Below are positions 1-30,253 of a stretch of 30,253 bases of DNA, piece by piece. The DNA is taken from contig CALGPD010000205.1 of NCBI GenBank assembly GCA_937960625.1, forward strand, positions 1 through 30,253. The letters are read 5' to 3'. Every line of letters starts with the position of its first letter. Positions within the stretch are counted from its first letter, which is position 1. This DNA comes from an uncultured Spirochaetia bacterium. Its GTDB lineage: Bacteria; Spirochaetota; CALGPD01. Under the pieces are notes generated by a model. It ran no database searches. It saw only the letters and a program-made list of their open reading frames with translations, and had not been told where the DNA came from. The position numbers were made by a program, and so were the translations under genes.

Positions 1-402
1 ATAATATTGAATATAACTGCCATTGAGGGCATTATCTCTATATGTAGAAATTCTACTGATTCTTCCATTTTTGTAGTAATAATAACTTTTTCCCGTTAGT
101 TTGTTATCTATCCAATTCCTTTTTGTTCTAATCCTGCCGTTTCGGTAGTAAAATATCTCGGGGCCATGTAATTTATTGTACTTATAAGAAATTTTGGAAT
201 AAATCATACCCGTTCTATATTTCGTTATTTTAACACCGTGAATCTGTCCGTTTAAATACGGTGTCTTTATAATATATCTTCTATATTTTCTAGTTTTATA
301 TTTTACTTGAGCAGTTAATCCTGATGTGCAAATGAAAAGTATGCATAATAAAATAAAAAGCGGTTTAATATTATTTTTAAATTTTGTAGTTTTCAGTAAC
401 AT
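1..402 (-). CDS. MORN-repeat (YwqK-like) secreted protein/lipoprotein; C-terminal end lies beyond the window edge
   Basis: Minus-strand ATG at 402 is preceded by GGGGG (SD-like). The translation is MLLKTTKFKNNIKPLFILLCILFICTSGLTAQ... (signal peptide), followed by repeated Y-x-NG-x-x-HG/Y-YKNG-RI MORN-like units. The ORF runs to position 1 without a stop. It is absent from the ORF track only because it is open-ended. Confidence 0.5.
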   Translation of the reverse strand, partial: MLLKTTKFKNNIKPLFILLCILFICTSGLTAQVKYKTRKYRRYIIKTPYLNGQIHGVKITKYRTGMIYSKISYKYNKLHGPEIFYYRNGRIRTKRNWIDNKLTGKSYYYYKNGRISRISTYRDNALNGSYIQYY

Positions 403-493
403 TTTCCCCCTATTATCAATTTAATTTATTAATACTAAAATATAATCATTCTATATTAAAATTATAAAATATTTATATAAAATTTAATTAAAG

Positions 494-1705
494 TCATTCT
501 TCTTCATCAGATGTAGATTTTTTGTCAAGAAGCCATTTTAAGTCGCTATTTTTTAAAATTTGGAATAATTCAGTTAAAATCTTGCCTATCGGAGAAATAC
601 CTTTTCCGCCGCCGTAATCCATGACTGAATAGTTATCAATCTTAATCTTGTCAAATATGTCAGGTATGCTTTCAATAAAACTATAAAGCAGTGCTTCTTT
701 ACTATAAACTTGTGTAACTTCTCTACGTAATTTATCAATTTCGGTTTTCTTGCGCGAAATTTCGGACTCAATTTCCTCGGAAGTTAATAATAAATTAAGA
801 AGTCTATGATTAATTTCTTCTATGTTTATAGCTATATTTTTCGTTAATTGTTGTATTTCTTTTTCTTTGTTCTCTTTTACAACTCTAAACTTATATTTTT
901 CCAGATATTCTTCTTCATCAATTTTTATCTGCTGCTGGGATAATTTTCTCTCTTCATTCATGCGGCTTTCTTCAACAAAAGTATTATTCTCAATATTTGC
1001 CATTTCAATGTTTTTATCAGTTGATATTCTTTCAAGTTCAGTTTTTTCCCGCATAGCATTTTCTTCCGCGGCAATTTGTTTGTCTGTAGAAATTCTCGTT
1101 TTTGCTACATCCAATCTTAAAGAATCCCTATATTGAGACTGCAAATCTTCAAACAACATATCAGACATTATCCTTACAGATTCAATACCGAGTTCATCAA
1201 AAACAATACCCCATCTTTGCTGTATGGGTTTTAGCTGTTGTTTTAAATTTTCAGCAATTTCATCTTTTTTCTTTAGAGCATCATCAATATTCATATTTGC
1301 AATAACGTGCCTGACTGCTTCAATACAAATCGTCCGAAGTTGATTATTCGTCTCTGCCATTGGGTCTTCTTCGTTGTAAAAGTTTAAAGTATTAATTGCA
1401 ATTTCCGGTTTTTCCGGGTTTATTCTCCATGCGGCATACCCTTCAATTCCAATACCTTGAAAGTCAATATTTGCGTTGTCTGTTTTAAAATATAATGTTT
1501 GCACAAAAGCAGGAATGCGTAAAAAACGTCTGAATAATTTGAAACGTTTTCCGCCTAAAATCGGTTTGGCATTTTTCTTTCCAATCTGAATTATATATTC
1601 ATTTGGCAATGCTCTTTCAAAGAAAAAGCCGGATAATTTTTTCCGTTTTTCTATATATTTTTTATGATTTTCAGATATCTTGCTTTCATTAAAATCTTCA
1701 CTCAT
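494..1705 (-). CDS. SPFH/band-7 domain protein, flotillin-like (YqiK/FloT family)
   Basis: The N-terminal SPFH core is YIIQIG...AFVQTLYFKTDNANIDFQGIGIEGYAAWRINPEK. It is followed by a long coiled-coil rich in E/K/Q/I and a C-terminal acidic tail. This domain order is typical of bacterial flotillins. Confidence 0.8.
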   Translation of the reverse strand: MSEDFNESKISENHKKYIEKRKKLSGFFFERALPNEYIIQIGKKNAKPILGGKRFKLFRRFLRIPAFVQTLYFKTDNANIDFQGIGIEGYAAWRINPEKPEIAINTLNFYNEEDPMAETNNQLRTICIEAVRHVIANMNIDDALKKKDEIAENLKQQLKPIQQRWGIVFDELGIESVRIMSDMLFEDLQSQYRDSLRLDVAKTRISTDKQIAAEENAMREKTELERISTDKNIEMANIENNTFVEESRMNEERKLSQQQIKIDEEEYLEKYKFRVVKENKEKEIQQLTKNIAINIEEINHRLLNLLLTSEEIESEISRKKTEIDKLRREVTQVYSKEALLYSFIESIPDIFDKIKIDNYSVMDYGGGKGISPIGKILTELFQILKNSDLKWLLDKKSTSDEEE

Positions 1706-1831
1706 ATAAACATCCCGAATAAGTTATAAAATTATTATATGACACATGCAAAGAAATATCCATACTTTAATCGATATTTTTTAATCGGAATAGTTTTTTA
1801 GATTGTTTTCAATAATATTGAAAGATAGATT

Positions 1832-3418
1832 CTATTTCTTTTTACGTTTGCCCGCTAATTCTATCAAAGCTTTTTTACCGCGTTTTTGTTTTTTGAAAGC
1901 GCCTATGATTAGTTCTGCTTCTCTAAACGGAACAGTAAGAAAAGAAAACTTATCAAAAATTTGAATATCTTTTATTTTTTTCGATGCTATACTCACATTG
2001 TCATTGATAAAACATATTAATTTTTTAGGAGTCATTTTATCTTTTTTGCCAAGAGCAACGAATAAACGCGTTGTTCCGCTCCTGTCAACGGGATTTGTAG
2101 AAATATCCCTAATATTTTCATAATTGCTGTCACTTAACTCATGATTAAACGCATATTTAATAAAAGCACTTAATATTTCTTTTGCATCTCCGTATTCAAG
2201 AAGTTTTTCAGACAGGGAATTATAATCATCATAATCTCCATTTTTGAGCTCTTCAAGTACACTATTTACTAACCTGTCTTTTTTCGTTTTAATTACATCG
2301 GATATTTCCGGTACTTTGGCATATCTGATATCGCTTTTAAGTTTTTTCTTTATAAAACCTAATTTTTTATATTCGGACGGAGTTATAAAAGTTATTGCTG
2401 TTCCCTCGTTGCCGGCCCTGCCTGTTCTACCGATACGGTGAATATAAGCTTCAGAATTATGAGGCAGAGAATAATTTATTACATGGGTTAAATTATTAAC
2501 ATCAATTCCTCTGGCTGCAACATCGGTTGCAACTAAAACGTTAATTTCTTGGTCTTTAAACTTTTTAAGAATTTTTTCCCGTTGGTTTTGTGAAACATCT
2601 CCATGCAGAGCTTCGCTGTCGTATCCCCTGTTGTTTATTTTTCTCGTTACCATATCAACATCGTTTTTAGTTCTACAAAAAACAATTCCGTAGAATTCGC
2701 TTTCAATATCAATTATCCTGCAAAGCGCTTCAAGTTTATCTTTTTCATATACTTCAAAATATATCTGCTCTGTTAAAGCAGTAGTCTGATCGTTTGAAAC
2801 CAATGATATAACTTTGTAGTCATGCATAAATTTCTTAACGATTTTCATCATTGCTGAGGGCATTGTTGCTGAGAAAAACAGCATTATTTTATCTTCGTTT
2901 GTATTCTCCAGAATTTTTTCAATATCATCAATGAAACCCATATCAAGCATTTCATCCGCTTCATCTAAAACGAGATAAGAAATTTGATCTAGCAGCAGTG
3001 TCTTTCTTCTAATATGATCAATTATCCTGCCCGGTGTACCCACAACGATATGAGCCTTTTTCTTTAAACGTTTTAACTGTACTTCAATCGATTGGCCGCC
3101 ATAAACAGGAACAACGCTTAGCCTTTTGTTTCCCTTGAAAGAATTTATCTCCTCAGAAACTTGTATGGCAAGTTCTCTTGTAGGTGTGAGGATTAATGCT
3201 TGAACATGATTATTATCCTCATCCAGCTTTTCAATTAACGGCAGGCCAAATGCTGCAGTTTTACCGGTTCCGGTTTGCGCCTGTCCAACTATATCCAGTT
3301 CTTTTTTCAACAATAAAGGAATTGTTAATTCCTGAATTGGTGTAGGCTCTTCAAAGCCTTTTTTCTCAAGTGCTTTTAGGGTCTGTTCACTTAAACCCAG
3401 TTCTTTAAATTTTTCCAA
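1832..3418 (-). CDS. DEAD-box ATP-dependent RNA helicase with C-terminal DbpA-like RNA-binding domain (DeaD/CshA family)
   Basis: Q-motif TPIQ, Walker A AQTGTGKTAAFGLP, DEAD box LVLDEADEMLDMGF, SAT, HRIGRTGRAG, and a C-terminal basic tail. Confidence 0.9.
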   Translation of the reverse strand: MEKFKELGLSEQTLKALEKKGFEEPTPIQELTIPLLLKKELDIVGQAQTGTGKTAAFGLPLIEKLDEDNNHVQALILTPTRELAIQVSEEINSFKGNKRLSVVPVYGGQSIEVQLKRLKKKAHIVVGTPGRIIDHIRRKTLLLDQISYLVLDEADEMLDMGFIDDIEKILENTNEDKIMLFFSATMPSAMMKIVKKFMHDYKVISLVSNDQTTALTEQIYFEVYEKDKLEALCRIIDIESEFYGIVFCRTKNDVDMVTRKINNRGYDSEALHGDVSQNQREKILKKFKDQEINVLVATDVAARGIDVNNLTHVINYSLPHNSEAYIHRIGRTGRAGNEGTAITFITPSEYKKLGFIKKKLKSDIRYAKVPEISDVIKTKKDRLVNSVLEELKNGDYDDYNSLSEKLLEYGDAKEILSAFIKYAFNHELSDSNYENIRDISTNPVDRSGTTRLFVALGKKDKMTPKKLICFINDNVSIASKKIKDIQIFDKFSFLTVPFREAELIIGAFKKQKRGKKALIELAGKRKKK

Positions 3419-3462
3419 TTATTTATCCTTAATATGATTTCTAATGGAGAATGAAGATTAGA

Positions 3463-3654
3463 TTATAGAATTTTTTTTACTCTTCCAATCTGTCCGTCTT
3501 GTAATCTCACTTTAATACCGTGGGGATGTGAAGGTGAATTAGTTAGAATGTCTTTTACGATGCCGTTAGTTAATTTACCCGTTCTTTGATCTTTCTTTAA
3601 AACGATACTAACACTCATTCCCGTTTTTATTTTATCACGTTTATTACAATCCAA
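3463..3654 (-). CDS. YwbE/DUF2196 family small conserved protein
   Basis: This 63 aa protein reads ...KTGMSVSIVLKKDQRTGKLTNGIVKDILTNSPSHPHGIKVRLQDGQIGRVKKIL. That matches the YwbE family signature (TGKLT.G.V..ILT.S..HPHGIKVRL..G.IGRV). Confidence 0.7.
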   Translation of the reverse strand: MDCNKRDKIKTGMSVSIVLKKDQRTGKLTNGIVKDILTNSPSHPHGIKVRLQDGQIGRVKKIL

Positions 3655-3706
3655 ATTATTCTCTTTTCTTAGAAAACTAAATTTTTAAAAAATATTAACA
3701 ATATAA

Positions 3707-3753
3707 TAAAATGCCTTGATAACGTTTAAAACACTATCAAGGCATTTTTTTCT
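3707..3753. terminator. Bidirectional rho-independent terminator downstream of the LRR-WGR gene
   Basis: Perfect 13-bp inverted repeat AAATGCCTTGATA ... TATCAAGGCATTT with a 13-nt loop (about 3708-3746). It is followed by a T-run on the + strand (3747-3752). On the - strand it is followed by TTTTATTATATT. Confidence 0.65.
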
Positions 3754-3812
3754 TTATCGTTCTATATAAAATACAATTTAATTCGCTAAAAACCAATAAT
3801 AAATTATTCTTT

Positions 3813-6389
3813 TTAAGCGTATCCTTTTTTCTTTTTAGATGAAACAAGTTTTTCAGCATCTTTTTCCGCTTCTTCTTCTGATGCAAATTCTTTTGTTTTA
3901 CTTTGTCCTTCTGAACCGATCTTTCCATATCTAACCGTATGAGTATTACCCGTTATAGTTATTTCCCAGAATTTATTAGATTTTTCATCTTTATACTCAA
4001 GATATATTTTTTCCCCATCCGATTCACTTTCCTCAGAATCTCCGTCTTCACCGTTTTCAGACATATCCTCTAAGTTTGCTAAAAAATCATCAAAACTATC
4101 ATGCAATTTTTCAGGATTTTCTCCAATTTCATGTTCAAATAAGTAAACGGGATTTAATGTATCCTGAGTGTCAACCGCTAAAAATATTTCAACCATAGTA
4201 TCAATTTCAACATCCTCATAAAAAAGATTAGGAATGGCTAAGATTTTAAAATAATAGTCAGGATTATTTATTAATTGATATAACTCACAACTTTCATAAT
4301 CTTCATCCAAATAATCATCCAGCCACGAATACTGTTCTACATCTTCGAGTAATTCTTCATGAGTACCGAATATTAATGGAAGATCTAAAAAAGTAATTTC
4401 CGTGTCCCGTTTCTCAGTTAATTTTTCATAATATCCGGATTCTATAAACTCGGCATAACTCATTTTCAACTCAACTCCTCCGGATAACCTCTCGTTAATT
4501 GCACTTTCAACTTCATTAATTTTTTTAACGGTCAATCCATCACAATATTCACAATTAAATTCTTCTAAGTTTGGCAATGATTTAAGAACGGATATGTCTT
4601 TCATGTTATCTAAGCTACGGAGTTCTATTTTTTCCAGTTTACTTAATTTAGATAATGACTCAGGTAATTTCTTTAAGTTATCAATATAGTGGATTGATAA
4701 TTCCCGCAAATTACTCAATTCTCCAACAATATCAATATTACCTACTTTCTTCAAGCTCTTTATATGTAATTTTTCCAGATTCTCAAGTGTACCAATATCT
4801 CCGGGTAATTCAGTTAGTTCATCTAAATTTTGAAGAGACAGCTCTTTTAGGTTTGGTAAACCTTTTATACCTGAAATTTGAGGTAAAACTTCTAAAAACT
4901 CAAAAGTTATTTTTTCTAAACCTTTAGCCATTTCAATTTCTACCGGTAATGTTTTTAAATAATCGGAACGGTGTATCTCAAGTTCTTTTAACTTTCCGAG
5001 TTTAACAATATTTGATAAATCCAAAGTTGTTTCGATACTGCCTACACTTAAACTTTCTAGTTTTGGTAAAACAGGCAAAGTAAAAGCAGGCTGATTAACG
5101 GCTAAACTTTTAAGATCAGCATAGTTTTCCAAATATTTATCCGAAGCTTCTATATCGTTAAAGACTGTAAGCTTTTTTAACTTTTTTAATTCTTTTGGTA
5201 ATTCCTTAAACGGACAATCTGCAATATATAGTTCTTCTAGATTAGTTAAAGAAGATAGAAAACTAATGTCTTCACTTTTTGCGCTAAAATCGAGTTTTCT
5301 TAAGTTCGTTAATGAACCCAATGTTTTAGGGAGTTTTTCTACTACGCTGTAAAAAACGAGTTCTTCAAGTTCAGGAAAGTCTTTAACTCCGGAAATATAA
5401 GACAAATTTTTGTTATATCCTACAACGAGTTTTTTTAATCCCTTTAATGTCGAAAAAGAATCATTTATGTTTTTTACATTACAACTTGATAAATCTAATT
5501 CTTCCAGCAATGGCAGTTCTTTTAATTCAGAAATGTCTTCCATTTTTTCATTTTTACTTAAATCCAGTTTTTTTAGATTTTTTAATTTTGAAATACTTTT
5601 AGGAGCAGATGTAAAATAAAAACCACCAATACGGAGTTCTACTAATCCTTCCAAATTACCAACATTTTCTAATACCTGATAGTTATCTCTATTTTTTACC
5701 GTATAACAATATATGGATAAAGATTTTAAGTTTTTAAGATTGAAAATATACTCAGGTATGCCTTCAATTTCATGTGAATCAGTCATATCCAACAATTCAA
5801 GATTATGCATATCCTTTAACACTTCCCAGTCCTTAACTCCAGTGTTATACGCAACGAATAATTTCCGTAATTTAGTAAGTTTCAATAATTCTTTTGGAAT
5901 TTTTTTTAGTTTATTATTACCAACGTATAGTTCTTCCAAATTGGTTAACTTTTTTAAACCCGTTATATTGGTTATCTTATTATCAGAAATACCTAAAATT
6001 TTAAGTTGGCTAAGGGCTAAAATTTCTTCAGGGACTTTTTTTAAGTTCAAATCTTCCAGACCTAAATCTTCCAAAGTGGTTAATTCCGTGAGTATTGAAA
6101 AGTCAGAGATTTCATTACCACCGATAAATAAAGTTTTAATATTTTTCAAACTTAATATTTCTTTGGGTATCTCCTTGATGTCCATTTCTTTTAAATAAAG
6201 TTCTTCAAGCTTCACAAGTTCTTTTAAAAAGGAAAAATCTTTAATATTACAATTCTTTGACAATCTTAAAGATTTTAAATTTGTAAACAATGATATCTCA
6301 TCAATGTTTTCAGCTGTTTCTGCATTAATGCTTTGAATTTCTTCTTTGCTATTCTTTAATAGAGCATCTTGATAGTTAAATTCTTTCAT
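3813..6389 (-). CDS. Large leucine-rich-repeat protein with acidic linker and C-terminal WGR domain
   Basis: 858 aa. There are more than 20 LRR units (LxxLxxLxLxxNxI: ...LKSLRLSKNCNIKDFSFLKELVKLEELYLKEMDIKEIP...). A non-repeat region (about aa 640-780) precedes a D/E-rich stretch. The C-terminal IYLEYKDEKSNKFWEITITGNTHTVRYGKIGSEGQSKTKEFASEEEAEKDAEKLVSSKKKKGYA matches the WGR consensus (FWEI...RYGRIG..GQ...F.S.eeA...KGY). An SD AGGGGAAGAAG precedes the ATG. Confidence 0.8.
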   Translation of the reverse strand: MKEFNYQDALLKNSKEEIQSINAETAENIDEISLFTNLKSLRLSKNCNIKDFSFLKELVKLEELYLKEMDIKEIPKEILSLKNIKTLFIGGNEISDFSILTELTTLEDLGLEDLNLKKVPEEILALSQLKILGISDNKITNITGLKKLTNLEELYVGNNKLKKIPKELLKLTKLRKLFVAYNTGVKDWEVLKDMHNLELLDMTDSHEIEGIPEYIFNLKNLKSLSIYCYTVKNRDNYQVLENVGNLEGLVELRIGGFYFTSAPKSISKLKNLKKLDLSKNEKMEDISELKELPLLEELDLSSCNVKNINDSFSTLKGLKKLVVGYNKNLSYISGVKDFPELEELVFYSVVEKLPKTLGSLTNLRKLDFSAKSEDISFLSSLTNLEELYIADCPFKELPKELKKLKKLTVFNDIEASDKYLENYADLKSLAVNQPAFTLPVLPKLESLSVGSIETTLDLSNIVKLGKLKELEIHRSDYLKTLPVEIEMAKGLEKITFEFLEVLPQISGIKGLPNLKELSLQNLDELTELPGDIGTLENLEKLHIKSLKKVGNIDIVGELSNLRELSIHYIDNLKKLPESLSKLSKLEKIELRSLDNMKDISVLKSLPNLEEFNCEYCDGLTVKKINEVESAINERLSGGVELKMSYAEFIESGYYEKLTEKRDTEITFLDLPLIFGTHEELLEDVEQYSWLDDYLDEDYESCELYQLINNPDYYFKILAIPNLFYEDVEIDTMVEIFLAVDTQDTLNPVYLFEHEIGENPEKLHDSFDDFLANLEDMSENGEDGDSEESESDGEKIYLEYKDEKSNKFWEITITGNTHTVRYGKIGSEGQSKTKEFASEEEAEKDAEKLVSSKKKKGYA

Positions 6390-6410
6390 CTTCTTCCCCT
6401 ATAATTAAAA

Positions 6411-6438
6411 TATATTCAGTAAAATATATTCAGTAAAA
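6411..6438. repeat. Perfect tandem duplication (2 x 14 bp, TATATTCAGTAAAA) in the leader/promoter region of the LRR-WGR gene
   Basis: Seen directly at 6411-6424 and 6425-6438. A partial third copy follows (TATAATTAAAA on the same strand upstream of the RBS). Confidence 0.75.
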
Positions 6439-6467
6439 TTTATCAGATAATTTGTAAATATTACTTT

Positions 6468-7379
6468 TTAAGTTGATTGTTTTCCACAAGCAAAATACTT
6501 TATCAAGGTTACTTTATTACCCGGAGGCTCATAAACAACTTCATCCATTGTTGCATATGTCATAATTATTCCTCTGCCGCTAATTCTAAGAAGGTCTCTT
6601 TTTTCAATATTATTTTTAATAGTTTCATAATCAAAACCTTTGCCTTGATCAATAATAACGTATTTAACCTTTTCCCTGTCATAAAATGCTTCTACTGTAA
6701 CAGTCCGGCTGCAGTAAGGTTCCTGCTTGCTTCTATTCTCAAGTTCAGACGCATATTTGTTACCTTTACTATATATTAATTCAGCTTTCTCAAGATCATT
6801 AATTTCAAGATTTCCATGTTCGATTGCATTTGTTATCATCTCAACAAGAGCAAGGTCTATACTAATAATTTCATCATCATCGCATTGCTGATTTATTATT
6901 AAATCTCTTGAAATTGTTGAGGCAAGGTCAGAGATTAAATTAATATCATTTGGTATCTTATAAACCTTGTGAGTAGAAACAAGGTAATAATCTATATCCC
7001 TTGTTCTTTGGAGAATGGCTTTCATTTTTAAAATTTCTTTAACACTGTTTGAAATTTCATTTTTATCAATAGGCTTTGTAAAAAAATTAAAGCTGCCGTA
7101 ATCAAAAGCATCAACAGTCTGAGAATAACTATGTTCATCAACAACGATAATTATTGAAGTATCCTTATTAAAGTTTTTTACTTTTCTGATAAATTCAATT
7201 CCGTTATCCATATTAAGATTAATATCAGTTATCAATACCGTATAAATATTGCTTTTTAAGAATTCAACTCCTTGTTGAATACTCGTTGCTTGATGCGGGT
7301 TATATTCTCTAAACAAGGATGTCAATTCGTTCATGAATTCTTGTTCTTCTGTAATTAGTAAAATTTTTTCTAAATTCAT
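6468..7379 (-). CDS. Receiver (REC) domain fused to GHKL/HATPase_c anti-sigma-factor-like serine kinase (RsbW/SpoIIAB/SiaB-like)
   Basis: N-terminal REC: ...TVLITDINLNMDNGIEF...IIIVVDE...FFTKPID. C-terminal N-box LALVEMITNAIEHGN, G1 VIIDQGKGFD, G2 RISGRGIIMTYATMDEV. The start is ambiguous: I chose ATG at 7379 rather than the TTG at 7388 used in the ORF track. Confidence 0.7.
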   Translation of the reverse strand: MNLEKILLITEEQEFMNELTSLFREYNPHQATSIQQGVEFLKSNIYTVLITDINLNMDNGIEFIRKVKNFNKDTSIIIVVDEHSYSQTVDAFDYGSFNFFTKPIDKNEISNSVKEILKMKAILQRTRDIDYYLVSTHKVYKIPNDINLISDLASTISRDLIINQQCDDDEIISIDLALVEMITNAIEHGNLEINDLEKAELIYSKGNKYASELENRSKQEPYCSRTVTVEAFYDREKVKYVIIDQGKGFDYETIKNNIEKRDLLRISGRGIIMTYATMDEVVYEPPGNKVTLIKYFACGKQST

Positions 7380-7397
7380 AAAAATCAACCGCTAAAT

Positions 7398-7778
7398 TTA
7401 TTTTGTTTTAAAAAACCAAAAAATCGGATTATCGGAAAAAAATATTTCCATATTCTTATTTATTGTATCTATAAATTTTTTAATTTTTTCTGCATAAGGA
7501 GATATAATTTTTTCAGGAAATACAAAAATTATATTTATAAATCTGTCTCTAACTAGTTTTTGAAATTCCTTCTGAATGTTTTCGCTTTTTACTATCCATT
7601 CTTTTATCGCATTCACTGTGTCATCATTAAAAGCTTGGCTCTTTTGCCTTGCATTATTTAAATAACTTTCAAATTCCTCTTTAAAACCTGACAATACCCC
7701 AAAAGTTTTTAAATAATTATCTCTTGTGCGGGATAGAATTTTAAACCATTTTTGTTCTTTCTTCTCAGTGTCTGCCAT
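7398..7778 (-). CDS. Small hypothetical protein (126 aa) between phosphatase and kinase; candidate partner-switch substrate
   Basis: The ORF is tightly packed between the REC-PP2C stop (7810) and the kinase start. An SD-like AGGTAG lies 5 nt upstream of the ATG. It has no recognisable STAS DSSG motif, so it is called by position only. Confidence 0.5.
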   Translation of the reverse strand: MADTEKKEQKWFKILSRTRDNYLKTFGVLSGFKEEFESYLNNARQKSQAFNDDTVNAIKEWIVKSENIQKEFQKLVRDRFINIIFVFPEKIISPYAEKIKKFIDTINKNMEIFFSDNPIFWFFKTK

Positions 7779-7809
7779 TTCTACCTGATTATAATTAATT
7801 ATCTTATAT

Positions 7810-8943
7810 CTATTTAATTTTAATAGCTATAAGATTTACATCATCACTAAATTCATTATCACCGATAAAATCTTTGAGTTCCTGTATTATTTTTTCATTT
7901 ATTTCCTTAGAACTCTTTTCACAATTGTCTTTAAATACTGCTAAAAGTTTTTCATCCCCAAATATCTGAAATGAAGAATCTTCGGCTTCAAATGCTCCGT
8001 CTGTATATAATAATATTTGGTCACCGGGTTTTAAATCCTGCTCTTTAGTTTCAAACACAGCGTTTTCAAAAAGCCCCATTACATAACCCTTGGTCTTAAG
8101 AAAATCAACATTACCGTTTCTGCATAAATATCCTGCCGGATGCCCGGCTGATGCATAAATGATTTTATTCTCTTCTAAATCCAAAATCGTATAAACAGCA
8201 GTTACATAAGTGAATTTTCCGCCTAAAATATTTATCAACTGAAGATTCATCTCGGATAAAAGTTCGGATGGAGTTTTATTTTGTTCAATAAAATTATCAA
8301 GCAAAGTTTTTAAAATCATTGTGATTAAAGCTGCCTGCATTCCATGGCCTACAACATCAGCAACAAAAACACCGAGTTTTTTCTCACTAAAAGGCATGAA
8401 ATAATAAAAATCACCGCCAACCATAAAACACGGTATATATCTGAAATCTATATCAAAACCTTTTGTATCAGGAACATCAGAAGGAAGAATTTTCTCCTGA
8501 ACTTTACTTGCCAGACGGATTTCTTTTTGAAATGCAATATTTTTTACTGCCAATTCATCTGTATAATCTTTTAAGCGTAGAAGAGACCGCACACGTGCAG
8601 TTAATTCAATGTCATTTATAGGCTTGGATAGAAAGTCATCACAACCCGCCTCAAGGCCGTTTACTTTATCTTCTGTGCTGGAAAGTGAAGTAATTAATAC
8701 AACCGGAATGTTCCTCGTTATATCATTATTTTTAATTTTTCTGCAAAGTTCAAAACCGTCAAGTTCAGGCATGATTACATCTGAAATTATCATATCCGGT
8801 TTTTGTTTTTTAACTAATTCCAAAGCTTCTAAACCGTTATACGCACAGGAAACCTCATAACCTTCTTTGCCTAGACGCATTCTTAATAGGTCAACATTTA
8901 CTTTTATGTCATCTACAACGAGTATTTTATGTTTCTTTTCCAT
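7810..8943 (-). CDS. Response-regulator receiver fused to PP2C (SpoIIE/RsbU-type) serine phosphatase
   Basis: Canonical REC (KILVVDD...MIISDVIMPELDG...VVLITS...SKPI). PP2C motifs follow: FYYFMP...LGVFVADVVGHGMQAALITM...YASAGHP...ILLYTDG. I chose the ATG at 8943; the ORF track begins at a TTG at 8964. No SD precedes either start. Confidence 0.8.
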   Translation of the reverse strand: MEKKHKILVVDDIKVNVDLLRMRLGKEGYEVSCAYNGLEALELVKKQKPDMIISDVIMPELDGFELCRKIKNNDITRNIPVVLITSLSSTEDKVNGLEAGCDDFLSKPINDIELTARVRSLLRLKDYTDELAVKNIAFQKEIRLASKVQEKILPSDVPDTKGFDIDFRYIPCFMVGGDFYYFMPFSEKKLGVFVADVVGHGMQAALITMILKTLLDNFIEQNKTPSELLSEMNLQLINILGGKFTYVTAVYTILDLEENKIIYASAGHPAGYLCRNGNVDFLKTKGYVMGLFENAVFETKEQDLKPGDQILLYTDGAFEAEDSSFQIFGDEKLLAVFKDNCEKSSKEINEKIIQELKDFIGDNEFSDDVNLIAIKIK

Positions 8944-9001
8944 TATATATAATAACAAACGCAAATTATTAAAATTGTCAAGAATATTTATTAAAATAGC
9001 G

Positions 9002-10468
9002 CTATTTTAATAAATTAACTATTTCATGGCCTACTTTTGTTATATCTCCCGCGCCGAGAGTTATAACAATATCGCCTTTTTGAATTTGATTCATTATTTT
9101 ATCAGGTACATCTGCAAGATCGTCAACACACTCTAATTCAACACTTTCTTCTTTTAATAAATCATATATTAACGTTGTAGTTACTCCCGGGATTGGCTTT
9201 TCCCGTGCCGGATAAATCGGAGTTAAGAAAACCTTATCAGCAAGTTTAAGGCTTTGGGCAAATTCTTCAAAATGCATTTGCGTTCTAGAGTATAAATGTG
9301 GTTGAAAAATTGCAACTAAACGGCGGGAATCATCATTTTTTGAAATCTGACGCGCTGCTTGCAGAGTTGCCTGTATTTCATTAGGATGATGCGCGTAATC
9401 ATCAATGATTAATATTTCATCTTTATCATAGAGTATTTGAAAACGCCTTTCGGAATTTACAAATTTACTAAGAGCAGATTTTATTTTATCAATTGAAACT
9501 CCGACCGCAACCGAAGTCGCAATTACGGAAAGGGCGTTCATAACATTGTGTTTTCCCGGAATCCTGAGAGTGAATTCTCCAAGTTCTTCGCCGAATGATT
9601 TCACCTGAAACTTTGTATTCATTCCATCAAACTTAAGTCCGTAGGCGCTGACATCCGCATTTTCAGAAAAACCAAAAGTTATAACCTTTTTAGATAAATC
9701 ATGCAATATTTCTTTTACGTTATCATCGTCAATATTAGCAACGCAAAAACTATAGAATGGAACTTTATTTAAAAAATGCCTGAATGTCTGTTTTAGTTCA
9801 TCAAAATTATTATAGGATTCCATATGATCTTTATCAACATTTAACAAAACGCTTATTTCAGGTAAAAAATATTCTATTGAATTATACGCTTCACATGCTT
9901 CAAAAACCAGATAATCTCCGTGCCCTAAATGTGCATTTGAACCAAGGGAATCCAACACTCCGCCGATTAACATTGTGGGGTCAAAACCGCCTTCTTTTAA
10001 AACAAGGCTTAACATACCCGTTGTTGTGGTCTTGCCGTGTGTTCCGGCAATACCAATACCTTTCTTCATTCTTACTAATTCGTTCAACATCTCAGCTCTA
10101 GGTATAACGGGAATTTTAGTCTGTTTTGCTTCACGTATTTCAGGATTAGTCATCGGCACCGCTGCGCTAAAAACAACTACAGAACAGCCATGGACGTTTT
10201 CTTTTTCATGCTCATAGTATACTCTAGCTCCGAGTTTTTCTAATCGTTTAGTAATCGGGCTTTTCTTTTTATCAGAACCGGAAACTTTATAACCCAGGTT
10301 TAATAGTACCTCAGCAATTCCACTCATGCCAATACCGCCGATACCAATAAAGTGAATAGTACCTAACTGTTCATTCATACCGTGGTTTTTATCCGGACTT
10401 TGTGAAACACCCATGCCGAGCCCTATCCTTTCTGATTTATCAAAAAAAGGTGTAAAAATATTTTTCAT
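9002..10468 (-). CDS. murC: UDP-N-acetylmuramate--L-alanine ligase
   Basis: IHFIGIGGIGMSGIAEVLLNLGYKVSGSD, GTHGKTTTT, and Mur ligase middle and C-terminal domains. The start is uncertain: candidates are TTG 10483, ATG 10468, ATG 10414 (preceded by AAAGGATAGGG) and ATG 10378. Confidence 0.9.
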   Translation of the reverse strand: MKNIFTPFFDKSERIGLGMGVSQSPDKNHGMNEQLGTIHFIGIGGIGMSGIAEVLLNLGYKVSGSDKKKSPITKRLEKLGARVYYEHEKENVHGCSVVVFSAAVPMTNPEIREAKQTKIPVIPRAEMLNELVRMKKGIGIAGTHGKTTTTGMLSLVLKEGGFDPTMLIGGVLDSLGSNAHLGHGDYLVFEACEAYNSIEYFLPEISVLLNVDKDHMESYNNFDELKQTFRHFLNKVPFYSFCVANIDDDNVKEILHDLSKKVITFGFSENADVSAYGLKFDGMNTKFQVKSFGEELGEFTLRIPGKHNVMNALSVIATSVAVGVSIDKIKSALSKFVNSERRFQILYDKDEILIIDDYAHHPNEIQATLQAARQISKNDDSRRLVAIFQPHLYSRTQMHFEEFAQSLKLADKVFLTPIYPAREKPIPGVTTTLIYDLLKEESVELECVDDLADVPDKIMNQIQKGDIVITLGAGDITKVGHEIVNLLK

Positions 10469-10724
10469 AATAATTATTCTCAATTCTTTTGCTATATATA
10501 ATTTAAAAAACAGTTTAAAATTTTCTAGTTTTTTTTTAAAAATGTTCCTATTTACCGTAAAAAAAACGTAATATTTCTTGCATAAGTAATGTAAAATTTT
10601 GTTATCAACTAAGTATTAGTTAAAATTAATATAATAAATATAATTTTGTTAAGGTAAATCAATTCCTGCCGATTTTATATTTGTTATAGTTTTTTTAATA
10701 AAAATAGATATTTAGGAATTTTCA

Positions 10725-11438
10725 ATGAACTTATTGCTTATAAGCGTTGATAGTAACATTAAAAATATATTAGTCTCGAGTTTACTTCCAAAAGGTTATC
10801 CCGTTTTTGATACGGATTATGATAGAGATAGTATTACTAACATCATTAAAAAGAAAGAGATTAACGTAGTTTTCATGGACGTGGACAAAGAAGGCGGGCT
10901 AATTGAACACCTTGATCTAATTAAAATGATAAGAAGTATGAATATTGCCCTTATCGCGTATACAGAGAACGCTGCTGAAAGTGAAGTAAAGATTCTTATT
11001 GAACACGGTGTAACTGCATATATTGAAAAAACTGAAAAAATTGCACATGATATAAAAAGATTAATTGAAGTTATATTTAAAAACGTTCCGCAAAAAGAAA
11101 AACGCAAAGCATTACGCGTTAAAATTAACGAACAAGACGAAGCCACTGTAAACTTCAGCGTTCCTAATTCAAGCAAAGTTATAAAAGGTTTTGTTATAGA
11201 AATAAGTTATCTAGGCCTGTTTTTTAAAGTTGATTATTTATATGATACATCGGGTTTAAGGCCCGGCGATGTAATATCAAGGTTAACTTTAATGATAAAC
11301 TCAAAAAGAGCCATAACCGATGTGCAAATAGTTATGATTAAAGGCGATTTTGTTGGCGCTAAATTTCTAAACCACGATGACGCTTTAAAAAACCTTCTCG
11401 TTAGATTTATCCACGAAAAAATGACAGAAACAATTTAA
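10725..11438 (+). CDS. Receiver-like domain fused to PilZ (c-di-GMP-binding) domain
   Basis: The N-terminal flavodoxin-like REC has D at FMDVD and T/K positions, but lacks the N-terminal DD pair. The C-terminal half carries PilZ RxxxR (KRKALRVK) and, about 28 residues later, a DxSxxG-like EISYLG (E in place of D/N). Beta-barrel-like GDVISRLTLMI...IVMIKGDFVGAKF follows. An AGGA RBS is present. Confidence 0.55.
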   Translation: MNLLLISVDSNIKNILVSSLLPKGYPVFDTDYDRDSITNIIKKKEINVVFMDVDKEGGLIEHLDLIKMIRSMNIALIAYTENAAESEVKILIEHGVTAYIEKTEKIAHDIKRLIEVIFKNVPQKEKRKALRVKINEQDEATVNFSVPNSSKVIKGFVIEISYLGLFFKVDYLYDTSGLRPGDVISRLTLMINSKRAITDVQIVMIKGDFVGAKFLNHDDALKNLLVRFIHEKMTETI

Positions 11439-12403
11439 ATTACCTTTGCTTCAAGTATATCGTGAATATGTAATAACCCTATAGGCTTATTATCCTTTAC
11501 AACAACAAGAGATGTATATTTGTTCTCCATTATTTTTAACGCTTCACCCACAAACCGGTCGGCGCTAATGGTTTTAGGGCTCTTACTCATAACATTTTTA
11601 AGCGGCTTGTCTAAAAACCCTGTGCTGTATTTTAATGCAAGCCGTTTTAAATCACCGTCAACCAATACTCCTGAAAGTTTTCCCTTGCCATCAACCGCAA
11701 TAACAATTCCTCTATTCTTTTTACTTATAATAACTTCTAATGCCTGCTTCACATTTATATTTTCATTCACTATTGGCAAGTTATCTTTCTCCATAATTTT
11801 TTCAACATATAACAACTGTTTGCCTATTGAGCCACCTGGATGATATTCTTTAAAATCCTTATGAGAAAATCCTCTTAGCTCCATTAACGCTATGGCAAGA
11901 GCATCGCCAAGCGCAAGCATTGAAGTTGTTGAAGTTGTTGGCGCTAGATTCATGGGGCAGGCTTCATTATCAACATTAATATACAAATTTATATCAGAAT
12001 TATTAGACAATTGGTTTTTTGGTTTATTCGTTATACTTATTAAAGGAAGCCCTATTCTTTTAATAAAAGGAATAAGAGAATTAATCTCGCCCGTATTGCC
12101 TGATTTGCTAAGTGCAACGAAAACATCGTCTCCTGATATTATTCCAATATCACCGTGTACTGCTTCAGCAGGGTTTAAAAAAAACGCGGTCGTTCCCGTT
12201 GACGTTAGAGTTGCTGCAATCTTTCTACCTATATTCCCGCTTTTACCCATACCGCTTACTATAACTTTACCTGTGGAATTGAAAATACATTCAACCGCTT
12301 TTTGAAAAGATTCATCCAGCGAGTTTTTTAAATTTAATAAAGCATTGGCTTCATTTTCAATTACGTTCTTTCCAGCATCAATTATTCCGCTCACAAATCC
12401 CAC
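11435..12403 (-). CDS. kdsD: Arabinose-5-phosphate isomerase (SIS + tandem CBS), KdsD/KpsF family
   Basis: SIS motif VIVSGMGKSGNIGRKIAATLTSTGTTAFFLNPAEAVHGDIG with C-terminal CBS pair. It overlaps the kdsA stop by 13 nt, consistent with an operon. Confidence 0.85.
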   Translation of the reverse strand: MGFVSGIIDAGKNVIENEANALLNLKNSLDESFQKAVECIFNSTGKVIVSGMGKSGNIGRKIAATLTSTGTTAFFLNPAEAVHGDIGIISGDDVFVALSKSGNTGEINSLIPFIKRIGLPLISITNKPKNQLSNNSDINLYINVDNEACPMNLAPTTSTTSMLALGDALAIALMELRGFSHKDFKEYHPGGSIGKQLLYVEKIMEKDNLPIVNENINVKQALEVIISKKNRGIVIAVDGKGKLSGVLVDGDLKRLALKYSTGFLDKPLKNVMSKSPKTISADRFVGEALKIMENKYTSLVVVKDNKPIGLLHIHDILEAKVI

Positions 12404-13239
12404 CTTTTCATATTGCCGACGTGTTCAAACAAATCTATCATTTCTTGTAAAAAGTCTTTAAGTTTATCAATGGGGAACATATTCTTGCCGTCACTTAAAG
12501 CTTTTTCAGGTTTTGTATGAACTTCCATGAACAAACCCTTAGCTCCGGCTGCAATTGCTGCTCTTGCCAAAGCAGGTATAAACTCCCTGTTACCGTCACT
12601 CATTCCTCCTAAGCCCCCGGGACGCTGAACACTATGCGTTGCGTCAAATATTACAGGCGCGTATTCGCTCATAACGTGTAAGCCCCGCATATCCACAACG
12701 AGGTTATTATACCCGAAACTCGTTCCTCTTTCCGTAATCATTACTTTGTCATTGCCGGTACTCTGTACTTTATTAACAGCATAACGCATATCCCAGGGAG
12801 ACATAAACTGGCCTTTTTTAATATTTATTATCTTACCCGTTCTGCCGGATTCAACGAGTAAATCCGTTTGCCGTGATAAGAATGCCGGTATTTGAATAAT
12901 GTCAAGTACCCTTGAAGCCTGCTCAATTTCTGATACGGAATGAACATCAGATAAGACTGGGATTTTAAAATCTTCTTTAATGTTATATAAAATTGCAAGC
13001 CCTTCTTTTACCCCCGGCCCTCTAAAAGAATCAACAGATGTCCTGTTTGCTTTATCATAAGACGCTTTAAATACAAATGGAACTTCAAGCTCATCCGTAA
13101 TTTTAACAATCTTCCCTGCCATATCATACGTACTTTCAGCATCTTCAATTACGCACGGCCCTAATATAAGCACAAGGCGTTTATCCGCTACATTATCCGG
13201 AGTACGTATACCGAGTTTTTCTAAATAATGTTCTTCCAT
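12391..13239 (-). CDS. kdsA: 3-deoxy-8-phosphooctulonate (KDO8P) synthase
   Basis: The protein aligns to E. coli KdsA across its whole length (PFVFKASYDKANRTS..FRGPG, QIPAFLSRQTDL, KKGQF, ITERGTSFGYNNLVVDMR, VIFDATHSVQ). Confidence 0.9.
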   Translation of the reverse strand: MEEHYLEKLGIRTPDNVADKRLVLILGPCVIEDAESTYDMAGKIVKITDELEVPFVFKASYDKANRTSVDSFRGPGVKEGLAILYNIKEDFKIPVLSDVHSVSEIEQASRVLDIIQIPAFLSRQTDLLVESGRTGKIINIKKGQFMSPWDMRYAVNKVQSTGNDKVMITERGTSFGYNNLVVDMRGLHVMSEYAPVIFDATHSVQRPGGLGGMSDGNREFIPALARAAIAAGAKGLFMEVHTKPEKALSDGKNMFPIDKLKDFLQEMIDLFEHVGNMKRWDL

Positions 13240-13470
13240 AAACTTTTCCTGTAATACCGTTTTAACAATTACATTATAATACTCTGTATTTATTGCTTTG
13301 TCAAGACAGTATTAAACGCAAAAAAGATTCAATTTTTCGGTTTACATAATCCATGAATTTTAATAAATTACTTATGGAAAATAGTATTTTGACGAATATA
13401 GCATTAACCTGAAAAATAACCCAGTGTTGATTTTTATAACATCAGCACGCGTATTAAAGAGGAAAAAATT

Positions 13471-13974
13471 ATGCAAATGGATTACAGATACATTAACCCG
13501 TTTATTACTTCAGCAATTTCAATAATTAGAGAAACCACCGGAGTAAATGTAAGGAGAAAACGCGTTTATTTACACAAAGGCAAAGAGTCCATCGGCGGTG
13601 TTGGTATTACACTTGGTTTATCAGGTGATATAAAAGGCCGCGTTGTATATGAATTTTCACGGGGCATGACAATGAGGCTGGCATCCAGAATGTTAAGGCA
13701 ATCCGAGATTAATTTTAAAGACAAACAAGAGTTTATTACTCTGCTTGAATCCGCAATTCTTGAACTCGGCAACCTTATTTCAGGTAAAGCAATCGGAGTT
13801 TTACTAAACAACGGCTATAACTGCAACATTACACCACCGGATTTCTGGTACGGCAAAGACGTTTCTTTAATTCCGTTTTATTTATTAACAATAGTAATTG
13901 AATTATCCACACCGTACGGAGATTTCGCCATTAACTTATCTATTCAGCAGAAAAAAGAAGTACTCGTAGCGTAG
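13471..13974 (+). CDS. CheX-like protein (CheC/CheX/FliY phosphatase family), orphan
   Basis: The N-terminal INPFITSAISIIRETTG and later EFITLLESAILELGNLISGKA fit the CheX fold signature. A strong RBS AAGAGGAAAAAATTATG is present. No other che genes are in the window. Confidence 0.55.
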   Translation: MQMDYRYINPFITSAISIIRETTGVNVRRKRVYLHKGKESIGGVGITLGLSGDIKGRVVYEFSRGMTMRLASRMLRQSEINFKDKQEFITLLESAILELGNLISGKAIGVLLNNGYNCNITPPDFWYGKDVSLIPFYLLTIVIELSTPYGDFAINLSIQQKKEVLVA

Positions 13975-14042
13975 ATAATTCTGATAAAATATATCCAATT
14001 TAGCCTCACCACGGATAGACTATATTGTGAGTAAAAAAGAAA

Positions 14043-15113
14043 TCACCCTACTTCAAGCATACGTTCAAGCGCTTTGCGCGCATTAATAATAACGTTGTCG
14101 TTTACCTCAACAGCAAAATCTCCGCTCACAAGGTTTTCAAGACAGTAAAGTAAGTGGTATACGGAAATCTTCATCATATCCGGGCAGATACTGCTGTTAA
14201 CGGGAACAATTGTCTTTTCGCCTTTATACTCGTTGTATAACCTGTTCACCATGTTTAATTCGGTTCCAATTCCAATTACGCTGTCCTTTGGAGCATCTTT
14301 AACATAATCGATGATAAAGGACGTTGAGCCTGCCGCGTCACATGCATTAACTACGTCTGGAGTACATTCAGGGTGTACGACGATTTTGATGCCGGGGTAT
14401 TTTTCCCTTAACTGTTTTACGTTTTCTATAGTAAACTTTAAAGCGTGTACATGGCAGTAACCTTTCCACACAATGATTTTTGCGTTTTTAATCTGCTCTG
14501 CCGTATTTCCGCCAAGATGTTTTGATTTATCCCAAACCATAATCTCATCAACTCCAAGTTTTGCAGCCGTATTTCTACCCAGCTGCTCATCGGGCATGAA
14601 AAATAATTTCTCACCCTGTTCAAAAGCCCAGCGGAATATTTTTTCTGCATTTGAGGAAGTACAAACAATACCCCCGTGTTCTCCGCAAAAAGCTTTAATG
14701 TCAGCAGAACTGTTCATATAGCACGCTGGAATTACTTTTTCCGTATCAATATATTCCTGCATTTCTGTCCATGCTTTTTCCGCGGATTCTATATCCGCGA
14801 AATCAGCCAGAGGGCAGCCCGCGGTATGGTTCGGAAGATAAACCGTTTGCGCCGGTTTGGCAAGAATTCTCGCTGCTTCAGCCATAAAATAAACTCCGCA
14901 GAAAACAATGTGTTCGGCTTTTTCCTGTTCCGAAGCCATTTTAGCAAGAGCAAAAGAGTCTCCTTTTAAATCCGAAAGCTCCACAATTAAATCCTGTTCA
15001 TAATGATGGCCGAGTATAACGAGTCCTGAACCGTATTTTCTCTTTATATCTTTTATCTTTTTTACTGTTTCCTGTTCGGAAAGTAAAAAGTATTGCTCCG
15101 GCAGTTTATCCAT
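14043..15113 (-). CDS. nadA: Quinolinate synthase A
   Basis: Near-colinear match to B. subtilis-type NadA: LVILGHHYEQDLIVELSDLKGDSFALAKMASEQEKAEHIVFCGVYFMAEAARIL...TAGCPLADF. Confidence 0.9.
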   Translation of the reverse strand: MDKLPEQYFLLSEQETVKKIKDIKRKYGSGLVILGHHYEQDLIVELSDLKGDSFALAKMASEQEKAEHIVFCGVYFMAEAARILAKPAQTVYLPNHTAGCPLADFADIESAEKAWTEMQEYIDTEKVIPACYMNSSADIKAFCGEHGGIVCTSSNAEKIFRWAFEQGEKLFFMPDEQLGRNTAAKLGVDEIMVWDKSKHLGGNTAEQIKNAKIIVWKGYCHVHALKFTIENVKQLREKYPGIKIVVHPECTPDVVNACDAAGSTSFIIDYVKDAPKDSVIGIGTELNMVNRLYNEYKGEKTIVPVNSSICPDMMKISVYHLLYCLENLVSGDFAVEVNDNVIINARKALERMLEVG

Positions 15114-15116
15114 TTG

Positions 15117-15959
15117 TTACTCTCCTTTTTCAATATACATACTTATATCCAATGCGTTTACAGAATGTGTAAGCGCGCCAACGGAAATATAATCTACTCC
15201 GGTTTCAGCAACGCGTTTAATTGTATCTCCGGTTATGCCTCCGGATGCTTCAAGAGGTATGCGTCCAATGATAAAATCAACGCACTGTTTCATAAGTTTT
15301 AAACTCATGTTATCGAGTAAAATCCTGTCAACTTTTAAATCAGCGCATACCTGCACATCTTCAAAAGTACGGCATTCTACTTCAATAGGTAATTCACTGT
15401 AAGCTGAATTTTTTACTTTATTTATAGCTTTAGAAATAGAGCCTGCACGGTCGATGTGGTTGTCTTTAATTAATACCATGTCGTTTAACCCCATACGGTG
15501 GTTTAATCCCCCGCCGTAATGAACAGCCATTTTATCAAGAAAACGCAGACCCGGGGCAGTTTTTCTCGTGTCTAATAACCTTGCATGAGTATGAGAAATA
15601 ATTTCACTAAGCTGATGTGTCTTCGCTGCTATACCGCAAGCGCGTTGAAGGATATTAAGGCAGATTCTTTCTCCGCGCAGTAAATCAAGAACAAACCCTG
15701 ATATTCGCGCGATTTCATCTCCCTGTTTGATTTTATCTCCGTCAGTCTTTTTGATTTCAATTTTAACATTTTCATCAAGAATTTTAAACACTCTTAAACC
15801 CTGCTCAATACACGCAAGAATACCGTCTTGTTTGCAGATAACTTTGGCTGTAGCTCTTTCTTCGGATTTAAATATTGCTTTTGAAGTTGCGTCATCGCCG
15901 TCTTCTTTTAAAGCAATATTAATTAATTCATCGAGTTTTATATTTTCGTTGTTAAACAT
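15117..15959 (-). CDS. nadC: Nicotinate-nucleotide pyrophosphorylase [carboxylating] (quinolinate phosphoribosyltransferase)
   Basis: LLDTRKTAPGLRFLDKMAVHYGGGLNHRMGLNDMVLIKDNH, plus a C-terminal TIM-barrel segment. It is separated from nadA by 3 nt. Confidence 0.9.
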   Translation of the reverse strand: MFNNENIKLDELINIALKEDGDDATSKAIFKSEERATAKVICKQDGILACIEQGLRVFKILDENVKIEIKKTDGDKIKQGDEIARISGFVLDLLRGERICLNILQRACGIAAKTHQLSEIISHTHARLLDTRKTAPGLRFLDKMAVHYGGGLNHRMGLNDMVLIKDNHIDRAGSISKAINKVKNSAYSELPIEVECRTFEDVQVCADLKVDRILLDNMSLKLMKQCVDFIIGRIPLEASGGITGDTIKRVAETGVDYISVGALTHSVNALDISMYIEKGE

Positions 15960-15974
15960 TTTACGCCTTTATTT

Positions 15975-17348
15975 TTAGAAATGAAAAATTCCGCCTGCAT
16001 GCCAGATAAATCCGCTCTCCAATGCCATGCCGAAAACGTATCCGTTGGTTTTATAACCGATTCGTCCGGTTAAACGGAATAGATGAGATATCATAACGGT
16101 AATATCCAGATAGCCTGCGATTCCGAAATATAAATCGGTTTTCGCGGGATTTGAAACATAGTCATGAACTATTTCAGGCTGCATAAACACATGTAACGCC
16201 CCGCCGAAAAATAAATTTTGAACAATTTCAATACCCTTGAACTTTACACCGGCTCCCCACGCGGAAACGAACTCTCCCGTTGTCATACGGAAATATGGGA
16301 TAAATAAAAGCCTTTTATCAAACTTTATAAATATATCCACATACCATTCAACTCCATAAGGAGCAAGAGATATTCTCCCGGAAGGCAATATATCGGCTTT
16401 ACCCACGGGTATCATTATAGTTTTCATAATCTTTTTACCCGTTATTTGAGAATAAAAATGGGATGCCGCGGCAAAAAACAACAGCGGGTCAGCTAATATC
16501 AGCCATTTATAATTCTGAAGTTTATCAAGAGTGAGTTTGTATTTCGATGATGTTGAATATCCGTATTTCTGATTTACTAAATTAATGTAAGCCGCAATAT
16601 CGTTTCCGTCTGATGAATTAATATCTTCGGTGTAATGAATGTAATAAAACAAATCAAGCCTGGTTAATAGATACGTTGTAAAATCATGCGGCGCAATGTA
16701 TCCGTCCTGCACCCATCTCATGGCTACAATATGCGACATTAACATATTGGCTTCATAACCCCCGCTGATAATCATTAAATTATGGTCTGTGCTGGATACA
16801 CCGTGATATTCCATATATCCTCCGCCACCCCCAAAAGGAAACGGCCAGTTAATTTTAACTTTGTCAACAGTTCCACCGGCTTCTCTTACTCTAACAGCAT
16901 GGCCGAAGAACTCGTGATTAAAAGTAACAGCAGCATGGATAATTGGTAAATCAACAATTATTGATTTGGCAAAATAAGTTATAACCTGAATTAAAGGGCT
17001 TGAATTTTTATGCATAAAACTAATGGGATAATTCGTTCCTTTTACAAAAGCCATTGCGGCAGATTCCATGGTTATTGCAGCAGGATAAGTACTGTAGATA
17101 GAATAGTTAAACACAAACATAAAGTCCCTTTTAGGAAATCCGTCAAAACTCGTTTCTTTTTCGCCTCTTCCTATATCGTCAACATCGGGTATCATTTGTA
17201 TTTTAGTACGTTCTTTATATCCGCCTTCAGTGCGTACTTGTGAACGGTCACCCATTAACGGGTTATCATTATCTTCGCCCGCAAATAAAAGGTTTATAGA
17301 AAAAATTGTTATTAATAAAGCAGTAATAAATAACTTTGAATATTTCAC
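15975..17348 (-). CDS. Secreted / probable outer-membrane protein of unknown function (signal peptide, C-terminal aromatic residue)
   Basis: N-terminal signal peptide MKYSKLFITALLITIFSINLLFAGED. An internal FNHEFFGHAVR (HExxxH) and a glycine cluster PFGGGGGY are present. The C-terminus ...GGIFHF ends in Phe, as in beta-barrel OMPs. It sits 15 nt upstream of nadC, co-oriented. Confidence 0.55.
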   Translation of the reverse strand: MKYSKLFITALLITIFSINLLFAGEDNDNPLMGDRSQVRTEGGYKERTKIQMIPDVDDIGRGEKETSFDGFPKRDFMFVFNYSIYSTYPAAITMESAAMAFVKGTNYPISFMHKNSSPLIQVITYFAKSIIVDLPIIHAAVTFNHEFFGHAVRVREAGGTVDKVKINWPFPFGGGGGYMEYHGVSSTDHNLMIISGGYEANMLMSHIVAMRWVQDGYIAPHDFTTYLLTRLDLFYYIHYTEDINSSDGNDIAAYINLVNQKYGYSTSSKYKLTLDKLQNYKWLILADPLLFFAAASHFYSQITGKKIMKTIMIPVGKADILPSGRISLAPYGVEWYVDIFIKFDKRLLFIPYFRMTTGEFVSAWGAGVKFKGIEIVQNLFFGGALHVFMQPEIVHDYVSNPAKTDLYFGIAGYLDITVMISHLFRLTGRIGYKTNGYVFGMALESGFIWHAGGIFHF

Positions 17349-17476
17349 CTTATATACCTTACTATTTAATTATCATAAATTTAAATATATTTTCACCTGA
17401 ATTAAAGTTTCAGGGAAAAATTTAACTAATTCTTATTATACAATATATTTTAAATTTTCTTTCAACGTTTATTAAA

Positions 17477-18385
17477 TTAAACAAAATATTTTAATATTTC
17501 AAACCATAAAAATAACGTTGCAAACGAAAGCGGAATACCCACACCGAGTATGCCGCTTGCGAGTTCCGGGTCAAGTCCGTACATCTCGGCTATTATACCT
17601 CCGGTAATCATTGGAGCCATAGCTGCTTCAAAAATTGTTATTTGTAAAACAGAACCCCTAACACCGAATATAAAAGCGAAAATAGTTAATAAAACTGCGG
17701 GCCCTAGTATTAACTTATAAACAACGCCTATTGAAATTTTAGCAAGATTTTTCCTCATGGATTTAAAATTAATCATCATGCCGACGGAAATCAGAGCTAT
17801 AGGAGCCAGAGTACCGCTTAGCCGTTTTAATATTACTTTAACCATATCAGGATATTTAACCGGAATTAAAGCCAAACCAGCAATTAAACTTAAAAGCGGA
17901 GGAAACGTAAATATTTTCTTTAGCATCCGGGATTTATTAAATTCAAACCCGGAATAACGCGTTGCTATTAATATCCCGACAGTGGATAAAACGAGGAAAG
18001 TTCCCAGCTGGTTATACATTATGCCGATTCCCATTAGTTTTTTCCCGTAAAAAGCTTCAATCATGGGAAATCCTATGAAAGATGTATTACCCAGCCCCGT
18101 TGTAATTATTAAACACCCAATTATTGCTTTACTAAAGCCGGCTTTCTTTCCAATAATATTAAATAGTCCTATTGCCATAAATACAAGCATCCATTCCGCG
18201 AGTACGGCAATAATTAAGGCCGGTTCAAAGGTTATGGTTTTTACGAATAAAACCGTTGTTGCGGGCAGGGCAACGTATATAATGTAAAAGTTTAATGCCC
18301 GTGGAGTATTCTCAGGCAATGTAGGAACCATTCTCAGCAAAATACCGATTATAAAACATATGAAAAGAAGAAGAATATTAGTCAT
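17477..18385 (-). CDS. AEC (auxin efflux carrier / malate permease-like) family membrane transporter
   Basis: About 300 aa with about 10 predicted TM segments in two 5-TM halves, which is typical AEC architecture. I chose the ATG at 18385 (MTNILLLFICFIIG...); the ORF track starts upstream at 18442. Confidence 0.6.
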   Translation of the reverse strand: MTNILLLFICFIIGILLRMVPTLPENTPRALNFYIIYVALPATTVLFVKTITFEPALIIAVLAEWMLVFMAIGLFNIIGKKAGFSKAIIGCLIITTGLGNTSFIGFPMIEAFYGKKLMGIGIMYNQLGTFLVLSTVGILIATRYSGFEFNKSRMLKKIFTFPPLLSLIAGLALIPVKYPDMVKVILKRLSGTLAPIALISVGMMINFKSMRKNLAKISIGVVYKLILGPAVLLTIFAFIFGVRGSVLQITIFEAAMAPMITGGIIAEMYGLDPELASGILGVGIPLSFATLFLWFEILKYFV

Positions 18386-18523
18386 GTTTTCCCTATTACT
18401 TTTGCGGCAACTGTTAATTCTGCATAATATAATAAAAATCAATATTATTTTGAATTTTTATTAGAAATAAAAGTTTTTCATATTATAATTACCACGGTTA
18501 AATTATTTATTCATGGAAAGCCA

Positions 18524-18787
18524 ATGGAAAACGTTATTTTATCAACCGGAGACATTAAAAAAGACTATGAAATTATTGATGTAATTTTTGCTCAGGCAGG
18601 CATACACAATCCTTATTTTGCCGGGCCTCAGTATAATGAATCATTTGACGAATTAAAGAAGATATTAAAGCAAAAATGCGCGGAAATTGGCGGAAATGCG
18701 GTTATTAATGTACGGTTTGAGTATCAGCACACTAAGAATAATATTCACGAGTTATTTTCTTATGGAACATGCGTAAAGTTTAAGTAG
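18524..18787 (+). CDS. YbjQ/UPF0145 (DUF74) family small protein
   Basis: 87 aa: ILSTGDIKKDYEIIDVIFAQ...CAEIGGNAVINVRFEY. This is like the YbjQ pattern (I.TT..I.G..I...G.V.....GANAVIGV). Confidence 0.5.
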   Translation: MENVILSTGDIKKDYEIIDVIFAQAGIHNPYFAGPQYNESFDELKKILKQKCAEIGGNAVINVRFEYQHTKNNIHELFSYGTCVKFK

Positions 18788-18974
18788 CAGAATTGACTTA
18801 TTTAAGCATTTCCCTTTTTATATTTTTTCTAAAAAAACGACAAAAAATGCTATTCTCCTAATTTAAAATGTATAAATTTATCTATTATTTTTTGAGGAAA
18901 AACATTCTTTTTAGTTAATAAAAGAATTGAAAAAAGAATTGAATTCAAATAGTCATTATAAAAATAAAAACCTG

Positions 18975-20087
18975 ATGCTATTAAGCATATCCAATTTTTT
19001 ATTCTACTCTTCTACAGGGCTTTTCTTTTTTCTCCCTGTATATATTTCAGAGCTTAAAGTCTCAAAGTTATATCTCGGTTTTATTATGGGTATGCCTTCA
19101 ATAATTCAAGTAGCATTTGGTTTCCAAATCAGAAACAAAATCGATTTCATTAATAAAAAAACCGGGTTACTCGTTACAAGTATTATTTCAATAGCCGTAT
19201 GTATTGCGTATTTTTTTCTTAATAATATTTTTATAATTCCGGTAATCAGGTTTTTCCACAGCCTTGTATTAAGCGTTGGAATATTATTCGGAACAGCGCT
19301 TGCCATTGATTTAATTCCCGTTGAAAAAAGAAAATCAGGCATAGGCCTTTATTCTTTAACCGGAGCATTGCCCTTTTTATTTGCCCCTATGACAGCCGAA
19401 ATAATAATCAAACATTTTGATTTTAAGTACGTTTTTATCCTAGCTGCTATTATCTCATTATTGCGATTTATTATAACATTAACCGTAAAAACAAACGGCA
19501 ATTCAGCGTCAATAAAAAAACAGGATGAAAACACAAAAATATCAAAATATTACAGCCTTATTCCTTTTGTTATCTTTTACGGAGCTTTATATGCAGCGCT
19601 GTATAAATTTTTAAGTGTATACACTATTCAGCTAAAAATAATATATATATCTATATTTTTTCAAGTGAGGGTAATTTTTACTTTTCTGTCAAGAATTGTT
19701 TCACAAAGCAAACTGGATAAATGGAAAAATATCTCAATACTTTCAACGAGTTTTATAAGTTCATTTGCCGTTTTATTTCTCGGATTTATATTAAAATTTA
19801 AACCAAGCGTTTATATTCTCGCTATTATGGGAGCAATATATGGAAGCGTTCATGGAATTCTTTATCCGGCTTTAAACGTTTTATTTATAAATATAACGCC
19901 CACAAGAACGGGAAAAGCTACAATTTATTTTATATTAATTAAAAATATAGGAATTGCAGTGTTTGCCTTATTATGCGGATTAATTGCAGATTATACCGGA
20001 TATAATATAATGTATTTAATCATGGCAATATTAATGCTTATTCCGGTTTTATACGGTGTATTTATTAGGAAAAGATTGGAAATATAA
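18975..20087 (+). CDS. MFS-type transporter
   Basis: About 12 hydrophobic segments. I chose the ATG at 18975 (MLLSISNFLFYSS...) because the ORF track starts at an upstream TTG at 18927. No SD is present. Confidence 0.65.
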   Translation: MLLSISNFLFYSSTGLFFFLPVYISELKVSKLYLGFIMGMPSIIQVAFGFQIRNKIDFINKKTGLLVTSIISIAVCIAYFFLNNIFIIPVIRFFHSLVLSVGILFGTALAIDLIPVEKRKSGIGLYSLTGALPFLFAPMTAEIIIKHFDFKYVFILAAIISLLRFIITLTVKTNGNSASIKKQDENTKISKYYSLIPFVIFYGALYAALYKFLSVYTIQLKIIYISIFFQVRVIFTFLSRIVSQSKLDKWKNISILSTSFISSFAVLFLGFILKFKPSVYILAIMGAIYGSVHGILYPALNVLFINITPTRTGKATIYFILIKNIGIAVFALLCGLIADYTGYNIMYLIMAILMLIPVLYGVFIRKRLEI

Positions 20088-20129
20088 AAACTATATCTTA
20101 TTTTAAAATTTCCTATTTAGGAGGAAAAA

Positions 20130-21179
20130 ATGAATATTTGTTTTATAATAAATGATTGGAAAACAGTGGAAACTAAAACAGAAACCACTATCAGGCTAAT
20201 ACATGAAAGCGCAATAAGAAATCATAATGTAGGAATTCTTTACACACAAAATCTAACTATTAGAAATAACGTTGCTTATGGTTTTGTTAAAACCATAAAA
20301 AAAATGGATAAGGTTCCTGACAATATAGAATCTTTTTATAAAAAAGCTGAGTTAATTGAAAAGATGTTACCCATGAACGGTTTTGATGCTATTTTCATCC
20401 GTAAAAATCCGCCTGTGGATAACATTATGCTTAATTTTCTTGATTCAATAAGAGATGAGACATTCTTAATCAATGATATTCACGGTATCAGAAAAGCAAA
20501 TAATAAATTATACACAGCGCTTTTTCACGACCCAAAAAATGAATTTCTTCCTGTTACCCATGTTTCCAAAAACATTAAATATCTCAAAAAAACTATTGAA
20601 GAATCAAATAATGAAAAAATGATATTAAAACCTCTAAATGCTTACGGCGGCAGCGGGGTTATCGTACTTGAAAAAAACGCAAAACACAATATCAACTCCC
20701 TTCTTGAATTTTACATTGAAGGCAAAGAACAAAAAAATTACGTTATAGTTCAAGAATATGTTGAAGGCGCGGAAAAAGGAGATATACGCGTTCTAATGTT
20801 AAACGGTCAGCCCGTAGGAGCGTATAAACGGGTACCCGCGGCTGACGATATAAGGGCAAATATTCATGCAGGCGGAAAGGCTGAAAAACATAAACTCACG
20901 GAAAAAGAAAAAATGATTTGTAAAAAAATAGGCCCGCAGCTTGTTTCTGACGGGATATTCTTTGCCGGTATAGATATTATCAATAATAAACTCATTGAAG
21001 TTAACGTATTATCTCCGGGCGGTATTGCAAACGTAAACAGGCTGAATAAAACCAAAGTCCAAAAAAAAGTAATTGATTTCATTGAAGACATGATTGCAAA
21101 GAGAAATGATATTATTAATCAGCGCCAGGCAGCAATCGAAAGAAAGAAATTATTTAATTCGGAGTTTAATAGTGATTAA
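20130..21179 (+). CDS. ATP-grasp amidoligase of the glutathione synthetase (GshB)/RimK clade
   Basis: A strong RBS AGGAGGAAAAAATG is present. The protein is colinear with E. coli GshB in both the N-terminal substrate domain (FIRKNPP, NNKLYTALF) and the ATP-grasp domain (ILKPLNAYGGSGV, GDIRVLMLNGQPVGAYKRVPAADDIRANIHAGGKAEKHKLTEKEKMICKKIGPQLVSDGIFFAGIDII..EVNVLSPGG). Confidence 0.85.
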   Translation: MNICFIINDWKTVETKTETTIRLIHESAIRNHNVGILYTQNLTIRNNVAYGFVKTIKKMDKVPDNIESFYKKAELIEKMLPMNGFDAIFIRKNPPVDNIMLNFLDSIRDETFLINDIHGIRKANNKLYTALFHDPKNEFLPVTHVSKNIKYLKKTIEESNNEKMILKPLNAYGGSGVIVLEKNAKHNINSLLEFYIEGKEQKNYVIVQEYVEGAEKGDIRVLMLNGQPVGAYKRVPAADDIRANIHAGGKAEKHKLTEKEKMICKKIGPQLVSDGIFFAGIDIINNKLIEVNVLSPGGIANVNRLNKTKVQKKVIDFIEDMIAKRNDIINQRQAAIERKKLFNSEFNSD

Positions 21180-21216
21180 ACTTTCTATAGAGGAAATAGT
21201 TGAAAAAATCAATAAC

Positions 21217-23163
21217 ATGGAGGCTTTTTCAGCAATCTCGGGCAATGATGAATTTAGTATTACTATAGAAAAATACGTTCCGTTTGTATGCGCGGCCATA
21301 CATAACGGCGGCAATTTTCTTAAACAGGTTTCAGATAAACTGCATATTTCCAAGTTTGAAAGATGGAACGAAGAAGATCCATTAACAGGGTCTTTTATAT
21401 TACCTTTTCCAATTAGAATCATAGTTTATGATTCACGCTATGAATATGATTTAAACAGAAATCCGGAAAATTGTATATATGAATACGCATGGAATAAACA
21501 GGTTTATGAAACGCCTTTAACCCAAGAGGAAAAAAAAATCTTTTTAACAAGGCATGAAAACTTTTATAAAGTTATTAACGCGTTAATATCAAAGCTTGAA
21601 AAATTATTCAAAGCATGTGTCGTATTCGATATTCATTCATACAATCATCAAAGGTTTGGAGAAAAGCGGGACCTTCCTTTGTTTAATCTTGGAACGGAAA
21701 AAGTTAATACAAAAAAATTCGGCAAATATATCAACTATATTACTGAACAACTTTTAAAAATAAAAATTGAAGGTGTAGTAAATAGAGTCGCGATAAATGA
21801 AGTCTTTTTCGGCAGAGGATATTTTCTAGAATATATAACGAAAAATTTTAAAAACACTCTTGTATTGGCTACAGAAATTAAAAAAGTGTATGTGGATGAA
21901 AATACCGGAGATGAGTTTCCAGGGATTATTGAAGATTTAAAAAACGGGCTCAAAGAAACCGTTTTAAATACCTCAAACTTTTTCATTAATGATACTACAA
22001 CGTTAAACGTTAAACAAAAATATAATCTATTAGGAGAAACTTTTACAGACGGGATAAATTTAGTTGATAATCAATTACACAAACTTGTTTCCAAAATCGA
22101 TTTCTTAACCTATATTAATCCGGTAAATATTGAAACGGAAAAATCTAAATTCATAAAATCAAAATATAAAAAAACTCCAGTATTCAGATATAAACACCTT
22201 ACTAAGGATATTTATTTTCTGAAAAAAAACTTATATTCAATCCCTATAGACAAAATAAAAGACGCAACCATAAAATCGTTTTATACAGAAGTGATTGAAA
22301 AACAAAGTATTGTATCTGATTTGTTATTAAATAGAGGAAATCACACATTTTTATATAATTCCCTTAGAAATTATGGTGAACCGTCTAAAACAGATATTGA
22401 AAATGCGCGGTTTTTAATTTCCGCTGTTGATAACGCTAACAACGCGAAAACATTTACCGCGGACGAGGCATTTACTATTTTCAAGGAACACGTTGACAGG
22501 TTAAACATTAAGTGCAAAGTTGAAGTCAGCTCAAAAATTGTGTCAAAGGTTATGATGGTTAAAAATACGGTGCTAAGAATACGTAAAAACAGCGTGTTTA
22601 CTGAAAACGAAATCATAGCGCTTGTAAATCATGAAATCGGCGTACATTTATTTACAACGCTAAATTCTAAAAGAAACCGGTTAAAAGTATTGCGTTTCTC
22701 TTTGCCCGGCGCAACGGAAACACAGGAAGGCCTTGCAATTTTAAGTGAAATGTTAAGCGGAAATATGACTGTAAAAAGATTGAAGGAACTGGCTTACAGA
22801 ACCATTCTAATTAAAAAAATGCTGAACGGAATCTCTTTTAACGAAGCTTTTCTATACCTAAAAGAAGAACACGGTTTTGAGGATGACAACGCGTTTTACC
22901 TTACAACTCGAGTATTCAGAAGCGGAGGGCTTACAAAAGACCGGCTGTATTTAAGCGGATTTAAGAAAATGTATGATTATTATAAACAAGGCAGGGACCT
23001 ATCAATATTATATACGGGAAAAACTTCCGAAAGATATAGGGACATTTTATTTGAATTACAGGCTAGAGGGTTAATCGATAAACCCAAATACATTAATCCA
23101 TGCTTTAGCAAACCGGAAAAAATAGACCCTGTAATTGAGTTTATAGCGGATTCGCTTAAATAA
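21217..23163 (+). CDS. Fusion protein: N-formylglutamate amidohydrolase (FGase)-like domain + DUF1704 / MATCAP-like metallopeptidase domain (QEGLA motif)
   Basis: N-terminal about 280 aa: VPFVCAAIHNGGNF...VVFDIHSYNHQRF is FGase-like. C-terminal about 380 aa carries VNHEIGVHLFTT (HExxxH), PGATETQEGLAILSE (QEGLA) and SGGLTKDRLYLSGF. The ORF is open from 21094, overlapping the ATP-grasp gene by 86 nt. The first ATG after the upstream stop is 21217. Confidence 0.75.
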   Translation: MEAFSAISGNDEFSITIEKYVPFVCAAIHNGGNFLKQVSDKLHISKFERWNEEDPLTGSFILPFPIRIIVYDSRYEYDLNRNPENCIYEYAWNKQVYETPLTQEEKKIFLTRHENFYKVINALISKLEKLFKACVVFDIHSYNHQRFGEKRDLPLFNLGTEKVNTKKFGKYINYITEQLLKIKIEGVVNRVAINEVFFGRGYFLEYITKNFKNTLVLATEIKKVYVDENTGDEFPGIIEDLKNGLKETVLNTSNFFINDTTTLNVKQKYNLLGETFTDGINLVDNQLHKLVSKIDFLTYINPVNIETEKSKFIKSKYKKTPVFRYKHLTKDIYFLKKNLYSIPIDKIKDATIKSFYTEVIEKQSIVSDLLLNRGNHTFLYNSLRNYGEPSKTDIENARFLISAVDNANNAKTFTADEAFTIFKEHVDRLNIKCKVEVSSKIVSKVMMVKNTVLRIRKNSVFTENEIIALVNHEIGVHLFTTLNSKRNRLKVLRFSLPGATETQEGLAILSEMLSGNMTVKRLKELAYRTILIKKMLNGISFNEAFLYLKEEHGFEDDNAFYLTTRVFRSGGLTKDRLYLSGFKKMYDYYKQGRDLSILYTGKTSERYRDILFELQARGLIDKPKYINPCFSKPEKIDPVIEFIADSLK

Positions 23164-23171
23164 TATTCATT

Positions 23172-23193
23172 GAACAGCGCCACAGCTCTGTTC
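23172..23193. terminator. Hairpin at the convergent gene junction (weak terminator candidate, no U-tract)
   Basis: GAACAGCGC-caca-GCTCTGTTC, a 9-bp stem with one mismatch. It lies between the + gene stop (23163) and the end of the minus-strand pseudogene (23207). No flanking T-run is present on either strand. Confidence 0.25.
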
Positions 23194-23206
23194 CTAAAGA
23201 AAATGT

Positions 23207-24990
23207 CTAATTCTCTAAAGGCAAGGCAAACCAAAAATCACTGCCCTTGCTTGGTGAACTCTCAACTCCTATACTTCCATTATGAAATTCCACTATTTTT
23301 ATGCAAATGGATAATCCAAGCCAGGAGCCTTTTTCCCGTTTCAATCCTTTTATTCTTGCTTTTGTAAAAGGCTCAAATATTAATTTATGGTTTTGTTCTT
23401 CAATTCCAATTCCGTTATCTACAACGTGGGTAATTATCTCGTTATTTTGCAGATAACTTTGTATTTTAATTTCACAGTGTTCAGGCGTAAATTTAATAGC
23501 ATTGGTAATAAAATTGCTCAATACGCTGTAAACTTTCTCTTTGTCTATTTCAATAAGTATCAACAATTTCTCCGATAACAAGGTTTATATTTTTCGTTTT
23601 GCAGATAATATTAAACGTTGTAACCGCATCGGAAATTAAATCCGATAATTTTACGCTATTTACATCGAGTTTAACTTTGCCTGAATCAAACAAAGCAATA
23701 TTGAGAAAATCATTTGCCATTTTTAAAATAGTCTGCGAGTTTTTATTTATAATCTCAAGATAGGATTTAATATTTTCAGGAAGATTATTTTTTAAAAGTA
23801 TTTTCGATGTGCCCAAAATAGAACCAAAACCGTTTTTATGTCATGGTTTACCATGGCAACGAAGTTATCTTTAATATTGGAAAGCTTTCTTAATTCCGTT
23901 ATATCCCTGCCCACAATCTGGATTTCCTTAATATTACCCGTTTCATCGAATATTCCACGGGCAACCCAATGAATCCAGCGCAAACCCTTATCAGGCAGAA
24001 ATAATTTATAAGTATTTGAAGAGCTATTATGGCTTGCTAATATTTTGCTAATTCTTTCTTTGATTGTAGCCAAATCAGAATCATCTATAAAACCATATTC
24101 AAAAAGGCTGTTTAGATTCATTTTAAGGAGTTGTTGTTCATTAATCCCCGCGCATTCACAAAATACGTTATTTACATAAACAATATTTAAATAAGGGTCA
24201 AATCTTACTATCAGGTCGTTCATTTCAGATACAACGCTTTTATACCGCTACTCGCTTTGTTTTAGCTGCTCTTCGAGTTTTTTCTTCTCTGTAATATCAC
24301 GGGCGATTATTATACTATAAGGATTAGAATTTAAATAGGCAGCACGCATTTTTATATCCCATAAAAACTTTTTACCTGATTTTGATTGATACCAATATTC
24401 AAATCTAACCCTTCCGTCATTCTTGACAAACTCATCAAATACCTGTTTCAATTTTTTATGAGCATCTTCATCAGGGAAATATGAGATATCATTCATAGAC
24501 ATACCAATAAGTTCATCTTTAGAATATTCTAATTTCTTACAAGCTTCTTCATTTGCATCATAAATTATGCCTCTAGCAGAAATTATGATTATATCATTAC
24601 GATGGTTGAAAAAGCTTCATAATTCTGAGACCTTAATTTATCATATCTTATATCAAGCAATGAAAAAATTACAACTATTTTCAAATTATCGTTTTAGTTA
24701 TTAAAAATATTCAAACTATAAGATACATCTATAATTTCATTGGTTTTATTGATTAGACATGATTTCCAACTTGCTAAATTTTTCTTTTCTGCTTTTTTAA
24801 ATCTGATAATTTGATTTTCAATTGATAATTGGCAAATTGATACTTTTGCTTCTAAATCTGAAATCGATTTTCCATACAAATCATTTAAATCATATTTAAA
24901 AGTCTCTAAAAAAAGTTTATTCGCGTATTCAATATTGTAATCTTTATCAAGCTACAATAATAAAACGGGTGAGTTTTCAACTATTTCTTT
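23207..24990 (-). pseudogene. Decayed multi-PAS sensor histidine kinase (HisKA + HATPase_c), disrupted by 2 in-frame TAG codons and at least 3 frameshifts
   Basis: Collinear minus-strand fragments run from PAS (INLVVDYKEIVENSPVLLL*LDKDYNIEYAN...) through PAS (DIIIISARGIIYDANEEACKKLEYSKDELIGMSMNDISYF...), a linker KLEEQLKQSE*RYKSVVSEMNDLIV, a third PAS (GLRWIHWVARGIFDETGNIKEIQIVGRDITE), H-box FVAMVNHDIKT, and the C-terminal part of the HisKA domain. The HATPase N/G boxes follow (NFITNAIKFT, VVDNGIGIE, GSWLGLSI). In-frame TAGs are at 24248-24250 and 24953-24955. Frame changes occur near 23565-23580, 23800-23812 (in an A5 run) and about 24560-24600. Confidence 0.75.
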
Positions 24991-25091
24991 GTAGTCTACC
25001 ACAAGGTTAATCCTTATATGTTAAATAAATAAACGTATAAAATTTATACAGAAATTAAATTTCGTTAATAAATTTTACTCGAACATTTAAA

Positions 25092-26120
25092 TTAATCATA
25101 ATCACTATCGTCCCAATTCATTCTTTTATATTTATAATAATTCCTTATTAAACTCCTTAACAGAAATATTGAAATAAGGAGTATGGCTCCTAAAACGTAA
25201 AAATGTCCACGGTATGGCTGTACATATTCTATTGTCCATTTTTGCCTGATTATTTTGGGGTTTGATTTTAAATAGTATAATTTATACTTTCTTCCTCTTT
25301 TGTAATAACAATTATCCATTGGAAAATCACTTTGTGCTGTAACCCATCCCGGCCCAGCTTTAAATCTTAGAAAAGCATACCGGTTAAATACGCTGTATCT
25401 GCCAACGGGAATACTTCCCACAACTATTGCCTGTGTAAAAACGGCTCTTTTTTTAAAATTTTCAAGATGTTTGATATAATTCGACGGTTCATTAATCATA
25501 CGCCAAAACCCAAAAGCAGCTAAAAAACCTATAATTGGAAGAAGCGTCCAACCGATAAATGCGCAAGTATATTTTAAACGGTTTTTATTACGGAAAGTTG
25601 AAAAATCAAGCTGTTCGCGATTTGATAAATGCCTTTTCACAAAAAACACGACGAGAATATTATAAATACAAAAGAAAATAAGCGCAAGGCCAAGACATTT
25701 ACATAAAATAAAGACTTTAAACTTATAAGGGCTAAAGTGTTTATTTGCCGTTACCTTATTTATATTATTATAAATATACGTTACTTTTGTAACAGTTTTA
25801 CGTATTTTTTTTTCTCTGTTTTTAATATCTTTAATACCATACTCTGAAACGGATGTAACGTATTTTTGGTTTTCATTATTATAATATCGCAAAACAGGAT
25901 AATATATGGTTGCTTCGGTTTTACTATCTGTTTTTTTCTTATATCCCAAAAATCTTGCTTTTGTTTCCACTCCGTTTGTAACGTATAGCCAACGGTTTTT
26001 ATCAGTATAATACGATACAGAATAAGAAGGGGCAAAATATAAAAACAAGCCTATTAATACTAATATTCCGTATATGTAAGCAAGATAAAATTGTTTAAAA
26101 AATTGAAAACGGTCTTTCAT
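25092..26120 (-). CDS. Integral membrane protein of unknown function with two repeated TM-soluble-TM modules (DUF3592-like)
   Basis: The RBS is GGGGAAATAATG. TM segments are at about aa 13-32, 136-160, 185-205 and 300-322. Each flanks a beta-rich segment of about 100 aa. The C-terminus is an acidic tail DDSDYD. Confidence 0.5.
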   Translation of the reverse strand: MKDRFQFFKQFYLAYIYGILVLIGLFLYFAPSYSVSYYTDKNRWLYVTNGVETKARFLGYKKKTDSKTEATIYYPVLRYYNNENQKYVTSVSEYGIKDIKNREKKIRKTVTKVTYIYNNINKVTANKHFSPYKFKVFILCKCLGLALIFFCIYNILVVFFVKRHLSNREQLDFSTFRNKNRLKYTCAFIGWTLLPIIGFLAAFGFWRMINEPSNYIKHLENFKKRAVFTQAIVVGSIPVGRYSVFNRYAFLRFKAGPGWVTAQSDFPMDNCYYKRGRKYKLYYLKSNPKIIRQKWTIEYVQPYRGHFYVLGAILLISIFLLRSLIRNYYKYKRMNWDDSDYD

Positions 26121-26347
26121 TATTTCCCCATATTTTCATAAATATTACTTAAATTCCTAAAAAAGTCGTGCATAAAAACATGGAAAATGCGTTTTTAATA
26201 ATTCTGTAATAAAGGCATGAAAATATGTAATAATTTAAAAACAGAATTAGATAATAAACTAGATTTAAATTTCGAGTCATTATATATTTTACTGTATATT
26301 AAAAATTAGCAGGTTTAGAAAATCTAAGTTTTTAATTAGGTATCAAA

Positions 26348-27031
26348 ATGAAAAAAAAGATTCTCGTTATCGAAGACGAAAAAGGCATTGCAGACAACGT
26401 AATATATACCCTTGAAACCGAAGGCTTTATACCTACATGGGTTATTACCGGTGGACAGGCACTTGAAAGTATTCAGAATGAAAACTATTCGTTAGCTTTA
26501 TTGGATATTGGATTACCTGATATCAACGGTTTTGAATTGCTAAAACAAATTAAAATTTTAAAAAACATCCCGGTAATATTTCTAACAGCTAGAGATGAAG
26601 ATATTGATAAAGTTGTGGGCCTTGAGATAGGCGCTGATGATTATATAACCAAACCTTTCAGCCCGCGTGTATTAACAGCGCGGATAAAAGCAGTATTACG
26701 CCGGGTTAATCCTGAGGATTTCGCTAACGAAGAGAACGCAAAAATTTTTCTCGTTGATATTAACAAAAAGCAAATTTCATATTTCGGAGTTCCATTGGAA
26801 CTATCTCAATATGAATATAAAATTTTAAAACTGCTTTTAAGCAAACCCGGATGGGTATATTCGAGAGATAAAATAATGGAAATAATATGGAATAATCCCG
26901 AAGAAATTTTAGACAGGACTGTTGATGCTTATATAAAGTCTATCCGCGCCAAACTAAAAAAAATACAACCTGAAATTGATCCCATAAAAACGAAAAGGGG
27001 TTTTGGATATTCAATAAAGGAAAATATATGA
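26348..27031 (+). CDS. OmpR/PhoB-family response regulator (REC + winged-helix), CreB-like
   Basis: KILVIEDE, LALLDIGLPDINGFEL, IFLTARDE, GADDYITKPF. C-terminal winged helix: YEYKILKLLLSKPGWVYSRDKIME...VDAYIKSIRAKL. Confidence 0.9.
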   Translation: MKKKILVIEDEKGIADNVIYTLETEGFIPTWVITGGQALESIQNENYSLALLDIGLPDINGFELLKQIKILKNIPVIFLTARDEDIDKVVGLEIGADDYITKPFSPRVLTARIKAVLRRVNPEDFANEENAKIFLVDINKKQISYFGVPLELSQYEYKILKLLLSKPGWVYSRDKIMEIIWNNPEEILDRTVDAYIKSIRAKLKKIQPEIDPIKTKRGFGYSIKENI

Positions 27032-28470
27032 AATTAAATGTCCGTATTATTCTTGCAATTTCAGGCGCAATTCTTATAATATTTTATTTTTTCACCGACA
27101 CAATTCTGAATAAAATTAGCCCGTCCTATCAAAGCGCGGTTGAAGAAAGCGTTAATGATACTGTTCATTTGCTTGCTTCATTTCTGGAAACGCAAATCGA
27201 AAAAGAAAAGATAAATACCCGGGCGTTAGAAAAAATTTTTAATAAAGCAATGAAAAGAAAGTTTCGTGCTAAAATTCATGATCTTATAAAGGAAAAAATC
27301 AGCTTATCCGTTTACGTTGTAAATAAAAAAGGAATAGTAATATACGATTCAAACAAAAGTTTATTTTTAGGAAAAGATTTTTCCCGTTATAATGATATAT
27401 ATTTATGCTTACAAGGAAAATACGGCGCAAGGTCTTCTTATATATTACCCGGAGATGAGAAAACAAAATCACTTATTATTGCGGCGCCAATTTACAGAAA
27501 CAAAAAAATAATCGGAGCAGTAAGCGTTGCAAAAAGAAAAACTAATATCAGGATTTTCATACGATTCACCAAAATTAAACTCATTCTTGCAAGCATATTA
27601 TCGTTATCTCTTTTGATACTCGTTATTATTTTTCTTTTATTCATTATTACGCGGCCGATTTCTAAACTTAAAAACTATGTTAAAGAGATTAAAAAAACCG
27701 GATCAGCAAAATTCCCAAAACTAGGAAATACTGAAATAAAAGATCTTGCTTTGACATTTGAAGATTTAAGAATTGAATTGGAAGGCAAAAAATATATCGA
27801 GCATTATATACAAAATTTAACTCATGAGCTAAAGAGCCCTTTATCTTCTATTATAGGCGCTACTGAAATTTTATGTGATGATATGGACAACAAAACCCGG
27901 GCTAAATTCAACAATAATATAAAATCCGAAGCGAGAAGGATTGAAAAAATTATAAACAAAATGCTTAATTTATCTAAAATTGAATCCGCAAGGGAACTAA
28001 CAAAAATTGAAAAAATATATGTAGATAATTTAATAAATGAAATAATCAGCGGTTTTTTACCTCAAATTGAAAAAAGAAACTTAAAAGTTGAATACGATAT
28101 TAATAATAATTACTACATTACCGGAGAAAAATTTTTAATACGGCAAGCTATAGCAAACCTTATCCAAAATGCCATAAACTTTTCTCCGGATAATTCCGTT
28201 ATAAAAATTTTTGCCTTTAAGTCAACAGATTACATAAATATTCAAATAATCGATAATGGAAAGGGAATCCCGGAATATGCGATTAATAGAATTTTCGATA
28301 AATTCTATTCTATCCCATTAAATAAAAAAGAAAAAAAAGGTACGGGTTTAGGGTTACCATTTGTAAAGCAAGTGGCGATACTTCACCAAGGCAGCATTAA
28401 TATAAAAAACAACGAGGGAACCGGAGTAACTGCTGAATTAATACTACCTGTAAATCAGGGGCAACCCTAA
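27028..28470 (+). CDS. Sensor histidine kinase (2 TM, periplasmic sensor domain, HisKA + HATPase_c), partner of upstream regulator
   Basis: The ATGA start overlaps the regulator stop. The N-terminal TM is followed by about 150 aa periplasmic region, then a second TM (ILASILSLSLLILVIIFLLFII). H-box LTHELKSPLSSI, N-box IQNAINFS, G-boxes IIDNGKGIP, GTGLGLPFVK. Confidence 0.9.
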   Translation: MKLNVRIILAISGAILIIFYFFTDTILNKISPSYQSAVEESVNDTVHLLASFLETQIEKEKINTRALEKIFNKAMKRKFRAKIHDLIKEKISLSVYVVNKKGIVIYDSNKSLFLGKDFSRYNDIYLCLQGKYGARSSYILPGDEKTKSLIIAAPIYRNKKIIGAVSVAKRKTNIRIFIRFTKIKLILASILSLSLLILVIIFLLFIITRPISKLKNYVKEIKKTGSAKFPKLGNTEIKDLALTFEDLRIELEGKKYIEHYIQNLTHELKSPLSSIIGATEILCDDMDNKTRAKFNNNIKSEARRIEKIINKMLNLSKIESARELTKIEKIYVDNLINEIISGFLPQIEKRNLKVEYDINNNYYITGEKFLIRQAIANLIQNAINFSPDNSVIKIFAFKSTDYINIQIIDNGKGIPEYAINRIFDKFYSIPLNKKEKKGTGLGLPFVKQVAILHQGSINIKNNEGTGVTAELILPVNQGQP

Positions 28471-28482
28471 TTTTTTCCGCAT

Positions 28483-28498
28483 TTCACACAACCTTCAC
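28483..28498 (+). promoter_or_regulatory. Direct repeat TTCAC-n6-TTCAC (cre-tag-like OmpR-family regulator binding site candidate), 55 bp upstream of the radical SAM gene
   Basis: Seen: TTCAC(28483-28487) ACAACC TTCAC(28494-28498), followed by a third half-site-like TTTCA. It sits in the 83-bp gap between the HK stop and the rSAM start. The E. coli CreB consensus is TTCACnnnnnnTTCAC. Confidence 0.4.
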
Positions 28499-28553
28499 AT
28501 TACTTTCATTTAAATCACTTAGAATCTATCTAATTATATTTTAGGATTAATAA

Positions 28554-29984
28554 ATGAAAGTAAAATTTATACTACCGGCTTTAAAAGAAGCCAAAAGCCC
28601 TTTTTGGAGGCCAATAAAATATTCTCTTTTCCCTCCCCTGGGATTAGCTACTCTAGCAACGTGGCTTAATGATGAATGTCAGGCAACTATTGTGGATGAA
28701 CACGTTCAGGAGTTAACTTTTGAGGATAAACCTGATTTAGTAGTTATTCAGGTTTACATAACCAACGCAAAACGCGCATACTGCATAGCTGATATATACA
28801 GGGCAAAAGGGAGTTATGTTATTCTCGGTGGTTTACACGTTACCACTTTACCTGAAGAGGCGGAAAAGCATGCCGATACGATATTTTTAGGGCCTGGAGA
28901 AGACACTTTTCCAAAATTTTTAAAAGACTTTAAAAATAAAAGCACATTGAAAAGGTATTACTCAACACAAAGAACACTTGGTAATTTAAAACTTCCCAGA
29001 AGGGATTTAATAAACCGGGATTTATACTTTGTACCTAACTCATTGGTTATTAGCAGGGGTTGTCCGCATAATTGCAGTTTCTGCTATAATAAATCATTCT
29101 ACAAAGGCGGAAAATCTTTTTATACCCGCAGGATTGACAAAGCATTAGAAGAAATAGAATCTTTACCCGGAAAACATTTATACTTTCTTGATGATCATTT
29201 ATTCGGTGACTCTAAATATATCAAAGAGTTATTTTTTAGTATGAGAGGCATGGATAGGGTTTTTCAAGGGGCTGCCACAGTTGAGTCAATATTGAAAGAT
29301 GATACGATTAATCACGCTGTTCATGCAGGATTAAGAAGCCTTTTTGTGGGTTTTGAAACGTTATCTCCGGAAAATTTAAAAAGCGCAAATAAAAACCACA
29401 ATCTAGGTAACGATTACAAAAAAGCCATAGAAAAACTGCATAGTTTAGGTGTAATGATTAACGGAAGTTTTGTTTTCGGCCTTGACAATGATGATAAAGA
29501 CGTTTTTAAGCGGACAGTTGATTGGGCCATAAATAACGGAATTACCACAGCCACTTTTCATATATTAACACCGTATCCCGGGACTACACTTTTTGACCAA
29601 TTACAAAGGCAAAACAGAATTTTAACAACGGATTGGGATTTATATGATACAAGGCACACTGTTTATCAACCGGTAAAATTATCAATACAAGAACTTGAAC
29701 AAGGGTATAATTATGCATATAAAGAGTTTTATAAATGGAAATCTATTTTTAAAAACGCCAGAGCTCATAAAAGTTTAAAATCAACACTTAAAAAATTCGC
29801 ATATACAGCAGCATGGAAAAAATTCGAACCGGTTTGGAATTTTCTTATAAAGACCAAATCGCTTAAGTATATAAGGCCTTTGCTTGAAAAAGTTTTACAT
29901 ACAAATAAAAAAACTAATAAAAAATCAATTGAAGGTAATTTAAAACCTTTAGCGGAGGATAACTATTATGAAAAGGTTGTTTGA
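28554..29984 (+). CDS. B12-binding domain-containing radical SAM enzyme (class B rSAM)
   Basis: N-terminal cobalamin-binding Rossmann-like region (DLVVIQVYITN...ILGGLHVTTLPEE). Radical SAM CxxxCxxC as SRGCPHNCSFCYNKS, followed by the TIM-barrel half. Confidence 0.85.
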   Translation: MKVKFILPALKEAKSPFWRPIKYSLFPPLGLATLATWLNDECQATIVDEHVQELTFEDKPDLVVIQVYITNAKRAYCIADIYRAKGSYVILGGLHVTTLPEEAEKHADTIFLGPGEDTFPKFLKDFKNKSTLKRYYSTQRTLGNLKLPRRDLINRDLYFVPNSLVISRGCPHNCSFCYNKSFYKGGKSFYTRRIDKALEEIESLPGKHLYFLDDHLFGDSKYIKELFFSMRGMDRVFQGAATVESILKDDTINHAVHAGLRSLFVGFETLSPENLKSANKNHNLGNDYKKAIEKLHSLGVMINGSFVFGLDNDDKDVFKRTVDWAINNGITTATFHILTPYPGTTLFDQLQRQNRILTTDWDLYDTRHTVYQPVKLSIQELEQGYNYAYKEFYKWKSIFKNARAHKSLKSTLKKFAYTAAWKKFEPVWNFLIKTKSLKYIRPLLEKVLHTNKKTNKKSIEGNLKPLAEDNYYEKVV

Positions 29985-30253
29985 CATACTAATTTCTTTA
30001 ATAGGAATCATTATATTTTCCCCGGTAATGATTCTTATTTGTATATGTATTTTTCTGGAAGATAGAAAAAATGTTTTTTTCAAACAAAAACGTTTAGGAA
30101 AAAATAAGAAATTTTTTAAAATATTAAAATTCCGTTCTATGCTTGACAATAAAGTAACTAAAACGGGTAAAATCCTAAGAAAAACCGGACTGGATGAAAT
30201 AGCTCAATTTTTTAACGTTTTAAAAGGTGATATGAGCATGGTAGGCCCTAGGC
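29968..30253 (+). CDS. Bacterial sugar transferase (polyprenyl-phosphate hexose-1-phosphate transferase, WbaP/WcaJ C-terminal-domain type); C-terminal end lies beyond the window edge
   Basis: RBS GGAGGA lies 8 nt upstream. MKRLFDILISLIGIIIFSPVMILICICIFLEDRKNVFFKQKRLGKNKKFFKILKFRSM...GDMSMVGPR is the conserved PF02397 core. It overlaps the rSAM stop by 17 nt. Confidence 0.85.
   Translation, partial: MKRLFDILISLIGIIIFSPVMILICICIFLEDRKNVFFKQKRLGKNKKFFKILKFRSMLDNKVTKTGKILRKTGLDEIAQFFNVLKGDMSMVGPR

What the first reader, a model, noticed from the sequence alone, without database searches (positions are those of the whole stretch)
6468..8964. Three-gene partner-switch-like operon where both the PP2C phosphatase and the GHKL serine-kinase carry their own receiver domains, with a non-STAS small protein between them
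Seen in sequence: three co-oriented genes with 9-31 nt spacers. The first is REC+PP2C (DVVGHG motif). The second is a 126-aa protein without a STAS DSSG signature. The third is REC+HATPase (N-box EMITNAIEHGN, G-boxes). Established knowledge: RsbU/RsbV/RsbW-type and SiaA/SiaB/SiaC-type partner-switching modules pair a PP2C phosphatase and an RsbW-like kinase acting on a small antagonist protein. The SiaABC precedent shows the antagonist need not be a STAS domain. Inference: phosphorylation of the middle protein is controlled antagonistically by two separate phosphorelay inputs, one REC on each enzyme. No sigma factor or GGDEF output is encoded adjacently, so the output partner is unknown. The 858-aa LRR-WGR protein 78 bp downstream in the same orientation is the only candidate in cis.
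Basis: partly seen in the sequence, partly recalled or inferred. Interest (0 to 1): 0.65.

Follow-up and report, generated by a model that had tools for sequence, protein, structure and literature searches.

The report
Receiver-gated phosphatase/kinase pair with phasin-like insert
An uncultured spirochaete carries a conserved operon pairing a receiver-controlled protein phosphatase with a receiver-linked anti-sigma-type kinase (a relative of Leptospira LvrC), with a small helical phasin-like gene of unknown role between them instead of the usual STAS switch protein; it is a new variant of a known signalling design, and the small protein's role as substrate is unproven.

Summary
On the minus strand lie REC+PP2C (7810-8964), a 126-aa gene (7398-7778), REC+HATPase_c_2 (6468-7388) and LRR+WGR (3813-6389), with strong Pfam scores.

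- **Kinase:** it is a full-length homologue of Leptospira LvrC (PDB 9QIH), a Rec-regulated RsbW-like anti-sigma factor published in 2026.
- **Phosphatase:** it is RssB/RsbY-like and keeps all metal-binding motifs.
- **Conservation:** the two enzymes are adjacent downstream of murC in about eight related metagenomic lineages of uncultured Spirochaetia.
- **Small protein:** it is a predicted all-helical, distant phasin-like (PF05597) protein, not STAS or SiaC-like. Its own subfamily occurs only between these two enzymes, in six lineages. One subclade lost it and kept both enzymes intact, so it cannot be their only substrate.
- **More distant kinase relatives:** some sit next to canonical STAS genes with the phospho-serine. 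One is a REC-kinase-REC-PP2C fusion beside a STAS gene.
- **Kinase REC domain:** its acidic pocket is degenerate, and the domain is absent in one subclade, so two phosphorelay inputs are doubtful.
- **LRR-WGR gene:** it is not conserved next to the module.

Verdict: a new variant of a known kind, of moderate interest.

The parts
7810..8964 (-). REC + PP2C (SpoIIE-family) serine/threonine phosphatase, RssB/RsbY-like response regulator. The probable start is ATG 8943 (377 aa).
   Evidence: Pfam Response_reg 6.7e-30 and SpoIIE 1e-48. The best solved relative is P. aeruginosa RssB 3EQ2, E 2.2e-42. The REC residues DD/D/T/K are canonical. The metal motifs GGDF, DVVGHG, YTDG and DD are invariant in 5 orthologues.
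7398..7778 (-). 126-aa predicted all-helical protein, a distant member of a phasin-like (PF05597) family. It belongs to an operon-embedded subfamily with a W-x-F-K C-terminus and invariant T25 and T54.
   Evidence: phmmer found 8 relatives of 118-152 aa. 23 of 29 family members hit PF05597 at E<=0.1, best 1.9e-8. The AF2 models are all-helix but low confidence, pLDDT about 52. hhalign against STAS gives probability 0.35%. All subfamily members lie between PP2C and kinase genes.
6468..7388 (-). REC + HATPase_c_2 (RsbW-like Bergerat fold) protein, an LvrC homologue. The probable start is ATG 7379 (303 aa).
   Evidence: Pfam HATPase_c_2 4.3e-18 and Response_reg 4e-15. PDB 9QIH (LvrC, deposited as 'SenB') matches at E 1.9e-25 over residues 15-297, and the family profile matches it at 3e-65. 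The N, G1 and G2 boxes are invariant in 16 relatives. REC D12/D13 are T/E and T87 is V.
9002..10483 (-). murC (UDP-N-acetylmuramate-L-alanine ligase), the conserved upstream neighbour of the module.
   Evidence: Mur_ligase genes sit immediately upstream of the REC-PP2C gene in L001, L003 and L099.
3813..6389 (-). LRR + WGR protein, a downstream neighbour in this genome only. It is not part of the conserved module.
   Evidence: Pfam LRR_4 2.3e-46 and WGR 2.4e-19. The downstream genes elsewhere are Peptidase_M50B (L001) or a convergent GAF-HD-GYP gene (L003/4, L099, L101).
6406..6443 (.). 14-nt tandem repeat (2.7 copies, TAAAATATATTCAG) in the 78-nt spacer between the kinase and LRR-WGR genes.
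   Evidence: Tandem Repeats Finder, score 69, 95% matches. Its function is unknown.
3708..3748 (-). Terminator-like hairpin (19-bp stem) after the LRR-WGR gene. It is the only one on this strand between murC and the end of LRR-WGR.
   Evidence: Consensus scan. It is compatible with one long transcription unit but is not proof of one.
10725..11438 (+). Degenerate REC + PilZ protein, divergent from murC. The arrangement is conserved in the closest relative.
   Evidence: Pfam Response_reg 2.7e-5 and PilZ 1.8e-4. A 237-aa protein with the same two Pfam domains (PilZ 2.2e-4, REC 3.8e-4) lies at the same position in L001.

Best explanation
The conserved core is a two-enzyme partner-switch module.

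- **Phosphatase.** An RssB/RsbY-type phosphatase. Asp-phosphorylation of its canonical receiver domain is expected to switch on the PP2C domain through the helical linker.
- **Kinase.** An LvrC-type protein: a receiver domain fused to an RsbW-like anti-sigma/serine-kinase domain with an intact ATP site.
- **Target.** Together they most likely set the phosphorylation state of an antagonist that is not encoded in this operon. By analogy with more distant relatives of the kinase, this is a STAS protein elsewhere in the genome. Through it, the kinase domain would hold or release a sigma factor or other target (inferred).
- **Small protein.** The 126-aa phasin-like helical protein is an ancestral, clade-specific third component. 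It sits in the rsbV position and probably binds one of the two enzymes, as a modulator/adaptor or an additional substrate (inferred). It is dispensable, because one subclade lost it.
- **Kinase receiver.** This domain is degenerate in this clade and may act as a dimerisation or pseudo-receiver domain rather than a second phosphorelay input (inferred).
- **LRR-WGR gene.** It is an unrelated neighbour.

What is shown: the domain identities, motif conservation, synteny, and the gene's presence and absence across lineages. What is inferred: all binding and phosphorylation steps.
For: - **Domains and motifs:**
- **Kinase homology to LvrC:** full-length match to PDB 9QIH. [quoted passage not shown]
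- **REC-PP2C control:** linker-mediated control of REC-PP2C phosphatases is described in PMC12143880.
- **Synteny:** the enzyme pair is adjacent in window, L001, L003/4, L010, L013, L098 and L099.
- **Loss of the small gene:** it is absent without any remnant in L003/4 and L013. Their kinases form one cluster (66-71% identity) and keep all catalytic residues.
- **STAS next to distant relatives:** STAS genes with the conserved phospho-serine lie next to kinase relatives in L044, L053, L060, L084, L063 and L082.
- **Fusions:** L063 is REC-HATPase_c_2-REC-SpoIIE, and L081 is REC-HATPase_c_2-SpoIIE.
- **Small-protein subfamily:** it is found only inside this operon. Wider family members stand alone in unrelated contexts.
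Against: - No STAS or sigma-factor gene could be shown for this genome. Only 30 kb of it was available.
- Only 7 of 80 distant kinase loci had a detectable STAS gene within 6 kb.
- Three features fit a dedicated substrate as well as an accessory partner: the small gene's position (phosphatase-x-kinase, as in rsbU-rsbV-rsbW), its retention across deep divergence (kinase domains down to 45% identity), and its invariant T25 and T54.
- No structural or interaction evidence exists for any binding step. The AF2 models of the small protein are low confidence.
Confidence: 0.45

Rival explanations
1. The 126-aa helical protein is the dedicated non-STAS antagonist. The REC-HATPase_c_2 kinase phosphorylates it on a conserved threonine and the REC-PP2C phosphatase dephosphorylates it. 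Its phosphorylation state decides which partner it binds.
For: - The gene order phosphatase-x-kinase, with short spacers, mirrors rsbU-rsbV-rsbW.
- Every member of the W-x-F-K subfamily lies between these two enzymes, in six lineages.
- T25 and T54 are invariant in that subfamily.
- No STAS gene lies in cis in any of these loci.
Against: - One subclade lost the gene yet kept both enzymes intact.
- The same positions are S/T in 3 of the 4 stand-alone phasin-like relatives in the alignment. The three stand-alone members whose contexts were examined have no kinase next to them. The conservation may therefore be structural.
- All characterised substrates of RsbW-type kinases have a STAS-like alpha/beta fold, SiaC included (PMC7647112). 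This protein is predicted all-helical.
Confidence: 0.22
2. An RsbT/RsbU-like or anti-adaptor-like circuit with no phospho-substrate in the module. The HATPase_c_2 protein binds and regulates the PP2C protein directly, as RsbT activates RsbU. The small helical protein acts like the Ira anti-adaptors of RssB, binding the REC-PP2C protein and blocking it.
For: - The enzyme pair persists without any small gene or STAS gene in L003/4 and L013.
- RsbT activates RsbU by direct binding, and RssB is controlled by small anti-adaptor proteins (PMC12143880; PMC6482189).
- The PP2C protein's best solved relative is RssB of P. aeruginosa.
- Fusions of the two enzymes exist.
Against: - The kinase keeps every ATP-binding residue, which argues for catalysis rather than binding only.
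- The PP2C protein has a REC domain, not the RsbU N-terminal domain that RsbT recognises.
- There is no sequence similarity between the small protein and IraP, IraD or IraM. This was not tested directly.
Confidence: 0.13
3. The small gene is a phasin-like structural protein coating hydrophobic inclusions or membranes. It merely shares a transcription unit with the signalling genes and has no functional link to them.
For: - The wider family matches Pfam Phasin, and its other members stand alone in unrelated contexts.
- One subclade lost the gene.
Against: - The subfamily keeps exactly this position across lineages whose kinase domains are only 45-50% identical, and no member was found anywhere else.
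- The subfamily has features of its own: the C-terminal W-x-F-K and 16 invariant residues.
- No PHA-synthesis genes are in the window.
Confidence: 0.12

Closest known systems
LvrC (LIC11110) of Leptospira interrogans, PDB 9QIH: a Rec-regulated RsbW-like anti-sigma factor downstream of the LvrA-LvrB phosphorelay (PMC13269768)
   Same: Same two-domain architecture, REC followed by a Bergerat-fold HATPase_c_2 domain. The full-length sequence match is E 1.9e-25, and 3e-65 with the family profile. N box, G1 and G2 are conserved.
   Different: - LvrC has a canonical REC domain. Here D12/D13 are T/E and the switch Thr is V.
- This gene is paired in an operon with a REC-PP2C phosphatase and a small helical protein. 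The paper passages read here (abstract, results section and matched discussion text) mention no such neighbours for LvrC.
- No Rec-controlled histidine kinase lies nearby in the window.
RssB-RssC of Pseudomonas aeruginosa, and RsbY of Bacillus cereus (REC-PP2C phosphatases acting on a STAS antagonist)
   Same: REC + active PP2C architecture. The best solved relative is P. aeruginosa RssB 3EQ2, E 2.2e-42, with an NCBIfam RssB_Pseudo hit at 1.9e-45, below that model's cutoff. A small gene follows the phosphatase gene.
   Different: The following gene here is a helical phasin-like protein, not an RsbV-like STAS protein. It is followed by a kinase with its own REC domain.
HsbR-HsbA (P. aeruginosa), CrsR-CrsA (Shewanella) and SypE-SypA (Vibrio fischeri): response regulators that combine REC, PP2C and RsbW-like kinase domains in one protein
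   Same: Receiver control of an opposing phosphatase/kinase pair of the same two domain families (PMC6482189; PMC10120452). Fused versions of this window's two proteins exist in other phyla (L063, L081, L087).
   Different: Here the activities are split over two genes, each with its own REC domain. The adjacent STAS substrate (HsbA, CrsA or SypA) is missing.
SiaA-SiaB-SiaC-SiaD of P. aeruginosa
   Same: A PP2C phosphatase and an RsbW-like kinase act on a small protein that sequence searches do not recognise as STAS.
Phasin family PF05597 (PHA-granule-associated amphipathic helical proteins)
   Same: 23 of 29 relatives of the 126-aa protein match PF05597, one above the gathering score. The size is similar and the predicted structure is all-helical.
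   Different: The window protein itself does not reach the model at E<=1. Its subfamily is embedded in a signalling operon, and no PHA genes are nearby.

Membership tests
RsbU/RsbV/RsbW-type partner-switching module | PP2C (SpoIIE-family) phosphatase with the metal-binding aspartates | tested here: met
   SpoIIE 1e-48. GGDF, DVVGHG, YTDG and DD are invariant in 5 orthologues.
RsbU/RsbV/RsbW-type partner-switching module | HATPase_c_2 serine kinase/anti-sigma domain with N, G1 and G2 boxes | tested here: met
   HATPase_c_2 4.3e-18. E183, N187, H191-N193, D247/G249/G251 and G271-G273 are invariant in 16 relatives.
RsbU/RsbV/RsbW-type partner-switching module | STAS-domain antagonist with a phosphorylatable serine, encoded with the enzymes | tested here: not met
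   No STAS hit for the 126-aa protein at E<=1. hhalign of its family against a STAS alignment gives probability 0.35%. No STAS ORF in the window or in the close loci.
RsbU/RsbV/RsbW-type partner-switching module | Target sigma factor or other output protein bound by the kinase or the antagonist | not testable with these tools
   No sigma-factor or GGDEF gene among the window's ORFs of 100 aa or more. The rest of the genome was not available.
LvrC-type REC + Bergerat-fold anti-sigma response regulator | Full-length homology, REC followed by an RsbW-like domain | tested here: met
   9QIH_A E 1.9e-25 over residues 15-297 of 306. The family profile scores 3e-65 over 4-299.
LvrC-type REC + Bergerat-fold anti-sigma response regulator | Canonical receiver residues (acidic pair, phospho-Asp, switch Thr, Lys) | tested here: inconclusive
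   The Asp and Lys are kept. The acidic pair is T-E here (I-E or I-K in close relatives), and the switch Thr is V (T, S or A in relatives). The REC domain is absent in L099/L101.
LvrC-type REC + Bergerat-fold anti-sigma response regulator | Phosphotransfer from a cognate histidine kinase, and sequestration of a sigma factor | not testable with these tools
   Needs biochemistry. Even for LvrC the sigma factor is unknown (PMC13269768).
HsbR/CrsR/SypE-type tripartite response regulators | REC, PP2C and kinase domains in one polypeptide with an adjacent STAS substrate | tested here: not met
   There are two separate genes, each with its own REC, and no STAS gene. Fused relatives exist elsewhere (L063, L081, L087).
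SiaABC-type module | DUF1987 (SiaC) substrate and an adjacent diguanylate cyclase | tested here: not met
   No DUF1987 hit at E<=1 for the 126-aa protein, and none among the top families of 29 relatives. No GGDEF gene in the window.
Phasin (PF05597), for the 126-aa protein | Match to the PF05597 profile | tested here: inconclusive
   The window protein shows no hit at E<=1. Among its homologues, 23 of 29 hit at E<=0.1, and P0062 scores 34.7 bits against a cutoff of 28.8. P0062 is linked to the window protein at phmmer E 3.9e-7.
Phasin (PF05597), for the 126-aa protein | Association with PHA granules or PHA-synthesis genes | not tested
   No PHA genes among the window's ORFs. Granule binding needs experiment.

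The most novel reading that the evidence does not exclude
The phasin-like helical protein is a true replacement for the STAS antagonist. It would be the first all-helical, non-STAS-fold substrate of an RsbW-type kinase and PP2C phosphatase pair, phosphorylated on T25 or T54. It would couple a receiver-gated partner switch to a hydrophobic surface (lipid or PHA inclusion, or membrane) or to a new protein target, rather than to a sigma factor.
Probability: 0.2. Interest if true: 0.75.

Novelty: new variant of a known kind. Interest (0 to 1): 0.45.

Why it matters
Partner switches are a main route by which bacteria turn signals into global responses. Every characterised one uses a STAS-fold antagonist.

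This module offers a conserved natural case for two questions: whether a REC-PP2C and an LvrC-like REC-anti-sigma kinase work as a pair, and what a non-STAS helical protein does at the antagonist's position.

It also gives LvrC a family context. LvrC is a virulence regulator of Leptospira whose partners are still unknown. At least 583 relatives were found among species-representative genomes. Some lie next to STAS or PP2C genes or are fused to PP2C, which suggests where to look for LvrC's missing partners.

If the small protein turns out to be only an accessory, the finding is a modest extension of known designs.

Tried and rejected
1. **Word-indexed homologue search with the 126-aa protein.** It found only the protein itself. 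The exhaustive phmmer search was needed to find relatives.
2. **AlphaFold2 of the small protein, alone and with a 9-sequence alignment.** Both gave pLDDT of about 52, all helix. That is too poor for a fold search, so none was run.
3. **Profile search of the small family against PDB sequences.** Only chance-level helical matches appeared.
4. **Metagenome scan with the subfamily alignment.** It returned a single short contig that adds no new context.
5. **Promoter scan.** It gave 39 sites against 35 expected, which is uninformative in this AT-rich DNA.
6. **Literature search for 'SenB'.** This led to the unrelated selenoneine glycosyltransferase. The PDB entry was traced through its accession to the LvrB/LvrC paper.
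7. **LRR-WGR as the output partner.** Rejected because it is absent from all related loci.
8. **Remnants of the small gene in the L003 and L013 spacers.** None was found (tblastn E>2).
9. **Search for papers linking phasins to partner switches.** None appeared among the 15 top-ranked of 402 matching papers.
Full report
**1. Observation**

The minus strand of the window carries, in order:
- murC (9002-10483);
- a 384-aa ORF (7810-8964);
- a 126-aa ORF (7398-7778);
- a 306-aa ORF (6468-7388);
- an 858-aa ORF (3813-6389).

Pfam gives these assignments:
- First protein: Response_reg 6.7e-30 plus SpoIIE/PP2C 1e-48.
- Third protein: Response_reg 4e-15 plus HATPase_c_2 4.3e-18.
- Fourth protein: LRR families plus WGR 2.4e-19.
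- 126-aa protein: nothing significant.

The spacers are 31, 9 and 78 nt. The 9 nt becomes 18 nt if the start is ATG 7379. The likely true starts are ATG 8943 and ATG 7379, because the orthologue in L001 begins MEKNHKILVVDD and the database protein P0002 has 303 aa. The domain scores are far beyond chance.

**2. The two enzymes**

*Phosphatase.*
- The four PP2C metal-binding motifs (GGDF, DVVGHG, YTDG, DD) are invariant in five orthologues.
- Its best solved relative is P. aeruginosa RssB (3EQ2, E 2.2e-42).

*Kinase.*
- It keeps the N box (E183, N187, H191-G192-N193), G1 (D247, G249, G251, F252) and G2 (G271-R272-G273). These are invariant across 16 relatives down to 24% identity.
- It is a full-length homologue of PDB 9QIH. 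The single-sequence match is E 1.9e-25 over residues 15-297, and the family profile scores 3e-65.
- 9QIH was deposited as 'SenB'. It is LvrC (LIC11110) of Leptospira interrogans.
- LvrC is a Rec domain joined to a Bergerat-fold, RsbW-like anti-sigma domain. It is phosphorylated by the histidine kinase LvrB, and its sigma target is still unknown (PMC13269768).
- The REC+HATPase_c_2 architecture therefore has a published prototype.

*Kinase receiver domain.* This domain is atypical in the window's clade:
- The acidic pair aligned with CheY D12/D13 is T-E here, and I-E or I-K in the closest relatives.
- The switch Thr is V here, and T, S or A in relatives.
- The phospho-Asp and the Lys are kept.
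- In one subclade (L099, L101) the kinase has no REC domain at all.

**3. The 126-aa protein**

- The word-indexed search found only the protein itself.
- Exhaustive phmmer found eight real relatives of 118-152 aa, with E from 2e-27 to 2e-5, plus one spurious repeat protein.
- A profile search widened this to 28 proteins. Several carry precomputed PF05597 (Phasin) hits or the JGI name 'polyhydroxyalkanoate synthesis regulator phasin'.
- Scanned individually, 23 of 29 members match PF05597 at E<=0.1. The best is 1.9e-8, and P0062 scores 34.7 bits against a cutoff of 28.8.
- The window protein itself does not reach the model.
- Both AlphaFold2 models are all-helical but of low confidence (pLDDT 51-53).
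- A profile-profile comparison with a STAS alignment gives probability 0.35%.
- No DUF1987 or DUF4325 hit appears, and no solved relative exists.

The protein is therefore a distant phasin-like helical protein, not STAS or SiaC-like.

**4. Conservation of the module**

| Locus | Arrangement |
|---|---|
| L001/L018 (uncultured Spirochaetia MAG; kinase 68% identical) | murC, REC-PP2C, 123 aa, REC-kinase |
| L010-L012 | PP2C, 127 aa, start of a REC gene |
| L098 | REC-PP2C, 126 aa, next gene |
| L099/L100 | murC, REC-PP2C, 124 aa, kinase without REC |
| L101 | last 69 aa of PP2C only, frameshifted small gene, kinase without REC |
| L003/L004 | murC, REC-PP2C, 131-bp spacer, REC-kinase |
| L013 | PP2C, 55-bp spacer, REC-kinase |

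- No remnant of the small gene is left in the L003/L004 or L013 spacers.
- Kinase-domain identities define three groups. Window and L001 share 78%. L003, P0005 and L013 share 66-71%. L099 and L101 share 70%, and are 45-51% identical to the rest.
- The lineages without the small gene fall in one group. A single loss is therefore the simplest history.
- That group keeps every catalytic residue of both enzymes.
- The five aligned members of the operon-embedded subfamily share 16 invariant residues, including T25, T54 and a C-terminal W-x-F-K. The degraded L101 copy makes a sixth lineage.
- In the wider family the two Thr positions are S/T in eight of nine sequences.
- The three more distant phasin-like relatives whose contexts were examined stand alone in unrelated contexts.

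**5. The wider kinase family**

- A scan of species-representative genomes with the motif N[AS][IV]EHGNLE found at least 583 relatives. They lie in Planctomycetota, Thermodesulfobacteriota, Riflebacteria, Bacteroidales, Acidobacteriota, Sumerlaeota, Leptospirales and other groups.
- Among the best 80 loci, a home-made STAS profile found STAS genes directly adjacent in L044, L053, L060, L084, L063 and L082, and within 4 kb in L071.
- In all seven, the serine aligned with SpoIIAA S58 is conserved.
- L063 encodes a single REC-HATPase_c_2-REC-SpoIIE protein next to a STAS gene. This is a fusion of the window's two proteins.
- L081 encodes REC-HATPase_c_2-SpoIIE.
- L087 has a hybrid histidine kinase, then REC-HATPase_c_2, then an HsbR-like REC-SpoIIE-HATPase_c_2 protein.
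- L082 has FHA-GAF-SpoIIE, the kinase and a STAS gene.
- L014/L015 place the kinase after Hpt and a hybrid kinase.
- Most loci show no partner in cis.

**6. Neighbours in the window**

- No STAS, sigma-factor or GGDEF gene occurs in the 30-kb window.
- The LRR-WGR gene is replaced elsewhere by Peptidase_M50B (L001) or by a convergent GAF-HD-GYP gene (L003/4, L099, L101). It is not a conserved partner.
- The only terminator-like hairpin on this strand lies after LRR-WGR.

**7. Mechanism**

*Shown:*
- A conserved adjacent pair of a receiver-gated PP2C phosphatase and an LvrC-like RsbW-type kinase, both with intact catalytic motifs.
- A small phasin-like gene that is ancestral to the module in this clade and specific to it.
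- One subclade that lost the small gene, and one that lost the kinase's REC domain.

*Inferred:*
- The pair works as a partner switch on a target that is not the small protein alone, because the pair survives its loss.
- By analogy with distant relatives, that target is most likely a STAS protein encoded elsewhere, together with a sigma factor or other partner of the anti-sigma domain.
- The small protein most likely binds one of the enzymes, as a modulator or an additional substrate.
- The phosphatase REC is the credible phosphorelay input. The kinase REC may be a pseudo-receiver or a dimerisation domain.

I give this composite model 0.45. The rivals score as follows:
- a direct RsbT/RsbU-like or anti-adaptor-like circuit, 0.13;
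- a functionally unrelated phasin-like passenger, 0.12.

**8. Comparison and novelty**

Each part has precedent:
- REC-PP2C in RssB, RsbY and HenR.
- REC-RsbW-like in LvrC.
- Receiver-controlled phosphatase/kinase in HsbR, CrsR and SypE (PMC6482189, PMC10120452, PMC12143880, PMC13269768).

What differs:
- The activities are split over two genes, each with its own REC domain.
- The STAS gene is absent.
- A helical phasin-like gene sits in its place.

I rate this a new variant of a known kind. It is of moderate interest unless the small protein proves to be a true substrate.

**9. Limits**

- Only 30 kb of the genome was available.
- The STAS survey used an improvised profile.
- The gene calls in the 80 loci were a greedy ORF heuristic.
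- The small-protein model is of low confidence.
- The taxonomic assignment (uncultured Spirochaetia) rests on the record title of the closest syntenic contig.

Noticed in passing
window 23207-24879 (- strand): A PAS-PAS-HisKA-HATPase_c histidine kinase appears split over at least four consecutive ORFs (24248-24502, 23792-24223, 23550-23816, 23207-23581). It is either a frameshifted pseudogene or an assembly error.
   Followed up: partly
window 6406-6443: A 14-nt tandem repeat (TAAAATATATTCAG, 2.7 copies) fills much of the 78-nt spacer between the kinase gene and the LRR-WGR gene. It might be an operator or promoter element for the latter.
   Followed up: no
window 10725-11438 (+); L001 1776-2489; L003 3891-5294, L099 3362-5008, L101 10533-11519: Genes related to c-di-GMP signalling flank the module repeatedly. 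A degenerate REC-PilZ protein lies divergent from murC in the window and in L001. A GAF-HD-GYP gene lies convergent with the kinase in three other lineages. This may hint at the pathway's output, or may be plain synteny.
   Followed up: partly
L063 5842-8046 and 8020-8367; L081 5983-7683; L087 3699-8670: Natural fusions of the window's two enzymes occur in other phyla: REC-HATPase_c_2-REC-SpoIIE next to a STAS gene (a SAR324 MAG), and REC-HATPase_c_2-SpoIIE (Acidobacteria). A third locus has a hybrid kinase, then REC-HATPase_c_2, then REC-SpoIIE-HATPase_c_2.
   Followed up: partly
L101 9234-9842: In one long-read metagenome contig, only the last 69 codons of the PP2C gene remain. The small gene is frameshifted and the REC-less kinase is intact. 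CheA on the same contig is also fragmented, so sequencing errors are likely.
   Followed up: partly
L005 3866-5423; L001 914-1771: A stand-alone phasin-like relative (P0078) in a Spirochaetota MAG lies divergent from a PF03618 Kinase-PPPase gene. A gene of the same family lies about 3 kb upstream of the module in L001. This may be a trace of older synteny.
   Followed up: no
window 20130-23163 (+): A glutathione-synthetase-like ATP-grasp gene is followed by, and overlaps, a 689-aa protein that combines an N-formylglutamate amidohydrolase domain with a MATCAP (tyrosine-carboxypeptidase-like) domain. This is an unusual fusion and was not examined further.
   Followed up: no
window 15975-17348 (-) and 25092-26120 (-): Two sizeable ORFs (457 aa and 342 aa) have no Pfam family at E<=0.001.
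   Followed up: no
Genome-contig loci L019, L023, L025, L027, L030, L031, L055, L079, L090, L091: In many Thermodesulfobacteriota and Pseudomonadota MAGs the LvrC-like gene sits in a fixed trio. A gene of about 190 aa comes first (phosphoribosyltransferase-like in L030, the one checked). The REC-HATPase_c_2 gene follows. A gene of about 406 aa comes last, overlapping the kinase gene by 4 nt in most loci (cofactor-independent phosphoglycerate-mutase-like in L030). No partner-switch genes are adjacent.
   Followed up: partly

Follow-up and report, generated by a model that had tools for sequence, protein, structure and literature searches.

Results

Two adjacent plus-strand genes, one for an ATP-grasp ligase and one for a two-domain hydrolase, lie in the window, by which we mean the whole 30,253-nucleotide stretch of DNA from an uncultured Spirochaetia bacterium that was analyzed. 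The first gene (20130 to 21179) encodes a GshB-like ATP-grasp ligase of 349 amino acids in the PRK12458 subfamily, as judged from Pfam and NCBIfam models and from alignment with Escherichia coli GshB (1gsa), and a Shine-Dalgarno sequence, GGAGG, can be read 5 nucleotides before its ATG (20120 to 20124). The claim of the initial annotation that the protein resembles GshB in both domains was confirmed: a GSH-S_N domain, the substrate-binding region preceding the ATP grasp (amino acids 1 to 121, 20130 to 20492; PF02951, E = 1.5e-18), is followed by the ATP-grasp domain GSH-S_ATP (amino acids 125 to 306, 20502 to 21047; PF02955, E = 3.6e-56), and 1gsa itself was matched with an E value of 2.5e-34. 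Identity with GshB is ~30%, and alignment located the flexible loop KRVPAADDIRANIHAGGK (20826 to 20879) and the Mg2+-binding motif D282/E290/N292 (20967 to 21023). Equivalents of R86, K125, K160, Q198, D208, R210, R225, R233, N235, D273, E281, and N283 of E. coli GshB, which we take to be catalytic residues, were all present.

The best match of the ligase was NF009110, the PRK12458 "glutathione synthetase" subfamily, with 407.7 bits against a cutoff of 408 over positions 1 to 343 of 349. The ligase passed the cutoff of the "glutathione synthase" equivalog NF003573/PRK05246 (285.1 versus 272 bits) but failed that of the TIGR01380 equivalog (237.3 versus 299.05 bits). The RimK domain model PF08443 also matched (E = 2.3e-23), and the cutoffs of the RimK models TIGR00768 (97.8 versus 143.4 bits) and NF007764 (58.3 versus 331 bits) were missed. 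TTL, the eukaryotic ligase that opposes MATCAP, has no specific similarity to the ligase, as its domain PF03133 gave no match even at E values up to 10. An MFS transporter gene (18927 to 20087, plus strand; MFS_1, E = 7e-30) ends 42 nucleotides upstream of the ligase gene with no terminator-like site on the plus strand between them, and the three genes are possibly cotranscribed. The MFS gene is not a conserved partner: it also flanks the pair, on the opposite strand, in one Fusobacteriota contig (L054) and in none of 53 genome loci. PADLOC defense models gave no hits to the ligase, the hydrolase, or the MFS protein.

The second gene (21172 to 23163, plus strand) encodes a fusion protein of 663 amino acids, with an N-terminal FGase-like amidohydrolase domain and a C-terminal MATCAP/DUF1704 "QEGLA" metallocarboxypeptidase-like domain. 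Its reading frame is open from a TTG at 21094 and contains an ATG at 21217, the two starts considered in the initial annotation, both of which are probably wrong. The start is most likely the GTG at 21172 (21172 to 21174), because the database protein (P0001) has 663 amino acids; this codon is also favored by a GGAG sequence 7 nucleotides to its 5' side (21161 to 21164), by conservation of the first 15 residues among homologs (consensus MxxLSxxEIIxxI, with I13 in at least 90%), and by a recurring gene overlap. With this start, the fusion gene overlaps the ligase gene, whose TAA stop lies at 21177 to 21179, by 8 nucleotides, forming a putative translational-coupling junction (21161 to 21179, plus strand). 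The same overlap recurs in the gene calls of loci L054 to L058, L064, L066, and L067 and is identical in Fusobacteriota, Chlamydiales, a "Cyanobacteriota" MAG, Clostridium, Flammeovirgaceae, and two further contigs. The tight coupling proposed earlier holds here and is strongly conserved across phyla.

The FGase-like domain, which has an M14-like fold, spans approximately amino acids 1 to 275 (21172 to 21996, plus strand) and was recognized both by PF05013 (E = 7.5e-11) and by Foldseek matches to 2q7s (E = 2.7e-9) and 2odf. Candidate metal or catalytic residues conserved in homologs include H44 in AIHNG (21295 to 21309) and D153 and H155 in DIHS (21628 to 21639); E68, D87/S88/R89, E235, and E243 are further candidates. 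In 58 homologs, H44 and E68 were each kept in 57, S88 in all 58, D153 in 56, H155 in 52, E235 in 49, and E243 in 55, and their putative ligand roles are read off the fold. The domain is just 14 to 18% identical to the N-formylglutamate amidohydrolases 2q7s and 2odf and, unlike members of that family, it is always paired or fused with a MATCAP-like domain and has no histidine utilization context, the 30-kb window containing no hut genes. Assignment as a HutG-type N-formylglutamate amidohydrolase at the equivalog level was rejected (TIGR02017, 16.8 bits versus a cutoff of 278.75).

The MATCAP-like domain (amino acids 326 to 660, 22147 to 23151, plus strand) matched PF08014, formerly DUF1704, with an E value of 3.3e-92 and 309.7 bits against a cutoff of 27, and the fusion exceeded the cutoff of TIGR02421 "QEGLA" (348.7 versus 338.65 bits). 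Both motifs reported initially were located on the plus strand: VNHEIGVH at amino acids 485 to 492 (22624 to 22647, with HEIGVH at 22630 to 22647) and TETQEGLAILSE at amino acids 515 to 526 (22714 to 22749, with TQEGLA at 22720 to 22737). A profile of the domain matched human MATCAP (7z5g) with an E value of 6.4e-19, aligning HEIGxH and T(E/Q)EGLA with HEIGTH and TEEGLA of the human protein, and the MATCAP fold was likewise found in the domain. Conservation in the 58 homologs was 56 for H487, 57 for E488, and 56 for H492, and E519, E526, R536, R543, R580, R583, K589, and Y593 were invariant; the Glu conserved within (E/Q)EGLA would be the third metal ligand. An AF2 model of the fusion (pLDDT, 94.2; pTM, 0.89) had MATCAP and FGase as its first structural matches, followed by M14 and M32 carboxypeptidases, succinylglutamate desuccinylase, PghP, YndL, and CphZ. 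These latter neighbors cut C-terminal or N-acyl Glu/Asp amides; PghP and YndL are poly-gamma-glutamate hydrolases, and CphZ is a cyanophycin dipeptidase. Since candidate catalytic or metal residues are present in both hydrolase domains, conserved in 49 to 58 of the 58 homologs, the fusion does not look catalytically dead from its sequence.

The gene pair is a widespread two-gene module rather than a local oddity. A PRK12458-type ligase gene was found beside the fusion, or beside adjacent split FGase and MATCAP genes, in 52 of 53 genome loci, and the ligase partner was also present in all other contexts fetched from the fusion side (Fusobacteriota, Chlamydiales, Clostridium, Bacteroidota, Gammaproteobacteria, and Alphaproteobacteria), and the pair recurs in at least five phyla of bacteria. 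In 43 loci, two neighboring genes stand in place of the fusion, and the triad is permuted and unfused in Mesorhizobium, Sinorhizobium meliloti, and Pricia, while the fused form is found on a Photobacterium chromid; the three activities therefore travel together whatever the gene architecture. The flanking genes differ between loci. All module-linked ligases fall in NF009110/PRK12458, where relatives score 448 to 481 bits, and all score below the TIGR01380 cutoff. Among bacteria, the MATCAP fold occurs mainly in this module, and a representative search at an E value of ≤0.001 recovered 2,079 protein clusters (50% identity). Seen from the ligase side, coupling is looser: in the four contexts examined, the ligase stood alone in two (L062 and L065) and had, of the two partners, only FGase beside it in one. 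The lone close homologs are 58 to 66% identical to the window ligase, and their occurrence without peptidases weakens a strict picture of writer and eraser; it is thus possible that the hydrolases supply the ligase or belong to a different pathway instead of undoing its reaction.

Accessory neighbors of the module were of several kinds, and their counts are based on small samples or on a single family in which shared ancestry could account for synteny. A GltP-like SDF symporter lies beside the module in 34 Flavobacteriaceae loci. Thiol-related genes comprised a 3-mercaptopyruvate-sulfurtransferase-like rhodanese within the operon in 24 loci, an AIG2/ChaC-like gamma-glutamyl cyclotransferase inside one operon, a Cys/Met PLP enzyme in one ligase-side context, and a redoxin adjoining a distant QEGLA gene. 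MscS genes adjoin the module in L058 and L064 and a TrkA-gated K+ channel gene adjoins it in L067, so that 3 of approximately 10 contexts outside Flavobacteriaceae have an MscS or K+ channel gene no more than 2 kb from the module, and the lone ligase in L065 adjoins KefB-like and Flavodoxin_2 genes, which resemble the glutathione-gated Kef system. The MFS and SDF transporters and the ChaC-like and rhodanese genes hint at a small-molecule substrate, and the MscS, K+ channel, and KefB-like genes hint at an ion or osmotic link. Overall, the rhodanese, SDF, and channel neighbors point in different directions, toward thiols, glutamate, and K+, respectively.

Discussion

The gene pair forms an uncharacterized module whose tight coupling recurs across phyla. 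The initial interpretation, in which C-terminal residues are added to and removed from a peptide or protein or a gamma-glutamyl-type small peptide is built and processed, is partly supported. Its preference over ordinary glutathione synthesis met with evidence on both sides, although that role is probably not the one the ligase fulfills. No gshA-type domain occurs in any open reading frame of at least 150 amino acids in the 30-kb window, in line with the earlier statement, or in any fetched neighborhood. The ligase further differs from GshB in its C-terminal extension of roughly 25 to 30 amino acids, in its coupling to two hydrolase domains, and in the segment following the Mg2+ motif, TSPTCIREIE in E. 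coli and LSPGGIANVN here, whose G297 is shared by at least 90% of sequences. The module also occurs in lineages that, to our knowledge, are not known to make glutathione, and in Vibrionaceae and rhizobia it resides on secondary replicons (ChrII, the Photobacterium chromid, pSymB, and a Mesorhizobium plasmid). A list of clade-2-specific genes of Vibrio vulnificus includes the VV2_1203/1204 pair (PMC3091676), which we also count against plain glutathione synthesis. The triad lies on pSymB in both S. meliloti 2011 and S. meliloti 1021 (99.9% identity), and a gshB::pSUP202 mutant of strain 2011 (gshB, SMc00419) contained no glutathione by HPLC (PMC7063052). This suggests that the PRK12458-type paralog does not replace gshB, with the qualification that it is just 29% identical to the window ligase and may not be expressed in culture. 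Together, the PRK12458 placement, the failure at TIGR01380, the Clostridium, Chlamydiales, Fusobacteriota, and Bacteroidota hosts, and the S. meliloti mutant argue against ordinary glutathione synthesis. Conversely, a glutathione-like substrate may fit, given the retained GshB residues and the passed NF003573/PRK05246 cutoff. We also weighed a genuine glutathione or analogue synthetase, whose hydrolase partner would supply the dipeptide from imported or conjugated thiol peptides or degrade glutathione conjugates, and judge it unlikely in view of the same evidence. The conservation of R86, Q198, R210, R225, R233, N235, and N283 and the thiol-related neighbors speak for it, as does Pseudomonas aeruginosa PA3697, a putative QEGLA-family protein which is cited as affecting expression of flavohemoglobin (fhp). 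PA3697 is presumably the source of the name "flavohemoglobin expression-modulating".

The main alternative to a small-peptide substrate is reversible tailing of a protein, in which the ligase would add Glu or another residue to the C terminus of a conserved protein and the MATCAP-like and FGase-like domains would trim the tail, and we regard this as rather doubtful. RimK adds residues to ribosomal protein S6 and TTL/TTLL enzymes act on tubulin, and in the pairs of RimK with RimB and of LysX with LysK a ligase and a peptidase that act on a protein C terminus are encoded together. The window module follows the same logic but belongs to another ligase subfamily and other peptidase families, and its surroundings encode no S6- or LysW-like target. 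The eukaryotic tubulin carboxypeptidases MATCAP/TMCP1 and TMCP2 (KIAA0895L and KIAA0895), to which the window protein is ~21 to 23% identical, remove C-terminal Tyr or Glu and shorten polyglutamate chains (PMC10499314). The bacterial domain keeps their HExxxH and the Glu of QEGLA, its five basic residues found in all 58 homologs would suit an acidic tail, and the match of the ligase to RimK-family models and its identity of 57 to 67% between phyla would fit a universally conserved target. However, the ligase is far nearer to GshB than to RimK (408 and 285 versus 98 bits) and retains the GSH-S_N small-substrate domain, a TTL hit is absent, and a candidate target gene accompanied the module in none of approximately 70 loci. 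Moreover, the FGase family and neighboring folds act mostly on small N-acyl amino acids, and transporter genes are frequent neighbors. Unlike MATCAP/TMCP, the fusion is a bacterial, cytoplasmic protein that includes an FGase-like domain and does not have tubulin as a substrate. Chlamydiae are not known to have FtsZ and a Chlamydiales MAG carries the module, which would exclude the tubulin homolog as a universal target. We consider it improbable that the module is a writer/eraser pair, switched on at osmotic downshift, that reversibly extends and shortens the C terminus of a conserved protein as a prokaryotic counterpart, or possible antecedent, of the eukaryotic tubulin tyrosination/glutamylation cycle.

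Our preferred reading, to which we assign a probability of about 40%, is a make-and-break cycle in which a small acidic peptide, glutamyl- or glutathione-like, is built and taken apart. The module would be a self-contained, horizontally mobile unit in which translation of the ligase is coupled to that of a cytoplasmic metallo-amidohydrolase with two domains. Using ATP, the ligase would activate a small acidic peptide at its C-terminal carboxylate and then add one amino acid; the peptide would be of the glutamyl or gamma-glutamyl type, glutathione-like but probably not glutathione itself. The MATCAP-like domain would first take off the C-terminal residue of such a peptide, the FGase-like domain would then cut the remaining N-acyl-amino-acid (X-Glu-type) amide, and the ligase and hydrolases together would set the level of the peptide. 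We infer this substrate class, the physiological role, and that the hydrolases act on what the ligase makes. The proposed cycle is akin to glutathionylspermidine synthetase/amidase (GspSA), in which an ATP-dependent amide-forming ligase and a reversing hydrolase tune a small thiol peptide pool within one protein. In GspSA, the ligase polypeptide itself carries the hydrolase, a CHAP cysteine amidase, whereas the window system has two metallohydrolase domains on a separate, translationally coupled polypeptide. In favor of the cycle are the domain assignments with their retained candidate catalytic residues, the structural neighbors of the AF2 model, the coupling kept across phyla, the induction of the Photobacterium gene pair described below, the transporter, thiol-related, and channel neighbors, and the removal of C-terminal Tyr or Glu by MATCAP/TMCP enzymes. 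Against it, characterized MATCAP-family enzymes act on protein tails, not on small peptides, ligase-side coupling is loose, and ATP would be wasted if the ligase were expressed alongside enzymes that hydrolyze what it makes, unless one of the activities is regulated; no regulator is evident.

The gene context suggests that the make-and-break cycle may be tied to the homeostasis of K+/glutamate or of thiols when osmolarity falls. In Photobacterium damselae, RS17020 ("GshB"), one of the genes with the strongest induction at low salinity, was up 38.4-fold and the adjacent QEGLA gene RS17025 was also strongly induced, up 27.5-fold, in 1% versus 3% NaCl (PMC10308900). This 27- to 38-fold induction, the channel genes near the module, the KefB-like gene beside the lone ligase, the GltP-like transporter, the deglutamylase activity of TMCP enzymes (PMC10499314), and the poly-glutamate hydrolases among the structural neighbors would also fit an osmotically controlled glutamate sink, in which the ligase at low osmolarity condenses free glutamate, alone or with a second abundant amino acid, into oligopeptides of lower osmotic activity from which the hydrolases free the amino acids again. 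We consider such a sink very unlikely, since GshB-type enzymes add one residue and do not polymerize, the SDF linkage may be family-level synteny only, and the support is circumstantial and from small samples.

If the glutathione label of the ligase is wrong, glutathione biosynthesis is overpredicted in Bacteroidota, Clostridia, Fusobacteriota, and Chlamydiales, as well as on secondary replicons in vibrios and rhizobia. The system is tractable, consisting of two genes for cytoplasmic proteins in hosts with genetic tools (S. meliloti, Vibrio, Photobacterium, and Tenacibaculum). The module may be an unrecognized part of osmotic, K+, or thiol homeostasis, and identification of its substrate would show the role of the MATCAP carboxypeptidase family before its recruitment to tubulin.

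Residues and start of the ligase and the fusion protein

The initial annotation had described the 349-amino-acid ligase encoded on the forward strand at positions 20130 to 21179, with GGAGG 5 nt upstream of its ATG, as colinear with glutathione synthetase over both domains. Matches to Pfam GSH-S_N (amino acids 1 to 121; E = 1.5e-18), to GSH-S_ATP (amino acids 125 to 306; E = 3.6e-56), and to E. coli GshB (1gsa; E = 2.5e-34) bore this out. Aligned with E. coli GshB, the ligase retained R86, K125, K160, Q198, D208, R210, R225, R233, N235, D273, E281, and N283, together with both loops (the small glycine-rich one and the large flexible one), and R241 was replaced by K. Every ligase tested that is linked to the module (a PRK12458-type ligase plus both hydrolase domains) was assigned to the PRK12458 subfamily (NCBIfam model NF009110), the window ligase at 407.7 bits, just under the cutoff of 408, and the others at 448 to 481 bits. 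All of them missed the TIGR01380 cutoff, and the window ligase passed that of PRK05246 (NF003573, "glutathione synthase"). Kinship with TTL was rejected, as there was no Pfam TTL match to the ligase.

The next gene, which ends at position 23163, indeed joins an FGase-like and a DUF1704 domain in one open reading frame (ORF), matching FGase PF05013 (E = 7.5e-11), MATCAP PF08014, formerly DUF1704 (E = 3.3e-92), and, above its cutoff, TIGR02421 "QEGLA." Both previously quoted motifs, VNHEIGVH (amino acids 485 to 492) and TETQEGLAILSE (amino acids 515 to 526), were found in the fusion. Starts at TTG 21094 and ATG 21217, the two suggested earlier, were dropped in favor of GTG 21172, since this codon gives the 663 amino acids of the database protein, lies 7 nt downstream of GGAG, keeps the N-terminal 15 residues that are conserved among homologs, and produces an 8-nt overlap with the ligase stop (GTGATTAA), the same geometry that gene calls show at eight loci in other lineages. 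Conservation was counted over 58 diverse full-length fusion homologs. In the MATCAP-like domain, H487, E488, and H492 were kept in 56 to 57 of them, and E519 (of QEGLA), E526, R536, R543, R580, R583, K589, and Y593 were invariant; in the FGase-like domain, the counts were 57 each for H44 and E68, 58 for S88, 56 for D153, 52 for H155, 49 for E235, and 55 for E243. The window protein carries the full set, so that candidate residues for the metal sites, the completeness of which had been left to be checked, are present in both hydrolase domains.

Neighborhood within the window

On the forward strand, the ligase is preceded by an MFS transporter gene (Pfam MFS_1) that ends 42 nt upstream of it and, ahead of that, by a small YbjQ_1 ("putative heavy-metal-binding") gene at 18524 to 18787. 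A promoter and terminator scan, whose counts were at the level of shuffled sequence, placed its best promoter-like site for this region at 18462 to 18489, and the YbjQ_1, MFS, ligase, and fusion genes may form a single transcript. Immediately downstream and convergent to the fusion are four consecutive reverse-strand ORFs of 84, 143, 88, and 124 amino acids in different frames (23207 to 24502); among the three that were scanned, the 84- and 143-amino-acid ORFs contained PAS and the 124-amino-acid ORF contained HATPase_c, and together they look like a histidine kinase that is either a frameshifted pseudogene or broken by assembly errors. A reverse-strand ORF of 457 amino acids (15975 to 17348), with no Pfam match, has a signal-peptide-like N terminus, an internal FNHEFFGH with the unusual HExxxH spacing shared with MATCAP, and a terminal GGIFHF typical of outer-membrane beta-barrels; it may be an uncharacterized surface metalloprotease. 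The window also encodes a large LRR protein that ends in a WGR domain (3813 to 6389, reverse), a response-regulator-SpoIIE phosphatase (7810 to 8964, reverse), and CheX (13471 to 13974, forward); with the low GC content given next, these genes hint at a host that is spirochaete-like or similar. The GC content of the window is approximately 31%; a foreign-island origin of the module was rejected because its GC content resembles that of the remainder, and a defense system was discarded with no PADLOC match.

Spread and coupling of the module

The fusion had 751 homologs in a 90%-identity protein-cluster collection. Among the 120 homologs listed, nearly all were 650 to 685 amino acids long (two were shorter or longer) with both domains present, and the named sources were Bacteroidota, Fusobacteriota, Chlamydiales, Clostridia, a "Cyanobacteriota" MAG, and Nitrosomonadales. 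When the MATCAP-like half was the query of a full HMMER scan, 2,079 protein clusters (50% identity) were recovered at an E value of ≤0.001, in three length classes of approximately 660 (fusion), 380 (stand-alone), and 610 to 650 (long form) amino acids. Cross-genome conservation of the gene pair, which the initial annotation had proposed as a check, was clear: a homolog of the window ligase lay within a few kilobases in 52 of 53 genome loci, and the remaining locus was cut at a contig end. These loci were mainly from Flavobacteriaceae, a skew due to a low-GC pattern bias and countered by individual look-ups from other phyla. Separate neighboring genes encoded the two halves of the fusion (FGase and MATCAP) in 43 loci. 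Mesorhizobium, Sinorhizobium meliloti pSymB, and Pricia had the order FGase, long-form QEGLA, ligase; a Photobacterium chromid had exactly the architecture of the window; and in V. vulnificus, COG3930 (VV2_1203) adjoins the "glutathione synthetase" VV2_1204 (PMC3091676). The genes flanking the module vary by lineage, and therefore the unit consists of the ligase and the two hydrolase domains.

The coupling was looser when approached from the ligase side: of four contexts found through ligase homologs with 58 to 66% identity, the full fusion was present in one, FGase alone in another, and neither in the remaining two. In locus L063 (7001 to 8909), the ligase (63% identical) overlaps a gene that encodes FGase only (290 amino acids) with the MATCAP-like gene absent nearby, and thus the ligase can partner the FGase half without the MATCAP half. 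A DksA-like zinc-finger protein and a Cys/Met-metabolism PLP enzyme follow that gene.

Long-form QEGLA proteins of 607 to 628 amino acids were observed in Pricia and rhizobia (L036, 2998 to 4821; L060, 6311 to 8164; L059, 6284 to 8170), with an intact separate FGase gene directly upstream. Their N-terminal extension of approximately 250 amino acids, which Pfam does not recognize, shows weak colinearity with the fusion's FGase domain (E = 0.04 to 0.1; IEKLLPYIC/IEKYVPFVC and VLLDIGE/VVFDIHS). The extension may represent an FGase-like domain that is degenerate and His-less.

Neighboring genes in other lineages and published evidence

A frequent form of the Flavobacteriaceae operon runs SDF symporter, ligase, rhodanese, 110-amino-acid protein, FGase, and MATCAP-like gene, with the GltP-like SDF symporter in 34 Flavobacteriaceae loci, the 3-mercaptopyruvate-sulfurtransferase-like tandem rhodanese in 24, and the 110-amino-acid protein, which lacks a Pfam match, in 12; one such operon includes a gene for an AIG2/ChaC-like gamma-glutamyl cyclotransferase. 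The idea of a small substrate peptide encoded with the module was rejected, because the 110-amino-acid protein is confined to Flavobacteriaceae and no conserved small ORF accompanies the module. An MFS gene also neighbors the module in a Fusobacteriota locus. An MscS channel gene lies 78 nt downstream of the module in Clostridium and 1.8 kb downstream in one Flammeovirgaceae genome, a TrkA-gated K+ channel gene follows it in another contig, and KefB-like and Flavodoxin_2 genes directly precede one lone ligase. In two unrelated MAGs (L057, 1606 to 6943; L062, 1013 to 4802), a PRK12458-type ligase is near a KamA/lysine-2,3-aminomutase-like radical-SAM gene, Ddl/D-Ala-D-Ala-ligase-like ATP-grasp genes, one of which carries a Peptidase_S58 fusion, and a gene for a deacetylase or GNAT; the cluster is reminiscent of a pathway for a beta-amino-acid peptide or osmolyte. 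In L062 (8537 to 13271), the PRK12458-type ligase stands alone and precedes a 7TM-transglutaminase gene, a gene for an ATPgrasp_ST (RimK-related) ligase, and one for a 740-amino-acid protein with a faint Peptidase_C25 match, which gives this neighborhood a second ATP-grasp/peptidase system. Heterogeneous and drawn from few samples, these neighbors point to chemistry on small molecules, either amino acids or thiol peptides, that is linked to some extent with ion or osmotic homeostasis.

In P. damselae, "GshB" (RS17020) and the adjoining QEGLA gene (RS17025) were upregulated 38.4- and 27.5-fold, respectively, in 1% versus 3% NaCl, and GshB is one of the top upregulated functions named by the authors (PMC10308900). 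A glutamate sink under osmotic regulation is a speculative reading to which we give little credence.

The triad (the same three as separate genes) is on pSymB of S. meliloti 1021 and 2011, 99.9% identical to the locus analyzed, and a chromosomal gshB (SMc00419) mutant of strain 2011 had no GSH by HPLC (PMC7063052). The PRK12458-type paralog on pSymB therefore gives no glutathione synthetase activity under those conditions. Synthesis of glutathione or an analogue is what the retention of all catalytic residues checked and the PRK05246 score would favor for the window ligase; we consider this improbable. The name "Flavohemoglobin expression-modulating" probably goes back to P. aeruginosa PA3697, which we take to be a QEGLA-family protein. 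A passage in one article cites PA3697 as affecting fhp (PMC8070244). Our search of the literature on bacterial QEGLA and PRK12458 proteins returned gene lists and no functional study; the Iyer/Aravind 2009 amidoligase survey, possibly relevant, lay outside it.

The metallocarboxypeptidases TMCP1 (MATCAP) and TMCP2 take off a C-terminal Tyr or Glu and trim polyglutamate chains (PMC10499314). Protein C-terminal tailing by the ligase and hydrolases, a picture put forward in the initial annotation, matches this action, but the ligase is near GshB and remote from both RimK and TTL, the module is not accompanied by a target gene, and transporters are common beside it, and we regard tailing as rather unlikely.

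Discussion

Our results establish the module as a conserved, co-translated set of three predicted activities, and an ordinary gshB beside an unrelated gene is unlikely. We tentatively favor a small acidic peptide as the substrate (probability of roughly 0.4). The ligase would join one residue to the C-terminal carboxylate of this peptide, the MATCAP-like domain would take the C-terminal residue off, and the FGase-like domain would split the remaining N-acyl-amino acid. Glutathionylspermidine synthetase/amidase likewise pairs opposing activities, which may make it an analogy for the module. Since the ligase stands alone in some genomes, the hydrolases may serve as accessories for the ligase product rather than as an obligate eraser.

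The pair in the window typifies a widespread, already annotated pair, and the annotation is probably wrong. The enzyme kinds that it joins, an ATP-grasp ligase, an M14-like amidohydrolase, and a MATCAP-type gluzincin, are known, and we know of no characterized counterpart of their conserved arrangement. The module opens direct tests of the role of the MATCAP fold in bacteria and of whether PRK12458 "glutathione synthases" make glutathione.
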